Positions 1-64,000 of a stretch of 64,000 nucleotides of DNA are shown one piece after another. This stretch comes from Verrucomicrobiota bacterium. Its GTDB lineage: Bacteria > Verrucomicrobiota > Verrucomicrobiia > Limisphaerales > JADJPG01. The DNA is taken from positions 52,443 through 116,442 of the forward strand of contig JADJPG010000006.1 of NCBI GenBank assembly GCA_016713365.1, read 5' to 3'. The position numbers and the translations under genes are program-made. Below the pieces are notes generated by a model that searched no databases, was not told where the DNA came from, and worked only from the letters and a program-made list of their open reading frames with translations. Position 1 is the stretch's first letter, and each line of letters opens with the position of its first letter.

Positions 1-1190
1 TGGAGAGATGGCCTTCGAGAATGTCGGCATTGAGGTCCGTGTGCTTCCGGCTTCGAACGGCTTTCACGAAGTTCTCGTAGTGGTCGGCGGCACCCTTCCA
101 TTCCTTGAGTTTGTTGCCTTCTTTGTCGTACGCGGTCGCGCTGGAGTAGTTCGGAACTACCACGATGCCACCTTCGCAGTGGATGATCACCGCCACGCTG
201 CCGCCAAGTTTGGCGGGAAACTTGTCCATATCGCCAGCGCCCCAGCCACCGTTCTTAATCGCAGCCTTGGTGGCGGGAAGTCCGCGCACTTCAAAAATAA
301 GCGGTGCCTTCGCGTAATCGTGATAAATCACCTGCGTGTTCGCGGTCTCGCCATCATCTTCGTAGCCAAGACGTCCGCCGGCACTGATGACCCGCGGGGA
401 AAGTTCGTTCACGCCGAGGAACCAACGGGCAATGTCCATCTGATGGATGCCCTGGTTGCCGAGATCGCCATTGCCGTAGTTCCAGATCCAGTGCCAGTCG
501 TAATGGAAGCGCTTGCGGCGGATCGGATCCATCGGCGCGGGGCCGCACCAGAGATCGTAATCCACTCCAGCCGGCACGGGCTGCGGAGCGTCCACTTTGC
601 CGATGCTCGGCCGGGGTTGTAGCAGAGTCCGCGGGCGACGGTGATCTTGCCAGGTTGCCGGCATTGACCCATTCCACCGCTTCCTTGATGGCGTGGCTCG
701 ATCGGCTTTGTGTGCCGGTCTGCACGATCTTCCCATACTTGCGGGCTGCTTCGACGATCTTGCGGCCCTCGAAAACATTGTGCGAAACCGGCTTCTCCAA
801 ATACACGTCCTTGCCCGCCTGCACCGCCCAGATGGCGCCGAGAGCATGCCAGTGATTCGGCGTGGCGATGGAAATAACGTCGATGTTCTTGCTGTCGAGC
901 AGGCGGCGGATGTCCTTGTGCGTCTCAACTGTTACGCCCTTGTCCTCCCACTTTTTCTTTTCGCCGCCGAGGATGACATCATCCACATCGCAGAGTCCCG
1001 CGATACGTGTCCCTTTGACTTTGGAGAGTCCGCCAAGATGATCTTTGCCGCGACCACCAAAACCGACGACAGCCACACGCACGTCGTCATTGGCGCTGGC
1101 GACCTGGGCCCAGGATTTCGCCGACCAACTGATCGTGGCCGTGGCGAGGGCAGCGGACTTGAAAAAGGAACGGCGATTGAGCTTTTTCAT
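1..1190 (-). CDS. Gfo/Idh/MocA-family oxidoreductase with Tat signal (C-terminus beyond window edge; two apparent 1-nt deletions)
   Basis: MKKLNRRSFFKSAALATA twin-arginine leader, VAVVGFGGRGKDH Rossmann motif, EKPVSHN. The frame must be shifted at ~650 (GG, expected GGG) and ~613-616 (C4 on coding strand). It then reads on through GKITVARGLCYNP.. and DYDLWCGPAPMDPIRRKRFHYDWHWIWNYGNGDLGNQGIHQMD.., open to nt 1. Confidence 0.85.
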
Positions 1191-1244
1191 AGCAGTAGAA
1201 TGGATAAGCAGACGGTCGGCTTTCGGTGAATGTTCAAGCGTGGG

Positions 1245-2234
1245 TTACTTACCCGCCACGTAGTCCTGATAGCGATCGGCCACTTTGCCCGCGATCTCGT
1301 CGCCGGCGTGGAGGTAGAACCGATACTTGAAAGTGACGCTTTTGCCGGCGGGAATCGTGATGTCGCCTGCGCCCTTGGGCTGCTTCTCAAAATCATGCAC
1401 CCCGAACGGATTCGCAGCGAAGAGGCCGTACTCGCGCACGTGCCACCACGTTGGATGCTTGGGGTTCGACGGATGATCGAAGATGGCCACACCGACCGTC
1501 TTGCCATCGACCGGGCCCGAATAATCGCACCAGGCGGCACGCTTGCCCCAGGCCTTTTCGTCGCCGCTACCGCTGCTGGTCACACCGCTGCTGAGCGCGA
1601 TCCGCCCCTTGCCGACTTTCGCCTTCTTCTCGCCCTTTTCTTTCGCCAACACACCGCGCATCGATTCGTTCACGCGAATTGCCATTGAACCTTCCTTGGT
1701 GTCGCCCAGCACGACGTCCCTGTCGCCGGCCTTCAGGGTGACTTCGAAGTCGAACAAACGCTCATGGTTGGCTCGGGTGAAAACGCGGAACGTGCGCTCA
1801 TCGGTCATCGTGACAGAACCATCGGGAGCGATCCATTTGTTGGCCGAGCGAATGACGCCGGAGTCTTTGCCGCTCTTCACCTCGAGAAACTTGTCGTGAA
1901 CGATCTTTCCCGCCTTCGGTGTTTCCGACCAGAAATCGACACCATTGACCAGTCCGTGAGAATACCAGAGCGAGCGATGATGCGGGTGATCCTTCTCTTC
2001 GCCCTCGACCTCTTTCATCGGCCAATTGCGCGTCATCGACGCTGCACCCGGGCCGATGAGCGGATAAAAGTAAACGTGCGGCGCGCCTTGAAAGCAGTAG
2101 TCCGTAAAGTGCTCACCATTGATCTCGATGCGCAGCTTGTCCGCCTGTTCGGTGATCTTCACGCCGTCGGCAGCAACAAGCGGAGACGAAAGAAGCGCGA
2201 CAAATCCAAGCGAGGTCAGCAATCGGTGGAACAT
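1245..2234 (-). CDS. DUF6807 / PmoA-like family protein (secreted)
   Basis: ORF 1245-2324. The likely start is MFHRLLTSLGFVALLSSPLVAADG (signal peptide) at 2234. Blocks HPHHRSLWYSHG, AAWCDYSG and FDHPSNPKHPTWWHVREYG are typical of the PmoA-like family usually found beside Gfo/Idh/MocA genes. Confidence 0.75.
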   Translation of the reverse strand: MFHRLLTSLGFVALLSSPLVAADGVKITEQADKLRIEINGEHFTDYCFQGAPHVYFYPLIGPGAASMTRNWPMKEVEGEEKDHPHHRSLWYSHGLVNGVDFWSETPKAGKIVHDKFLEVKSGKDSGVIRSANKWIAPDGSVTMTDERTFRVFTRANHERLFDFEVTLKAGDRDVVLGDTKEGSMAIRVNESMRGVLAKEKGEKKAKVGKGRIALSSGVTSSGSGDEKAWGKRAAWCDYSGPVDGKTVGVAIFDHPSNPKHPTWWHVREYGLFAANPFGVHDFEKQPKGAGDITIPAGKSVTFKYRFYLHAGDEIAGKVADRYQDYVAGK

Positions 2235-2421
2235 GCGACCATCGTTAAGAGAACGTCGCGGCGTGGTCAATGCGCAATCCACGGCGCATTTGCGCACGAG
2301 CAACGCGGCATCTGGTTTCAGCAACAGATGTGTAGTCGATCACCACCACCCATCCCTAGCTTCAGCAGCGAAGCTCGCAGTGTCAGACGCGGTCGTCAGA
2401 AAGCGAACGGTTATGTGCAGT

Positions 2422-2433
2422 CTGAATATTCAG
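2422..2433. promoter_or_regulatory. Perfect 12-bp palindrome CTGAATATTCAG in the divergent intergenic region upstream of the multihaem cytochrome
   Basis: Read directly from the sequence, ~100 nt upstream of ATG 2531. No regulator can be assigned. Confidence 0.25.
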
Positions 2434-2530
2434 CTTTTGCCAGTCAGCTTGCCTGCTGCGCCTGTATCTCTAAAGGATACAACCCCGACGGTGCTTCTCT
2501 TTCTTTAATCGACTCCTCGTGGAGGCCTCC

Positions 2531-4255
2531 ATGAAAACCAACCCATACCCATACTCATCATCCGAAACCAATCGACGAAACCTAATCGCGGCCACTCTCT
2601 GCGTGATCTGGCTGACTGCCGTCTCCGGAGTCGAAGGCCAGAGCCCGGGGTTCATCCTCGTCAAACCAACGCCCGGCGGCATCGATCCGCACCCTTTCAT
2701 CACCTCCATCACGGAGACTCAGGGCGGCATGCGCATTGAATGGTTCGGCTTCCAGGGACCGTATCAATTGGAACGCAAAGGTGCGCTCGATGCCTCCGCG
2801 TGGACCAATGTCGGCGCGGCCACAGACGGAAACGTCGCCACCGTTCCCAAGGGCGGCGCCGCAGCGTTTCACCGCATCAAAGGTGGTTTGCCGGCGTATC
2901 AAGGCGACGCGACTTGCGCCGAATGCCATGACTCGACCCACGCAAGCTGGTCGCAGACTCCCCACGCGCGGGCGTTCCAGACCTTGATCAACGCCGGACA
3001 GCAGAACAATCCCCAGTGCATCGCCTGTCACAGCGTCGGTGCCGGCGTGCCCAGCGGCTTCATCAACAACACCATCACGCCGCACTTTGCGAATGTTCAA
3101 TGCGAGAACTGCCACGGACCCGCCGGCAATCACATTGCTGAAGACCCGCCCGTCGCCTATCCGCTCGTGCTGAAATCCTCCATGCTCTGCGGCGGTTGCC
3201 ACAATGGATTCCATCATCCGACCTATGATGAGTGGACCAGTTCACCGCACTCCGCCGTCGTCGAAGAACTAGCCGAGGAATTCATGGTTACCAACCGGAC
3301 CTCCGCCGTTAACCGCATGAGCTCCTGCGGCGCGTGTCATTCCGGCGCCGTTCGTCTTGCGATGCTCAGCGCCGCCGCACGAACCGGCAATGCCCGCACC
3401 AATGTCGCCTGGCCGACCGGCGAAGAAGCTGCGCATACGCCCGTAGGCTGCATGGTCTGCCACAACGTTCATCAAGTCACCAAACGCACCAACGTGCTGA
3501 ACCTGGCCGTTTACACCAACTCGCTGCGGAATCCGATCTCCTCGACGAACGTCTTCTCGTACAACACCGGCACCAACTTCGCGTCGCAATACAACCCGAA
3601 CGTCAGCGTCTGCGGCCAGTGCCACAACGCTCGCGGAGCCACCGTCGGATCGAGCGGACGTCCGCCCCACTATTCGCCGCAGTACAATATCTTCCTTGGC
3701 GTCATCGGCGTGACGACGAACGCCACACCGCCGCAGGGTGCGCACAAGTCGAACCCCCTTCAATGCGCCGGCTGCCATACTCACGGCCACGGGGAAGCGA
3801 ACCCTTCGCCCACCGATCCGGCTTACACGGGCCATGCCTTCCGCGCGACGCCGCAGGCCTGCGCCGTGTGTCACACGGATACGACCGGACCTAATTCTCC
3901 GACCAACCTGCTCTTCAGCACGCAGTCGGAAATCAGTGGAATGATGACCACCACCAAAAACTTGCTGGACCTCTGGGCCAGCACCAAGAACACCAACAGC
4001 TGGGCATCGAAATACGAGGCACGCGGCTGGGAATACACGTCGCCGGGTGAACTCTCCAATCCGAGCGGCAGCACCACCATCACGGGCCCGACTGCCGCCG
4101 AGCAGGCGCAAATCCCGCAAGGAATCAAAGACGCACGGTTCAACCTCTACCTGATCTCAAGGGATAAGAGCTTGGGAATCCACAACGCGCCTTACACGCG
4201 CTACCTCCTGCAAGTTGCCCAACAACGGGTGAATGCAGAACTGGCGAAGCCGTAA
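2531..4255 (+). CDS. Multihaem c-type cytochrome (nine CxxCH motifs)
   Basis: Motifs CAECH, CIACH, CENCH, CGGCH, CGACH, CMVCH, CGQCH, CAGCH, CAVCH. N-terminal hydrophobic anchor. GGAGG lies 5 nt upstream of ATG 2531 (the ORF opens at GTG 2519). Confidence 0.9.
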   Translation: MKTNPYPYSSSETNRRNLIAATLCVIWLTAVSGVEGQSPGFILVKPTPGGIDPHPFITSITETQGGMRIEWFGFQGPYQLERKGALDASAWTNVGAATDGNVATVPKGGAAAFHRIKGGLPAYQGDATCAECHDSTHASWSQTPHARAFQTLINAGQQNNPQCIACHSVGAGVPSGFINNTITPHFANVQCENCHGPAGNHIAEDPPVAYPLVLKSSMLCGGCHNGFHHPTYDEWTSSPHSAVVEELAEEFMVTNRTSAVNRMSSCGACHSGAVRLAMLSAAARTGNARTNVAWPTGEEAAHTPVGCMVCHNVHQVTKRTNVLNLAVYTNSLRNPISSTNVFSYNTGTNFASQYNPNVSVCGQCHNARGATVGSSGRPPHYSPQYNIFLGVIGVTTNATPPQGAHKSNPLQCAGCHTHGHGEANPSPTDPAYTGHAFRATPQACAVCHTDTTGPNSPTNLLFSTQSEISGMMTTTKNLLDLWASTKNTNSWASKYEARGWEYTSPGELSNPSGSTTITGPTAAEQAQIPQGIKDARFNLYLISRDKSLGIHNAPYTRYLLQVAQQRVNAELAKP

Positions 4256-4314
4256 GGATCAATCAGCGGGCGCTGATCGCCCGCTGAACAGCCAACCACC
4301 AACGACTGGCGCAA

Positions 4315-4794
4315 CTAAGGTTGCGCCGGAGTTGGTGGTTCGGCTTTCCTGATGTGCTCGTGAATGCACGCGATCAGCGCCTCGACGCTTACAGGCTTCG
4401 CGAGGAACAGTTCGCCGCCGCTGTTCAATCCGCCCTCGCCCGCCTCCCGCTTCGAAACCGTCGCCGTCAGGAAGATGATCGGCGTATTCTTCAAATTTCG
4501 GTCACGCTTGATCTGCTTGGAAACGTCGCCGCCGTCCATGCTGGGCATAATCACGTCGAGCAGGATCAGGTCGGGCAAAAACTCCCGCGCCGTGGCGAGT
4601 GCGAACATCGCGCGATTCTCGACCCGCACCTCGAACTCGCCCGTCTTCTCCAGGTTCAGCTTCACCATCCGGGCGAAGCTGACTTCGTCATCAATGACGA
4701 GGACCTTCTTCTTTGCCGGAGCAGGGGCGGAAGGCGGCGTCGCTTCAGGCGCGGGCGCAGGCGTCGGCGTCGCATTCGATGTCACGTTTTCCAT
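4315..4794 (-). CDS. Single-domain response regulator (CheY-like receiver)
   Basis: KKKVLVIDDE, LILLDVIMPSMDG (phospho-acceptor Asp context), TPIIFLTA. Ala/Pro-rich N-terminal tail and no output domain. It starts 3 nt after the kinase stop. Confidence 0.9.
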   Translation of the reverse strand: MENVTSNATPTPAPAPEATPPSAPAPAKKKVLVIDDEVSFARMVKLNLEKTGEFEVRVENRAMFALATAREFLPDLILLDVIMPSMDGGDVSKQIKRDRNLKNTPIIFLTATVSKREAGEGGLNSGGELFLAKPVSVEALIACIHEHIRKAEPPTPAQP

Positions 4795-4796
4795 GG

Positions 4797-6815
4797 CTAG
4801 ACCTTAAACATAATGGTGGCAGCGACGCCACCTTCTTTACGATTTCGTATGTCCAAACTGCCTCCATGGAGTTCCACAATCTTCTTCGTCACGGAGAGCC
4901 CCAGGCCAGTCCCCTTACCCGTCTCCTTCGTCGTGAAGAACGGATCGAAAATATGCCTTAGCTTTTCCTCCGGAATTCCGCTGCCCGTGTCGATGACTTC
5001 CGCGATCACCACCGTCTCGCCCGCGCGAATCCGATCGGCCTCGCGGCTCCCGGCATCATGTTCCACCGCCCCCAGCACCCGGCAACTGGTGCGGACCGTC
5101 AACGTCCCGCCCGCCGGCGTCGCGTGGATCGCATTCATGAGGATGTTGACGAACACCTGCTTCATCTTGTTGCGATCAATCCACACCGGCGGCAGATCGC
5201 CCGCCAGCTCGCGCACCAGCTTCAGGCCCGCCTCATTCAAATCATGGCGCACAAACCCAATCGACTGTTCGAGCACCGCACTCAGATCCTCGGCGCGGGT
5301 ATCCAGCGCGTGCGGCACCGAGAAATCCAGCAACCCCATGATGATGCCGTCGGCGCGTTTGATCGCATCCATCATGTCCGAGAGGATCAACGCCACGTTT
5401 TCATCCGACGACTTCAGGTTCTGCGCGAGGTAATCCGTGCCCATGCGCAGGATGCCCAGCGGATTCTTCACCTCGTGCGCGACGCCGGCGGCCAGCCGTC
5501 CGATCGACTGCATCTTCTCCGCCTGGATGAGCTGAAACTGCGCTGACTTCACCTCCTCGTGCGACTGCTGAAGCTCCGTCAGCGTCCGCTGCAACTCGTC
5601 CTTGTTCCGCGCCAGTTCCGCATTCGCCTCGCGAATGGCTTCCACTGAAAGTTTTCTTTCGGTGATGTCACGGCTGATGCCGACCAATCCCGTGACCTTT
5701 CCATCCTTGCTGCGAATCGGAACCTTCGTTGTTGCGTGCCAGCGCTTGTTCCCGAGCCGGTCTTCCACGAGCTCCTCCCGATTGAGCAGCGCGAAGCCGG
5801 ATTGAATGACCCGCAGATCGTCGTTGGTGAACCGGTCGACCGCTTCCGCAGGAAAGAAATCTGAGACTCGCCTGCCCACCACCTGGCTTTCCGAATCCGC
5901 GCCCAGCCAGCGACGATGCGCAATGTTGTCGAGCAGGTAACGGCCTTCCGTGTCCTTCACGTAGATGTAGTCCGGAAGGTTGTCGATCAGGGACCGCAGC
6001 AAATTTCGCTCGGCATCGAGATGCTCCTCGATGCGCTTGATCTCGGTGATGTCGCGGCTGATGCCGAAGTTGCCGATCGTTTTGCCCTGCCGGTTCTTCA
6101 GCGGCAACTTGGACGTCAACGCCCACGTCACGCTGCCGTCCGGTAGAATCTCCCGCTCCACCTTGGCGAGAATCGGCTGCCCCGTCTCCATCACCTGGGC
6201 TTCGTCCCGCATCGCGATCTCCGCGTGTTCGGCGGAAAAGAAATCACGATCTGTCTTCCCCATCGCCTCGCGCGGATGCCCGATCTTGAACTGTTCCGTC
6301 ACCGCCTTGCTGATGCGAGTGAAGCGGCTCTGGTCATCCTTGAAATAAATCCGATCCGGCAGGTTATCCAGCAGCGTGTGCAAAAGGTCGCGCTCATGGG
6401 CCAGCGCCTCCTCCGCGCGTTTGCGCTCGATGGCGTAGCGCATGGCGTGAACGAGCAGACGCGTGTCCACGAACGCCTTCACGAGGTAATCCTGCGCGCC
6501 CTCCTGCACCGTCTCGATGGCGTGCTTCTCGTCATCGAGTCCGCTCATCACAATGATCGGAACCTGCGGCGCCGCAGCGTGGGCGCGCTTGAAGGTTTCC
6601 GCCATCGGACTGTCCGGCAGCGAAAGATCGAGCAGCACGAGATCAACTCCGCCCTGAGTCAAGCGGGCGAGTCCATCGGTGAGAGAGGTGACGTGTTCGA
6701 GTTCGAACTGCGCGCCGGCGGGGTCAGCCAAGTATTCGCGCATGAGCCGCGCGTCGCCCGGGTTATCCTCGATGAGGAGCACCTTGCGCTTTGCGTTGGA
6801 CTTGGACGCTTTCAC
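4797..6815 (-). CDS. Hybrid sensor histidine kinase (REC - 3x PAS-like - HisKA - HATPase_c)
   Basis: KVLLIEDNPGD..VDLVLLDLSLPD receiver, repeated PAS-like blocks, H-box AHEVKNPL, ATPase boxes NILMNAIHA, DTGSGIP, GTGLGLS. The ORF is open to 6953, but that would overlap the upstream gene. GTG 6815 is the first start clear of it, so the start is uncertain. Confidence 0.9.
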   Translation of the reverse strand: MKASKSNAKRKVLLIEDNPGDARLMREYLADPAGAQFELEHVTSLTDGLARLTQGGVDLVLLDLSLPDSPMAETFKRAHAAAPQVPIIVMSGLDDEKHAIETVQEGAQDYLVKAFVDTRLLVHAMRYAIERKRAEEALAHERDLLHTLLDNLPDRIYFKDDQSRFTRISKAVTEQFKIGHPREAMGKTDRDFFSAEHAEIAMRDEAQVMETGQPILAKVEREILPDGSVTWALTSKLPLKNRQGKTIGNFGISRDITEIKRIEEHLDAERNLLRSLIDNLPDYIYVKDTEGRYLLDNIAHRRWLGADSESQVVGRRVSDFFPAEAVDRFTNDDLRVIQSGFALLNREELVEDRLGNKRWHATTKVPIRSKDGKVTGLVGISRDITERKLSVEAIREANAELARNKDELQRTLTELQQSHEEVKSAQFQLIQAEKMQSIGRLAAGVAHEVKNPLGILRMGTDYLAQNLKSSDENVALILSDMMDAIKRADGIIMGLLDFSVPHALDTRAEDLSAVLEQSIGFVRHDLNEAGLKLVRELAGDLPPVWIDRNKMKQVFVNILMNAIHATPAGGTLTVRTSCRVLGAVEHDAGSREADRIRAGETVVIAEVIDTGSGIPEEKLRHIFDPFFTTKETGKGTGLGLSVTKKIVELHGGSLDIRNRKEGGVAATIMFKV

Positions 6816-6885
6816 TTTGGGCCGCGCGAAGTGTGGTTCACCGCAACGGAATTTCAACTGGGAACTTGGTAAAGCGCCCGCCCGC

Positions 6886-8431
6886 CTATTTACGGACGTT
6901 TTCCAGCAGCAGCAACGCGGCACCATTGGTCCGCCAGCTCTCGCGCTGCGCAAGTGACACCGGCACCGTCGTCGGCCCGCGCACGAAGGAACCGAGCACC
7001 ACGTCCGGGTCGCCGTCCCCGTCCACGTCCCCGGAATCCATCACCATCCAGCGACCGGCATTCTGCTCCGCCACCGTCGACGCCACGAACTTCATCGCCC
7101 CCTGATTCTCGAGATAAACAAAACTCTCCGGCATTGCGGCGTCGAACTCGGGATAATACGAGATCGCCGCAACATCGTAATCACCGTCGCCATCGAAATC
7201 GCGCGCCGTCGCCTTGTAAGCGCCGTGCATCGGATAAAACATCGCCTCGCGAAAACCATTCCGCCCGTCGTTGAGATAAAGTCGCACACCGTGATACGCC
7301 TTCGTCGGGAGCGCGAAGTCGCCGTTGTCGCCGTTGACCACCAGCAGAGTCCGTCTTGCCGTCCTTGTTGAAGTCCACCAGTTCAAACCCGACAAATCCC
7401 CACGACGGCGGTCGCTCCAGCCACGTCTCCATTTTGAATTCGTTCCGCCCCATGTTCAGGAACACGTGAATCGCTTCGCGCGCCTGCGCCGTCATCACGA
7501 TGATGTCCTGCCGCCCATCGCCATTGATGTCGCGCACCTCGGCTTGAATCGATCCCGGCCGCTCCAGCAGCACATGCTCGTCGTAGCCGCCGTCCTCCTT
7601 CGCCTCGAACCACGAGAAACGCCCGAGCCGGTTGCCGTAGGAACACACCACCAAATCCTCGCGGATGTCCGTGTTCAGATGCGCGACCATCGTGTTCACC
7701 GGACGCCGCAATCCGCTCGCAAGAACTTTTGCCGCGGACTCAGAGCCTTCCTTCGGGATGAACTCCACCACGCCTTCCTGCGCATCCGACGGAAACAGCC
7801 TTCCAATCTGCGTCACGATCAGCCCTTTGTCACCGACCGTCAGGCTCACCGGCCCGCTCTTCAATCGCATCCGGCTGATCAAACCGCCCTCCGCACCCAG
7901 CGCAAAGAGCTGCCCCGAAAACGCGTCGCCGAAGTAAATCCGTTTCGCCGCGGAATCAATCTTCACCATCGACGTCATAGGCGCGCTTTCGTGCGGATTC
8001 AGTTTCTTCACGCGAAACTGTTTCGAACCGACGGTCACCGGAGGCTTCGCGGGCGGAGGCACCGGACGGCTCGGCGCCAGCGCACGGTAGTAATCCCAAA
8101 TCGAGAACCATTCCTCCTCCGAAAGTAACGGCGCATTCGGAAACAGTGCCGCTTCCTGCAACAGCTTCCCGTCCTGCATGCCCTCGTAATCTACCCGTTC
8201 GATGCCCAGCCACTTCGCCATTTCTGGTTGCACATGGTGCGCCCACGCCGTCTTCGTCAGCAGATCCGGCTCCGGCAGGAGATGACACGCCGCGCAATAC
8301 TTCACCGCGTTATCGCGGCCCTTTTGCAGCGCGAGCGAAAGCGCCGGCGCCTTCGGATTCGTCCCCTGCCCCCACGCGCCACCAGCCGGCAGACACAGCG
8401 CAACCGCGGCGACGAGCAGGGTAAGTTTCAT
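6886..8431 (-). CDS. Secreted cytochrome-c-domain / FG-GAP (VCBS) repeat protein (one apparent frameshift near 7340)
   Basis: MKLTLLVAAVALCLPAGGAWGQ signal peptide and a CAACH haem motif. FG-GAP-like DINGDGRQD, DFNKDGKTD, DFDGDGDYD, DVDGDGDPD. Reading ..ELVDFNKDGKTD / LLVVNGDNGDFALP.. requires a frame change between ORFs 7181-8494 and 6886-7395. Confidence 0.75.
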
Positions 8432-8447
8432 TGGCGCGAGTCGTAGC

Positions 8448-9794
8448 TCATTTGCTCGCGGGCGGGAAGGCCGAATCGAAATTCGTCCGCACAAACGTCG
8501 GCTTCACCACAAACGTCACGAAGCGTGGACGTTGAAAGGCAAACGTCACATCGATCGATTGCGTGTCCGGGGCGAGTTCCATTCCCGCCACGTAATGCCC
8601 ATTCGGTCCCGTGTGCGGCCAGAGCGCGTAACCGTTGCCGAACTTCAGCTCGCGACCACGATTGTCCGTCACGCGCGCCAGCTCCACGCGCATTTCGGGC
8701 ACGGAGGAAGTGAAACGCAATCCAAGATCCGTCGTACGCAGATACCCGTTTTCCGCCGCGGATTGCAGCGACGCCGGCTTCAAGGTGAGTTGAGCTGCAA
8801 TGTCACCATGAATAGCGGCAACGAAGTTCGTCACGACAGCAGAGTTTGTCCGGCTCACTGGAACTTCACGCAACGTCCAGAGATCTGCCTCCGCATAACC
8901 CGATGTCCGAACAAACTCCGCCGTCAGGTTCCAATCCGGTTCATCCGGCCAGAGCACTTTGGAGAAGCCCGCCTCCAATCGTCCATTCCGGTTCGGCAGC
9001 CGCGTGTAGGGAACTGCGAAATAGTTGCTGGTCGCCCCGATGCACTCGATCCGCCGGATCATCCAGTTCGTCGATATCGCTCCGCCCTCGCGCACCTCGA
9101 ACGTCGCCGTCGTCCACGGAGCCAGCCCAGTTTCGGTCCCGCGTCTCCAAAGCGGAAGGTCCTGACCGCTTATCAGAGCCCGCAAAGTGAACATCACTCC
9201 ATCCGCCTCAACATTTGTCAGCGCAGCTTTCCCCAGCAGCAACGGCGTCGACCGATCAGGAACGTTCCGAACCGCAAGTCGACCAAGTGGATTCGGCCGA
9301 TAGGGAGGCGGTCGATGCCGGAAAAAGGGATTTCCAGATTCCGAGAGCGGCGCGGAAAGTTCTCAAACTTCCACGCGACCACGGTTTGTTGCTTGTCGTC
9401 CGTGGAGGTTGACTCGCTCGCGAGAAAAACAGGCTCCGACTCGAGTCCAGATTCCGACCGTATTGAAGCGTAGCGGTGGACGATTGCTGCCGTCGGTCAA
9501 CCACACTGTCCAGACCGCGATTGACGAATTCGTCGAGTAGTAGGCGTCGTAGGTGCGATATCCGAAACGCCGAGCGGCTCCGCCGCCGAATAGTCGCGCA
9601 ATCACCTTCGCGACGGGCGATGCAACGGTCAGTCTGTGAATGTTGCCGTAAGTCGTCGCGAGCAACGACACCTGCCTCCCATCCGCGAGAACCAAATCCG
9701 CCTGCGGTCCCGGCAAAAGCCACGCCAGGAACCCGGCAACCAACACGAACGCCATCGCCGCAAACCACCAGCGTTGCCAGACCGGCCGGTTCAT
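8448..9794 (-). CDS. Hypothetical membrane-anchored protein (at least two apparent indels)
   Basis: N-terminal TM MNRPVWQRWWFAAMAFVLVAGFLAWLL. Protein-like reading passes through three frames: ..RFNTV / ESGLESEPVFLASESTSTDDKQQTVVAWKFENF..NLEIPF / FRHRPPPYRPNPLGRLAVRNVP..LLLGKAALT... The second junction sits on the A5 run at 9312-9316. No family recognised. Confidence 0.5.
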
Positions 9795-10881
9795 GGCACC
9801 CGTCGCAAGTTCCGTCTCGCTTCGACCAGCAGTCTATTCAACCGCTGCGGCAGCTTCGCCGTGAGCGCGCGATACTCATGCATCCGCCGCGCCGCTTCCA
9901 CCAACACGCGAACCATGCCGAGCGCATCGGTGAGACTCACGAACTCTGCGGCAATGCGGCCGGCCGGATGGCAGTTGTGATAATTGCCAAGCGCCACGCA
10001 CACCGCCGCCGTTAGGTAGCCGAACTCCTGATACGCCGTCGCCTCGCACGTCCCGCCGAACATCAACGCGCGTTGATAACAAAAGCTCGAATCGGATGTT
10101 TGGATCCCCGCCGCCACTTCGGCGAGGAACCGCATCGCACCCGAATCGAACGTCGAAGCGCGGTCGCCGACGCGCAGGATCACGCCCCGCCCCATTTTGT
10201 CGGCGGCAGTTCCTTGCTCGTTTCGAGCGACACCACGAGCGCATCCGTCGGAATGAATTTCGACTTCGCGACTGTGAGCGCGCCTTGAAAGCCAACTTCC
10301 TCCGCCCGCGAGATCACGCCAATCACGTGTGCCCGCGCACGGGACAGCTTCAGCTCAATCAGTGTCGCAAGGATCGCCGCAACGCCGATCAAATCATCGC
10401 ATGAGCGGCCGTGAATTCGACCACTGCGAACCGCGAAGTCTTCCAGCTCCCATACCTCGAAATGAGGTGTCGACTCCGTTTTGCCGAGCGCACGATTCAC
10501 GATGAGCTCAAACTGCTTCTCCTTCCCGATGCGTTTACCAAGCCGTGCTGGAATCGCACCCGGCATCAACCGAACGGGAATGCCTGGCTTGAAATACGAA
10601 TCCGGCACACCGCCGTTGAACTGCGCCAGCCAGCGCCGGCCGCCGAGCGGTTTGAGAATCTCGAAACCAGGATGGTCCATGTGCGCCGCGAGCGCGATGG
10701 GCCGACCCGCCGACCGTGAACCGTAGGTCACGAGCACGTTGCCAAACGTGTCGCGCGCGAACCTCAATCCGTGCTCGGCACAAATCGCTTCCACTTCTGC
10801 GCGCACACCGTGCTCGTAAAACGGCGCGGCGGCACAGGACATCAGGCGGCGGGCGATGGCGGAGAATTCGTTCGCGTTCAT
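9791..10881 (-). CDS. M42/M20-type metallopeptidase-like hydrolase (one apparent 1-nt deletion)
   Basis: AAHMDHPGF, GRSCDDLIGVAAILATL, SRAEEVGFQGA, then after the shift GRGVILRVGD..MFGGTCEATAY. The junction ..ELPPTK/MGRGV.. lies on the T4 run at 10195-10198; one extra base restores the frame. Confidence 0.65.
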
Positions 10882-10885
10882 GGTG

Positions 10886-11467
10886 TCAACGACGCGCAAT
10901 CCAAACCAGCGTGCCGAGCGGCACTTGATCGTAGAGCGGAATCAAATCCGAAGCCGCAAGGTGAATGCAGCCGAGCGACTGCGGCCGGCCGAGCGTTGAT
11001 TCATCCCAGTAACCGTGGATGTAAATGTAGCGACTGAAGGTATCGACCTTGCCGCCGCGGTTCTTGCCTTCCTCCATTCCCGCGAGCCAGAGAATGCGAT
11101 GAACGATGTCGCCTTTCGGACTCTTCGGCGATAACCGGCCAATCGGTTTGCGCGCTTTGAAGATCGTTCCTTTCGGATAATCGCCACCAATCTTCCGCGC
11201 GATACGATGGAGTCCGAGCGGCGTGCGGTTCGAGTGAATGATCTGCCCAATGCCGAATCGTGACGTAGAGACAACGAACCACTGGCGGAATTCGTAGACT
11301 GGAAAGTCACCGTTCCGGCTGCGTCGCGATGTTTTCTCAAACACGTTCATCGCCTGGTCCGCGACGGAGACGCAGAGCAAAAAGTGCGTCCGGCGCACGC
11401 CGAGCTTGGTCATCGTGCGTTGAAGCCCGGCGGGAAATTTCGGGACAGATTGCGTCGCTCGCTTCAT
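10886..11467 (-). CDS. L,D-transpeptidase (YkuD-fold) family protein
   Basis: C-terminal IYIHGYWDESTLGRPQSLGCIHLAASDLIPLY contains the His...Ser-x-Gly-Cys catalytic signature of YkuD domains. Confidence 0.8.
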   Translation of the reverse strand: MKRATQSVPKFPAGLQRTMTKLGVRRTHFLLCVSVADQAMNVFEKTSRRSRNGDFPVYEFRQWFVVSTSRFGIGQIIHSNRTPLGLHRIARKIGGDYPKGTIFKARKPIGRLSPKSPKGDIVHRILWLAGMEEGKNRGGKVDTFSRYIYIHGYWDESTLGRPQSLGCIHLAASDLIPLYDQVPLGTLVWIARR

Positions 11468-12171
11468 GGCTTCACTCCGTAATTGATCGTCATCACACCA
11501 CCGAGCAACGGCACAATCCGCACATCACGACAGCCCATCTCGCGCATCTTCGCAGCGACGCCGTGCTGCGCGGGATAATGCTTCAGCGATTCGAGAATGT
11601 AGGCGTGCGTCTGGCTGTCCCCGCAGAACAGCCAGCCGAAGACGGGAACGAACAAACGCAGGTAAGCGAAGTAGAGCGCGCGCCAGACGGCGTTGTCCGG
11701 CTTGCCGAAATCGAGCACGAGCAACCGCGCGCCGGACTTCGCGACGCGCCACATTTCGCGCAAGCCTTGCTCCCAGCTCGTGAGATTGCGCAGACCATAA
11801 CTGATCGTCACGACATCGAAGTGCCCGTCGGGGAATGGAATGTTCTGCGCGTCGCCTTGCAGAAACGATGGGCCGGCGCCAGCTCCACGTCGCCGGGCCA
11901 CCGCGAGCATCGGGCCGCTGAAGTCCAGACCGGTCACCACCGCACCGCGTTGGGCGAGCGCGAAGGCGACATCGCCAGTGCCGCAGCAGAGGTCAAGCGC
12001 GGGACGACCGGCGAGCGGTTCCGCGAGGCGGACGAGACGACGTTTCCACCAACGATGCAGGCCGAAGCTTTGCAGGTCGTTGATGAGATCGTAGCGCGGC
12101 GCAATGGTGGCGAACAAATCGTTCACCCGCGCCCCGCGTTGCTCACCCGCTTCGTAATACCGGTTCGACAT
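11464..12171 (-). CDS. ubiE: Demethylmenaquinone/ubiquinone C-methyltransferase
   Basis: FATIAPRYDLINDLQSFGLHRWWKR, SAM motif LDLCCGTGD, ISYGLRNL, and ESLKHYP near the C-terminus give a full-length UbiE/MenG pattern. Confidence 0.9.
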   Translation of the reverse strand: MSNRYYEAGEQRGARVNDLFATIAPRYDLINDLQSFGLHRWWKRRLVRLAEPLAGRPALDLCCGTGDVAFALAQRGAVVTGLDFSGPMLAVARRRGAGAGPSFLQGDAQNIPFPDGHFDVVTISYGLRNLTSWEQGLREMWRVAKSGARLLVLDFGKPDNAVWRALYFAYLRLFVPVFGWLFCGDSQTHAYILESLKHYPAQHGVAAKMREMGCRDVRIVPLLGGVMTINYGVKP

Positions 12172-12276
12172 CTGGGCGAAAGGTAGCGGGGAGCAAGCGG
12201 AAGCTCAAAGCGCAAAGCGGAGTAGGCGGGATCGACTTTGAACTGAATCCAAACGACTGTCGAACGTTCAAATCAA

Positions 12277-12993
12277 ATGCTCATGAAGAGGACTATCTGC
12301 CTGATACTTGGCGTCGCCGTCGCTCGGACTCGCAGCCTTCCTGTTCTGGAGCACATGTTGCAGATCGTCTTTCCACCCACCTTGAATCCACAGCAAAAAT
12401 CCTCGTGGGCGACCAGATCCGACTCCGCCGGATGGTCGATCGAATCCGACATCGAAATCCTGCAATCAAACGAATCGCTCATCCAGGTCATTCCAACCTC
12501 GATTTGGCGAAGCGTTGGGAAAGAAATATAAAGAGGCGCGTTGAGAATTGATACAACCTACGCCATTCTCCGATCTCGGCTGGAAATCAAGGGTCTGGAG
12601 AACAGTAACATCATCGAGATCCGCGCTCGCAGCGGAGAGCCCAACGAAGCGGCGGCCATTGCGAATGCCATCGCCAAAATAGGAACCCAACGCCTGCCAA
12701 ACCTCGATGCCGCAGAAGGACAGCGAAAAACGAATCGGCTCACCCTGATCGAAGAAGCCACGCCCGATCTTCGCCCCATTCGTCCCAATCGATTCCAAAA
12801 ACTCGCGTTCCCAATCGGCGGTTCGCCGCGATCATCGTCGGCGTTGCTTTGCTCATTCGGGCTTCCATGGTTCCAAAACGCCGCGGCCCGCCGCCGCTTC
12901 GCTCGTAGCCGGCGGCTTCCTTCACCCAAGCTTGCCTTCGCCGCGTGCCGGGGGTTGACTCTCGCCATCAATCGATACGTGATTTGTTTTTGA
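12277..12993 (+). pseudogene. Wzz/GumC-like polysaccharide chain-length-determinant remnant (in-frame stop at 12529 plus a frame change near the C-terminal TM segment)
   Basis: SDIEILQSNESLIQVI.., then after the TAA ..LEIKGLENSNIIEIRARSGEPNEAAAIANAIAK.. and LTLIEEATPDLRPIRPN resemble the N-terminal Wzz domain. There is no kinase domain. Weak call. Confidence 0.35.
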
Positions 12994-12996
12994 TTT

Positions 12997-13728
12997 ATGG
13001 CCGGACATAGCAGATGGGCGAAGGTAAAGCACTTCAAGGGCGGCATTGACGCCAAGCGCGCGAAGATCTTCGCGAAGCTCAGCAAGGAGATCACCATCGC
13101 CACGAAGATCGGCGGGGGCGACCCACACATGAACCCGCGCCTGCGCATGGCGTTGCTCAAGAGCCGCGAGGCGAACATGCCCAAGGAGAACATCGACCGC
13201 GCCATCAAGCGCGGCACAGGCGAGGGCGACGCGGTGAATTACGAGGATCTCACTTATGAAGTCTACGCGCCGCATGGCGTGGCGATGGTGGTGGATTTGA
13301 GCACGGACAATCGCAACCGCACCGCCGCCGAGATTCGAAGCCTGATGACCAAGGCCGGCGGATCCATTGCCACCGCAGGCTCCGTCACGCGACTCTTCCA
13401 GCGGAAGGGTCACATCATGGTTTCGCGCGAGGGCGCAAATGAGGACGCGTTAATGGAAGTCGCGCTGGAGGCGGGCGCGGAGGATTTCAAGGCGGAGCCG
13501 GAAGGGTTCGAAATTCTCACCGACCCGGCGAACTTCGAGGCGGTGCACAAGGCGATCGAAGCGAAAGGCATAAAGTGCGCGAGCGCCAGCGTCACTCATT
13601 TGCCGACGCTGACGGTGCCGTTGACCGATCCTGCGGAGTCCACAGCGGTGAGCAAGCTGATCGAACAACTCGAAGACCACGATGATGTGAAAGAAGTGTA
13701 CTCGAACGCCGAGTTTCCTGACGTCTAA
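12997..13728 (+). CDS. yebC: YebC/PmpR-family transcriptional regulator
   Basis: MAGHSRWAKVKHFKGGIDAKRAKIFAKLSKEITIATKIGGGDPHMNPRLR gives an almost invariant family N-terminus. 243 aa. Confidence 0.95.
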   Translation: MAGHSRWAKVKHFKGGIDAKRAKIFAKLSKEITIATKIGGGDPHMNPRLRMALLKSREANMPKENIDRAIKRGTGEGDAVNYEDLTYEVYAPHGVAMVVDLSTDNRNRTAAEIRSLMTKAGGSIATAGSVTRLFQRKGHIMVSREGANEDALMEVALEAGAEDFKAEPEGFEILTDPANFEAVHKAIEAKGIKCASASVTHLPTLTVPLTDPAESTAVSKLIEQLEDHDDVKEVYSNAEFPDV

Positions 13729-13737
13729 AAGGCGTTC

Positions 13738-16542
13738 ATGGCTGCGCCAAAACAATCACTCGGTGAACGGCTGCTCCTACGGCTCTCGGAACTCGTGTTC
13801 CGGCATCGCGCGTGGTTCGGCTGGCCGCACCTGGTCCTCGCGGCACTCTCGATTTGGTACACAGTCGAGAACCTCGAGTTCCACACGAGCCGCAACGCGC
13901 TGGTCGGTGGCGAGAAGGAGTATCACAAGGTCTTCCTCCAGTTCCGCAAGGAGTTCCCCGTTGAGGACGACATCGTGGCCGTCGTCGAAAGCGAGTTGAT
14001 GGAGAAGAACCGTCAGTTCGTGGAACGTCTCGGAGCGAAGCTGGAGGCGGAACGGACGACGGTAACGGCGGAGGATGGCAAGACGAAGATCGAGACGAAC
14101 TTGTTCGCGCATGTCTTCTACAAGGGCGACTTGAAGATGATGGGGCCGAAGGCGCTGCAATTCGTGCCGGAGAAAGATCTGCGCGCGATGCAGCAATCGC
14201 TCAACGATTTCCGTCCGTTCCTGCTGCAGTTTACGAAGGCGACGAATCTTGTCTCGCTCGTGAATCTGGTGAACTGGCAGATCGGTCACGCAAAGGAGGA
14301 GGCGTCGGACGAGAACAAGTCGCTCGTACGCGCGTTGCCGGCGCTGGAGCGCATCATCAGCCAGGCAACGGATGGATTGGTGCGTCTCGGCACACCGCCG
14401 ACGCCGGGCATCAACGCGCTGTTCGACGGCAGCGAGAAGGCGGAGCAGGAACTTTACATCACCTTCGGCAAAGGTCGGATCTACCTGGCAACGGCGCAGG
14501 CGGTTTCGGAGGAGCGCCGTGGCCTCGCGGTGCGGCGCATGCGCGAGCTGGTGCAGGAGACGCAGGTGGAGGTGCCGGGGCTCAACGTCGGCATCACAGG
14601 CGAACCGGTGCTGGAGCACGACGAGATGGAACAGTCGCAGAAGGACAGTACGCTTGCCTCCATCATCTCGCTCGTCATCGTCCTGGTGATTTTCGTATTC
14701 GGTTATCACGAGACGGGACGTCCGCTGAAGGCGACGCTGTGCCTGCTGGTCGGTCTCGCCTACACGATGGCGTTCACGACGGCCACGGTCGGGCACTTGA
14801 ACATTCTTACCATCACGTTTTTTCCGATTCTCATCGGCCTGGCGATTGATTTCGGAGTGCACTTGATCACGCGATACGAGGAGGAGCTGCGCCACGGTCG
14901 CACCGAACGCATCGCGCTGGAGAAGGCGATGGTGAACACGGGAATGGGCATCTTCACCGGCGGCTTCACCACGGCGGGCGCGTTCTTTGCGATGGCCTTC
15001 ACCGACTTCAAGGGCATTCAGGAGATGGGCATCATTTGCGGCGGCGGCCTGCTGGTATCGCTGATTCCCATGATGACGCTCCTGCCGGTGCTCATCCTGC
15101 GCGGAAAACAAAACGTGCTGGATCATCAGCTGGGACCGGTGTTGGAAAAGAAGGCAGCGGAGGAGATGGATATCCGCGCCCGCATCGAGAACATCTGGCT
15201 GCGCCGGCCCGTGACCATCGCAGTATTGATGACCTGCTTGACGCTCGCCGCGCTGATTCCAGCGCAGAAAGTTAAGTTCGACTACAATCTGCTGAACATG
15301 CAAAGCGCCGGGCTCCCGGCGGTGTTGTTCCAGGACAAGCTCATCGAATCGTCACCGCGGTCCGTGCTCTTTGGCGCGATCATGGCCACGAATTCCGTCC
15401 AGGCCACGAACCTGATTGCCACACTGACGAATCTTCCGACGGTATCGACCGTCGATTCCATGGCGCCGTATTTGACAGAGGACGTCGGGCGAAAGCTGGA
15501 CGTGATTCGCGAGATCAAGAAGGTGGCAACGGAGATTCAGTTCCAGAACGCGGACACGAACTCGGTGAACATTGGCGAACTGGATCAGGCGCTGTTTTCG
15601 CTGCACGGATATCTGGGATTGATTCTCGGCAAACTCGGGGCCGAGGAGGCGAGCCTTCGCGAACAGGTCACGTCACTCCGTCACGCGATCAGCGCCTTGC
15701 GGCAGCGTTTCTTGATGGACGATCGTTCGCTGGCAGCCGAGAAGCTCGCGCACTTCCAGCAGGCGCTGCTGAACGATGTTCATCAAACATTCACTTCGAT
15801 TCAACAGCAGGACGCGGGTGGAAAGATGACGGCGGAGGATTTGCCGTCGACGCTGAAGAACCGTTTCGTCGGCGTGACTGGAAAGCATCTGCTGCAGGTG
15901 TATCCGCGGGAAAACATCTGGGACCGGGAGAATCAGGCCCGCTTCGTCGCGGATCTGCGCAAGGCGGATCGCTACGCGACGGGCACGCCGGTGCAACTTC
16001 TGGAATACACGACACTGCTCAAGAAGAGCTTCGAAGAAGCCGCGATGTACTCGCTGATAGCGATTACTATTTTGGTGTTCATTCACTTTCGGAGCGTTTC
16101 GTGCGTAATCCTTTCGCTGATTCCTGTAGGAGTCGGCTTCCTCTGGATGGCCGGGTTCATGGGTGTGTTCGGCATTCACTTCAATCCGGCCAATGTGATG
16201 ACCCTTCCGCTCGTCGTCGGAATCGGGGTCACCAACGGGATTCACATTCTCAACCGGTTCGCCGAGGAGCTTCAGCCCAGCATTCTGGCCAAGAGCACGG
16301 GCAAGGCGGTGCTCGTCTCCGGCCTAACCACGATCGCGGGTTTCGGAAGTTTGATCGCCGCGAAGCATCAAGGCATCGAGAGCCTCGGCTATGTGATGGC
16401 AACGGGAACAGCGACGTGCATGTTCATCGCCTTGACGTTTCTTCCAGCGATTCTGAACCTGCTGGATCGTTACGGGTGGTCGATAAAAAAAACCCAGCGC
16501 GATAATGCACAATCGACGCTGGGTCGGGAGGAACCGAGGTAA
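13738..16542 (+). CDS. MMPL/RND-superfamily transporter, HpnN-like
   Basis: 934 aa with two blocks of ~6 TM helices separated by large soluble domains. The N-terminal pattern RHRAWFGWPHLVLAALSIWY..FHTSRNALV..FRKEFP resembles hopanoid-associated HpnN. The subfamily assignment is tentative. Confidence 0.85.
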   Translation: MAAPKQSLGERLLLRLSELVFRHRAWFGWPHLVLAALSIWYTVENLEFHTSRNALVGGEKEYHKVFLQFRKEFPVEDDIVAVVESELMEKNRQFVERLGAKLEAERTTVTAEDGKTKIETNLFAHVFYKGDLKMMGPKALQFVPEKDLRAMQQSLNDFRPFLLQFTKATNLVSLVNLVNWQIGHAKEEASDENKSLVRALPALERIISQATDGLVRLGTPPTPGINALFDGSEKAEQELYITFGKGRIYLATAQAVSEERRGLAVRRMRELVQETQVEVPGLNVGITGEPVLEHDEMEQSQKDSTLASIISLVIVLVIFVFGYHETGRPLKATLCLLVGLAYTMAFTTATVGHLNILTITFFPILIGLAIDFGVHLITRYEEELRHGRTERIALEKAMVNTGMGIFTGGFTTAGAFFAMAFTDFKGIQEMGIICGGGLLVSLIPMMTLLPVLILRGKQNVLDHQLGPVLEKKAAEEMDIRARIENIWLRRPVTIAVLMTCLTLAALIPAQKVKFDYNLLNMQSAGLPAVLFQDKLIESSPRSVLFGAIMATNSVQATNLIATLTNLPTVSTVDSMAPYLTEDVGRKLDVIREIKKVATEIQFQNADTNSVNIGELDQALFSLHGYLGLILGKLGAEEASLREQVTSLRHAISALRQRFLMDDRSLAAEKLAHFQQALLNDVHQTFTSIQQQDAGGKMTAEDLPSTLKNRFVGVTGKHLLQVYPRENIWDRENQARFVADLRKADRYATGTPVQLLEYTTLLKKSFEEAAMYSLIAITILVFIHFRSVSCVILSLIPVGVGFLWMAGFMGVFGIHFNPANVMTLPLVVGIGVTNGIHILNRFAEELQPSILAKSTGKAVLVSGLTTIAGFGSLIAAKHQGIESLGYVMATGTATCMFIALTFLPAILNLLDRYGWSIKKTQRDNAQSTLGREEPR

Positions 16543-16716
16543 AAACCTCAAGTCTGGCAAAAGATTAAGTCCACCAATGCCAATGTCAAACCCAACTTTT
16601 TACCTGCGTTCGACGCCGATCCAAAACCCGTTAACGCTATCGCCCACCGGCGTTCGTTCCGGCAGTTTTCTCATTTGTCCCGGCGAAACGGGGTGCTAAT
16701 CATTCTCCTACGTTAC

Positions 16717-18189
16717 ATGTTACGGCGTCGCTCCTTACACTATCTAGGTCTTCTCAGCATCGTGCTGACTTCCGGCGCTGGTCGCGCGCGGGCGACGGAT
16801 ATTCAGGCGGGTCCGCTGTTCCATGAGTTCAAGCTGACGCTCGATTCCGGCGAGCGAATGGAAGCCGTCGGACCATTCTACTACGATCAAACGGTCGTGG
16901 ACGATGGCAGTTCCACCCGCACCTGGGCTGTTCCCCCGCTCTTCTCGTATACCAAGAACGAAGACGTCGATTACGAGTGGTTCGACTTCCTCTGGAAAGG
17001 AATCACTTACAATCGCTACGGCAGCGAGTATCGGTTTCAGGTCATTCAACTGTTCAGTTTCGCCGGCGGCCAGACCCAGTCCGAGACGAACGTCAGCCGC
17101 TTCACCCTGTTCCCTTTCTACTTCCAACAGCGCTCGAAGATTCCCGAAAAAAATTACACCGCGCTTTTCCCGATCTACGGAACCATTCGCGGCCGAATCT
17201 TCCGCGACGAAGCAAAGTTCACGCTGTTTCCGATCTATCTCGGCACTCGCAAGAAGGATGTCGCCACCGACAACTACCTCTTTCCGTTCTTCCACCTCCG
17301 CGAAGGTGACTCGCTGAGCGGATGGCAGCTTTGGCCCTTGGTCGGCCATGAGCACAAGGAGCCGACTTCCCGCACCAATCATTGGGGCGACACCGAACTC
17401 GTCGGCGGACATGACAAACGTTTCGTCGTCTGGCCGCTCTATTTGCGACACCACGCCGGCATCGGCACCACGAATGAATCGCGGCAACTCGCCTTCATTC
17501 CGCTGTACTCGCAATACCGTTCCGAGCAACGCGACTCAACATCCTACCTCTGGCCGCTGGGGTTCACATATACCGATGATCGTGCGAAACGCTTTCGTGA
17601 ATGGGGCGCGCCGTGGCCGCTCATCGTTTTTGCGCGAGGCGAAGGTAAAACCGTTGACCGCGTCTGGCCGCTCTACAGCAAGGCACGAAACGCCTCGCAG
17701 AGCAGCGGCTGGTATCTCTGGCCGCTCTACAAATACAACGGTCTGCATTCCCCGCCCATGGACCGTGAGCGGCATCGCGTCCTTTTCTTCCTCTACTCCG
17801 ACACGTCGGTAAAAAATACGGAGACCGGGCAAAGCCAGCGACTCACCGCGCTTTGGCCGCTCTTCACTGCAAAACGCGAACTCGACGGCCGTCGCCGGGT
17901 CCAAGTCCTCGCGCCGCTCGAGCCCTTCCTGCCGAACAACACCAGCGTGGAACGCGACCTCTCGCCTCTCTGGTCTCTCTGGAGATCGGAGCGCAACGAA
18001 AAGAAAAATGCGACGAGCCAGTCGTTGCTGTGGAACCTCTACCGTCGCGACACCACGCCCGACTCCAGAAAATGCTCGCTCCTTTTCGGCCTGATTCAGT
18101 ATCAATCCGGCCCTGAGGGCCGGCGCTGGCGCGTGGGTTACATCCCATTCGGCACGAAGAAGAACGCGACCGAACCCTCACCTCAGTAG
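16717..18189 (+). CDS. Hypothetical secreted protein with ~18 [LFW][FW]P[LIF][YF]-type repeats
   Basis: Likely start MLRRRSLHYLGLLSIVLTSGAGRARA (ATG 16717; the ORF opens at TTG 16675). Recurrent LFPFY, LFPIY(x2), LFPFF, LWPLV, VWPLY(x2), FIPLY, LWPLG, PWPLI, LWPLY, LWPLF, LWSLW, LWNLY every 15-30 aa. Confidence 0.7.
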   Translation: MLRRRSLHYLGLLSIVLTSGAGRARATDIQAGPLFHEFKLTLDSGERMEAVGPFYYDQTVVDDGSSTRTWAVPPLFSYTKNEDVDYEWFDFLWKGITYNRYGSEYRFQVIQLFSFAGGQTQSETNVSRFTLFPFYFQQRSKIPEKNYTALFPIYGTIRGRIFRDEAKFTLFPIYLGTRKKDVATDNYLFPFFHLREGDSLSGWQLWPLVGHEHKEPTSRTNHWGDTELVGGHDKRFVVWPLYLRHHAGIGTTNESRQLAFIPLYSQYRSEQRDSTSYLWPLGFTYTDDRAKRFREWGAPWPLIVFARGEGKTVDRVWPLYSKARNASQSSGWYLWPLYKYNGLHSPPMDRERHRVLFFLYSDTSVKNTETGQSQRLTALWPLFTAKRELDGRRRVQVLAPLEPFLPNNTSVERDLSPLWSLWRSERNEKKNATSQSLLWNLYRRDTTPDSRKCSLLFGLIQYQSGPEGRRWRVGYIPFGTKKNATEPSPQ

Positions 18190-18198
18190 CACGAAGCT

Positions 18199-18945
18199 AT
18201 GTTTCAAAACGTCGGCGAAATGCTGGTCCTCTTGTGGCGCACCATCCAGGCGCTGCCGCAAATCGTCCGCCAGCGCCAGAAGGTCTACGATCAGCTCTTC
18301 GAGATCGGCAACGCCTCGCTGCTGATGGCCTGCGTGCTCGCATTGTTCATCGGCGGCGTCATCGCATTGCAAACCGGCCCCGTCCTCGCCGAGCGCGGGC
18401 TCTCCAGCGCGATTGGCGGACTTGTCGGACTCTCCATCTGCAAGGAACTCGCGCCCGTGATGATGGCCGTGCTGATCTCCGGTCGCATTGGTTCGGCCAT
18501 GGCCGCGGAGATTGGCTCCATGCGCGTCTACCAGGAAATAGATGCCCTGCGGACGATGAACATCAATCCGATCCACTATCTGGTGCTCCCGAGGATCGTG
18601 GCCATCGCCATCTCGCTTCCGATTCTCGTGCTGTTCGCCATCCTCGTCGGCTGGTTTGGAGGCGGACTCGTCGCCGTGCTGAACGAGAAAATCTCCATCA
18701 CCTTCCAGTCGTTCTTCGTGAATCTCCGCCTCGTCGTCGAGCTCGCCGATGTGTTGAACGGCCTCTTCAAAAGCGCCGTGTTCGCCGTCGTCATCGGCAC
18801 CGTCTGCTGCCATCAAGGACTTGTCACCATCGGCGGTCCGCGCGGCATTGGGCGCTCCGTCACCAAGGCCGTGGTCAACTCCATCGTGTTGATCCTGATC
18901 CTGGATTACTTCCTCACGCGGCTTCTGTTGTATCTCGAGAAATGA
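18199..18945 (+). CDS. mlaE: MlaE-family ABC transporter permease
   Basis: 248 aa polytopic protein. ELAPVMMAVLISGRIGSAMAAEIGSMRVYQEIDALRTM is the conserved MlaE/TTG2B block. Confidence 0.85.
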   Translation: MFQNVGEMLVLLWRTIQALPQIVRQRQKVYDQLFEIGNASLLMACVLALFIGGVIALQTGPVLAERGLSSAIGGLVGLSICKELAPVMMAVLISGRIGSAMAAEIGSMRVYQEIDALRTMNINPIHYLVLPRIVAIAISLPILVLFAILVGWFGGGLVAVLNEKISITFQSFFVNLRLVVELADVLNGLFKSAVFAVVIGTVCCHQGLVTIGGPRGIGRSVTKAVVNSIVLILILDYFLTRLLLYLEK

Positions 18946-19715
18946 GCCAGCCCGACTCCACCACCCAAAGCGTCAATGTCCGCATCGCTGGACTGCGCAA
19001 GAGCTACGACGGCGTGCCCGTGCTCAAAGGTATCAATTTCGAAGTCGAGCGCGGCGAGACGTTTGTCCTCATGGGCCCGAGCGGCAGTGGCAAGAGTGTT
19101 TTGCTCAAGCACATCATCGGCCTCGAACCCGCCGATGAAGGCGACATCTTCATTGAGGGCCAGTCCGTGCGGGACGAGGTGGCCATGGCGAAATACCGCA
19201 TGGCACTCGTGTTCCAGTCCGGTGCGTTGCTGAATTCGCTCAACGTCCTGGAGAACGTCGGCCTCTACCTCACCGAGCACCGCCTCAAGCCGCCGGCGGA
19301 AATCACCCGCATCGCGATCGAGAAGCTCGAGTTCCTCGGACTCAAGAACGTCAAGGACCGCTTCCCCGGCGAACTGTCCGGCGGCATGAAGAAACGCGTC
19401 GCCATCGCGCGCGCCCTCGTAATCGAGCCTCAGCTCATCCTTTACGATGAACCCACGAGCGAGCTCGACCCCCTGAGCGCGGTCATCATCGGCGAGGAGA
19501 TTCTCAACCTCCAAAAGCGCGTCCACGTCACATCAATTGTCGTCACACATGATCGCGATCTCGCGTTCGGCATCGCGGACCGCATCGCGATGATGTACGA
19601 AGGCGAACTCATCGCCATCGGCACCGTCAACGAGATCAAGAATCATCCGCACCCCATCATCCATCGCTTTCTGAACGCTGACTTCAAACCCAACTCACAC
19701 CACGAGACCCCATGA
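18942..19715 (+). CDS. mlaF: MlaF-like ABC transporter ATP-binding protein
   Basis: ATG 18942 overlaps the mlaE stop (ATGA). Walker A GPSGSGKS, signature LSGGMKKR, Walker B ILYDEPTS, H-loop VVTHD. Confidence 0.9.
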   Translation: MSQPDSTTQSVNVRIAGLRKSYDGVPVLKGINFEVERGETFVLMGPSGSGKSVLLKHIIGLEPADEGDIFIEGQSVRDEVAMAKYRMALVFQSGALLNSLNVLENVGLYLTEHRLKPPAEITRIAIEKLEFLGLKNVKDRFPGELSGGMKKRVAIARALVIEPQLILYDEPTSELDPLSAVIIGEEILNLQKRVHVTSIVVTHDRDLAFGIADRIAMMYEGELIAIGTVNEIKNHPHPIIHRFLNADFKPNSHHETP

Positions 19716-20701
19716 AAAACACTCTCGAAACCCGGCTCGGAGTCTTCTTCGCCCTCGCCCTCATTTGCGCCGTCATCATCCTCGAACTGATCGGCGCCGC
19801 AGACTTCTTCACCGGCGGCTACCACATCAATGCCAGCTTCAAGACCGCCCAGGAGCTCAAGAAGGGCGACTTTGTGAAAATGGCCGGCGTCGAGATTGGC
19901 CGCGTCGATGGCATCGAGCTGGAGAACGGTCGCGCCAAGGTCGGCATGAAGATTCAGTCGAAGTACAAGATCAAAACCGACGCCAAAGCCGTGGTGAAGT
20001 TCACCGGCCTCATGGGCCAGAACTTTGTCAGCATCGAAGGCGGCACACAAACCGCGCCCGACATCCAGTCCGGATCTCTCGACACCGTCGAGCAGCCCGA
20101 CCTCAGCGTTCTCATGTCCAAGCTCGAAGGCGTGGCCAGCGGCGTCGAGAACCTCACCAAGAGCTTCAGCACCGACAACCTGAGCACGCTCATGGGACCG
20201 CTCACCGACTTCGTGAAACAAAACAGCGGCCCGCTCACCGCCGTCATCGCCAACATGCGCACCGTGTCCGACAACGTCGCGCAGGGCAAAGGCACCGTCG
20301 GCCGACTGATCATGGACGACGCGTTCTACCTCGCCGCGTACGGAGCCGTCACCAACCTCCAGCTCGCCACCGGCGACATCAAGAACCTCACCGGCCAGGC
20401 CGACGGCATGATCACCCAGGTCCGCACGATCATCGACGGCATCAACGCCGGCAAAGGCACGCTCGGCAAACTCACCAAGGACGAAGCGCTTTACCTCGAG
20501 ACCACCACTGCGATGACCAACCTCCGCGAGATTCTCCAGAAAATGAACCGCGGCGACGGCACAGTGGGCAAGCTCATCAACGACGACTCCTTCCTCAAGA
20601 ACGCGAAGCTCAGCCTCCAGAAACTCGACAAAGCCACCGACGGCCTCGAAGACCAAGGCCCGCTCAGCGTGCTCGGTCTGGCGATCGGAAGTTTGTTTTA
20701 G
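19712..20701 (+). CDS. mlaD: MlaD/MCE-domain substrate-binding protein
   Basis: N-terminal TM followed by an MCE block (LKKGDFVKMAGVEIGRVDGIEL). The C-terminus has GKGTVGRLIMDD / GKGTLGKLTKDE / GDGTVGKLINDD repeats. The start overlaps the mlaF stop. Confidence 0.85.
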   Translation: MKNTLETRLGVFFALALICAVIILELIGAADFFTGGYHINASFKTAQELKKGDFVKMAGVEIGRVDGIELENGRAKVGMKIQSKYKIKTDAKAVVKFTGLMGQNFVSIEGGTQTAPDIQSGSLDTVEQPDLSVLMSKLEGVASGVENLTKSFSTDNLSTLMGPLTDFVKQNSGPLTAVIANMRTVSDNVAQGKGTVGRLIMDDAFYLAAYGAVTNLQLATGDIKNLTGQADGMITQVRTIIDGINAGKGTLGKLTKDEALYLETTTAMTNLREILQKMNRGDGTVGKLINDDSFLKNAKLSLQKLDKATDGLEDQGPLSVLGLAIGSLF

Positions 20702-20950
20702 CCATCCAGCCTCAGTAAACAGCCTAACCGGAATTCGGCCGCAGGTCTTCGACTGCATCGTTACGTCGTCTTCGTTCAATCGGAACCCGACGTAGGAGAA
20801 GTTCTGCATCGCTCGGCGATAGATCCCCTTCCCTGTCCGGCGCCGTTCCAAAATTCGCGCCAACCGATAGTTGCCGCCGCCAGCGCCCCGGCGAGAATGG
20901 CCGAAATAGTTCGTGAGCTGTGAACGCTGAAACCGTCTAATCCAAACACC

Positions 20951-22018
20951 ATGCAAAAACTCGTCATCACCCTGCTCGGGCTCGCCACGCTTGTGCTCGC
21001 CGTCGTTTGCGCAGCTCAATGGCGACAACTTCGTAGCACCCAGGAACGCCTCCACGCTGCCGAGGAACTGCACCGCACGGAAGCCACGGCCCGCGAAGTC
21101 CAGTCCACCAAGCTCGCCGAACTCGAGCGCGCCAACACCCGGCTCGATCAGCAGGTCCGCGAGTTTACCAGCGTCACCACCACACTGCGCACCAAGGACG
21201 CCACGCAATCCAGCAACCTCACCGCCCTCGCTTCACAGCTCCGCACGGCGTCGGGTTCCGACGCGGGTGCCGACTCCAAACCGGGCTTCGGCAAGGAAAT
21301 GGGTGACATGGTGCAGAAGATGATGAAGGACCCCGCCATGCGAGAGATGATGCGCAGCCAGCAGGAATCCGCGATCAAGATGATGTATGGCGGTCTGCTC
21401 AAACAACTGAATCTCTCGCCTGAAGAAAAGGACAAGTTCATGGGCATCCTCACCGATCTCCAGCTCAAGACGATCGAGAACGCCCAGGGATTGTTCGGCG
21501 GAGACACTGCCGCCGTCGATACCACGGCACAAACCCAGGCGATCTCCGATTTCAAGAAACAGGCGGACGCCGAAATCAAGGAACTGCTCGGTGAGGAACG
21601 GAATAACCAGTTCAAGGATTACCAGGCCAACCTCGGCGAACGCATGCAGATCGATCAGCTTCAGGCGCGCCTGACAGAGGCCAATCTTCCTCTGCAAGAG
21701 CAACAATCCGCCCAGCTCCTCGACGCCATGAAGGTGGAAAAGACCGCGGTCCCGCCACCCATCCCCACGGACGCGAACGAGAATCCAGCCAACCTCAAGA
21801 ACCTGATGACGTCCGAGAACATCGACAAACAGATCCAGTGGATGACCGACTACAATCAGCGCGTGCTGGATCGCGCCGCAGGATTTCTGACTCCGGAACA
21901 GCTCAAGAGCTATCGCGAGATGCAGGAACAACAAGCGGCGATGCAACAGATGGGCCTGAAGATGGCGAAGGAAATGTTCGGCAGCGGCAAAGGCGGGGGC
22001 GGCGCACCTGCGAAATAA
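20951..22018 (+). CDS. Membrane-anchored coiled-coil protein with LTXXQ (Spy/CpxP-like) motifs
   Basis: TM MQKLVITLLGLATLVLAVVCAAQW, a long Gln/Glu/Leu-rich helical region, and LNLSPEEKDKF and LTPEQLKSYREMQ motifs. Confidence 0.55.
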   Translation: MQKLVITLLGLATLVLAVVCAAQWRQLRSTQERLHAAEELHRTEATAREVQSTKLAELERANTRLDQQVREFTSVTTTLRTKDATQSSNLTALASQLRTASGSDAGADSKPGFGKEMGDMVQKMMKDPAMREMMRSQQESAIKMMYGGLLKQLNLSPEEKDKFMGILTDLQLKTIENAQGLFGGDTAAVDTTAQTQAISDFKKQADAEIKELLGEERNNQFKDYQANLGERMQIDQLQARLTEANLPLQEQQSAQLLDAMKVEKTAVPPPIPTDANENPANLKNLMTSENIDKQIQWMTDYNQRVLDRAAGFLTPEQLKSYREMQEQQAAMQQMGLKMAKEMFGSGKGGGGAPAK

Positions 22019-22141
22019 ACGCGAAGTTTACGACTTAGCCGATTGTTCATTCGCGCACTTGTGCATGACCACTCGGTCGCGGACGAAAAGCCGCGGCGGT
22101 TGACAGGGGGGATTTCTGGGTAAGGGTAAGGTCACCATTCA

Positions 22142-23221
22142 ATGCAAAGGTTCTCTGCCCTTTTACTCTCACTGGCTTTGGCGCACGCGGCGTCGGCAAG
22201 TGCGGCACCGCCTCAAAACGATGACTTCGCCACGCGGATGCGTTTCATCAGCGAGCGCGTAACCGTGACAGCCAACAGCGCGGAGGCGACGAGGGAGGAG
22301 GGCGAACCAGAATTGTTTCACGGACTGGGTGTGACTCTGTGGTGGGGTTACACCGCACCGAAAACCGGCAAGGTTCGCGTGACCGGAATCGTCGGCGACG
22401 AGATGTGGCCAAACCCGGACGTGCGGGCGCGATTGTTCATTGGAGAATCGCTCGAGACGTTGGTGGATTACAACCCGTGGGGCTTCTTGCTCAGCAGCGA
22501 TGGCAGCCAGACCACGGAATTCGAAGTGATCGCGGGGATGGAATATCAGATCATGACCGACACCATCGTGCCGGCTCCGCACATTGGATATCGCGGCCCT
22601 GTGACGCTGAGTTTCGAGTATCTGCCCACACCAACGAATGACGCATTCGCCAACCGCATGACGGTGACCGGGGATGCTGCGTTGGTGAGTGGAACCACGG
22701 AAGGTGCCACGAGAGAGGCAATGGAGCCGCGTCCGGAGAAAGGGTATGACGAGCACACCGTCTGGTATTCCTGGACGCCGGATACCTCGGGCCGCGCGAA
22801 TTTCGTTTTCACGCCGAAATTCGGCAGCGAAGGAAAACGGCTGGTGGTTTACACGAACCACACGCTGGCGAGCTTGGTTCCCGTCGTTCTCGATGATTGC
22901 TGCAGCTACACTCGCAATTCCTTCAGCGTGACCGGCGGACAAATGTATCATTTGGCAGTGTCGAGTCCGTTCAACGAGACGTCGCCGTTTGAGTTTGCCC
23001 TGTCTTTGAACGCCCGACCCGTGCTCACGGTTCCCACCTTTACGCATTTCGGAATCGTCGTGAACGTGTTCGGCCAACGCGACCGCACGTATCGGGTCGA
23101 GTCCTCGACGAACCTAGTAAATTGGACACCGTTGAGCAGCGGCGGATACGTCGACGATTCAGCGCCGACTCCCCGGCGTTTCTATCGCGCGGTGCTCGTG
23201 CCGGAAGCGTTCGCAAGGTAA
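22142..23221 (+). CDS. Secreted hypothetical protein with two tandem NDxFAxR...ATxExxEP domains
   Basis: Signal peptide MQRFSALLLSLALAHAASASA. Two repeat units start at PPQNDDFATRM..ATREEGEP..LWWGYTAPKTG and PTNDAFANRM..ATREAMEP..VWYSWTPDTSG. Confidence 0.6.
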   Translation: MQRFSALLLSLALAHAASASAAPPQNDDFATRMRFISERVTVTANSAEATREEGEPELFHGLGVTLWWGYTAPKTGKVRVTGIVGDEMWPNPDVRARLFIGESLETLVDYNPWGFLLSSDGSQTTEFEVIAGMEYQIMTDTIVPAPHIGYRGPVTLSFEYLPTPTNDAFANRMTVTGDAALVSGTTEGATREAMEPRPEKGYDEHTVWYSWTPDTSGRANFVFTPKFGSEGKRLVVYTNHTLASLVPVVLDDCCSYTRNSFSVTGGQMYHLAVSSPFNETSPFEFALSLNARPVLTVPTFTHFGIVVNVFGQRDRTYRVESSTNLVNWTPLSSGGYVDDSAPTPRRFYRAVLVPEAFAR

Positions 23222-23510
23222 CGGTCTCCTAAAGGACCAAGGTGCTTCAATAGCCCGATAATCATTGGAGCAGGCGTGAGCACGGTAGAATCAAAGTCGC
23301 CGTTCGGGGAACTTGACCTCCCACCCTAGTTTGCCACACCATCTGATAAGTAATGAAGGCAATGACGAGCAATTATCATGTCGCACTGGCCACCCGCCAG
23401 ACGCGCGTGATTGCCATCGTTGCTGCGATGCGTCCGCTGTGGCTGGTCGCGATTAAGCGCGCACCGGGTGAGCAGGAGGGACCACACTAATCGACATTGA
23501 GATTTCCCAA

Positions 23511-23546
23511 CCCTGCCCACCGAAAGGTCGGCAGGGTTTTTTGTTT
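23511..23546 (+). terminator. Rho-independent terminator (orphan: no annotated gene within ~290 nt upstream)
   Basis: CCCTGCCcACCgaaaGGTcGGCAGGG followed by TTTTTTGTTTT. It ends 4 nt before the MFS start codon. Confidence 0.75.
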
Positions 23547-23549
23547 TCC

Positions 23550-24782
23550 ATGAGCACAACCCATCCCCCGCCCCAACCCCAGCCGCTGCTGTCGACGTTG
23601 CGATCGTTCCCGCGTCCCGTCTGGGTTTTGTTCGCCGGCGTGTTCCTGAACAAGTTCGGCACGTTCGTCGTGCCGTTCCTGACGATTTACCTGACTCGCC
23701 GCGGTTTCAGCGCTACGGAGGCCGGCATGGCGTTCGGCGCGTATGGCGTGGGGCGAATCGCCGCCGCACTGCTGGGCGGCCAGCTCGCGGACACCATTGG
23801 CCGCCGGAATACGATTCTCGTTTCGATGCTGTCCACCGCCGTGATCATGCTGCTGCTCTCGCAGGCGGAATCGTTGCTGGCGATCACGTTGCTCACGGCA
23901 TGCGTCAGCCTGACGGGTGAAATGTATGTGCCGGCGTGCGCCGCGATGCTGGCGGACCTCACGCCGCCGCACCAGCGCGTGACGACGTTCTCGACTTACC
24001 GCATGGCGTTTAATGCAGGATGGGCGTTTGGACCGGCCGCGGCCGCCTTCATCGCAGCGCATTCGTTCACGTGGCTGTTCATCGGCGACGCGATCACCTC
24101 CCTGCTCTTCGCCGTGATCGCATGGCGCTGGTTGCCGAAAGTCCGGAGCACCACGAAGGAAGCCGGCTGGAGCGAAGCCGTGAGCGTTATCGTCCGCGAT
24201 GGACGTTTCCGCCAGGTCGCGCTCGCCACGTTGTTCATCGGTCTCGCGCTCCATCAAGTCGTGTCGACGTTTGGCCTGCACGTCACGTCACTCGGCTTCA
24301 GCGACGCCACTTATGGCACCCTACTCTCCTTCAACGGACTGCTGGTGCTTTGCTGTGAACTGTCGCTCACCCGCGTCACCTCGCGCTATCCGGCGCGGCT
24401 GATGATGGCGACCGGCTATTTGCTGATGGGCCTCGCGCTCACGTTGAACCTGGTGTTCCACACCGTCCCGACGTTGTTTGTCGTCATGGCAGTTCTCACG
24501 CTCGGCGAAATGATCTTCGCGCCCGTGGCGACCGCCTACGTCTCGAGTCTCGCCCCCGCGAACATGCGCGGGCGTTACATCGGCGGCTGGGCGATGGCGA
24601 ACTCCCTCTCCATGGCGCTCGCTCCGAACCTCGGCATGGCGTTGTTCGGATGGAAACCTGCTGCGCTCTGGATGGCGTGTGGTGTCACCGCATTGCTGGC
24701 GGCGATTACCATCGTAAGAAATTCGAGCGAGCGGCGAACAATTCCGACAGTTGCCGCGCCACTGACAGCCCGCAGCGACTGA
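23550..24782 (+). CDS. MFS transporter
   Basis: ~12 predicted hydrophobic segments. Loop motif GGQLADTIGRRNT (MFS motif A-like). ATG 23550 (the ORF opens at TTG 23541 inside the terminator T-run). Confidence 0.85.
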   Translation: MSTTHPPPQPQPLLSTLRSFPRPVWVLFAGVFLNKFGTFVVPFLTIYLTRRGFSATEAGMAFGAYGVGRIAAALLGGQLADTIGRRNTILVSMLSTAVIMLLLSQAESLLAITLLTACVSLTGEMYVPACAAMLADLTPPHQRVTTFSTYRMAFNAGWAFGPAAAAFIAAHSFTWLFIGDAITSLLFAVIAWRWLPKVRSTTKEAGWSEAVSVIVRDGRFRQVALATLFIGLALHQVVSTFGLHVTSLGFSDATYGTLLSFNGLLVLCCELSLTRVTSRYPARLMMATGYLLMGLALTLNLVFHTVPTLFVVMAVLTLGEMIFAPVATAYVSSLAPANMRGRYIGGWAMANSLSMALAPNLGMALFGWKPAALWMACGVTALLAAITIVRNSSERRTIPTVAAPLTARSD

Positions 24783-24825
24783 ACAAGGGCGGAGACGAAA
24801 CGGAACGTGTGCTTTTTCACGCCGC

Positions 24826-24854
24826 TTGACCCGGTGGTTCGTGAGCCCCATATT
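24826..24854 (+). promoter_or_regulatory. Candidate sigma70-type promoter of ssrA
   Basis: TTGACC (24826-31), 17-nt spacer, CATATT (24849-54), ~14 nt before the mature tmRNA 5' end. Confidence 0.4.
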
Positions 24855-24867
24855 GGTCTCGCTCGCT

Positions 24868-25218
24868 GGGGGCGTACTGGTTTCGACCATGAAGAAGCGC
24901 CAGAGGCGGCATGCCGAGGATGGTACGTTGGCCTCGTTAATCATCGGACCAAAAATTAAAAGCTAACGAAGAATTGGCTCTCGCGGCCTAAGTGCCACGA
25001 CGTTCTCACCGCACACCTGCTCAGGTGAAGAACGCAACAGCAGGTTAGGTGAAGTGCGGAGACAGCGCGTATTTCACTGAAGCTATTTCATGCTGGCTAA
25101 GCAGCAGGACTCGAGTTCGGGCGTCATCCTGTAGCCGACAACATACCCCGAACTAAGCATGTAGTCGCGGCTGGTTCTCCTACTTGGGACGCGGGTTCAA
25201 CTCCCGCCGCCTCCACCA
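24868..25218 (+). ncRNA. ssrA: tmRNA (SsrA)
   Basis: 5' GGGGCGTACTGGTTTCGAC pairs with 3' ..GGACGCGGGTTCAACTCCCGCCGCCTCCACCA (tRNA-Ala-like acceptor with G3:U, T-arm, CCA). Internal tag frame ..GCT AAC GAA GAA TTG GCT CTC GCG GCC TAA (ANEELALAA, 24962-24991). Confidence 0.95.
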
Positions 25219-25457
25219 TTTTAGCGTCTTACCGGCGGCAGCACTTAGCCCCCCGGAAATCTCCGTGGCGGCCGCGGCAAATTAGCCGGCAACCTCCCAG
25301 CCAATCGAGCATTCAGGTGGGCGAGTCAATTCGAAGAACAGACTCTGCCCAAGATTGAGCTGGGCGAAACGAATTTCCGGGTGCGAAAGGGGCGCAAGAC
25401 CAACCATGTCACCGCGATGCCCGGGAGACTGGGTTCAGCGATCTAAACGCGATTGGG

Positions 25458-25877
25458 TTAAAACAGTTCTCCATCCTTGAAGAAGCGTTTCAGCTCAACG
25501 GCAGCAGTGTCAGCGGAGTCCGAGGCGTGACAGACGTTGACCATGACATCAACCCCGAAATCGCCACGAATGGTTCCTTTCGACGCCTTTTTGGAGTCAG
25601 TCGGCCCAAGGAGTTCGCGCATTCTGACAACCGCATTCTCCCCTTCGAGCGCCAGCGCGATCACCGGGCTGCGCTGCATAAACCGCTGCACCTCGGGAAA
25701 AAACGGCTTGTCGGCGATATGCGCGTAATGCTCACGCAAGAGTGCGTCCTCGAAGCGGAACATTTTGACTCCGCGAATCCGCAGACCGGCAGCTTCGAAG
25801 CGAGAGGTGACCGAACCCACGATCTGCTTCTCGATCGCGTCAGGTTTGAGCAAAACAAGCGTAGTTTCCAGCGACAT
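25458..25877 (-). CDS. ndk: Nucleoside-diphosphate kinase
   Basis: TLVLLKPDA, LREHYA, GPTDSKKASKGTIRGDFG, NVCHASDS (catalytic His). 139 aa. Confidence 0.95.
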   Translation of the reverse strand: MSLETTLVLLKPDAIEKQIVGSVTSRFEAAGLRIRGVKMFRFEDALLREHYAHIADKPFFPEVQRFMQRSPVIALALEGENAVVRMRELLGPTDSKKASKGTIRGDFGVDVMVNVCHASDSADTAAVELKRFFKDGELF

Positions 25878-25980
25878 AGGACTTCATGGCTAACCCATTG
25901 GACCTCGCCGGTCAATCATTGCGCATTCCTCCTGCTGTCGAATCCAGTCGAATTCGCCCTCGCCAAACGCAAAACACTTC

Positions 25981-26024
25981 ACAAAAAAAGAAGGCGGGCC
26001 TGACAGCAGGCCCGCCTTTTGTTT
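25981..26024 (-). terminator. Bidirectional rho-independent terminator downstream of the phytase-like/PhoX gene
   Basis: GGCGGGCC-tgacagca-GGCCCGCC (25993-26016) is flanked by A7 on the left (T7 on the minus strand) and TTTTGTTT on the right. It lies 30 nt past the minus-strand stop at 26048. Confidence 0.7.
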
Positions 26025-26047
26025 AAACGATACTCTCTGGGCTTTAC

Positions 26048-29000
26048 TCAGCGATTACGGAGCATCAGCAGGAGTTGACCGTCCTCCACAGTGTTCGCCA
26101 CGGGCGCACGGGTTGGCGAGTGCGCCTGCACATCGAACAACCAAGAGTCGGCACCGAAGAGCGTCGTGCCATCGATGATGCCGGAGGTTTCCCACACGCC
26201 AGGAGTCGGTGCGCTGCCATCACGACCCCAGTTGAGAGTTCCGCGACGATGTCGATCTCGCCGTTGAGCAGGTTCAAGTGCCAGATGTTGCCCTTGTGAC
26301 CCGCCCAGCCATCACAGGACGGCTCTGCCCGGTGCCGTCTTCCTGAATCATGATGGAGTCCTTGCCGACGCCAATGTTGTCGGGACTGACAGCAATGTCT
26401 CCGCCCTCAGCAACAATCTGGTCGGCGTTGTAGATGACGCTCAGGCGCGCCGGACCGAGCACGTTGCGGTAGTTCAAACGCGAGCTGGTAGAGGCGGCCA
26501 AGCTGGTTTCCAGGACCACCGCCCGTGGTGTCGAAGAAGAACTGGTTCGGATTATAGGGACGGAATCCGCCATCCTCGACGCGGTCGAAGGCGAAGGCGC
26601 CCACAGCGTCGGAAGCTGCTTCCAGTTCCACGTCGGTCATAGTATCTGCACCAGGAATCTCAACCCAGCGTCCGGTCAGCGAACCTTCCGTGAATTCAAG
26701 TTCATTCGTCGGCCAGCCGTCGTTGGCCACGAAGACGTAGAGCTTGCCGTTATCGAGGCCGTTGCGACGGAGCGGTCCGGCGTTTTTCGAATAGTCCTTT
26801 TGCCCGACATACATGTAGAGCTGGCATTGACCGACTTCGCCATCTTCCATGCACATGATCACCGTTTCCTTGCTGCGGTGCGGACGAGGCACGGCGTTTT
26901 CCCACGCGAGATGGCCGAGCTTCGGCAGCGTCCAGGCGGCGTTATCGAACACCGCCACCGCGATTCCGCCTTTGCCGTCGAAGGTGTTGGTGCCGCCGGA
27001 TTCCTCACCCGCGAAGTAGATCGGGCGGTCAAATCCCGCATCACGCCAGGCCAGGGCGCCGGCGCAGAACCGCGAGAAGGCCGGAGTGCTGTTGCTCACC
27101 GTGGCGGTGGGACCGACGAGCACGTTTTCCGCATACACAGTGTCGTAGGCGACGTCACCGGAGAGCACCGATGAATCAGCAGCGAGCTGGAGCTTTGAGA
27201 CAAATGCGCCGCGATAGAGGCTGGCCCACCAGGGTTCGGAACGCGCGGAGTTCACAACTTCATGGTTCATGAAGAGCGTCGTCGTACCGTCCGGATTACC
27301 GTAGGCACCGAGGCCGTCCGGAATCCCGATCATCTGGAAGAGTTCACCTGGATTGCTCGTGCGCGGAACGCGATCGCCGACGCTGAGGATCGGGATGATG
27401 CTGTAGTCATCACCCACCGGCAGCGCATACGGTGTCACACTGGTGCGGAAGCCAGTCACGCGACCACGACTGTCATGCGGCACATAAACCGTGGTGACGC
27501 CAATCGAGGAATTGCCCGCTTCGTCCGTGCAACGGACCGTGATGGTGTAGAAGCGACCGAAGCCGATGCCGAGACGTTGAGCGCGCAGGTTGGCGGCGAG
27601 CGAACCAGTGACTTCCCAGTCCACCTGATCCACCTCGTCCTTCTTGTCGTTGCGGCGACCTTTCTTGTAGTCATCCTTGTCATCGTCCTTATCGCCCCAG
27701 CCCTTTTTGCGGCGGGAGGATTGCTCGTTGCTGGTGATCGAAATGATCTCCGAAGTAAGCGTACTGGAGCAATTGTCCGTACCAGTAACCGTGACAGTGA
27801 TCGGCACCATTTTGTTGTCGGGCGGCCAGAGCTGTTTGAGGCTCGGCGTCACGCTCGTGATGATGGGAGGCGTCGTATCGACGACGGTCACCGTGGTCGT
27901 GCAGGGAGCGCTTTGGTTACCTGCGGCGTCGGTGCCCACAAACGTGAGCGTGTGCGTGCCGAGTCCGAGCGGCGTCGTCTGCGACGGCGTTTGAGTCACC
28001 GTCACGGGAGCAGCGCTGTTGTCCGCAGTGAGAACCTTCGAGCGCAAGTCGACTAGCGCCGTGCAATTCGTTCCCGCGCTTACGGTCGCCGGAGCCGGGC
28101 AAGTGATCGTGGGCGCAATCGCGTCCGCGCCGATGCGATATGCGAGAAGCATGTTGTCTGCGAAGCTGGTGTTGGTGCCAACCGCGATGCCGTTGTGATA
28201 AACAATGGGAGCCTTGAAGTCGTTGTCGTTACCCACGAGCAAGAGATAGTCGCTCGGCGCCGCGGCGTCGTTGAGCGGAATCACCGCCAGCGCTTCCCAC
28301 TTCTCCGAGAGCGTGTTGATGTTCTGATTCGAGGGCGCGAGATTCAGACCGAACTTGGCGAGTTGGGAAGCACCCAGCATGTCGACCAGATCACGGCTCG
28401 CCACCGCAACGATGTTGCTGGGAAGACCGGCGCGCGGGAGGGAGAGCTGTCCCGGAGCCTGCTTTTCCAGATCGTAAGGAGTTCCGAGAATGTTAGACGC
28501 GGCGCTCGCATCGACTTCCACGACGCGCTTGTAGAGGAAGTTACCGCCGTCACCGCCGAGACCACGACTGTCACGCTGAAGGATGAGATACTTCGTATCG
28601 CTCAACGCGAGGATCTCGCTCACCGGCGTGTGACGGTTGTTCGCTTCCGCTGCACTGAGCGGGAGCACGTGGATGTATTCAGCGATCGGCTGCTGATACG
28701 TCGTGGACGCCGGATCGATATCGAACACGAGGATGCGCGTGTTGCGGCTCGGGTTGCGGCTTTCACCGTCCTGAGTGAGCGGAGACTGGATGCACGCGAC
28801 GAGTTTCTTCCCGTCGGGCGTTACGCTTAGGCCTTCCATGCCGCGATTGTTGTGGCGACCGGAATCCGCCGCGGAGCTCAAGCCGCCGGTCAAGAAATTG
28901 ATCGCGCGGGGATAGTTGGTGCCGAACCGCGGAATCAGCGCGTCCGGCAGCGGCAACGAACCGAGCAGCGCGCCCGCGTTGTCGAAGCGATAGACGAAAG

Positions 29001-29539
29001 GACCGTATTCATCGCTGATGTACCAGTTGCCACCGGCAAACGCGATACCCTCTGGATCGAGGCTCCATTTGCCGCGCCAATCCGCTCGGGAGCGACTGAG
29101 GATGCGTAACGACGTTGGTGTCGTCCGGCTGATATCCGGTGAAGGTGCTGCCGTTGACGGTCAAAACGTAGGTGTCGGTGTTGACGATCACGATTTGATC
29201 CTGGGGCACCGGTCCGGTGCCGGAGTACGGCGTGATGGCGACGGCGAGTTTCTGGATGCGCGGATGGTAATCCTGCAATCCGTCACCAAATCCGCGGTCG
29301 GGAAGACCGAACACGGTGACGTGAATGGTGCCGTTGCTGTGGACGACGGTTGCCGGATCCACCCACATGCCGGAGAAGATGCCGCCGAGCGTGTCCACAC
29401 CTGCGCCGAGTTTGTCGAAAGAATCGCCCGCGAGGCGGCCGACGCCGACCAGGCCGAGATTGACCAGCGGCTGTGCTTGCGCTGCGTCACCGAGCGCAAC
29501 GGCCAACAGGGCCGCCGTGATGACTGGTTTGATTTTCAT
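26048..29539 (-). CDS. Large secreted phytase-like (esterase-like) / HYR / Ig-like / PhoX(DUF839)-like fusion protein (at least four apparent indels)
   Basis: Signal MKIKPVITAALLAVALGDAAQA. Phytase-like block ..KWSLDPEGIAFAGGNWYISDEYGPFVYRFD... HYR-like PTITCPAPATVSAGTNCTALV..TDAAGN, LWPPDNKMVPITV. PhoX-like ..PDGLGAYGNPDGTTTLFMNHE..IMCMEDGE... The tail is read through ORFs 26274-26573, 26065-26277 and a last frame ending ..VEDGQLLLMLRNR-stop at 26048. Confidence 0.75.
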
Positions 29540-29822
29540 AGGGTTCGTGTTTGTTCCACCGAAGGGAGTTGCTTGGTTCTAGGTGATGATGATTCGGGCG
29601 GCCAATGTCATCCCACCAATGCGGAGGAATTCGAATGGTTGCGTTTGAAACATCGCGAGGAGTAAGGCCCCGGCTCGTGGCGAATCGACGACTACACTTT
29701 GACGATTGTGTGAATTGCGGTTGGATCGATCCGCAGTCGCGAACGTTTGGATCAAAATCGTTTCAATGCCGTCACCGAGCGCAACGTCAGAGAAAGCGAT
29801 CACCCGCAACCGTGAACTGACT

Positions 29823-31177
29823 ATGACTCATTCATCTCGACCCATCACCCGTCGTCGTTTCCTCCAATCCACCGCAAAGGCCGCTGCCACCTTCACCATT
29901 CTCGCCGCCGGCTCGGCCCGCACCTACGCCGCGAACGAAAAGCTGAACATCGCGGCGATCGGCATTGGCGGTCAGGGCGCGGGCGACATCGAGAATTTGA
30001 AGAGTCAAAACATCGTCGCGCTTTGCGACGTCGACTGGCGCCACGGCGCTGGCACGTTCACGAAATTTCCCGGCGCCAAGCAGTTCAAGGATTACCGGAA
30101 GATGTTTGATGCGATCCACAAGGAGTTCGACGCCGTGATCGTCGCCACTCCGGATCACCATCACGCCCCGCCTCGATGGCGGCGATCCGGCTCGGCAAGC
30201 ACGTTTACTGCGAGAAGCCCCTGACCCACTCCGCGTGGGAAGCCCGCGAAGTGGCGAAGGCCGCCCGCGCCGCAAAAGTCGCCACTCAAATGGGCAACCA
30301 AGGCCAGGCCTCCGAGGAGACTCGACGGCTTCAAGAGTTCGTCATCGACAATGCCATCGGCGCGATTCGCGAAGTTCACATCTGGACGGATCGCCCTTCG
30401 CGCGGCCTTTTCGACGAATACTGGCCGCAAGGCGTGAGTCGCCCGACCGATACGCCGGCGGTACCGGACACGTTGGACTGGGATATGTGGCTCGGCCCCG
30501 CGCCGGAGCGTCCTTATCACCCGGCCTACCTGCCGGCGAAATGGCGCGGTTGGTGGGATTTCGGAACCGGCGCGCTCGGCGACATCGGCTGCCACTACTT
30601 TGATCCAGTCTTCCGCGCCCTGAAGCTGGGCGCGCCCACGACGGTGGAAGCTTCCTCTACGCGCGTGAACAAGGAGACCTATCCGCTCGGTTCGATGGTC
30701 ACCTACCACTTCCCCGCTCGTGGCGAACTAGCCGCAGTGAAGCTCGTCTGGTATGATGGCGGATTACGACCGGCGCGCCCCGAACAAATTCAGGACAACG
30801 ATGTGATGGGCGACAACGGCCATCTGCTCGTCGGCGAGAAGGGAGTCATTGCAATCAACCGCGGCAAGTGGCGCCTGTATCCGGAGAAACTCGCGCGAGA
30901 TTACGGCGAACCGCCGAAGAAGCTGCTGCGTTCGCCCGGCCATCATCAGGAATGGATCAACGCCTGCAAAGGCGGGCCGGTTGCCGGATCGAATTTCGAC
31001 TGGGCCGGTCCTCTCACTGAGACCGTGTTGCTCGGCAACGTCGCATTGCGTACGCAACTGCGGGAGCAGTTGACCAAGGTGAAGCTGCAGTGGGATTCCG
31101 CGAAGTTCGAGTTCACCAACCTGCCCGAGGCGAATCAGTTCCTGCGCCGCGAATACCGTCAGGGCTGGACGCTGTAA
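29823..31177 (+). CDS. Gfo/Idh/MocA-family oxidoreductase with Tat signal (one apparent 1-nt deletion at ~30170)
   Basis: MTHSSRPITRRRFLQSTAKAAATF, IAAIGIGGQGAGD, ..ATPDHHHAP / (A)SMAAIRLGKHVYCEKPLTHS. GCCCCGCCTCG, where GCCCCGGCCTCG would keep the frame. Confidence 0.85.
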
Positions 31178-31183
31178 CTCGAC

Positions 31184-32470
31184 TCACTCGCGCTCTGGCT
31201 TCCCCGAGGAAAGCGCGCGGCGTCCAGCAACTTTCCCGACCCAGTAGCCGAACACGAACGGAAGCCCGAGCACGATGAGCAGCGCGAGCACGAGATAGAA
31301 CAACACCGTGCCGACCAGGCTGCGCAGTTGCTGACCAGCGCGATCGATCGCGTTCTGCGCCATCTTGTCCGTGGCCATGGCGATCTCCGCACGCTCCCGC
31401 GCGAAATCCCGGGTCAGTGATTCACGCTGAACATCGAGCGACTTGACGACTTCAATCCGCTCGGCGCGCAGTGTCTCGAGGACCGCTTCGCGCTCGGTTT
31501 TGAACGTGGCCAGCGTCGCGGTCCATTGCCGATCGAACCGCGCGAGTTCCGGTGCCAGCGTCGTGGTCAAGTCACTGGTGGCCTTGGTCAATTGACGGGC
31601 ATTCTCGACCAGCACTTTTGAATTCTCCGCCAGGACAGGAAACGCCTCGAACATCGCCTCCGCGCCGACGGAAAACTTCCGCATCCCCTCCGCGAACGGT
31701 TCCCATTCGGCGCGTTCCAGATCCACGCGCCACCGCAGTTCCATCGGCACCTGCTGTCCCATCATGGTGACTCGATCGGAAAGGTCCGTGATGGCTTCCG
31801 GCATGTTCCCAACGGTGGGAACGGAATCCGTCGCGGAATCCCGCCGCCAGCGAAGCGACGCCGAATCCCGTTCGAAAGCGATACTGGTCAACGCATTGGT
31901 GGCGCAATAATCGGCGATGAAGGTGGAGGCGCGGTCGAATTCGCCTGGTGAAAGATTCCTCCGGGCGATTCCCGAAATCTCGCCCTCCATCTCCGCCGCC
32001 AGAGCGGTCGCGTAGGCACCGTTGGTCCCGAAAGATTGTTCGCCGGAGTACTTGCCGAAATAGTCATTCATCTGCCGGCAGAACGTCCACGTGTCGACCA
32101 GCGCAAGCATTGGCTCGGTGCTGAACGCGGATTGGCGTACGGACGCTGTCGCGGAGAGTTTCCAGCGAATCGTGTTTAGTCGAACCTCTGGCGAAGTCGT
32201 GCGCGCCGCAATCTCGTCCGCCACTTTGGCGACTCGGACGGAGAACACATTGGCGAATTCCCGGGTTTGGAGGCGCAGGCTGAGGTCCCGCGATGGCATC
32301 GGCTCGCCACCCAGATTGAATTTCAGCAATGAGCACCCGCCCAGCAACCCCGATAAGACCACCATCAACGCGAGGAAAGAAATTCGAGTTACGGCGGGAA
32401 ATTGGGCGAGGGAAAAGGAATCAAACACGAGTCGTCGGCGGAAGCTACGAAACAAGTCATCGGCAGTCAT
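31184..32470 (-). CDS. Hypothetical lipoprotein with coiled-coil region and C-terminal TM helix
   Basis: Likely start MTADDLF.. (ATG 32470). Lipobox LSGLLGGC. C-terminal LVGTVLFYLVLALLIVLGLPFVFGYWVG. No family recognised. Confidence 0.55.
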   Translation of the reverse strand: MTADDLFRSFRRRLVFDSFSLAQFPAVTRISFLALMVVLSGLLGGCSLLKFNLGGEPMPSRDLSLRLQTREFANVFSVRVAKVADEIAARTTSPEVRLNTIRWKLSATASVRQSAFSTEPMLALVDTWTFCRQMNDYFGKYSGEQSFGTNGAYATALAAEMEGEISGIARRNLSPGEFDRASTFIADYCATNALTSIAFERDSASLRWRRDSATDSVPTVGNMPEAITDLSDRVTMMGQQVPMELRWRVDLERAEWEPFAEGMRKFSVGAEAMFEAFPVLAENSKVLVENARQLTKATSDLTTTLAPELARFDRQWTATLATFKTEREAVLETLRAERIEVVKSLDVQRESLTRDFARERAEIAMATDKMAQNAIDRAGQQLRSLVGTVLFYLVLALLIVLGLPFVFGYWVGKVAGRRALSSGKPERE

Positions 32471-32611
32471 GACACCTGAATACTCGTCAGGTTCTTTCCG
32501 CCAATGCAATGCGAACTGCCGTCCAGCCTCGAGGGAAGATGGAGACGAACGGAAAAGCGGCTCGCCCCGACCAGCGCTCTTCAACGACCTGATGCGGGCT
32601 GGCGCCCTCAA

Positions 32612-32770
32612 TCACCGCGCTTTGCGGCGCAGAAGTACGAGTCCTCCGACCGCCATGGAAAGCATCGTAACCGTCAAACCGCCATCGGGGACATTAACCG
32701 GATCCGCCACGGCCATGGCAGGAGAGGTGAGGACGGCAAGGGCCGCGGCGAAGGTATAGATCGAGCGCAT
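32612..32770 (-). CDS. 52-aa signal peptide + VPDSG-CTERM-type sorting tail mini-protein
   Basis: MRSIYTFAAALAVLTSPAMA / VADPVN / VPDGGLTVTMLSMAVGGLVLLRRKAR gives a leader, 6 residues, then the VPDGG motif, a TM helix and a basic cluster. The upstream part of ORF 32612-33220 looks non-coding and overlaps selO. Confidence 0.5.
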   Translation of the reverse strand: MRSIYTFAAALAVLTSPAMAVADPVNVPDGGLTVTMLSMAVGGLVLLRRKAR

Positions 32771-33041
32771 GATATCGTTTTTGGTTCCAGGCTTCGCAGA
32801 CCTCACGCATTGAGGCGGAACAACAGCCTGATTCAGAGTGCGAGAGAGTAACACACTTCCCCACATTCTCAAACGCGACGATCGACCGGGGAATCCCCGA
32901 ACAACTCGCGCCCTCGTCCAGCAGTAAGCCCACCTGACAGGCTGCCTCTTCAGCGCCCATTGGTTTGGCAAGCGCGGCGATCTGAGGCAGATGGAACTTC
33001 GAGCAGGACTCACGGCAACCAAGCCGCTATGCTCACCGGGA

Positions 33042-34551
33042 ATGATGAACGATGAAACGGAGCAACCTGGCGCGCAGTCTGCCAACTCCAGCCCCCTGCT
33101 CCGCGCCGGCTGGCGCTTCGACAATTCGTATGCCCGCCTGCCCGGCGCGTTCCACGCCCGGTTCATCCCACGCCCGTGGCCGAGCCGCGCGTCGTCCTGC
33201 TGAACCGTCCCCTCGCCCACGCACTGGAGCTCGATGCGGACATTCTCGGCAGGCCATGACCGCGACCTGCTTCACCGGGAACCAGGTTCCTTCCGGCGCC
33301 ACCCCATCGCCCAAGCGTACGCCGGCCACCAGTTCGGCCACCTCGCCCGACTCGGCGATGGACGCGCCATCCTGCTCGGGGAACACGTGACTCCCTCCGG
33401 AGAACGCTTCGACATCCAGCTCAAGGGCGCCGGCCCCACGCCGTACTCCCGCCGGGGCGACGGTCGTGCTGCCCTCGGTCCGATGCTCCGCGAGTATCTC
33501 ATCAGCGAGGCCATGCACGGCCTCGGCATTCCCACCACGCGCAGCCTGGCCGTCGCCAGCGACGGGCGAACCGGTTTATCGCGAGCAACCGCTCCCCGGC
33601 GCCGTGCTCACCGGGGTCGCGGCCAGCCACATCCGTGTCGGAACCTTCGAGAACTTCGCCGCGCTCGGCGATTCGACTGGCCCTCCGCCTGCTCGCCGAT
33701 TACACCTGCGCCGCCATTTCCCGAAACGGGCGGAGTCGGAGCATCCCGCGCTGGGCCTGCTGGAAGGCGTCATGGAGCGCCAGGCCTCGCTCCTCGCCCA
33801 GTGGATGCGCGTCGGCTTTGTCCATGGCGTGATGAACACCGACAACATGGCATTGTCCGGCGAAACCATCGACTACGGGCCCTGCGCCTTCATCGACGCC
33901 TACGACCCGGCCACCGTCTTCAGTTCAATTGACCAGCAGGGCCGCTACGCCTTCGGGCAGCAGCCGCACATTGCCGCGTGGAATCTCGCCCGCTTCGCCG
34001 AAGCCCTCCTGCCCATTCTCCACCCCGACCCCGACACCGCGCTGGCCCGCGCGCAGGAAATCATCGAGGCCTTCTCCGTCCGCTTTCAACATCACTGGCT
34101 CGCCGCCTTGCGCGGCAAGCTCGGCCTCTGCACCGCCGAGCCCGAAGACGCCGCCCTCGGCGAAGAGCTGCTTCGCTGGATGCAAGAAACGCGCGCCGAC
34201 TACACCCACACTTTCCGAAACCTGCGACCGATTCCAGCTTCGGGATCAACACCGCCCAGCGATGTCTCATTTGTCGCATGGCACGAGCGCTGGATCAAAC
34301 GCCTCGCCCAACAGCCTCAGCCGCCCGCAGAAGTGCTCCAGCTCATGAACGCCTACAACCCCGTGGTGATTCCGCGAAATCATGAAGTGGAAGCCGTCCT
34401 AAACGCCGCGACCTCCGTGAATGATCTCGCGCCACTCGGGAAGTTGCTTGCCTCACTCGCGAGGCCTTACGAAGAAACTGGCCAGCCCGATACTCTGAAA
34501 AATCCCCCGCCTCCGGGCACCCCGATTTGCCGAACCTTCTGCGGCACTTAA
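33042..34551 (+). CDS. selO: Protein adenylyltransferase SelO (YdiU) (at least three apparent indels in the first 550 nt)
   Basis: [108 protein letters not shown]. These blocks are spread over ORFs 32991-33203, 33052-33390, 33234-33932 and 33466-34551. Confidence 0.85.
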
Positions 34552-34706
34552 CAACTGGAGAAAATCATCGTTGCGACAACGACGCAGGCTTCCCGCATCG
34601 TTCAACGTGAAATCCGTTCACCTCCAACACATCTGGAAATAACACCTCCGCCGATCACGGAGAACCGAACCGAGATTCCTCTCCCGCGCGGACGCGAACC
34701 GATCAC

Positions 34707-34925
34707 CTAGCGGCGACCCGACCGGCGACGAGGCTTCTGGGACGATTTGCCGGGAGAATTCCGGTATTTCCGCCCGCCGCGTTTTCGGCCCTCGTTCGGC
34801 TTCGCTATCTGGCTCGCCTCGGCAGAAGCACGAAGCTGCCGTTTGACAGCTTCCGAGCCGTGCGCCGCCGCCATGTGGACTTGAAGCCCAAAGGGCATCT
34901 TTTGATTACAAATCGGGCAGTTCAC
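34707..34925 (-). CDS. 72-aa C2H2-like zinc-finger protein with highly basic tail
   Basis: MNCPICNQKMPFGLQVHMAAAH (C-x2-C-x10-H-x4-H) followed by ..GRKRGGRKYRNSPGKSSQKPRRRSGRR. Confidence 0.45.
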   Translation of the reverse strand: MNCPICNQKMPFGLQVHMAAAHGSEAVKRQLRASAEASQIAKPNEGRKRGGRKYRNSPGKSSQKPRRRSGRR

Positions 34926-35452
34926 AGATTAGGATTCGTACGTATAATTTTTGACTTCATCGAAAGGAGCACGCCCGCGAAAGCTGACAGTTTCACCCTC
35001 ACCCCACAAGCAGCGAATCCGGCTGCAGACGAAATCTTGGTTTCACAGGGAAGGACTTCGCCCACCGAAACTCGACCGACTCCCTCGTCAATAAAACCCA
35101 AGGCCCATGGTCAGCGCAGGTTGTAACGTACACTATCGACGATCGCCGCGCTCAGTGAGGCCATGTGCACCAACTGCCGCCTCCACCCCGGCCGCTGAAG
35201 CGCGGAAATCGACTTTGAGCCCAAGATCATCAAGCGCGGCTTGGATGCCTCAAGGTTTTGAGTCGCGATCGGGTTCGCCAGAACAAACCCCGGACACACG
35301 GCGCTTGCGGAAGTCGACGATCTTGCGGTAGGAATCACCGAGCGATAGTTACGGCACCATCCCGGTGCTTCAGCATTGGCGAACCTTACGCGACTCTTGC
35401 CCGTCCAGATGGCGAGACGGACGATTGAGGCAGGGAGTCGATTGTCCGCATT

Positions 35453-35540
35453 GCCGGTGTGGCGAAATGGCAGACGCACAGGACTTAAAATCCTGGGACC
35501 ATAAAAAGTCGTGTGGGTTCGAGTCCCACCACCGGCACCA
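35453..35540 (+). tRNA. tRNA-Leu (anticodon UAA), CCA encoded
   Basis: Acceptor GCCGGTG/CACCGGC, D-arm GTGGCGAAATGGCAGACGC, anticodon stem-loop CAGGA-CTTAAAA-TCCTG, long variable arm, T-arm GTGGGTTCGAGTCCCAC, ACCA. Confidence 0.95.
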
Positions 35541-35589
35541 TTCTTAACCTGCTGTAGCGCAGTAGGATAGTGTGAAAGGGAGGATGCAG

Positions 35590-35612
35590 TGCCAGTGAAA
35601 CTGCCAGTGAAA
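35590..35612 (+). repeat. Tandem direct repeat TGCCAGTGAAA-c-TGCCAGTGAAA next to the tRNA/integrase junction
   Basis: Two identical 11-mers at 35590-35600 and 35602-35612, read directly from the sequence. Confidence 0.6.
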
Positions 35613-35756
35613 TCAATACCGGGTGAAAACTTAATCATCACTCCGGCATTAACCGGCAATCACTCGCGATGACAGGATTCGCCGCCTGTTTTGTGTAGCA
35701 GCTAAACCACACCCTGCACGCAGCTTCATAACCTTCGGACAAAAAGAATCCGAATT

Positions 35757-36829
35757 ATGAAACGTCCTTTCATCCTTTACCGCCGCAAAACGAGTGGAGT
35801 TTTTTACGTCGAAGATACGAGGACTCGAAAGCAAGAAAGCTTGGGCACCAAAGTTCGCGCCGAGGCGGCTGCCTTGCTCAACGCCCGCAATGAGGCCGTC
35901 CGGCAACCTCAACTCAATCTGCTCATTGCCAAGGCGTATCTGGCGGGGACGGACGCAGGCGTTTCCAACCGGACCTGGCAGCAGGCTTTCGACGCGATCA
36001 TTGCCTGCAAACGAAACTCAACCAAGGAGCGCTGGGAACGCGGGGCCAGACAGGCGGCATTCGATCTGATCCGAAATCTTGTCATCATTGAAACGCAGGC
36101 GGAACACCTGCTCGCCTGCATGCAGTCCGGGACCGTCAGCACCAATGTGCTTCTGCGCGAACTCCACAACTATTGCCTCGGCATGAACTGGCTTTCGTGG
36201 CCCATCATCCAAAGAAAGCTCTGGCCCAAGATTGAATACCAACCGAAGCGAGCGATCACGGCCGACGAACATCGCCGTATCATGGACCGGGAGCGGAATG
36301 AGGAAAATCGAAAGTTTTATGACCTCTGCTGGCATCTCGGCGGATCGCAAACTGACATTGCCAATCTGGCGGCTGAAAACATCGATTGGCCGGAACGGGT
36401 CATTTCCTATGCCCGTCGGAAAACCGGCAGCCCGGCCTTCATTCACTTCGGGCCGGCGGTTGAAGTCGTCTTGCGATCCTTGCCACACCAAGGCTTATTG
36501 TTCCCGCGTCTTGCGGTCATGCTGGAAAAGCATCGGGCCAAGGAGTTCAAACGTCGCTGCGTAGGTTTGGGTATCCTGGGCGTTTCTCTTCACTCCTACC
36601 GTTACGCTTGGGCAGAGCGCGCCAAGCAGTGCGGCTACCCGGAGCGCTTCGCACAGGAGGCTCTGGGGCACAACAGCAAAGCCGTTCACCGGGCCTACTC
36701 CCGCAAAGCACTCGTTCGCCTGCCTTCGCTGGAAAGCTACGAGGAAACCAGGCGGAGAATGCCATCATTCAGTTGCCGCGGTCATCTCTTCCGCGGACCA
36801 GGAAGCCAATTTGGGGCAGAAGGATCTAA
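35757..36829 (+). CDS. Tyrosine recombinase / phage-type integrase (apparent 1-nt deletion in A-run 36745-36747)
   Basis: Catalytic-domain pattern ..WHLGGSQTDIANL.., LHSYRYAWAERA (HxxR), GHNSKAVHRAY (His..Tyr). With one extra A the C-terminus reads ..LPSLESYEENQAENAIIQLPR.. and stops at 36829. The uncorrected ORF runs on to 37184 over the convergent gene. Confidence 0.85.
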
Positions 36830-37147
36830 CCCTCAGTTGACCCTCCTTCGTCCCGTTCGCCCGCATGTTTTGCCGGCGGGCGTTTCGTTCGCGCCAGTAG
36901 GTGGCGATGGCATCGCTGGCGCGGGCGAGCCACTTCTCGTCCGCGCAGTTGTTCCAAAATTTCCGTGGCAAAGAACTTTGTGCTGTTGCGGGCAGGATGT
37001 CCCAGAGGCTTCAACAAGCCTGCCGCAACAAGCATCGGAATTTCGTGCGGTTCAAACCCAAGCAACCACGCTGTCTGTGTTGCATCCAGCCGCGCCGGAA
37101 CAATCTTCCAACCAAGAAACTCTGTTCTTTTGTGCGGTCGTGTTCAT
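36765..37147 (-). CDS. Excisionase/AlpA-like HTH protein (two apparent indels)
   Basis: ATG 37147 overlaps the upstream stop (ATGA). Reading MNTTAQKNRVSWL / KIVPARLDATQTAWLLGFEPHEIPMLVAAGLLKPLGHPARNSTKFFATEILEQL / CADEKWLARASDAIATYWRERNARR... The C-terminal end is uncertain. Confidence 0.5.
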
Positions 37148-40100
37148 ACGCGGATGCCCCGCGGCGCTTTGCCGGGGCGGATGAGTTGGGTTTGCTTCTC
37201 TGTCGTGGTTTGCCCGCTTGCGTCAGGCAGATCCGCCTCCACCTGGCTGGGTGCTTGGTTCTTGGTCAGGTCGAGTTGTTCCTCGATCTCGCTTTGGCGA
37301 CGGCACAGGTGTTGGTAGTGCTCCTCTTTCTCGAACGCTGCGCCGACTTTGGTTTCCAGTTCCTTGGCCCGCTTATGGGCATCGGTGAGGTCAGTCTCAG
37401 CTTGGTGGCGCGTTCCTCAAGCCCTTGGACGTTCGCTTCGAGTGATCGGATTGTGCCAAGAGCCGTATCGGTGACGCGCGCGGCGTAACTGTTCTGCCCC
37501 CGCACGACCACTTCGACAGTGTTGTTGAAGCTGGGACGAAGAAACAAATCGAACCCCGCAAAGCGACCAAGGCGCACATCGTCACCGAAACGATTTTTGA
37601 TCTTCTCCGCACGGCGAACGATCAACTCGCCGGCGATTCCACGGTTGTTCAGTTTCCTGCCCGTCAAGTTCGATGCTGAACTTATCGCCCGACGTATCCT
37701 GCCGCACCGCGATGTCCTGCCGCAGATTCGTCAGACGGCCGGTGAACGCCTCGGCGTCTTCGTGGGAGCGGCGGAGATTGGAGCGGATGCGGTATTGTTC
37801 CTCGGCATGGGCGGAGCGCAGTCGCGTCAGCCGCATCAACTCGGCGTCCACCTGCGCTTTCTCGATCACCAGTGGATTGCCGGACGCGATGGCTTTGACC
37901 TCGGCGTAGGTCAGCGCGGCCGAGTCGAGGTCTTCCAAGCGGCGGATGGTCATGTCCCCGCTCATGACCTGGGCGATGAACTTGGCCTTCGTTTCCAACG
38001 TCTGCCACATGTAGGCGTCGAAACTGCCTTCCGTGACGTAGCGGAAAATCTGAACGGTGGAGTTCTTGTTGCCTTGGCGAAGGATGCGTCCTTCGCGCTG
38101 CTCCACGTCCGCCGGTCGCCACGGCGCATCGAGATGATGCAAGGCAATCAAACGCTCCTGCACATTCGTCCCTGAACCCATCTTTTGCGTGCTGCCGAAC
38201 AGGACGCGGACCTTGCCCGCACGCACATCGCGGAACAACGCCAGCTTGGACGCGTCCGAATCGTAATCTTGAATGAAGGCGATTTCGTTGCTCGGAATTC
38301 CCAACCGTTCCAACTTTTGCGCCATGTCGTTATAGACGGAGAAGCCTCGGTCTTTTGGCGTAGAGAGGTCGCAGAACACAAGCTGGGCGGAACGCTCTGG
38401 CTTGGACTCCTGCCAGATTTCGGAAAATCTTCTCAACCGCCAGATTCACCTTGCCTTGCGGTTCATCCGGCGCGGACGGTTTCATCAACCGAAGATCCAA
38501 AGCCGCCTTCCGCCCCTCGGACGTGATTTTCAGCATATTGTCTTCGCTGGGGTCAACCCGGCCTGTCCTCAATCTCTCGGCGCGGGCGGCGAGCGACTGA
38601 ACGAATGCCTTGAGTTCCTCCGTGGCCGGCGCGTTGCGGATGGTCGGCTTTTCTCCGTCCAGCTTCGGGCGCGGCAAGTTGAGCATCGCGGCGGTTTGCA
38701 CGTCGGCGGACTGGCGGAACATCTGCATCAGCTCCGGCACATTGATGAAGCGCGCGAAGCGGGTGTTGAGCCGGTAGCCCGCGCCGTCCGGCGAAAGTTC
38801 CATCGCGGTGACCGGCTCGCCGAACGTGGCTGCCCACGAATCGAAGTGATGCAGGTGGTGCTGTTTCAGTGCCTCGGGCTGGAGATACCGCTGCATGGTG
38901 AACATCTCGGCCATGCTGTTCGCGATGGGCGTGCCCGTGGCGAACACCACACCGCCCCCGCCGTTGAGCGACTGGATGTGCCGGACTTTCAGATACATGT
39001 CGAAGGCCCTTTCGCTGGCTGTCTGCGGCAGCCCCGCGATGCGCGTCATCTTGGTAACGTAAAACAGGTTTTTGAAGTAGTGCGCTTCGTCCACGAAAAC
39101 CCGGTCCACGCCAAGTTCCTCAAACGTAAGCGTATTGTCCTTCTTGTGCTCGGCGGCGAGGGCTTGCAGCTTGGCTTCCAGCCGCTTCTTGGCCTTCTCG
39201 ATTTCTTTGACCAAGCGGCGATTCGAGGAATCGGCGTGCTGACGCCTGATCATCTCCAACTCGTGAAGCTGTTCTTCAAAGAACCGCTCCTGCGTTTCGC
39301 GTGCCAGCGGAATGCGCTCAAATCCTGAGTGCGTGACGATGACGGCATCCCAATTGCCCGTGGCGATGCGACTGAACAACTTCTTGCGGTTCTGCGATTC
39401 GAAGTCCTCCTTGCCCGCGACCAGGATGTTCGCGCCGGGATACAACGTCAGCAGTTCGGTCGAAAACTGGCCGAGCATGTGGTTCGGAACGGAGAACATC
39501 GGCTTCCGGGCGAGGCCGAGCCGTTTCAACTCCATCGCCGCGGCGACCATCGTGAATGTCTTGCCCGCGCCGACGACGTGGGCGAGCAGCGTGTTCGGCG
39601 TTTGCAGGATGCGCCAGACGCCGGCCTTCTGGTGTCCGTGCAACTCGATCGCCCCGCTCGCGCCGGGCAACGTCAGGTGATCGCCGTTGAACGTGCGGAC
39701 GCGCGTGTGATTGAACGTGTCATTGTAGAGGCGACAAAGCCGATCGCGACGCCCATCATCCGACCAAACCCACTCCTTGAACCGCTCTTTGATGCGCTCC
39801 TGTTTCTCGCGGGCGGCTTCGGTAGCCTGCGCATTGACCACCGGTTTGTCGTCCACCGTGTCATAGACCGTTGGTGTTTTGAGATTCAGGGCGTCTTCGA
39901 TAAGTTCGAGCGCCGTGTATCGATCCGTACCCCAGTCGGTCGTATTGGCGGTTGCGCCCCTGGCTTCCCAATTCGCGTTGAGGTGCCAGGTGCCGAGCGC
40001 GTGGACGTGGCCGACCTCGACGCCGGAAGGAATGTTCAAAAGCTGATTGGTAAAATCCTTCACGTCGCTAAACGGAAGCCAAGCCGACCCCAACCGCACA

Positions 40101-41994
40101 TCAATCTCGGTCGCTGCCAGATCAGCGGGCTGCACCGACTTCAATGCCTCGACGTTCTCGGCGAAACGCGGATCGGTCAGGGCGGCGGCATCGGCGACCG
40201 CCAGTTTTTCCCGCACGTTGCCGGACAGATATTGATCGTCAGTCTCCCATTCGTTCGTTTGTGGATTGCGGAAGATCACCCCCTTCAAGTCGGGGAGGAA
40301 TTCCTCAACCGGCTGGTTCAGCAAGCCCGCCATGCGGTCGAGGTCCACGCCGCCACACTCATTCAAGCTCACGAGCAACGCTTCCTTGGGCGTTTCGACG
40401 GACTCCACCGGCTGCCGGTGGTGAATCGTCCGCTCCGTGAAGATGGTCGCCTTGGTCGCCCGCTTGGTTTCGTCGTTGTAGGTCTCCAGCGAAAGCAGCA
40501 GCGGCAAATCCGGGTCGCCGTCGAAGGCGCGTTGGTTGGCGCGGAGATTCAGCGGGCCAAACCGGGCGGTGAACCGGTCGTAAGCGATGTTGAGTTGCTG
40601 GCGCGTTTCAACGACTCGCTCTTCCGGGCTGCCGTCCACCTGGGCGCGCAGACAGTCGCGCACCGCGTCACGCACTTGAATCATACCGCGAATTCGCGAG
40701 CGGGTTTCGGACGGCAAATCGTTCAGCGGACGGAGAACGTTTTCCTCACGGAGGCAAACGATTCCATCGTGAACACAAAAGGCGTTGGGTTTAACGACGT
40801 CCGGCGCAGGAATGGTTTCCTCGATGTTGGGCTCGGCGATGTGGTGAGCGTGGGCCTGATAGATACCTAGCGGCAGGCGCTCAATCGCTTGCGCCAAAGC
40901 GTCCGCCAGGCTTCGGCCATCCGGCTCCAGCGTCGGCTCATGGTCGCGATACATCCGTCCGGTCAATCGCAGCCGGCCGAGCATCATCTCCGGTCGGGCG
41001 GCAAAGTATTCGTTGATGGTGAACGCTTCGCCGAGGTCGTTCGTGTAGCTCGCGGTCGCCTTCCAAGCCGGACCGGTGGGCGACTCACCGCGGCGCAGCT
41101 TGCGCAGCATCACAATATCGGTCGTGACCTCCGTGCCGGCGTTGCGTTTGAAGGCGTCGTTCGGAAGACGGATGGCGCCGAGGAGCTCCGCTCGTTCACG
41201 GAGCAGTTCGCGCAGCGTCGAATTCAGTTTGTCCATCGTGCCCCGCGACGTGATGAACATCACCAGACCGCCCGGACGCACTTTCTCGAGTGCCGACGCA
41301 AAGAAGTAATCGTGAATTGGCAGCTTGAGGCTGTTCCACCTTGGGTCATGAACGGTGTAATCGCCAAACGGAACGTTGGAGATGGCGAGATCGTAGAATC
41401 CATCAGCGAGCTTCGTTCGCTCGAATGGTTGCGCACGAATGTCGGCGTCCGGATAAAGCGCTTTGGCAATGCGTACCGTCAGCGGATCGATCTCGACCGC
41501 TGTGACAGTGGTGCGTCGCAGCATGTCCTCCGGCATGAGGCCGATGAAATGCCCAATGCCGCACGCGGGTTCGAGGACGCGCCCGCCTTGGAAGCCGAAT
41601 CGCGCGGTGGCCTGATACATCGCGCCGATGACGGTGGGCGACGTGTAGTGGGCATTAAGCGTGGTCGAACGCGCCTGCTCAAACTCCTCCTCGGAGAGGT
41701 TGGCGTTGAGGGCAGCACGTTCCTTGGCCCATTCGCGGTTGTAGTCATCAAAGACCTGTGGCATCGCGCCCCAACCCACGTATTGGACCAGCGCGGCTTT
41801 TTCTTCGGTGGTCGCTGGCCGCTCCTGTGCATCCAGGGCGCGGAGCGTCTCGATGGCTTTCAGATTCTGCTGAAACTTCTGCTTCGGCCCTCCATCGCCC
41901 AGACGGTCGGCTTCCGTGATGCGGTAACTGTTGGGATTGCGGGGAGGCTCTTCAGTTTTCCTAACGCGGCGGCCGTAGGCCGATTGGCCGGCGG
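37144..41994 (-). CDS. Giant N6-adenine DNA methyltransferase - SNF2/DEAD-like helicase fusion (three apparent indels; start codon unresolved)
   Basis: Methylase motif I VLEPACGIGHFIG and motif IV ISNVPFGDY. Helicase motif I VGAGKTF, II FVDEAHYFKN, C-terminal domain ..LFGSTQKMGSGTNVQERL..HHLDAPWRPADVEQREGRILRQGN. The gene continues through ORFs 37582-38436, 37266-37667 and a last frame ending ..GKAPRGIRV-stop at 37144. Nothing upstream of ~41994 in this frame looks coding. Confidence 0.85.
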
Positions 41995-42285
41995 CTAGGC
42001 CTCGGGTGGGAGCAGGAGGTATTTCTCCCGCACCATTTCCCACGCTTGCGTCTGGGCCTGCTGCGCCGTTGACCCCTGCTGCATCAAACGTGTGCGGAGC
42101 GTGGCCATTTCGTCCTTCGTCTTCTCCTCTGCCTCCAGAAGCATCTGGTGCAGGATGCGTTTCCGCTCCAGTTCGCGAACCATCTTCGGGCGGTGTTCCC
42201 GCCAGTGTTTCTCGGCCAGCCGGCCGTATTGCGTCAACGGTGTCATAAGCGGTTTGTCTTTCGCCGAAGAGATCCAGCTGCTCAT
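41995..42285 (-). CDS. Small helical protein, TnpV-like pattern (tentative)
   Basis: ..TPLTQYGRLAEKHWREHRPKMVRELERKRILHQMLLEAEEKTKDEM.. resembles the LGKYG..YLKEHRP..L..G.L..HL.E..E pattern of TnpV-type proteins of mobile elements. 96 aa. Confidence 0.4.
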   Translation of the reverse strand: MSSWISSAKDKPLMTPLTQYGRLAEKHWREHRPKMVRELERKRILHQMLLEAEEKTKDEMATLRTRLMQQGSTAQQAQTQAWEMVREKYLLLPPEA

Positions 42286-42330
42286 CCGTTCCTGTTCTGA
42301 TTTCGCCGGATGGCCATGCGCTTGGTCGCC

Positions 42331-42558
42331 TTACGGCCGGAACAGTTCGTTTACCTCCACCCCGAGCACCGCAGCGAAGGCGTAGGCGTGTTTGTCGGTG
42401 GAAACGGAGCGCAACGTCTCGATGTTGGCGAGAATGTCGCGTGTGATCTTGAGGTCGGGAAAGCGCACCTGCAGCTTCGCGACGAACACATCCTGCGTCC
42501 ACGCCCGCTGCCAGCGGAGCCGGGCGATCTTGCGGCCAATGAGGTTCGACCCGTTCAT
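42331..42558 (-). CDS. XRE-family HTH regulator (Cro/CI-type, 75 aa)
   Basis: MNGSNLIGRKIARLRWQRAWTQDVFVAKL..LANIETLRSVSTDKHAYAFAAVLGVEVNELF. GGAGG lies ~5 nt upstream of ATG 42558. Confidence 0.75.
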   Translation of the reverse strand: MNGSNLIGRKIARLRWQRAWTQDVFVAKLQVRFPDLKITRDILANIETLRSVSTDKHAYAFAAVLGVEVNELFRP

Positions 42559-42608
42559 CCCACCTCCCCGGTTGCCATGCGGAATGAAGGATTGCACCAA
42601 TCTGGACA

Positions 42609-42623
42609 TCCCATATTATGGGA
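42609..42623. promoter_or_regulatory. Perfect palindrome TCCCATA-T-TATGGGA between the divergent XRE genes (candidate operator)
   Basis: 7-1-7 inverted repeat read directly from the sequence. It contains a TATTAT -10-like hexamer and lies 51 nt from ATG 42558 and 19 nt from ATG 42642. Confidence 0.4.
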
Positions 42624-42641
42624 CAACTCGGCGAAAAAAAT

Positions 42642-43070
42642 ATGAGTTATCTCAGCACCGCCTTGAAGCGCATCAGCGAACGGCATGGTCTCAAGCAGGC
42701 CGATGTCGTTCGTGAATCCGGCCTCACGCGCAGCCATGTCTCCCGCCTGTTCACCGGCGATCAGCGCTGGATTTACGACGCCGACATGGCGGCCATTTTG
42801 CATGTCTTCCGAAAGTATCCGGGCGAACAGTCCGAGCTCGTGGCCGCGCGTTGCCTGGACGTTCGCAATGGACCGGGTTCGGATCGGGTCACGATTACCA
42901 TCGAGGGCGAGGAAAGCTCCCGGCGGTCGGGTCGTGCGGCAGGCGGGGATCATGTGGAGTTGAGTCATGAAACAGAACGTGCGTTGGCGTGGTTGCGCAG
43001 CCAGTGTCCGCTCAACGCGGACCTTGAGAAACACCTGGTGGGTTATGCCCGGCTGACGGGCATGAAGTAG
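42642..43070 (+). CDS. XRE-family HTH regulator with uncharacterised C-terminal domain
   Basis: MSYLSTALKRISERHGLKQADVVRESGLTRSHVSRLFTGDQ. The alternative ATG 42618 lies inside the palindrome. Confidence 0.7.
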   Translation: MSYLSTALKRISERHGLKQADVVRESGLTRSHVSRLFTGDQRWIYDADMAAILHVFRKYPGEQSELVAARCLDVRNGPGSDRVTITIEGEESSRRSGRAAGGDHVELSHETERALAWLRSQCPLNADLEKHLVGYARLTGMK

Positions 43071-43308
43071 ACGGCACCGCCGTCCGGCGTCGGAGGACTG
43101 GGCGCAGATAGATGCGACGTGTTCGTTCGTTCTTCAGGCGGGACTTGAAGAAGAAGCAGAGACCGCGTTCCCACTTGCGCGCGGCGCGCGAGACTTCCAG
43201 CAGTTCACTCCGCTTGGCGCCCCGCACCATGCCCATCAGGGCGCGGATCAATTCCTTCTCCCCGTCCGGCAAGGTGCTCCACCAACGATGATCAGTAGTT
43301 GTTTTCAT
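43012..43308 (-). CDS. Hypothetical small basic protein
   Basis: 98-codon ORF MKTTTDHRWWSTLPDGEKELIRALMGMVRGAKRSELLEVSRAARKWER... Its 3' end overlaps the convergent XRE gene, so the true stop is uncertain. Confidence 0.35.
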   Translation of the reverse strand: MKTTTDHRWWSTLPDGEKELIRALMGMVRGAKRSELLEVSRAARKWERGLCFFFKSRLKNERTRRIYLRPVLRRRTAVPSTSCPSAGHNPPGVSQGPR

Positions 43309-43404
43309 CTTGGATCACTTTCTACCCCATCCACAGGGACAACCATGGGGCTGCACTCGCATGATTTGGAAAAAGTTGTTCACAACATCTCCTCCCTGCT
43401 CCGC

Positions 43405-44466
43405 TCACAGCGTTTCATACCGACTGGATAACGCCCGAGCAATCGCTCCCAGCCGTTCCACAAGAGGGCTCGGCTGAATGACGGTCGCGTGAGCGCCCCA
43501 GCCCAGCACCCAACGTTCGACTTCCTCCAGACCGCTCAGGCGTAACCGAACGCGGGACTCGCCGCCCGGCAGTTCCATCAGCTCCATGCTGGGATGCCAT
43601 CGGCGTCCGCGCAGTTGATCGGTCGCCCACGCATCGAACTCGATGACGACATCGTAGTCATTCCGCCCACTCATCACGGAGAGACTTCCCCTGAGGTAGC
43701 GGCTGATGTCGAAGTCGTGCGGCTTCTCAAACGGAACTTCCAATCGCGCCACTTGATTCATGCGGGAGACCGCGAAGGTCCGAATCTCCCGCCGGTCGAC
43801 ATCATGCCCGATGACGTACCACCGTTGATCGCAACAGGTCAGATGATAGGGATGCAGGAACCGGGCGGCCGCCGATCTCTCGCCAGGCTTGCGGTAGGTG
43901 AACCGCAACGCCCGCCGGTGCTGGACCGACGCAGCCACCATCTCCATCACCTGCGGATCGGACTCCTCCGGACCCAAGGGACGGAAGGACAAATCCGCTT
44001 CCGGTTCGGTGTGTCCCTCCAAACCGCTCCGTTGTCCGGTCAGTTTGTGAACCGCAGTCCGCAGCGGCGCGCGAAAGGGTGTCTCGCCATATTGGCTGAC
44101 CGCCTTGTCTGCGACCACCAGTGCGAAGCGTTCTTCGGCATTGATCGTGGGAACGCCCGGTAGTTGTTTAACCGGTGCCGCATAAAAGTACCCGCGCCGT
44201 TGCCGGTGATACTCAATGGGCAGCTGCCAATGGACTCGCATCCATTCGATGTCGCGCTTGATGGTCTTGGGTGACACCTCAAACTCCCGCGCCAGCCGGT
44301 GGACATTCGGATGCCGCTGGGCGGAGATGAGTTGATGAATGCCCAGCAGCCGTTCGGTCGCATTGCGACTGACGGAAACGGGCTTGTGGTTGGACGAGGG
44401 GACGATGGTCTCACGAAGAATCCGTTCCTCCTGGGCATCGCCCTGCATAACAGGGTTCTTGCTCAT
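43405..44466 (-). CDS. HTH + WYL-domain transcriptional regulator
   Basis: N-terminal HTH ..HPNVHRLAREFEVSPKTIKRDIEWM... WYL core FLHPYHLTCCDQRWYVIGHDVDRREIRTFAVSRM. C-terminal WCX-like region. ATG 44466 (the ORF opens at GTG 44490). Confidence 0.8.
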   Translation of the reverse strand: MSKNPVMQGDAQEERILRETIVPSSNHKPVSVSRNATERLLGIHQLISAQRHPNVHRLAREFEVSPKTIKRDIEWMRVHWQLPIEYHRQRRGYFYAAPVKQLPGVPTINAEERFALVVADKAVSQYGETPFRAPLRTAVHKLTGQRSGLEGHTEPEADLSFRPLGPEESDPQVMEMVAASVQHRRALRFTYRKPGERSAAARFLHPYHLTCCDQRWYVIGHDVDRREIRTFAVSRMNQVARLEVPFEKPHDFDISRYLRGSLSVMSGRNDYDVVIEFDAWATDQLRGRRWHPSMELMELPGGESRVRLRLSGLEEVERWVLGWGAHATVIQPSPLVERLGAIARALSSRYETL

Positions 44467-44486
44467 GCCTACACTCTTTATCACAG

Positions 44487-44515
44487 CCACCAGGACAATG
44501 GCTGTCCAATGGTGG
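44487..44515. promoter_or_regulatory. Nested imperfect inverted repeat CCACCAGGACA-atggc-TGTCCaaTGGTGG just upstream of the WYL gene
   Basis: Read directly from the sequence, 21-49 nt upstream of ATG 44466 on the coding strand. Confidence 0.3.
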
Positions 44516-44583
44516 GAGTTTTACAAACGCCTCCCCTGCCCTCGCGCCCCGGCCCACCAATGGCGATGCCGGGGCGCTCCTGG

Positions 44584-44988
44584 TCAGACGCCCACGGATT
44601 CCGTGCGCGTTTGTTGTCCCTGCGTCCGCGCGATCGTGCGACGCGCCGAACGGGCGATCTGCGCGATGACGTTTTCCTTCTGATCTTCCGGCAGATCTTT
44701 CACCAGCAGATCATAGGCGCGTTTCATCTCCGGATTGCGGTTGATCTGCTTGAGCAGCCCGTCCCGGATTCGCTGCTGCCGGTCGAGCTCGCGCACTTCG
44801 TTGAGGACGACGCTGCGTTCCAGTCGCTCGCGCGGCATCGCCTGGACGTAGGCCCAATACTTGGGGTTTTCTTTGATGTAGGTATCAATCTTCGCATCCA
44901 CTTCCGGGTTGCTCCGGAAGGTGGGCTGATCGGTCGGGGCGGCAGCGCCGCTGGCGCCGGCTGGCGCCGAGGATTTCGGTTTGCTCAT
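44584..44988 (-). CDS. Hypothetical helical protein of the element
   Basis: Likely start MSKPKSSAPAG.. (ATG 44988). ..IDTYIKENPKYWAYVQAMPRERLERSVVLNEVRELDRQQR... No family recognised. Confidence 0.5.
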   Translation of the reverse strand: MSKPKSSAPAGASGAAAPTDQPTFRSNPEVDAKIDTYIKENPKYWAYVQAMPRERLERSVVLNEVRELDRQQRIRDGLLKQINRNPEMKRAYDLLVKDLPEDQKENVIAQIARSARRTIARTQGQQTRTESVGV

Positions 44989-45070
44989 AACGATTCGGGT
45001 TGGTTGGCACGGCTTGGACCGTGTTCGCCGGCGGGGAGATGGCTTCTCCCCAATTCCCGGCAAAGTATCT

Positions 45071-45647
45071 TCAAGGTTTCGTGCTGCTCCCAGGCACGAG
45101 GGTCGGCGGCTCGTTGGTCGTCAGGGCCGACGCCGATAGTTTTTGGAGTTCACGCTGAAACTCCGCGATCCGTTGTTCGTTGGTGGAAAGGCGGACCTGG
45201 AGGAACGACTGGTTTCGAGCCACCTGCTTCATCTCGCCCAGCAGCGTTTGGAGTTCACGGTAGGACTGCGCGAGCTTCGCCGCTTCGTTCATGACCCGCG
45301 CCGTCGTCTCACGTTGACGATTCATTTCCGCAATCAGCGCATCATTGGTCAGCGGAGTTGCCGCAGCGGCATCAGGCGGCGGGTTCAAGAGCGGAATGGT
45401 CTGGTTCGACCCGAGATGGAGATTCCAACGCGCGGAGACTTCGACGCGATGGATCGGGTGTTGTTCGTGCATCGTCCCCGGTTGATTCGGATCGATGTAG
45501 CGGCCCAGATGATAGGCGCGGACCACTTCGCCATAACGCACCGATTCGAGAGGCTCGACGGCCAGCGGCGGCGGGCCGAAGTGCCACCGGCGAATGCGAC
45601 GCGCACGAGGCAATGAACAACAAGGGGATCAAGGCGAAGAGTTTCAT
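45071..45647 (-). CDS. Hypothetical lipoprotein downstream of trbI (one apparent indel just after the lipobox)
   Basis: ATG 45647 overlaps the trbI stop (ATGA). MKLFALIPLLFIASC lipobox, then the frame changes to ..RRIRRWHFGPPPLAVEPLESVRYGEVVRAYHLGRYIDPNQPG.. with a coiled-coil tail. Confidence 0.5.
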
Positions 45648-46747
45648 GGTTGGTGCGGTGAGTTTGCTGGAAGCCGGTCGCCGGCAGGTGTGCCAGCTAC
45701 CCCGAGACCGGGATTGCTCGGGCTCTCCTCCAAGAATGGTTTCCACTGTCCGCCAATCGCTGCGTCGCTGCGGTCGATCGTTTGGAGGACGTAGATATAG
45801 AATTGTTTCCCGCTCGGCACCCGGACGTAGAACCCATCGCGCTGAATCGTGTCGTAGATGCGTTGGGCATACACCGAAAGAACCTTCTCCGCTCCTTTGA
45901 ACGGCGCGTTGTTCAACGATCGGCTGTCGACCGAACCGAAGATGGTTTGTTCCTTCTCCGTCAACGCACTGGCGGCGCCCGCCAGAAACGTGGCGGCAAA
46001 CAGTTTAATCTCTGCCAGATTGTCGGACTTGAGCAGGCGCCCGCGCAGCCCCGCGCTGCCATCGGTAATACCCCACCTTTCCTGATCGCCGGAGAACTCG
46101 CGGTCGAGCGCAATGCCTTTCAGCCGGAGTTCCTCGCCGGTCTGCCAGACGAAGGTCCAGTTGTTGCCGCTGGCGATGCGTTCGCGGTGCCGGTCGGTCT
46201 GCGCGGTGCCGTGAACTTCCGTCCCCGCCGGAATTACCAGCTTCCCGGCGTGATAAATGTTCTCGGTCACCAGTCCAATGATCGGCGTTTGGATCGATGC
46301 CGAGTCGACGGTGATGACGATTTCACAGGCGATCAACCGCCCATACGGGGCGTAGGTGTCGCCGAGCATTTTTGGTTCTGGCACACCCGCCGTGGCATCT
46401 CCGAACAGACTAATCGGGGCAAGCACTGGCGGCGGCGGGTTGGGTTCAGGCCTCGCGAGATCGACCACGACTTTCGTCAGCTCATTGGTCTTCGCCGGTG
46501 CCGCAGGCCGCTCCGGTTTGGGCGTTGGCGGGCGATAGGGTTGCATCGGGCGTTCGATGCTTTGCACGATTTGCGGACGATCCGTCGCATTGCTCGCAAG
46601 GCTGGTCACGCGCACGTCCATGTCGTCGCTGTTCGAGCGATCTCGAAACACGCTGAACAACACCAGTCCCCCACCAAAGATCGCCGCAAACAACAGCAGC
46701 TTGCCGCTGCCGGTCTTGAAGAAGTTCAGAAAGTCGCGCGGCTTCAT
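45644..46747 (-). CDS. trbI: T4SS protein TrbI/VirB10
   Basis: N-terminal TM, Pro-rich linker (PPTPKPERPAAPAK..PEPNPPPPV), and a C-terminal VirB10 barrel pattern ..IPAGTEVHGTAQTD..GITDGSAGLRG..FYVRVPSGKQFYIYVLQ. Confidence 0.85.
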   Translation of the reverse strand: MKPRDFLNFFKTGSGKLLLFAAIFGGGLVLFSVFRDRSNSDDMDVRVTSLASNATDRPQIVQSIERPMQPYRPPTPKPERPAAPAKTNELTKVVVDLARPEPNPPPPVLAPISLFGDATAGVPEPKMLGDTYAPYGRLIACEIVITVDSASIQTPIIGLVTENIYHAGKLVIPAGTEVHGTAQTDRHRERIASGNNWTFVWQTGEELRLKGIALDREFSGDQERWGITDGSAGLRGRLLKSDNLAEIKLFAATFLAGAASALTEKEQTIFGSVDSRSLNNAPFKGAEKVLSVYAQRIYDTIQRDGFYVRVPSGKQFYIYVLQTIDRSDAAIGGQWKPFLEESPSNPGLGVAGTPAGDRLPANSPHQP

Positions 46748-47643
46748 GGCTGACCTTTGGGAGAACGAGCCGGTGACACGACGGGCTCGTTGGTGGAAAC
46801 GTTTTCCGGCGGAGGCGGCGAGGTCCGCGTGACCAGCACGGCAAACTCGTTCTGGAGCGACAGCTCATTCCGACCTCCGTCCGGGGTGCCGGTGATGGCG
46901 AAGTAAACTGTGCTCAGCGACGAGGCCGGCAACATTCCCGGCGCGTCGCTGATGGACTGATGGTAAAGCCGGTTGCCGACACGGACGCTGAAACTCTCGG
47001 GAAGATAGCGAATGGGCTGGTCGGACTTGTTCCGCAGCGTGACGTGAAACACGAGGGTATCCTCCGGGTTGAAGCGGAAGATCTCTTCGATCCGGATCTC
47101 GTAGTCGTTGAAGTCGGCCACTGGCGGACGGTCCCCAAACGTCCGGGCTTCGGCTCCAGCCACGGCTTCGGGCCGTTGCGCTTTAAGCAGTGGGAAGGCC
47201 TTCGCCTTGTCCAGCAACGCCAGCAGGCGGGTCGGTGAAACCAGCGGCGCCGGATAAACGGTTGAAGCGGTTGACGCTCGTTCTTCCAGGTGAAGCGCGA
47301 GCACGGGCGCATCACTCTCCACCAATTCAAAGACGTAGGTGCGTTTGTTCCAGCGAAGGTTCAGGTTCGTCGCCGCCTTGCGCACCAGCGCGCGAACGGA
47401 GAGGAACGACGAGCCTTTGGTGTGAGCGATTTGAAATTGACCCGGCGTCTTGCCATCCGCGGTCACACCGACCGCATCCAGCGCGGCAATCGGCCCAGGA
47501 AAACTGATCGTGGTCACCCGATTCGTCGCGACCGGCACCGTAACCACCACGCGCTCATCGAGGGTCAGGCGTTGAATCGATTCAGACGAACCCGCCAGTG
47601 CCATCGTGACGGTCAGGAAAATAAAGCTAAGGAATGATTTCAT
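46744..47643 (-). CDS. trbG: T4SS protein TrbG/VirB9
   Basis: Signal MKSFLSFIFLTVTMALAG. ..NRVTTISFPGPI.., ..FLSVRALVRKAATNLNLRWNKRTYVFEL.. gives a CagX/VirB9 pattern. Sits between the VirB8 and VirB10 homologues. Confidence 0.75.
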   Translation of the reverse strand: MKSFLSFIFLTVTMALAGSSESIQRLTLDERVVVTVPVATNRVTTISFPGPIAALDAVGVTADGKTPGQFQIAHTKGSSFLSVRALVRKAATNLNLRWNKRTYVFELVESDAPVLALHLEERASTASTVYPAPLVSPTRLLALLDKAKAFPLLKAQRPEAVAGAEARTFGDRPPVADFNDYEIRIEEIFRFNPEDTLVFHVTLRNKSDQPIRYLPESFSVRVGNRLYHQSISDAPGMLPASSLSTVYFAITGTPDGGRNELSLQNEFAVLVTRTSPPPPENVSTNEPVVSPARSPKGQP

Positions 47644-48286
47644 ATTTGAAGTCGCCCACCGCGGTCGGGAAACGGCCATTGGCCACCATGTTGGGGTTGC
47701 GCAGGAAACGAAGGTTGAGTTTGAAGTTGAAGGCTTCGGTGAAGGCTTTCTCTTGAAAGATGCCGGTGCGGATCACCTGGCCGGAAACGGTCACGAGCAC
47801 TTCGTCCTCACGGGTCGAAAGAATGTCGATCTTTGAAATCTCCGGTTTTTGCCGGAGTTGTTTGGCCCGGAACTCCACCGCTTCCCGCGTGCGTTGTTCC
47901 TGTGCCTTCTGCAGGGCGGATTTCAGGAACAGCTGGCGAAGCAGTTCCGGGTGATCGAAGTCTTTCGGGCTACGCTGGAGCAACGTCAGGGTCGCGAGTT
48001 CCGCTTGTTGCACATGCAGATCTTTCGCTTCGGCGAACTGCAGCAACGGACTGACATAGTAGGTCTGCGCCGGGTCGATGATGACGACGCGTTCCCGTTG
48101 CTTGAATTGATTGATGATGTGATAGCGATCCAGCGCGGCGACGCCCGTCACCGCCACCGCCACGAGGAACCAGAACCACGGCAGCCGATCGCGTTGCGCG
48201 AACAATTGGGTCGGGTCGAAGGCACGGCGGGGTCGGACGACCGACGTGGTGCTGGTTTGAGTCTGGCGGAGTTCAGGGGTTTCCAT
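47627..48286 (-). CDS. trbF: T4SS protein TrbF/VirB8-like
   Basis: Bitopic: RLPWFWFLVAVAVTGVAAL TM followed by a ~160-aa periplasmic domain. Sits between the VirB6-like and VirB9 genes. Confidence 0.6.
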   Translation of the reverse strand: METPELRQTQTSTTSVVRPRRAFDPTQLFAQRDRLPWFWFLVAVAVTGVAALDRYHIINQFKQRERVVIIDPAQTYYVSPLLQFAEAKDLHVQQAELATLTLLQRSPKDFDHPELLRQLFLKSALQKAQEQRTREAVEFRAKQLRQKPEISKIDILSTREDEVLVTVSGQVIRTGIFQEKAFTEAFNFKLNLRFLRNPNMVANGRFPTAVGDFKYEIIP

Positions 48287-48291
48287 GGCGA

Positions 48292-49359
48292 TTAAAAGTT
48301 CCGCCCACGAGCCTGGGCGATGAGGTCACGAACGGAGCGATCACCAGTAATGTCGTCACCGGCACGACCACGGGTGGATCTCGGCGGCAGCCCGGAACCG
48401 GCAATGATCATCGCCCCCGCACTGCCGACACCGGCGGCGGTCGACAGAGTGCTCAACGCCGCCGCCATTCCAGCCGCAGCGACGGGTGCTGATGAAACGC
48501 CGGTCGCGGATCCCACCGCCGCAGCTCCAGATGTGGTCGCCGCGGTTTGCAGAAATCCTCCCACGGCGCCCGCGATGAGTTGTCCCCCGGCGAGTGCCCC
48601 AGTGCTCAACACTTTCTGGATCACGACCGGTGCAGAGATCGTGCTGAACACAATCCAGAACGCCACCACGACGACTCCAAAGGTTGCTTGCAGCGTGTAG
48701 AAGGAAGCCGTCGGATCAAAGAAGCGCGACGAGGGATCGGTCATGAAGTCGAGCATGCCCTGGGTGATCAGCGCCGCGACCGCCCAACCCAGGGGCCAGA
48801 GCAGGACGCCGGCGATGTTCATCAGGTAACGGCTGCCCACGGACCGCAGCGGTCGAATCGCCATCAAACCAATCAACAGGGGCGAGAGCGCATACGCCGT
48901 GAACAGGATGAACTTTTGAATGAGGTAGGCCCACAACAGGAGGAGTGACGCGAACTGGCCGACCAGCCAGAGAATCCCGGTAATCAGCATCTCGACCGAG
49001 AAGGCGTTCAGGTCACTCAAAATGTCCCACCAGGATCGTTCACCGCCCGTATCCCGACGGACTTCCAGTAACTGGTTGTATTGCTGGTGAACCTGCGACG
49101 GATCAACACCGAGGCCATTGAGGATCGAGGTCTGGAGAAGTTCCTGCGCCTGGTTGCCCCACTGCGGCAGCATGACCAGCAGCGCAGTGAGCACGAACAG
49201 GCGCACCATGTGCAGCATCAGGGTCTTGGCGGAGAACCCGTGCGCCACCAGCAGAATGGTTCCGACGATGAACAGCAGGAACGCCACGAGGCGCAGCAGT
49301 TCGTGCAGTTCCGCACATTTTTGCAGGAACGTCGGAAAGAGTTGTTCGAAGGTAGCCAT
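48292..49359 (-). CDS. trbL: T4SS protein TrbL/VirB6-like
   Basis: Polytopic membrane protein with >=6 hydrophobic segments and a Gly/Ala/Ser-rich C-terminal tail. Sits directly after the TrbJ-like gene. Confidence 0.7.
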   Translation of the reverse strand: MATFEQLFPTFLQKCAELHELLRLVAFLLFIVGTILLVAHGFSAKTLMLHMVRLFVLTALLVMLPQWGNQAQELLQTSILNGLGVDPSQVHQQYNQLLEVRRDTGGERSWWDILSDLNAFSVEMLITGILWLVGQFASLLLLWAYLIQKFILFTAYALSPLLIGLMAIRPLRSVGSRYLMNIAGVLLWPLGWAVAALITQGMLDFMTDPSSRFFDPTASFYTLQATFGVVVVAFWIVFSTISAPVVIQKVLSTGALAGGQLIAGAVGGFLQTAATTSGAAAVGSATGVSSAPVAAAGMAAALSTLSTAAGVGSAGAMIIAGSGLPPRSTRGRAGDDITGDRSVRDLIAQARGRNF

Positions 49360-49383
49360 CGTCGGAAAGCTGGGAATGGCGCC

Positions 49384-50184
49384 TTACGGAGTCGGAAACG
49401 CCGTCGGCGCATTCACGAGGCGGAAGGTCTGGCCGTATTTCTGCACCGCCTCGGTGAACTCGGCGTGTTGCTGTTCCTTCTTCGCTTCGGCCTGCCGTTG
49501 CGTCTCATTGCGGTTGGCAACGTCCTGCACGAGCGCCGACGCGGTGGCTTGATTGATTTCGTAGTCGGTGTTGTTCAGTGCGGACGAGAGGCCGATGAGA
49601 ACGCCGGTCAGCTTTTGCACTTCAGCGTCGGTGGTGGCGTTCTTGAGCGCCGTCGTCGTGCGGGCGATCTCCTCCTTCAACGCGATGCGCCGCGTGGCCG
49701 CGTCGGCAGAGACGGAGAGGAAGTTGTCCGCAGTTTTCTGCACGGCTGCAACGGCGAGATAAGGCGCTTCGCGACGGGCGACCGTCGCGCCATTCGGCGT
49801 CGAAAACGTCGTGCCGATGCTGCTGAACAGTCCATTGGCGTCGTAGATCATGGCCTGCCCTGCGTCCACCGCCCCTTCGAGCGCAGTCAAAGTCTGGCCA
49901 ACTTCCGCCCGACGTAGTTCGGTCACCAGCGGTTGCACGGTATTCAGCACCACGGCTTTCGGATCACCGAACAGACTTTCGTAGTGCTTGAACTCAGTGA
50001 GTTGATCTTCGAGCGCCTTGATCTGTTGGACCTGGTGGTTGATGACCTCGACGAATTTCGCGACTTCCTGCACGGTGTTTATGACGGACTGAATCGTATT
50101 GGCCGGGTCGTAAACGACCCACTGCGCGCGCGCCGTGCTGGCAAGGCCAGCGGTCGCGAGCATTACGGTGAGGAGTTTTTTCAT
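49384..50184 (-). CDS. trbJ: T4SS protein TrbJ/VirB5-like
   Basis: Signal MKKLLTVMLATAGLASTARA, then QWVVYDPANTIQSVINTVQEVAKFVEVINHQVQQIKALEDQL gives a TrbJ N-terminal pattern in a helical protein. Confidence 0.65.
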   Translation of the reverse strand: MKKLLTVMLATAGLASTARAQWVVYDPANTIQSVINTVQEVAKFVEVINHQVQQIKALEDQLTEFKHYESLFGDPKAVVLNTVQPLVTELRRAEVGQTLTALEGAVDAGQAMIYDANGLFSSIGTTFSTPNGATVARREAPYLAVAAVQKTADNFLSVSADAATRRIALKEEIARTTTALKNATTDAEVQKLTGVLIGLSSALNNTDYEINQATASALVQDVANRNETQRQAEAKKEQQHAEFTEAVQKYGQTFRLVNAPTAFPTP

Positions 50185-50660
50185 GGTATGCCTTTCGTTT
50201 CTCGGACGGGGGCCACATGCCGCCCATCACGCAAAAGGAGATACCATCAAGGCTGGGTTCGGGGGTGTAGCTCCTGCACAGGATGCAGCGAAGTCCGTCA
50301 CGCTGACGCGAGACGGACGAGGAACGTCATCGGCGTGTCCGTTCCAAAATGCCAACGGTGTTCACTCTTTGTCCTTCAATGTGCCGTATTGCAACAGCGG
50401 AAATCATTCACACTTTCGCCTTCGAAGTGCCCGTGCGCGAACCAGTGAGAAAAACTTTGCCCCTCAGCACCATCGCCCCGCAGGACGAGCTCTTCAACCG
50501 GCACGCCGACCGCAGTGCCGAGCCGCCATTCAAAATAATAGCGAACCCACCGACTGCGCCGCAAACGCAAGACAGGGCAAGCCTGTGAACCATCAACCTC
50601 GCAACAGAATAGCAATCATCAACTGATCATTCCTCGGACTCCTGTGTCAGCGTAGCAAGA

Positions 50661-52403
50661 TCACTTCCCCGTCAAGTCTTCATCAATGTTAACACCGCTT
50701 CGCATCGCACCGACCTGCAAATCAATCGGAGCGCTCCAGAGTCCGAACTTACTACGCGCTCTGGCTTTGATCGTCATCCGGCCGGCGACCTCGACCGGCT
50801 TGGAGTATTCGAGTGCGGACGGGGAGACCGCACCTCCCGGAGCCCGAGGGTCGGTGCCGTTCGTTGTGTAGAAGAGCCTGCCATCGAGAAAGCCCATCGA
50901 CACAGAGGAGATACCGTTCGAGGAGGCCAGTGGCTGCAAAACTGGCTTGGGATACTCCTGGCTGTCGATCCACGCCAGGCGACAAGTGACCCACTGCTTC
51001 AGCCACGATACATCCTTTTGAAACAACTCGTTTGATGGTGCGCTCCCGGGCAGCCCCGCCCACCGTGAGTGATTCCGTCCGAGCGCCGGCAAAACTCCGC
51101 TTGTGATGAAATCAATCAGCCGGACGAGATTGGTTGTCTCAAAAACGTTCGTCCGAAGTTCGCTCCATCGATCCATGTATCGCTGTAAAAAATCAGGATC
51201 TTCGAATAATCGACGAAACCAAGTGTAGTCGGGATCCTGGACACCTTCAAATCGCCACTCGTTGGTCTTCATGGCGGCCGCGAAGAAGGTGTTTCCAAAA
51301 GCATTATCCCAGTCCCATAGGGGTCCCATCGCCACCTTGCCGCCCCGATCCTTGTGCATATACTGGCTCAGGAAGTAACCATCGGCATTCCGCGACAGCT
51401 CCACCATCCAGTGAAAATCTACAAATGATTCGACATCAATGTAATTGCGATACCCGGTTTCGGCATTCCGAAAACCCAATGAGAATAATGTCTTCTCGAA
51501 ATCACCCAAATACTTGCGCACCCACTTGCTCTGAATGGCAGTTAAATCCCGTTCCTTCGGCTCCTCAAAGCGCAACAACAATTCTTGTCCCGTCAGCAAT
51601 CCCGCTTCACCCTTGGCCTCATCATCCTTCTTGAAGATGTAGCCGCCGGACAGCTCGGGTTCTTTGTCGTGCTCGGGACGCAAACGGGCGATGTTTACGC
51701 GATCATTGGACCGCTTGATTTTCTCCATCAACACGAACACACCCAAGTAGGAGTCGGACATTCTCCGGGCAGCCTCGTTGACCGTATTCGAATGCTGGAG
51801 CGGGAAGCCTGAGCCTGACAGTGCTTCCAGGACATGTCTTGTTTGTAAAGCCAGTTGAGCTGGTGAAATTAGGCCTCCTTTGAACGAGTTTGTGACGCTA
51901 AATACCTCCACAAACCGCCAGCGCACCGCGTAGCGCCCCATGCTGCGCCAAAGCTCATGCGCCAGCAGATTCCGGGAAAACGTCTTGTCCGTCACCGAGG
52001 CGTAGAGTACCCAATCCGAATCCGCCGGAAGACCAAGGAGCGAGGTTTTTCGATCCTTTCCCCGATTATCCTGCAATTCCAAGCGATAGCTCTTCTTTGG
52101 ATAGTGAAACGAACTGTTCCCACGCGCGGACAACTCCGCCGGGCCACTGGCGCCTTCATCGATTGAAAATTTCGCACCACTATCCTCCGGAAGCAGCACC
52201 GTGAGAAAGGCGGGCACACGCGAGCGATCTTGAACTGCTTTTCCGCCGGTTTGAAAAACCAAAACTGGCAGTGCTCCGGACCCACTGGGTTTTACCTCCG
52301 CCGCCGACAAAACGGCACCACCGCACGCCAACAACACGACGGCAATTGCAGAAACAATCGCCCCTTCACCGACGCTACTGAGCCACTGCCATCTCCCGTT
52401 CAT
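50661..52403 (-). CDS. CotH-family kinase-like protein with C-terminal chitobiase/hexosaminidase-type tail
   Basis: N-terminal anchor. CotH-like blocks ..NSSFHYPKKSYRLEL.., ..GGYIFKKDD.., ..YMHKDRGGKVAMGPLWDWDNAFGN... C-terminus ..LFYTTNGTDPRAPGG... Confidence 0.8.
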   Translation of the reverse strand: MNGRWQWLSSVGEGAIVSAIAVVLLACGGAVLSAAEVKPSGSGALPVLVFQTGGKAVQDRSRVPAFLTVLLPEDSGAKFSIDEGASGPAELSARGNSSFHYPKKSYRLELQDNRGKDRKTSLLGLPADSDWVLYASVTDKTFSRNLLAHELWRSMGRYAVRWRFVEVFSVTNSFKGGLISPAQLALQTRHVLEALSGSGFPLQHSNTVNEAARRMSDSYLGVFVLMEKIKRSNDRVNIARLRPEHDKEPELSGGYIFKKDDEAKGEAGLLTGQELLLRFEEPKERDLTAIQSKWVRKYLGDFEKTLFSLGFRNAETGYRNYIDVESFVDFHWMVELSRNADGYFLSQYMHKDRGGKVAMGPLWDWDNAFGNTFFAAAMKTNEWRFEGVQDPDYTWFRRLFEDPDFLQRYMDRWSELRTNVFETTNLVRLIDFITSGVLPALGRNHSRWAGLPGSAPSNELFQKDVSWLKQWVTCRLAWIDSQEYPKPVLQPLASSNGISSVSMGFLDGRLFYTTNGTDPRAPGGAVSPSALEYSKPVEVAGRMTIKARARSKFGLWSAPIDLQVGAMRSGVNIDEDLTGK

Positions 52404-52434
52404 GTTTGATTCTTCAGATGGTTCAAGAACACAA

Positions 52435-53019
52435 TTACGGACTTTTGGTGGAACCTTTTTCAGGCAGTTTCCTAAATGGATATCTTGATCGAAAAATGTG
52501 ATAGTCCCCTAGCACCGTGTATGCTGGCCCAGAAAGCCCACTATATCGCTTGATCAAAATCGGACGGCCGTTGTTCCACCGTATTGGCCACGCCACGTTA
52601 AAGGAACCATCTGCGTTGATTTCACTACGACCAGACTCCCAAGTCATTGCACTCGCGCTAGGGTTGTTTGTTGCCGATTCAGGCAAGTCAAACGCTATAC
52701 GTAGTATTAATAGGAGCTTGGACATTTCGATGAAATCGTCTTTTATGGCACCAGGCTCCGTTTCCGCGAACCGTTGAAGGACGAGTTCAACCGTGGACGG
52801 GGTCGCATTTTGGAACATCCGGGCTGCTTCTATAGCGTTTTTCCAGTCGTTGCTGGTGTAATCCTTGGTCGATCTCCATGGTTCGACTCGTGATATTGCA
52901 TTAAACAGGGACTCTGCGGAAATGCTTGTCGAATCCGGCCCAACCTCCTGCTTGTCACAGCCGGTTACCAAGATTCCGAATAATGCGACAAAAGTGAGTA
53001 GCAGCGCTGCGTTATGCAT
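52435..53019 (-). CDS. Lipoprotein, candidate partner/immunity protein of cassette 53019-53768
   Basis: ATG 53019 overlaps the upstream TAA (TAATG). MHNAALLLTFVALFGILVTGC lipobox. AT-rich (~37% GC in line 52441). No family recognised. Confidence 0.55.
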   Translation of the reverse strand: MHNAALLLTFVALFGILVTGCDKQEVGPDSTSISAESLFNAISRVEPWRSTKDYTSNDWKNAIEAARMFQNATPSTVELVLQRFAETEPGAIKDDFIEMSKLLLILRIAFDLPESATNNPSASAMTWESGRSEINADGSFNVAWPIRWNNGRPILIKRYSGLSGPAYTVLGDYHIFRSRYPFRKLPEKGSTKSP

Positions 53020-53768
53020 TAGTTGTATGGCTCCTGCCGAACGGGCCACGTCATCTCCCCCCTGTCAGCGTTACTGAATGGTTTCTCGCAACAACAATCC
53101 CAGTTTGCGTTTGCCCAATGATATTCTAAAGCCTCCACGGGTTGCACCTTGTTCCACCAACTTGGGCGAGTCCTTGTCGCCGGAAGACCGCCCGAGCTTG
53201 CGATTGACCCCCAGTTTGCAGGATCGTCATTTGGGTCGCCAGCATCAGTTGTCCTGGCGCAGTAAAACGCAACGACGCCACGCTTTTGATCGCTCCCTTT
53301 CGAATTTGGATACTTACCATTTGCGAACTGGTCGGTATATCCATATCGCCTTGCAATGTTTGACCATGAGTCGTTCATTGTGACCGGCCACACCTCCCAA
53401 TAATGATCAGTAATTTGAACTTCGTTCTTCAAGGAACAGTATTTCACCACTTTGCTCATCTCGACTTCTTGAACGAGGTAACCAGTGCATGGAGCTGGAT
53501 TGCTAAGCTTGAAATCCCACTCTACGGTATACTTTCCACATTCACCTTTCTCCCACTTCAATTGAGTGATGACTATTTTCCCATCAGGATCAAACTTCAG
53601 CAAAGGAGCGTTTTCAGCAAACGCACAAAGGTTCTTTCCTCCCTTCTCCTCAATCGGATCTCTGTTCAACCATCTCCCCGCCGCCGGATTGTAGAACGCC
53701 CTCGCGGGCGACACGGCGATGAATAAGAACAACGTGACAGCCAATAGCGTTTGGTCGCATCTCTTCAT
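53019..53768 (-). CDS. Signal peptide + Rhs-core-tip motif + Trp/Cys-rich C-terminal domain (orphan toxin cassette 3)
   Basis: MKRCDQTLLAVTLFLFIAVSPARA / FYNPAAGRWLNRDPIEEKGGKNLCAF..FDPDGK, then a unique domain (..NWDCCCEKP..). The start overlaps the stop of the transglutaminase-like gene (ATGA). Confidence 0.7.
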   Translation of the reverse strand: MKRCDQTLLAVTLFLFIAVSPARAFYNPAAGRWLNRDPIEEKGGKNLCAFAENAPLLKFDPDGKIVITQLKWEKGECGKYTVEWDFKLSNPAPCTGYLVQEVEMSKVVKYCSLKNEVQITDHYWEVWPVTMNDSWSNIARRYGYTDQFANGKYPNSKGSDQKRGVVAFYCARTTDAGDPNDDPANWGSIASSGGLPATRTRPSWWNKVQPVEALEYHWANANWDCCCEKPFSNADRGEMTWPVRQEPYN

Positions 53769-54757
53769 AAGGTCACGACTGTTCGTGGGTTTGGGTGGTT
53801 TCGATCCGACTGCTTTGCATTGCTTCGCAAATGCTCCATGAACTCACGTTGGATGGCTGAGTGCGGTGCCAGCCGGCAAACGTGCTCTTGATTGCTGGCA
53901 GCTTCTTCGAAGCGGCCTGCGGCGAGCAGGCAATGAGTTCGCAGCGAGAGGAACACGGACAATTCCTCGACGGGACTCAGGGACGTTAAATACCGCTCGG
54001 TCTGCTCCTCCTCGGGCGACATCGGAAATGGCCAGCCCCGATAATACTCATCCTCAAACGTCGTCATCCCCTCCGTCGTCGCCTCAATGTTCAGGCGTTC
54101 GCCCGCTCCATCCCAGCGGACGAAGAGATGGTTCTTCGCCGTCACCAGCTTCAGCGGATACCCCAGCCGCCGGCCCACCGCCGCATACAACACCGGCAGG
54201 GAGGCGCACGTGCCCGTGCGCCGCGGCCCGAGCAATCCGTGCAGGAACACGTCCGCCGCCTCCGAGTAAAACGATTCGTTCGGCTCGATCCGGCCCTCCA
54301 CCGGCTGCGCCCGCTGCGGGCTGTAGCGAATGCCGAAATCCTGCTGCAACACCGTCACCAGGCAGAGCATCTTGAAATACGCCTCCGACCCGTTGAACTC
54401 CTCCGGCGCACGTCGGAACCGCGCGACATGCCGGGCCGTCTCCGCCTTCACCCGCGCGGTCATCGCGGCCAGCTCCCGTACCAGATTCGTGAAGGCCAGA
54501 TCCTCGCCCCGGGCCAACCCGCTCCCCGCCAGCAAATTCATCCGGGCAATGTCCATGCGCAGGCCATTGGGCTGTCTCAACAACGCCGCCAGTTCCGTCT
54601 CCCAGCCCATCGCCTCAACGGGCGTACCGACATTACTCTCATTGCTCAAGCGTTCTTTCCCCTTTCCAACAACCAGTGCTGCGCCAATACAGACCGTCAT
54701 TACGCAGCCGAGCACCAACCGCTTTGCGAGTTTTCGATTAAGGTCCATTGTCCTCAA
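53765..54757 (-). CDS. Membrane-anchored transglutaminase-like (SirB1/YchA-type core) protein with TPR-like tail
   Basis: TM LVLGCVMTVCIGAALVV. ..GPRRTGTCASLPVLYAAVGRRLGYPLKLVTAKNHLFVRWDG.. matches the Cys-containing transglutaminase-core2 pattern (compare GIPISL..LGLPL..PGHFLLRW in YchA). Confidence 0.7.
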   Translation of the reverse strand: MRTMDLNRKLAKRLVLGCVMTVCIGAALVVGKGKERLSNESNVGTPVEAMGWETELAALLRQPNGLRMDIARMNLLAGSGLARGEDLAFTNLVRELAAMTARVKAETARHVARFRRAPEEFNGSEAYFKMLCLVTVLQQDFGIRYSPQRAQPVEGRIEPNESFYSEAADVFLHGLLGPRRTGTCASLPVLYAAVGRRLGYPLKLVTAKNHLFVRWDGAGERLNIEATTEGMTTFEDEYYRGWPFPMSPEEEQTERYLTSLSPVEELSVFLSLRTHCLLAAGRFEEAASNQEHVCRLAPHSAIQREFMEHLRSNAKQSDRNHPNPRTVVTL

Positions 54758-54846
54758 ATATGTTTCACGTGGTGACCTTGAAATCTGAAGCGATGGCAGC
54801 CGCGCATCCGGACTATCTGACTAAGGGGTGTCAGAGACCTTTTCCC

Positions 54847-55266
54847 TTACCTGGTTCTCGAAGCATAGGTCACACCTATTGAGTGCCAGTTACCACCCTC
54901 GTCCTTTGTGAAATAGACGCAGTTCCGTCTTGTCCAAAACTTGGCGGCGACGACATGCCCCGGAAACGCCATATCTATACGCTCTACCTCGCCGTCAATA
55001 TCAGGAATTCGGCTCATCACATTCGACAGACTGTTGCGTTCACTCGCCGGTAATTGATTCCACTCGATTGAGTTTGTCGGGAAGAGGACGGCTTTGCCTT
55101 CCCCATACGGCAACAAGCGCCGGTGCGGTGGCGCATTCAATTCCACCACTTTTCGTTCGATTTCTGCATCAAGAAGACAAGACCTGCTGATGAAGACAAC
55201 CACCAGCGCGCAAGCCACCAGCGCCGCCATCAAGGCTACATTTTTTCCTGCCCGGCTAGAATCCAC
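54847..55266 (-). CDS. TM-anchored small protein, candidate partner/immunity protein of cassette 2
   Basis: MDSSRAGKNVALMAALVACALVVVFIS anchor. Overlaps the 3' end of the upstream toxin gene by 11 nt. No family recognised. Confidence 0.5.
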   Translation of the reverse strand: MDSSRAGKNVALMAALVACALVVVFISRSCLLDAEIERKVVELNAPPHRRLLPYGEGKAVLFPTNSIEWNQLPASERNSLSNVMSRIPDIDGEVERIDMAFPGHVVAAKFWTRRNCVYFTKDEGGNWHSIGVTYASRTR

Positions 55267-55999
55267 AAGCCTTTGCCCTCCTATCGGCGGCCGCTTCTAA
55301 AGCTGCCGCCGCCTGCCAAGCCAGTTGCCCCAGAGAAGCGAGATTACTTACCGCAAATTGATAGTCGATTGATTCATGTGGCAAATCGAACACATGAATG
55401 AACTCATCGGCGGTTTCCATGGTCAAAAGTGCGAAACGTCGCTCTGCCGCGACATAATCCAACAACGCGCTCATACATCCCCGGCTAACGCAACGCTCCT
55501 TTACCCCGTTCAATACCGCTTCGTCGTGATTGGCGTAAGCCAGCCCATTATCAGCGTGCCTCCGTTCATGTTCTCTTGTTGTGTACGAATATCCGGCCAT
55601 CAGATTGTCAGGATCATGGCCGGTCGCGTAGGTAATGGTGATATTTGCCCGGCACGATACTGAGGTGATTTTCCGACACAGTCCGAGATTGCATCCCACA
55701 ACCTGGAAGGAACAGCCCACATCAGTTGGAATCGTGAACTCCGTTACACCGAAGTATCCCGGAACCGACCCCGTTCTTTCCGTCAAATTTAATTCTACCA
55801 AGCCTCGAAAATCTGCTTTACATGGCATTTGATTTCCGACCGCCGCATACAGCGCTTTACCCCCGCGCTCTTCAATTGGATCGCGATTCAACCACCGGCC
55901 AGCGCTGGGGTTGTAGTACGCCTGCGCCAGAGGCGCGAAGGTCAGCCAAGCAACGAGTGCCAAAGCGATGACGCCGTAGTTAAACCGTTCAGTTTTCAC
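55256..55999 (-). CDS. Signal peptide + Rhs-core-tip motif + HExxH domain (orphan toxin cassette 2)
   Basis: GTG 55999: (M)KTERFNYGVIALALVAWLTFAPLAQA / YYNPSAGRWLNRDPIEERGGKALYA..ADFRGL, then ..TTREHERRHADNG... As assembled the frame stays open upstream to ATG 56131 (and 56224). Confidence 0.65.
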   Translation of the reverse strand: MKTERFNYGVIALALVAWLTFAPLAQAYYNPSAGRWLNRDPIEERGGKALYAAVGNQMPCKADFRGLVELNLTERTGSVPGYFGVTEFTIPTDVGCSFQVVGCNLGLCRKITSVSCRANITITYATGHDPDNLMAGYSYTTREHERRHADNGLAYANHDEAVLNGVKERCVSRGCMSALLDYVAAERRFALLTMETADEFIHVFDLPHESIDYQFAVSNLASLGQLAWQAAAALEAAADRRAKACGF

Positions 56000-56131
56000 G
56001 ACTGGATATGATTTTCCGCGTTCGCCTTCAACCACCGGCCTGAGTTCGGATTGTAGAACGCCTTGGCCAGCGGCGTGCCAGTCCACGCGATGACACAGCA
56101 AGAGAGCTCTCAGCAGCCATTTCTTATTCAT
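55996..56131 (-). pseudogene. Truncated 'ghost' leader: signal peptide + AFYNPNSGRWL then stop
   Basis: ATG 56131 (ATGA with the upstream stop) gives MNKKWLLRALLLC. A +1 shift near 56092 gives ..CCVIAWTGTPLAKAFYNPNSGRWLKANAENHIQS-stop. That stop overlaps GTG 55999 (GTGA). Confidence 0.45.
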
Positions 56132-56589
56132 TTGTTCTCCTTCAGCTTTTCCACAGTCTGATCCTTGCCCACGCCTGAAACATCGTCTTGCGCGATTCCG
56201 TTTTCTGAAAATGATACCTGCCAAAATGGTCCACCGAGTCCCCCACCGTATCTTAACTTAACAAAAGCGTTCCTATTCGTTGTTTGCATAGAAACCGATG
56301 GTATCATCCGCTCACTAGGAGTCCGTTCTTGGTATGTCCGGAAATCAGGATACCGCCGCCTGAGCCGTTCGGTTGCTGCCCGGTGTAGATCCAAAAGCGT
56401 AAAGGTGCTTGAGGCTGTTGAGACATACATTCTTGCTATCAATAGTTCTACTCCGTTGGTTGGGTTGGCGTGCATTGGATTTCCGCAAGCAAAGAAAATC
56501 GGACCGAGCAAAAAGACGAAAGCTACACAAGAGCTTAGATTCGAAGTTACACGTCCCACGTCGTTACGTTTCTTATTGAGTATTCGCAC
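56128..56589 (-). CDS. Lipoprotein-like small protein, candidate partner/immunity protein of cassette 1
   Basis: ..CVAFVFLLGPIFFACGNP.. (lipobox-like). Overlaps the upstream toxin gene by 17 nt. ~42% GC. No family recognised. Confidence 0.5.
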   Translation of the reverse strand: MRILNKKRNDVGRVTSNLSSCVAFVFLLGPIFFACGNPMHANPTNGVELLIARMYVSTASSTFTLLDLHRAATERLRRRYPDFRTYQERTPSERMIPSVSMQTTNRNAFVKLRYGGGLGGPFWQVSFSENGIAQDDVSGVGKDQTVEKLKENK

Positions 56590-57283
56590 ATTTCTCCTTT
56601 TCTAATTGCAAATTGGGCAGGAGAGTTCCGAAGAGTTCGACGCTCAATGGACCTATCTCTGCGCAACTTTGCTCGTTACCATAGTCCCCACAATCCCAGA
56701 GCCTGTTGTCAAGTTTCGCCCATGTGAAATAGATGTTCGAGATCAATGCGACCAAGCCATCGTAACAATTTGCTCGTTGTTTCGACATGCAGGTGTCCGT
56801 GAAAGATCCAATTTCACCAATCATGCTCGTCCAATGTGATCTTCCGATCTCAACATGGCGTAGTTCATGGTTACGAATTTTGTAGGGATCATCCTGATCA
56901 TTAAGACTCCACCAATAGTCGGCTGTGGCGTGCCCATTCGCCCATACCACCCAACAACATCGCTTGGGCATTGCAACCCGCGAAGTTACAGGACCCCATA
57001 TCAGCGTAGTTAATCCAAGATTTCCCCCTTCTGGAGCCCGCGCTCCAAGATCCTGGGATGTAAATGAGAAATCACTAGCGAGAAGCCCCTTCTTATCAAT
57101 CTTAGTCTGACTGTTATTTGAGACCCACGCCGAAAGATTGATGCCCCCTCTTTCCGCAATCGGATCGCGGTTCAGCCACCGGCCCGAGTTCGGGTTGTAG
57201 TACGCCTGCGCTAGCGGTGCGAATGCCAGCCACAGCAGCATCGCTGCCGCAGGCAACGTTCTGATTTTGAATTTGCGTTTCAT
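56573..57283 (-). CDS. Signal peptide + Rhs-core-tip motif + HExxH domain (orphan toxin cassette 1)
   Basis: MKRKFKIRTLPAAAMLLWLAFAPLAQA / YYNPNSGRWLNRDPIAERGGINLSAW..IDKKGL, then ..YKIRNHELRHVEIGRSHW... Confidence 0.7.
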   Translation of the reverse strand: MKRKFKIRTLPAAAMLLWLAFAPLAQAYYNPNSGRWLNRDPIAERGGINLSAWVSNNSQTKIDKKGLLASDFSFTSQDLGARAPEGGNLGLTTLIWGPVTSRVAMPKRCCWVVWANGHATADYWWSLNDQDDPYKIRNHELRHVEIGRSHWTSMIGEIGSFTDTCMSKQRANCYDGLVALISNIYFTWAKLDNRLWDCGDYGNEQSCAEIGPLSVELFGTLLPNLQLEKEKCANTQ

Positions 57284-57386
57284 ATCAAAAGTATAACTTT
57301 CAATGGCACAGGCGCGGGTGGCCGACTCACTCTGGCGCGGCCTGAGGCGCGCTAGATTCTTTCACACCTTTTGGCGGAACAGCCGA

Positions 57387-58094
57387 TTACTCATCCAATT
57401 CGATCAGTTGGGGAAGCTTCAGCGGAGCAGCTTCGACCATTTCCACACGGTTCGTGTCGATCACAGTCACAAATCTGGCTCTCAATTCTGTGACGCCGCT
57501 TCCAATTGCCCTGGTGTGCAGAGTTTTTTCAAGAACGTCTCCGGGTTGAATGACGGATGGGACTTCAATATGAGCTTCGGTTTTAGTCCCTCTACGAATC
57601 AACGCCCCCGACGGACTTTGACCGGACGCGAGAGCGCTAACCGGTAAAGAAAGTTTACGCGTGCCATCCTTGGTAGAAACGAGTGATCCAACGCCGAGGA
57701 GAACCACGGCTCGATCTGTTTGATTGCTGATGGAAAGGCGAGTTCCAGCATCGGTTTGAACAAGTCTAAGTTTGATTGGCAGACGTGAACTCGGGTCCAG
57801 AAGATTTCGTGTGGACAGATCCCTAATGACAGTTCCAAATGTCTCCTGGCCAGCAACGCCATCGACAACCAACCCTCTGCTTCGTTGATATGATTGCACA
57901 TCGTCAAATCCAAGCAGACTCAAGTAAGCCAGGATTTTTTCGCCTTCCTTGCTGGTGTATTTTTCATATGGACGATGACAGGTGATCTGCACCGCATTGG
58001 TGGCAACAACATTTGCATCTGTCTGCGCAGACCCAGCCAAAGAGATGCTGAATGCGCAAACGACGACAGCCAAAGTCCTCGATAGCGGTTTCAT
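57387..58094 (-). CDS. Secreted protein with peptidoglycan-binding-like motif, candidate immunity protein of the Rhs toxin
   Basis: ATG 58094 overlaps the Rhs stop (ATGA). Signal MKPLSRTLAVVVCAFSISLAGSAQ. LLGFDDVQSYQRSRGLVVDGVAGQETF resembles a PG_binding_1 half-motif. Confidence 0.55.
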   Translation of the reverse strand: MKPLSRTLAVVVCAFSISLAGSAQTDANVVATNAVQITCHRPYEKYTSKEGEKILAYLSLLGFDDVQSYQRSRGLVVDGVAGQETFGTVIRDLSTRNLLDPSSRLPIKLRLVQTDAGTRLSISNQTDRAVVLLGVGSLVSTKDGTRKLSLPVSALASGQSPSGALIRRGTKTEAHIEVPSVIQPGDVLEKTLHTRAIGSGVTELRARFVTVIDTNRVEMVEAAPLKLPQLIELDE

Positions 58095-61000
58095 GGGCAG
58101 ACTCCGTTAAATCCACATGCCCGCTCTGCCGCAAACGCATCATCGTTGTGCGCCCCACCGCCAACGTCATCGTTGCACTCATGGAAGAGTTCATGGATGA
58201 TTGAAGCCCCGAGACACCATCGTCCTTCTCGACACGTCCGAGCGCACATCCACACTTGCCAGCGGCCATCATTTCCGTAGGTGTAGCCGTATGTCTTACC
58301 GTCGCACGTTGCAGAATTAGGGTCGTTGTCGATTGAGACGGTAAGACTATTCAGACGGTCCAGCAGGTTATTGCATCGTGACGTCCTTCCAAAAAAATTA
58401 CGACACCGGCCACACGGCAAATTGATCGCCTTGCGCAGTATGTCCAGGGCGCGGTTGATGTTTGCCTGACAAGCGGAAACTTCATCGGGAGTCAAAGCAC
58501 TTTGTGTGAGGCCAAGTCGGTCCACTCGGTTGATTGCGTCGTTGGAAACGAAAGCATATCCGGGCTTTTTCGACTCCCGCAGCAATGTTGCTGGGCTGCT
58601 AGACCCTTCGAGCAAACGAGCCCGCAGGAACATTTCATCTCCCAACGGGTCTCTATTTAGCCACCTCCCCGCATTGGGATTGAGATACCGATAGCCGTAG
58701 TACGCATAGTCCGTCTCGTCATCCACGACCTTGGAGCTGAACCGCACCGGGTTCACCGTGGCCATCGTGTCGCTGGCGCGAATCGTCTGCCCAAACGGAT
58801 CATACTCATACCGCGCGGAGGCGCTGCCGGTCCTGCCATCCACCAGCGCCATCACGTTCCCGTTCCCGTCGTAGGCCGCGAAATGGCTGCCCGCCAGGGA
58901 ACCGGAGTGTTGCCGGAACGCAATCAATCCACCCACGCCACCCGCGCCCTGCATCGAGCCGCTGAGGTCCAATCCCCACAGAAAGGAACGGATGATGGCG
59001 GCATTGGTGCCATTGAAGGCCCCGAGCAGATTCCAGCCATCATACAGGAATTTCTCGTGCAGCACGCGCGTCCACGCGCTGCCCGTCCAGTTGCTCACCA
59101 CCTTGCTGTAACGCCTCCCCTGCGAGTCATACGCGAACTGAAGTGACTTGCGGCTGCCGCTCGGCCCGCTGGAATGGCTCGTCATGTCAATGAGCCGATT
59201 TTCGGCATCCCATTTGTTCGTCCAGCGTCCGTCGCTCGTCAGGTTGCCGTCGAGATCGTAGGTGTAAGCCTCCGCCGTTTTCGTCAGGAACAGGTTGCCT
59301 GTATTCGTCTGGTTCGTGCCCGTGAGTGACGCGATGTTCGTCACCGATTGCCAGAGCGCGGCGGAAGCGTTGTTCGCCGAGAGTTCCTTCCAAAAGTATT
59401 CACCCTTCCGGTAGGCGGACTGGCTGTTCACCGTCACGCTGGCATTGGCATTCGCGATGCCGAGCACATTGAGATACGCTGGCACATCGCGCGAGGTGTA
59501 TTGATTGAGGCTGTTCGCCGTGTAACTCGCGGAACGCAGTGCGCCGCCGGCGTCGTCACCGCCCGCCTTCGTGCTGGTGCGGTTGCCGATATCGTCGAAC
59601 GCGTATTCGTATTGCTGGCCGGCCACGGGGGTCCAATCGCTCCAATACCGCTTGCCACTGACCACCTGACCGAGCTTGTCGTATTCGTAAATCCAGAAGG
59701 AACCATCATCCAAGTTCACGCGCGTGCGCTGGTTGGCGTCGTTGTAGGCGTAATCGAACGACACGGCGGATTCGCCCGAGGCCCCCGGGGTGGAGGTGAT
59801 GTTTTGCAGGCGATTGAGGTAATCGTAGGTCTTCGCGGTCGTCATACGCGAGGTGGTGTTCGACCGGTAGGTAACCTGCGAGATCAACGGGGAGTTGGCA
59901 AGGTAGGAATAGCCTCCTTGATACGTGCCGTCCGTGACGTTGGTGATGCGTGAGGCGCCGTCGAACATGAACGAATGACTGAGGAGTGAAGTGTTGGTGG
60001 CATACCAGGCGTGATTGGTCCGGCGCTGGTATTGATCGTAGGTGAAGCGCAGGTTCTGCCCGATCATCTCGCCGCTGCTGTTCGTTTCGCCCAGCAACTG
60101 CCCGGTGGCATTGTAGGCGAGGAACCGGCTGCCAGAACCATCGACGATGTTCGTGCTGCGTCCAAGTCGGTCGAAGTTGTTCGTCACCGCTGGAGTGGTG
60201 TCTGAATAAGTGGTGGCGAAGATCTCGCCCACGCTGTTCGTGTGATAGGTAGTAACCGTCCCGCGCGCCCATGTGCGGGTGCGCAGCCTGCCTCCGGGGG
60301 TGTAAGAGTAGAATGGTCCCTTGCCGTCGTCATAGACCTTGTTCGTCAGGAAGCCGCGATAACCATCGTATCGCCAGGCCGTGGTGGCTTTGCCGGAATC
60401 GGTGGCGAAGGTCTTCCACGTAATCATGTTGGTCCGGCGCCCCTGCGGATCATACGCGTATTGCACCGGGTAATTGCGGCTGCCGTACGTCTTCTTGAGC
60501 TCACCGGTTGGATGATACTCGTTGGTAACGCTGGTGCCATCCGGCAGCACGGTGCGGCTCACGCGTCCGGCCCAATCATGCTCGTAAGTCGTCGTTTGCG
60601 CGGAAGCACCCTTCCCCGGCGGCGGCGTGGTCGTGGCCACGACCCGATCCGCATCGTTATACGTATAGAACGTGGTGCCGTTGCGGGCGTCGGTGGCGGC
60701 GTATTGGCGGCCGTGTTCGTCGTAGAAGTAGTCCACTCGACTGAGTTGCGTTCCAGCAGAGTTTTTGCGGGTTACGTTTTGCAGCAGGCCATTGGCGTAA
60801 TGGCTGATGCTCTGGGAGCCATCGGACGCGGTGTTCGTGCTATAGCGGGTTCCTCCACCGGCATACTTGGTCCGGCTTTGGTTCGTGAGCCCGTAACGGC
60901 TATTCCACGAAATCAGGCCATCGACGCTGGTGTCTGCCATGCCCAGCAGGTTGGATGTGGCAATGTTATTGGTGGACCAGACATAAGTGGCGACACGCTG

Positions 61001-63688
61001 GACATTGGCCGAGCCATTGTTGACGACAGAACGCACGGTCTGCTGGATGCGGTCGGTGCCGTTGGTGCTGACGATGCCGTCGCGATTGACGTCGGTGGCA
61101 ACAATGGATTGCTCCCCTTTTGCGTTGTAAGCATAGAGCGTGGTGACTCCATCCGGATCAACCGTTTTCACCAATTGACCCTTGATGTTGTAGAAAGATT
61201 CCCGCGTGGCACCGTCGGAATAGACCGTCTTGTAATTCCGGCCCAGCATGTCATTATACGTCTTGCTCCATTCGGAGGTGTCGCTGCCGGCGGCATCGAG
61301 TTTGATTTCCTTGGAGTAAAGACGCCAGATGCCGCCATCCTGCTCAGTGCCGTACTCGTAGCGGAGAGGATGCACGGCGGTTCCAGTGATTTTCGCCAGC
61401 TGTCCATCGCGATAATACAATTCAACGCGCGTGCTGCCGTCTGGATACGTCGTCGTCCGTAGCTTCTGGTAGTTGGTGATCGTCTCAGAGTAACTGGTTA
61501 CCGCACCGAGTGCATTCGTCGATGCGACCATTCGGCCTGTAGTGTCGTAACTTGCCGACTGTTGCACAATCTGTGTTCCATTTGATCCAATACGAATGGT
61601 TCTCACAATGTTCCCAGCAGCATCGAGTACGTTTGTCGTTGTAATTCCGTTCTGCTTCGTTCCTGTCTTGCGCTTCATGTTATCGCGTAAATAGGTAATC
61701 ACGGTGCCCTCGCGATTCGTGACCGTCTCTGCACCGCAGCAACCAGAATCCTTCCATGAGAATGTTCCGTCCATGTACGTAATTTTTCGTGGACGGTTGT
61801 ACGCATCATAGTCGCTGTAGAATTCCACAAAATTTGTTATTCCGGAAATGATGTCAGTCTCTGTCACGGTCACGAGCTGACCAAATCTCCCGAGAATCGA
61901 AACCAGTCGGCTACCATCAACAATGTTTGTCCTGTAGCCATCAGGTTGTCCTTTCATGACAACATTCGTGACAAACGCTTCTCCTCCAGCATTGGTATGG
62001 TAGGTGTACTGATACATCTCCATCACACCATTGGCATGCTCAACGCTCAACAACCGCGCTTTGTTTACACCGTTCGAATAGTACTTATATGTTCTGACTA
62101 GATTGCTCGAGTTGTTCCACTCAGCACCAGCAACGGCACAGTAGATCTCGCGCCGTTCCATCGGAAGATAGAGTTTGTATGTTCTGGCAATTTCGCGACC
62201 TTCAACGTACTCCACTACGCATCTCGGCTCAAAAGCTCTTTGTCTCCCTCGATCGGTTGCACCGGGCACCGCGTTGGAGCCGTAACGCAACTCCATGCTT
62301 CGTGATGTCGCAGGGTTGGTTGATAGCGCGTAATTCAAGAACGCCGAGTAGGTGTTGGTGCGCAGACCGTTCGTATGATATTCATGGAAGACCCAACCGC
62401 CATCCGCGTACTCTGCCTGCATTAAGTGTCCCTTGCTGCGGTAAGCGGTATTGGTATGGTAGACAAAGGAATTCGTTCTGCGATCGGTTCCGACTCCAAT
62501 TACATCGCGAATCATTGTTTCGCCAAACGCATTACTCTGGTATGTTTTGATGCTGCAGGTCACTAACCCATTGGTTCCGCGTGTGTCCAAAGTAACGATC
62601 CTTAGGTCGTTGGTGAATTCAGTGGACTTCTGCTGAATTCTTAAACCGCCGCCATGCACAAGTTCCCAGCCGTTGGTCTTCCACTCGTAGTTGGAAACCA
62701 CGCCGTCTCCGTCAGTAATGGACAATTTATTGCTCGTCAGACAACTCGTGTCCGGATTCGCTATGACTATTGTTGCCAGTGGCGCTCCGGAGAACGTGTA
62801 GAGACCATTTACATCCTTATTGGTGCTGCATACAGTGGAAGAGTAGATCTCGATCGAATAGCTGTAAGGTGCGTTGGACACGACGTTGGCATACCCCTCG
62901 GGTGCCCTGATTTGACGAATTGCATTGCCAACGCGGATGACTTCGCAGTCCGGATTGTTAGTACCGTGAGCATAGCGAAAGTCCAGGACCTGTGGGGTGC
63001 ACAGCAGGTTTGTTGGGTATTTCTCGTGTAGAGACAACGCACCGATCGATTTGCCGAATCCGTATCGCCCTAACCTGACGGTTGCTGCCACACTTCCAAC
63101 TTCGGTGCCAGTTGACCCCTGACTTTCCTCATCCTCAGGGGAACAATTGTCAGCACAGTCTTTCTTTACTGTTATTGCGCCTGTTTTGCGTTTTCCTCCC
63201 GAACCGGTAGCTACAACTGTGTATGAACCTGCTTGAACAGAATTAGGATCACTGACCTGTATAGTTGCATAAAATACACCCATATTATCTTTCGAAGCGC
63301 CAATGATAGCTATCCCACCGCCAACACTGGTTCCGTTTTGACCCTCCAACGACCATGTGACCGGCCCGAAGAACTCGTTACAGTACTGACCATTCACCCA
63401 CGTGTTGGTGGAATACGCATAGACACTCGCTCCAATTTGCGTCACGCAAGGAAGGTGCATGATTGCGTGACAGACATTGCCATCACCCCTATCACCACCG
63501 AGATGAACAACATCGCAGCCGCTCTGACATCCGGCAACGTTCTCGTCCTGCGAGACCCCTTGCGAGCAGAGCGGCCAAGAGACAACAGCCAAGAGAAGCC
63601 ACACAAGTTGCCATGTGAAGTGGCTATGGGCACAGGAAACCGAATGAGTAGAGAGGATTCCGATGGTATTGTTTCCCTGTGATTGCAT
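58091..63688 (-). CDS. Rhs/YD-repeat protein with signal peptide and C-terminal HExxH toxin domain
   Basis: 1865 aa, uninterrupted. N-terminal hydrophobic leader ..WQLVWLLLAVVSWPL... Dozens of YD-type repeats (..YxYDxxGR/N..). Core end ..YGYRYLNPNAGRWLNRDPLGDE..VDRLGL (58640-58699). Cys-rich tail with ..IIHELFHECNDD... Confidence 0.95.
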   Translation of the reverse strand: MQSQGNNTIGILSTHSVSCAHSHFTWQLVWLLLAVVSWPLCSQGVSQDENVAGCQSGCDVVHLGGDRGDGNVCHAIMHLPCVTQIGASVYAYSTNTWVNGQYCNEFFGPVTWSLEGQNGTSVGGGIAIIGASKDNMGVFYATIQVSDPNSVQAGSYTVVATGSGGKRKTGAITVKKDCADNCSPEDEESQGSTGTEVGSVAATVRLGRYGFGKSIGALSLHEKYPTNLLCTPQVLDFRYAHGTNNPDCEVIRVGNAIRQIRAPEGYANVVSNAPYSYSIEIYSSTVCSTNKDVNGLYTFSGAPLATIVIANPDTSCLTSNKLSITDGDGVVSNYEWKTNGWELVHGGGLRIQQKSTEFTNDLRIVTLDTRGTNGLVTCSIKTYQSNAFGETMIRDVIGVGTDRRTNSFVYHTNTAYRSKGHLMQAEYADGGWVFHEYHTNGLRTNTYSAFLNYALSTNPATSRSMELRYGSNAVPGATDRGRQRAFEPRCVVEYVEGREIARTYKLYLPMERREIYCAVAGAEWNNSSNLVRTYKYYSNGVNKARLLSVEHANGVMEMYQYTYHTNAGGEAFVTNVVMKGQPDGYRTNIVDGSRLVSILGRFGQLVTVTETDIISGITNFVEFYSDYDAYNRPRKITYMDGTFSWKDSGCCGAETVTNREGTVITYLRDNMKRKTGTKQNGITTTNVLDAAGNIVRTIRIGSNGTQIVQQSASYDTTGRMVASTNALGAVTSYSETITNYQKLRTTTYPDGSTRVELYYRDGQLAKITGTAVHPLRYEYGTEQDGGIWRLYSKEIKLDAAGSDTSEWSKTYNDMLGRNYKTVYSDGATRESFYNIKGQLVKTVDPDGVTTLYAYNAKGEQSIVATDVNRDGIVSTNGTDRIQQTVRSVVNNGSANVQRVATYVWSTNNIATSNLLGMADTSVDGLISWNSRYGLTNQSRTKYAGGGTRYSTNTASDGSQSISHYANGLLQNVTRKNSAGTQLSRVDYFYDEHGRQYAATDARNGTTFYTYNDADRVVATTTPPPGKGASAQTTTYEHDWAGRVSRTVLPDGTSVTNEYHPTGELKKTYGSRNYPVQYAYDPQGRRTNMITWKTFATDSGKATTAWRYDGYRGFLTNKVYDDGKGPFYSYTPGGRLRTRTWARGTVTTYHTNSVGEIFATTYSDTTPAVTNNFDRLGRSTNIVDGSGSRFLAYNATGQLLGETNSSGEMIGQNLRFTYDQYQRRTNHAWYATNTSLLSHSFMFDGASRITNVTDGTYQGGYSYLANSPLISQVTYRSNTTSRMTTAKTYDYLNRLQNITSTPGASGESAVSFDYAYNDANQRTRVNLDDGSFWIYEYDKLGQVVSGKRYWSDWTPVAGQQYEYAFDDIGNRTSTKAGGDDAGGALRSASYTANSLNQYTSRDVPAYLNVLGIANANASVTVNSQSAYRKGEYFWKELSANNASAALWQSVTNIASLTGTNQTNTGNLFLTKTAEAYTYDLDGNLTSDGRWTNKWDAENRLIDMTSHSSGPSGSRKSLQFAYDSQGRRYSKVVSNWTGSAWTRVLHEKFLYDGWNLLGAFNGTNAAIIRSFLWGLDLSGSMQGAGGVGGLIAFRQHSGSLAGSHFAAYDGNGNVMALVDGRTGSASARYEYDPFGQTIRASDTMATVNPVRFSSKVVDDETDYAYYGYRYLNPNAGRWLNRDPLGDEMFLRARLLEGSSSPATLLRESKKPGYAFVSNDAINRVDRLGLTQSALTPDEVSACQANINRALDILRKAINLPCGRCRNFFGRTSRCNNLLDRLNSLTVSIDNDPNSATCDGKTYGYTYGNDGRWQVWMCARTCREGRWCLGASIIHELFHECNDDVGGGAHNDDAFAAERACGFNGVCP

Positions 63689-63726
63689 TTTGATTCTCCT
63701 TCGATGTTCGAGCGATTATCAATCGG

Positions 63727-64000
63727 CTATTTTAGCGGGGTGAAGCTGACCAAGCCGGGGCCGTTCCCGCTTGCGGAAGTTGAATTGTAAACCTGCCAGT
63801 CGGTTTCTCCGGAATCCAGGCCGCCATTGCCGTTGATGTCCTCCAAATAGTCCGCTACCGCGTCACTCTCCGTGTTCACCGGGACGCCGCTCGCGTTCAA
63901 ACCGATGTAATGAAATCCAATATCGACCGTGGAATTGGTCTCACGCAACTGGTTAGTCGTCGTGGTAAAGTGGTAAAGTCCTGATAGATCCGCAGTGCGG
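63727..64000 (-). CDS. C-terminal fragment of a large secreted protein (N-terminus beyond window edge)
   Basis: The frame is open to nt 64000: ..YHFTTTTNQLRETNSTVDIGFHYIGLNASG..ADYLEDINGNGGLDSGETDW.. (Ca-binding thrombospondin-type-3-like DxDxDG motif), ..VSFTPLK-stop. Confidence 0.5.
   Translation of the reverse strand, partial: RTADLSGLYHFTTTTNQLRETNSTVDIGFHYIGLNASGVPVNTESDAVADYLEDINGNGGLDSGETDWQVYNSTSASGNGPGLVSFTPLK

Follow-up and report, generated by a model that had tools for sequence, protein, structure and literature searches.

In a 64,000-nucleotide stretch of a Verrucomicrobiota contig (JADJPG010000006.1; hereafter, the window), three short genes downstream of a full-length Rhs gene each join a signal-peptide-like leader directly to the tip of an Rhs core. 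This arrangement raises the question of whether the cassettes are spare parts for the neighboring Rhs gene or toxins exported in their own right. We propose that they are probably autonomous, Sec-exported, shell-less polymorphic toxins derived from Rhs, with a constant tip that is handled by a transglutaminase-like partner.

Organization of the Rhs gene and its downstream cassettes

All features described here lie on the reverse strand. The Rhs gene (58091..63688) encodes 1865 aa, comprising a hydrophobic N-terminal signal or anchor, a YD shell, and matches to RHS_repeat plus TIGR03696 at residues 1629-1727. Its tip, YLNPNAGRWLNRDPLGDE...VDRLGL (58687-58508), contains a 20-residue insertion that sets the D..D spacing between the two Asp motifs at 43 instead of 23, unlike the tips of the three cassettes, all of which keep the canonical spacing. 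The 138-residue C-terminal domain that follows (58094-58507) contains 11 cysteines and the motif HELFHE. The partner gene of this domain (57387..58094; 235 aa), whose start overlaps the Rhs stop as ATGA, encodes a protein with a signal peptide of the cleavable type and a weak match to PG_binding_1. Also just upstream of the cassettes, alongside this Sec-type Rhs, is a gene for a conserved secreted protein of 1009 aa.

Cassette 1 (56573..57283; 236 aa) is composed of a leader (57203-57283), a tip (57083-57202), and a toxin domain with HELRH and seven cysteines; cassette 2 (55256..55999; 247 aa from a GTG) of a leader (55919-55999), a tip (55799-55918), and a domain with HERRH and seven cysteines; and cassette 3 (53019..53768; 249 aa) of a leader (53697-53768), a tip (53577-53696), and a toxin of unknown type with seven cysteines. 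The leaders are MKRKFKIRTLPAAAMLLWLAFAPLAQA/YYNP, VKTERFNYGVIALALVAWLTFAPLAQA/YYNP, and MKRCDQTLLAVTLFLFIAVSPARA/FYNP, respectively (slash, predicted cleavage site). Signal peptides were assessed by a simple rule rather than by SignalP, and each leader combines a basic n-region with a hydrophobic core (10-mer Kyte-Doolittle values of 2.2-3.1) and Ala at positions -3 and -1, in agreement with an earlier reading made from the sequence only. In every cassette the AxA site directly adjoins [FY]YNPxxGRWLNRDPIxExGG, located exactly where that reading had placed it (57143-57202, 55859-55918, and 53637-53696). NCBIfam TIGR03696 matches the cassettes solely over model positions 37-76, beginning right after the AxA; cassette 1 scores 37.9 bits and cassette 3 scores 36.8, both above the cut-off of 32.5, whereas cassette 2 falls below it at 25.7.

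Past the motif, the sequences had been described as completely divergent. The Cys-rich C-termini do differ, except that cassettes 1 and 2 encode toxins with a weak relationship to each other (24% over 83 aa, E 0.003), which share HExxH and both give sub-threshold matches to DUF922. All four toxin domains of the window fell short of the curated family thresholds, and homologs of them were essentially absent from the 5.8 billion proteins searched.

Each cassette is followed by a gene for a partner that appears to be targeted to the envelope, and the overlapping junctions reported earlier were confirmed. Partner 1 (56128..56589; 153 aa), which has a hydrophobic N-terminus ending ..IFFAC, overlaps cassette 1 by 17 nt and starts at a GTG preceded by AAGGAG. 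Partner 2 (54847..55266; 139 aa), with an N-terminal transmembrane-like segment, overlaps cassette 2 by 11 nt. Partner 3 (52435..53019; 194 aa) starts at the ATG of a TAATG junction and has a lipoprotein-type leader (..ILVTG/C). The sequence-only reading missed two features of the interval, the first of which is a Transglut_core2 gene (53765..54748) upstream of cassette 3. The second is a fourth leader and tip, now a frameshifted remnant (55996..56131), consisting of MNKKWLLRALLL, a 1-nt frameshift, CVIAWTGTPLAKA/FYNPNSGRWL, and unrelated residues thereafter. The remnant ATG overlaps the stop of partner 1 (ATGA) and its frame reads through into cassette 2, while the old-frame stop overlaps the cassette 2 GTG (GTGA). 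The start of cassette 2 is ambiguous: we use the GTG, the gene callers of four assemblies use the in-frame ATG at 56131 (291 aa), and a near-identical protein elsewhere (P0009) has an ATG start and an intact leader.

The cassettes have a GC content of 0.47-0.53, lower than the 0.60-0.66 of the Rhs core and of the transglutaminase-like gene. Homology with a related species (L001) spans the transglutaminase-like gene, leader, and tip and ends at 53640, just past the tip; the Rhs homology with the same species likewise ends, at 58639. On our reading, cassette 3 and the transglutaminase-like gene upstream of it form the canonical unit, with cassettes 1 and 2 as additional copies and the remnant as the mark of a past exchange.

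A large family shares the leader and tip

A profile of the leader and tip was searched against 1.84 billion cluster representatives, and the best 150 matches were examined. Almost all were proteins of 66-340 aa aligning from residue 1-10, and they represent at least 140 distinct 50%-identity clusters with this N-terminal module in common, so the survey of related sequences called for earlier revealed a widespread architecture. Among the matches listed, Ala occupies position -1 in 112 of 125 members and position -3 in 110 of 125, and the leaders, 15-30 residues long, are otherwise very different from one another in sequence. Of the 37 leaderless orphan tips that related genomes contain, none scored as signal-peptide-like by the same rule. 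Together with the count of Ala at -1, this argues against a chance resemblance. The family is distributed mainly in Verrucomicrobiota, Lentisphaerota, and Kiritimatiellia, within the Planctomycetes-Verrucomicrobia-Chlamydiae superphylum; classic leaderless orphans, such as the L030 and L075 arrays, are also present in the same genomes and phyla.

Behind this common module the C-termini are unrelated and contain approximately 4% Cys. Only around 11 of 139 have Pfam matches, namely to Tox-HNH-EHHH, phospholipase A2, YkuD, Peptidase_M76, Prok-JAB, and DUF6973. Under an uncalibrated hydrophobicity rule, the share of genes in these phyla with an envelope-targeted partner behind them is 77% for leader-type cassettes, 89% for leaderless orphans, and 70% for full-length Rhs genes, so such partners are not special to the leader and tip architecture. 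YD-shell similarity was found nearby in just 3 of 19 metagenome loci that were identified through the transglutaminase-like gene and had at least 5 kb of flank. To frame the cassettes as orphans of the Rhs operon in the window, as was done initially, is therefore too narrow.

The tip corresponds to the end of the Rhs plug

[quoted passage not shown] In the known autoprotease plug, the C-terminus of the Rhs core is cleaved after a pair of DPLGL motifs, the second of which has an aspartate shown to be required (PMC8636562). That plug is approximately 95 residues long, lies enclosed within a shell of over 1000 residues, and cuts the toxin contained there (PMC8636562), whereas the cassettes have just its last 40 residues, fused directly to a signal peptide and without a shell. 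The only parts that AlphaFold modeled with any confidence were the helix of the leader, at a pLDDT of 94, and the first hairpin, at about 75.

Within the tip, D40, R39, G66, Y29, and P31 are invariant, and conservation reaches at least 90% at P41, D63, W36, and L37. The D-22-DxxG spacing is present in 129 of 139 leader proteins versus 38 of 42 full-length Rhs proteins. Identical tip residues in the window mostly use different codons, and the Rhs and cassette tips share 63-65% nucleotide identity with exact runs of only 5-8 nt. The tip thus appears to be under selection at the protein level, and at this identity the cassettes are unlikely to be current recombination donors for the Rhs of the window, which weakens the donor role that had been offered as an alternative.

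Classic enterobacterial orphan Rhs-CT/immunity modules resemble the cassettes in that a tip and toxin piece followed by an immunity gene is arrayed after rhs, with exchange taking place where the core ends; they lack a start codon and export signal, have long nucleotide identity to the main rhs, and need recombination to become active (PMC3150448, PMC3967940). The cassettes differ in having their own start and signal peptide and a tip with 63-65% nucleotide identity to that of the Rhs, and most family members are located away from Rhs. If the cassettes were nevertheless ordinary silent orphans kept as a reservoir for the upstream Rhs, their leaders would be incidental or would only keep the immunity genes transcribed. 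Their same-strand position downstream of a full-length rhs, a tip that coincides with the known exchange junction, their lower GC content, the turnover seen in the decayed remnant, and the classic arrays in the same phyla all fit such a reservoir, and the end of interspecies homology just past the tips indicates that exchange there has occurred. We consider this reading very improbable, however: own starts and signal-peptide properties are kept across the divergent clusters even as leader sequences diverge, the tips share too little identity for homologous exchange, most units have no Rhs shell nearby, and a dedicated, conserved companion gene would be left unexplained.

A transglutaminase-like gene accompanies the leader and tip genes

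The companion in the window encodes a transglutaminase-fold/TPR membrane protein (327 aa from ATG) with an N-terminal anchor and a C-terminal TPR tail, and its stop overlaps the start of cassette 3 as ATGA. It contains the conserved GTC...HLF.RW...N.[ED]A; across the family the Cys and His are invariant, the TM anchor fits the positive-inside rule, and the TPR tail is present. Judging by the pattern, the third catalytic residue would be E or D.

Of 14 independent leader-type genome loci, 10 contained the companion, and the window adds an eleventh case; it was absent from the available sequence of three, and L005 has a faint Transglut_core2 match at its cut end. None of the other genome loci scanned contained it, apart from L020, which is too short to class. 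It lies directly upstream of the leader and tip gene in 7 of the 10 loci and in all three further cases examined. Reciprocally, of 66 metagenome loci found through the transglutaminase-like protein alone, 54 have a leader and tip gene starting within -40..+120 nt of its stop (24 with a 4-nt overlap, as in the window), and 12 have none downstream. No third conserved gene was found within ±4 kb. The transglutaminase-like gene is a conserved companion of the leader and tip genes, and the core unit is a gene for a membrane-anchored periplasmic transglutaminase-fold (papain-like Cys-His-acid)/TPR protein followed by a gene for a Sec signal peptide, 40-residue Rhs tip, and variable toxin, after which comes the gene for the cognate, presumably immunity-conferring, partner.

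This linkage is purely positional, and the companion might instead have another envelope role, such as general self-protection or cell-wall remodeling, or might simply be the conserved 5' flank for swaps of toxin and immunity genes, with Sec export still taking place. The nucleotide block shared with L001, which covers the whole companion gene, leader, and tip, and the extra array cassettes without a copy of their own, such as 1 and 2, are compatible with that. Against it, for a protein kept beside toxins whose C-termini are unrelated, the simplest interaction is with the one part they share, TPR motifs bind peptides, the Cys and His are invariant, and the frequent 4-nt overlap suggests coupled synthesis; we judge a companion that does not act on the tip to be unlikely.

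Whether the tip could serve as a docking handle was also considered. The exported proteins would then join an Rhs shell or other carrier in trans, loaded by the transglutaminase-like protein, and one shell could deploy many toxins. The tip does derive from a plug seated inside a shell, and a Sec-type Rhs and the secreted protein do lie upstream in the window. Family members that combine a nuclease domain with a cytoplasmic-type partner, such as L097, must enter the target cytoplasm; such cargo needs a delivery vehicle, and the two-gene unit contains nothing that obviously provides outer-membrane passage or import, a point that also counts against the reading as autonomous toxins. Shell sequence is nonetheless rare near the units, the Rhs sequences upstream in related loci (L005, L023, L029, and L045) are 5'-truncated, signal-less fragments, the plug position of a complete Rhs is already filled by its own tip, and no third gene is conserved with the unit, making docking in trans a rather unlikely explanation.

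Related systems and a proposed mechanism

In the Neisseria MafA/MafB/MafI system, a Sec-dependent polymorphic toxin of a diderm has its own signal peptide, a short constant N-terminal region (DUF1020) without an autoprotease motif, and a variable C-terminal toxin; the immunity gene is adjacent, spare cassettes lie downstream, and the gene for an accessory envelope protein, the lipoprotein MafA, is directly upstream. The leader and tip unit shares this layout, from Sec signal to upstream accessory gene, and differs in that the constant part is an Rhs tip with an autoprotease motif and the accessory is a transglutaminase-fold protein. Myxococcus SitA proteins are small, Sec-exported polymorphic lipoprotein toxins that have a conserved N-terminal part, are paired with cognate immunity genes, exist in multiple copies per genome, and are passed on through TraAB outer-membrane exchange; unlike these, the leader and tip proteins have AxA sites rather than lipoboxes. 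Zhang et al. (2012, PMC3482391, section 19) described Sec-dependent RHS toxins that carry an inactive transglutaminase domain at the N-terminus; Verrucomicrobia and Bacteroidetes are among the groups that have them. In those proteins the domain is part of the toxin itself, is without catalytic residues, and precedes RHS repeats (PMC3482391), whereas here the transglutaminase-like protein is encoded separately, retains Cys and His, and ends in a TPR tail, and repeats are absent from the toxin.

On our preferred reading of autonomous toxins, each cassette would be translated from its own start codon and exported by Sec, and signal peptidase I would cut at the AxA to leave [FY]YNP as the mature N-terminus. 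The tip, the only part common to all toxins (one YD-like hairpin plus a DPxxx-18-DxxG[L] aspartyl autoprotease motif), would be recognized in the periplasm by the transglutaminase/TPR partner. The toxin might then be released at DxxG[L], either through the aspartates of the tip itself, for which the transglutaminase/TPR protein would act as a scaffold, or through the Cys-His site of that protein. Cognate partner proteins located in the envelope, or in the cytoplasm where the cargo is a nuclease, would protect the producer. Recombination at the tip would exchange pairs of toxin and immunity genes.

The proposal of independently exported small toxins made from the sequence alone is thus borne out insofar as these look like independently translated, Sec-targeted proteins of tip and toxin whose partners look envelope-located. 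It had not recognized the architecture as a described system, and we likewise found no description in full-text literature searches or in the 2012 polymorphic-toxin survey. The leader and tip toxins apparently constitute a large, so far undescribed family that travels with a membrane-anchored transglutaminase-like gene and not with an Rhs shell.

Organization of the gene row

All genes of the row are on the minus strand and follow the order described in the sequence-only reading, from the Rhs gene at its head (63688-58091; 1865 aa) to a CotH-family gene. Directly after the Rhs gene lies its partner (235 aa, with a signal peptide and an ATGA overlap), followed by cassette 1 (57283-56573) and partner 1, cassette 2 (55999-55256) and partner 2, a transglutaminase-like gene that the reading had missed (54748-53765; 327 aa), and cassette 3 (53768-53019) and partner 3. 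Each cassette is a short gene encoding a signal-peptide-like leader, an Rhs tip (the last 40 residues of the Rhs-associated core) and a putative toxin domain, and the partners are overlapping, putative immunity genes. The motif [FY]YNPxxGRWLNRDPIxE[RK]GG had been placed exactly, to the nucleotide, and the toxin/partner overlaps are all present as claimed. Cassettes 1 and 3 start with ATG and cassette 2 with GTG; an AAGGAG Shine-Dalgarno sequence precedes the GTG start of partner 1, and partner 3, which has a lipoprotein-type leader, starts at the ATG of TAATG. The leaders, read earlier as classical signal peptides, have the expected features by sequence rule (24-27 residues, of which the first are basic, then a hydrophobic core, and Ala at both -3 and -1), with cleavage predicted, and the leader helix of cassette 1 was modeled by AlphaFold with a pLDDT of 94.

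Between partner 1 and cassette 2 is a frameshifted fourth copy of the leader and tip (55996-56131, minus strand), whose own ATG overlaps the partner 1 stop; its stop in the former frame overlaps the GTG of cassette 2. The frameshift now carries the reading frame of the remnant ATG into cassette 2, and gene callers picked this upstream in-frame ATG at 56131 on four near-identical assemblies; translation from it may yield a protein of 291 aa containing two hydrophobic segments. Counts from a promoter and terminator scan were the same as in shuffled sequence. The 103 nt that separate the Rhs partner from cassette 1 contain a 9-bp GC-rich inverted repeat (57331-57356); its T-run falls on the other strand, so the repeat does not serve the toxin row as a terminator.

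The CotH-kinase-family protein (50661-52403; 580 aa; Fn3_assoc) has a lipoprotein-like leader, and its gene follows partner 3 at a distance of 31 nt; in the related species (loci L001, L002, and L004), 61 residues of this protein recur at 65% identity downstream of the toxin cassettes. On the other side, a 1009-aa signal-peptide protein (63727-64000, continuing at 1339-4368 of locus L093) stops 39 nt short of the Rhs start. It has no Pfam match, and homologues with 30-32% identity were found in three other Verrucomicrobia loci (L052, L059, and L088), in one of which (L059) the gene is just upstream of a full-length Rhs, which suggests a conserved Rhs accessory protein.

The row sits inside a region resembling a conjugative element, which extends downstream of it (35757-50184) and contains genes for a DUF4141/T4SS protein (TrbJ/VirB5-like; 49384-50184), a CagX/VirB9-like protein (46744-47679), a TrbI/VirB10-like protein (45644-46747), a WYL/WCX regulator (43405-44490), a 1390-aa SNF2/methyltransferase protein (38330-42502), and an integrase (35757-37184). 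Past the window end, on the upstream side of the Rhs gene, is a TraG-like P-loop gene (L093). A functional link between the toxin row and these flanking type IV secretion genes is unlikely, because related units have housekeeping genes as neighbors.

The tip and its separation from the Rhs shell

Rhs toxins are understood as cargo sealed in a large shell, with the tip serving as shell plug and release protease. The 1865-aa protein contains YD/RHS repeats (PF05593, E = 1.2e-16; NF041261 and TIGR01643 also match), and the 76-position model TIGR03696 matches it over its full length with 51.6 bits; a look-up of the exact protein returned no database record. In the cassettes, the same model matches only at positions 37-76, starting right after the AxA, with scores of 37.9 and 36.8 bits for cassettes 1 and 3, above the cut-off of 32.5, and 25.7 bits for cassette 2, below it. 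The tip begins 24-27 residues from the N-terminus, and the three short proteins have no RHS_repeat or YD-shell match. In a sequence search against solved structures, the tip was the sole part of the cassette that matched, aligning with the extreme end of solved Rhs, TcC, and teneurin-like cores. The C-terminal plug of Photorhabdus Rhs1 has ~95 residues; two DPLGL motifs precede the cleavage site, and cleavage needs the aspartate of the second one (PMC8636562). Among leader-type proteins, R39, D40, and G66 are invariant, and P41 and D63 occur in at least 90% of the sequences. The 23-residue spacing of the two aspartates is found in 129 of 139 leader-type proteins, vs 38 of 42 full-length Rhs proteins from the same phyla. 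Unlike the cassettes, which have this canonical spacing, the Rhs protein of the window carries a 20-residue insertion in its own tip (58508-58687), with MFLRARLLEGSSSPATLLRESKKPG in place of GGxNL and an Asp-Asp spacing of 43. Like insertions (e.g., GEPGFQ followed by a second GRWxSRDP) mark a subtype of the leader-type proteins (database proteins P0033, P0035, P0038, P0067, and P0087).

When we aligned the tip segments at the nucleotide level, as the sequence-only reading had proposed, the cassette tips were 63-65% identical to the Rhs tip (32-33 of 51 nt), with longest exact runs of 5-8 nt. The four tips of the window encode their common residues mostly through different codons; between cassette 1 and Rhs, 2 codons are identical, 10 synonymous, and 5 non-synonymous. 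Such divergence in the DNA with retention of the residues indicates that the tip peptide is under selection. Exchange at the tip has nevertheless happened in the past: homology with L001, a locus from a related species, spans the gene upstream of cassette 3 together with its leader and tip and stops at 53640, the Rhs homology stops at 58639, and GC content drops in the cassettes. At their present level of identity and run length, the cassettes are not usable as recombination donors for this Rhs, a role that the earlier reading had offered as an alternative, and we regard a silent recombination reservoir as highly improbable.

A family of leader and tip proteins

A search with cassette 1 identified ~20 proteins of 143-316 aa that have the leader and tip in common, often near-identically (LLLWLAFAPLAQA followed by FYNPSTGRWLNRDP), and C-termini that are unrelated; on one related contig (L005), an Rhs fragment is followed by a run of six such cassettes. 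A leader and tip profile built from 18 modules was then searched against 1.84 billion cluster representatives, and the best 150 matches were nearly all proteins of 66-340 aa matched from their first residues. At least 140 clusters have their own start and leader; the architecture is no local accident. By pattern search, the tip lies 15-30 residues from the N-terminus in 125 of the best 150 matches; 112 of these 125 have Ala at -1, and 110 have it at -3. The leader sequences themselves differ widely; selection for export predicts just this, signal-peptide properties kept while sequence drifts. Eight of the 125 have Cys at -1 (AQC or GWC before FYNP; P0049, P0074, P0104, P0123, P0129, P0130, P0141, and P0147), preceded by H, Q, W, or R and thus without a lipobox.

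A taxonomic scan of one genome per species yielded 80 loci, in which this tip variant is overwhelmingly from Verrucomicrobiota, Lentisphaerota, and Kiritimatiellia, with some Planctomycetota. Of the tips, 40 fall within long reading frames of Rhs proteins, 37 belong to classic leaderless orphans, which keep YYGYR upstream, and 24-28 to leader-type cassettes. By our rule, no leaderless orphan in the 80 loci has a signal peptide. A useful contrast set is the chromosome of Lentisphaerae bacterium WC36 (CP085689.1; L030/L075), where ~20 classic leaderless orphan cassettes in one region keep ~40-120 core residues (FKFSSEYAEKETGLIYYNYR followed by YYNP) and each precede a partner whose N-terminus is hydrophobic. 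Four loci (L019, L023, L029, and L045) carry typical Verrucomicrobia-type arrays under metagenome-assembled genome titles of "uncultured Bifidobacterium/Bifidobacteriaceae", which looks like a binning or naming error.

A transglutaminase-like companion gene

The 327-aa product of the gene directly upstream of cassette 3 (53765-54748), here termed the companion, matches Transglut_core2 (PF13369) with 35.3 bits against a cut-off of 23.5, and its stop overlaps the cassette 3 start (ATGA). Of 14 independent leader-type genome loci, 10 contain a companion homologue, the window being an eleventh case, and in 7 of those 10 the gene is immediately upstream of a leader and tip gene. A faint Transglut_core2 match was also seen at the cut end of L005, and the companion is absent from the other genome loci scanned, bar L020, which is too short to class. 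For three more leader-type proteins picked regardless of context, the companion is directly upstream in all three. In the reciprocal test, metagenome contigs were scanned with the companion-protein alignment alone, giving 66 loci in which the gene is complete and is followed by 200 nt or more of sequence; in 54 of them, a gene encoding a signal peptide and tip starts between -40 and +120 nt from the companion stop, 24 with the same 4-nt overlap.

The companion has an N-terminal anchor, strongly basic on the cytoplasmic side. Its GTC and HLF.RW motifs are invariant and N.[ED]A retains an acidic residue, a pattern that would correspond to a papain-like Cys-His-acid site. A C-terminal TPR motif gives matches to PDB chains with E down to 2e-9; searched against solved structures, the protein alone found nothing and its profile found only TPR proteins. 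That the companion has a role unrelated to the tip is in our judgment improbable.

When all reading frames within ±4 kb of ~90 loci were clustered, there was no third conserved gene. Of 19 loci flanked by 5 kb or more of sequence, only 3 showed YD-shell similarity, and the upstream Rhs sequence of L005, L023, L029, and L045 is a fragment lacking its 5' end and a signal. The unit thus consists of two genes and a variable partner, independent of a neighboring shell. The window, with its cassettes downstream of a full-length rhs, has the location of a classic orphan Rhs-CT/immunity module, one that, at those 3 of 19 loci, is not general in the family; docking of the tip in trans onto an Rhs shell or another carrier is accordingly an unlikely explanation.

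Putative toxin cargo and partners

Only ~11 of 139 family members have a Pfam match in the C-terminal part, and these are typical toxin domains: Tox-HNH-EHHH, phospholipase A2, YkuD, Peptidase_M76, Prok-JAB, and DUF6973. The four C-terminal domains of the window match no family above threshold and have essentially no homologues, the cassette 3 and cassette 2 toxin parts, used as queries, returning self matches only. Three of the four, including that of the Rhs protein, contain HExxH. Sequences after the tip had been described as diverging completely, and this does not hold for cassettes 1 and 2, whose toxins are weakly related (HELRH and HERRH) and share DUF922 matches of 12.9 and 22.4 bits, under the 27-bit cut-off. 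AlphaFold modeling of the C-terminal domains, put forward earlier as a check, gave for cassette 1 models too poor for fold searches, with a pLDDT of 42 for the protein alone and 55 with the 139-sequence alignment, where the leader and first hairpin alone were confident. All four domains are 4-8% Cys, which fits predicted folding outside the cytoplasm; Cys-richness was rejected as a mark of the leader type, leaderless orphans being equally Cys-rich.

The partners in the window carry a cleavable signal, a lipobox, or a membrane anchor. A hydrophobicity rule, which is crude and uncalibrated on known cytoplasmic proteins, flagged 77% of partners of leader-type cassettes, 89% of those of leaderless orphans, and 70% of those of full-length Rhs, similar fractions that led us to reject envelope targeting as peculiar to leader-type partners. 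The partner of the HNH member has no hydrophobic N-terminus, which argues that some cargo acts in a cytoplasm and hence that there is a delivery step outside what the two-gene unit explains.

Discussion

We propose that each cassette would be translated from its own start, exported by Sec, and cut at the AxA; that the companion, on the periplasmic face of the inner membrane, would recognize the tip, the sole constant part of the toxins; that the toxin would be freed at DxxG[L]; and that the partners would shield the producer. Taken as a whole, we consider this sequence of steps probable. For release, the strict conservation of both aspartates leads us to favor self-cleavage with the companion as a scaffold, and the companion, given its invariant Cys and His, may itself be the protease.

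By kind, the leader and tip family appears to belong with the polymorphic toxin systems. Neisseria MafA/MafB/MafI is the nearest analogue in organization. Classic orphan Rhs modules lack a start and export signal of their own and have nucleotide homology to the main rhs, whereas the cassettes have their own start and signal-peptide-like leader and match the Rhs tip at only 32-33 of 51 nt; Rhs proteins are defined by the shell, which the cassettes lack; and SitA-type lipoprotein toxins have a lipobox with Cys at +1, whereas leader-type sites read AxA followed by [FYH]Y. In composition, the family comes closest, among relatives already described, to the Sec-dependent RHS toxins of Zhang et al., which have a fused, inactive N-terminal transglutaminase domain (PMC3482391); here, in contrast, the repeats are gone and the transglutaminase domain is a separate gene, apparently active, with invariant Cys and His. 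The sequence-only reading did not recognize the architecture as a described system, and our full-text literature search, whose coverage is incomplete and whose silence is absence of evidence, likewise returned no description of a signal peptide joined to an Rhs tip or of the transglutaminase-like pairing.

A wider interpretation, possible and offered tentatively, is that the tip, freed from the shell, has become an N-terminal sorting and maturation tag read by a dedicated membrane enzyme of transglutaminase fold with TPRs, in a Sec pathway specific to Verrucomicrobia-type bacteria that serves many unrelated toxins, and that the tip is a minimal self-cleaving Rhs aspartyl protease unit. If this is true, nucleases among the cargo must reach the target cytoplasm, implying an undescribed export or import route. 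A family that keeps the tip while adding a signal peptide and a conserved enzyme-like partner indicates that the tip functions in its own right, and gives a minimal fragment for direct tests of Rhs self-cleavage. It opens a catalogue of well over 100 uncharacterized toxin and immunity domains, and points to an interbacterial toxin pathway in phyla mostly without well-studied delivery machines, namely Verrucomicrobiota, Lentisphaerota, and Kiritimatiellia, Akkermansiaceae-type sequences included.
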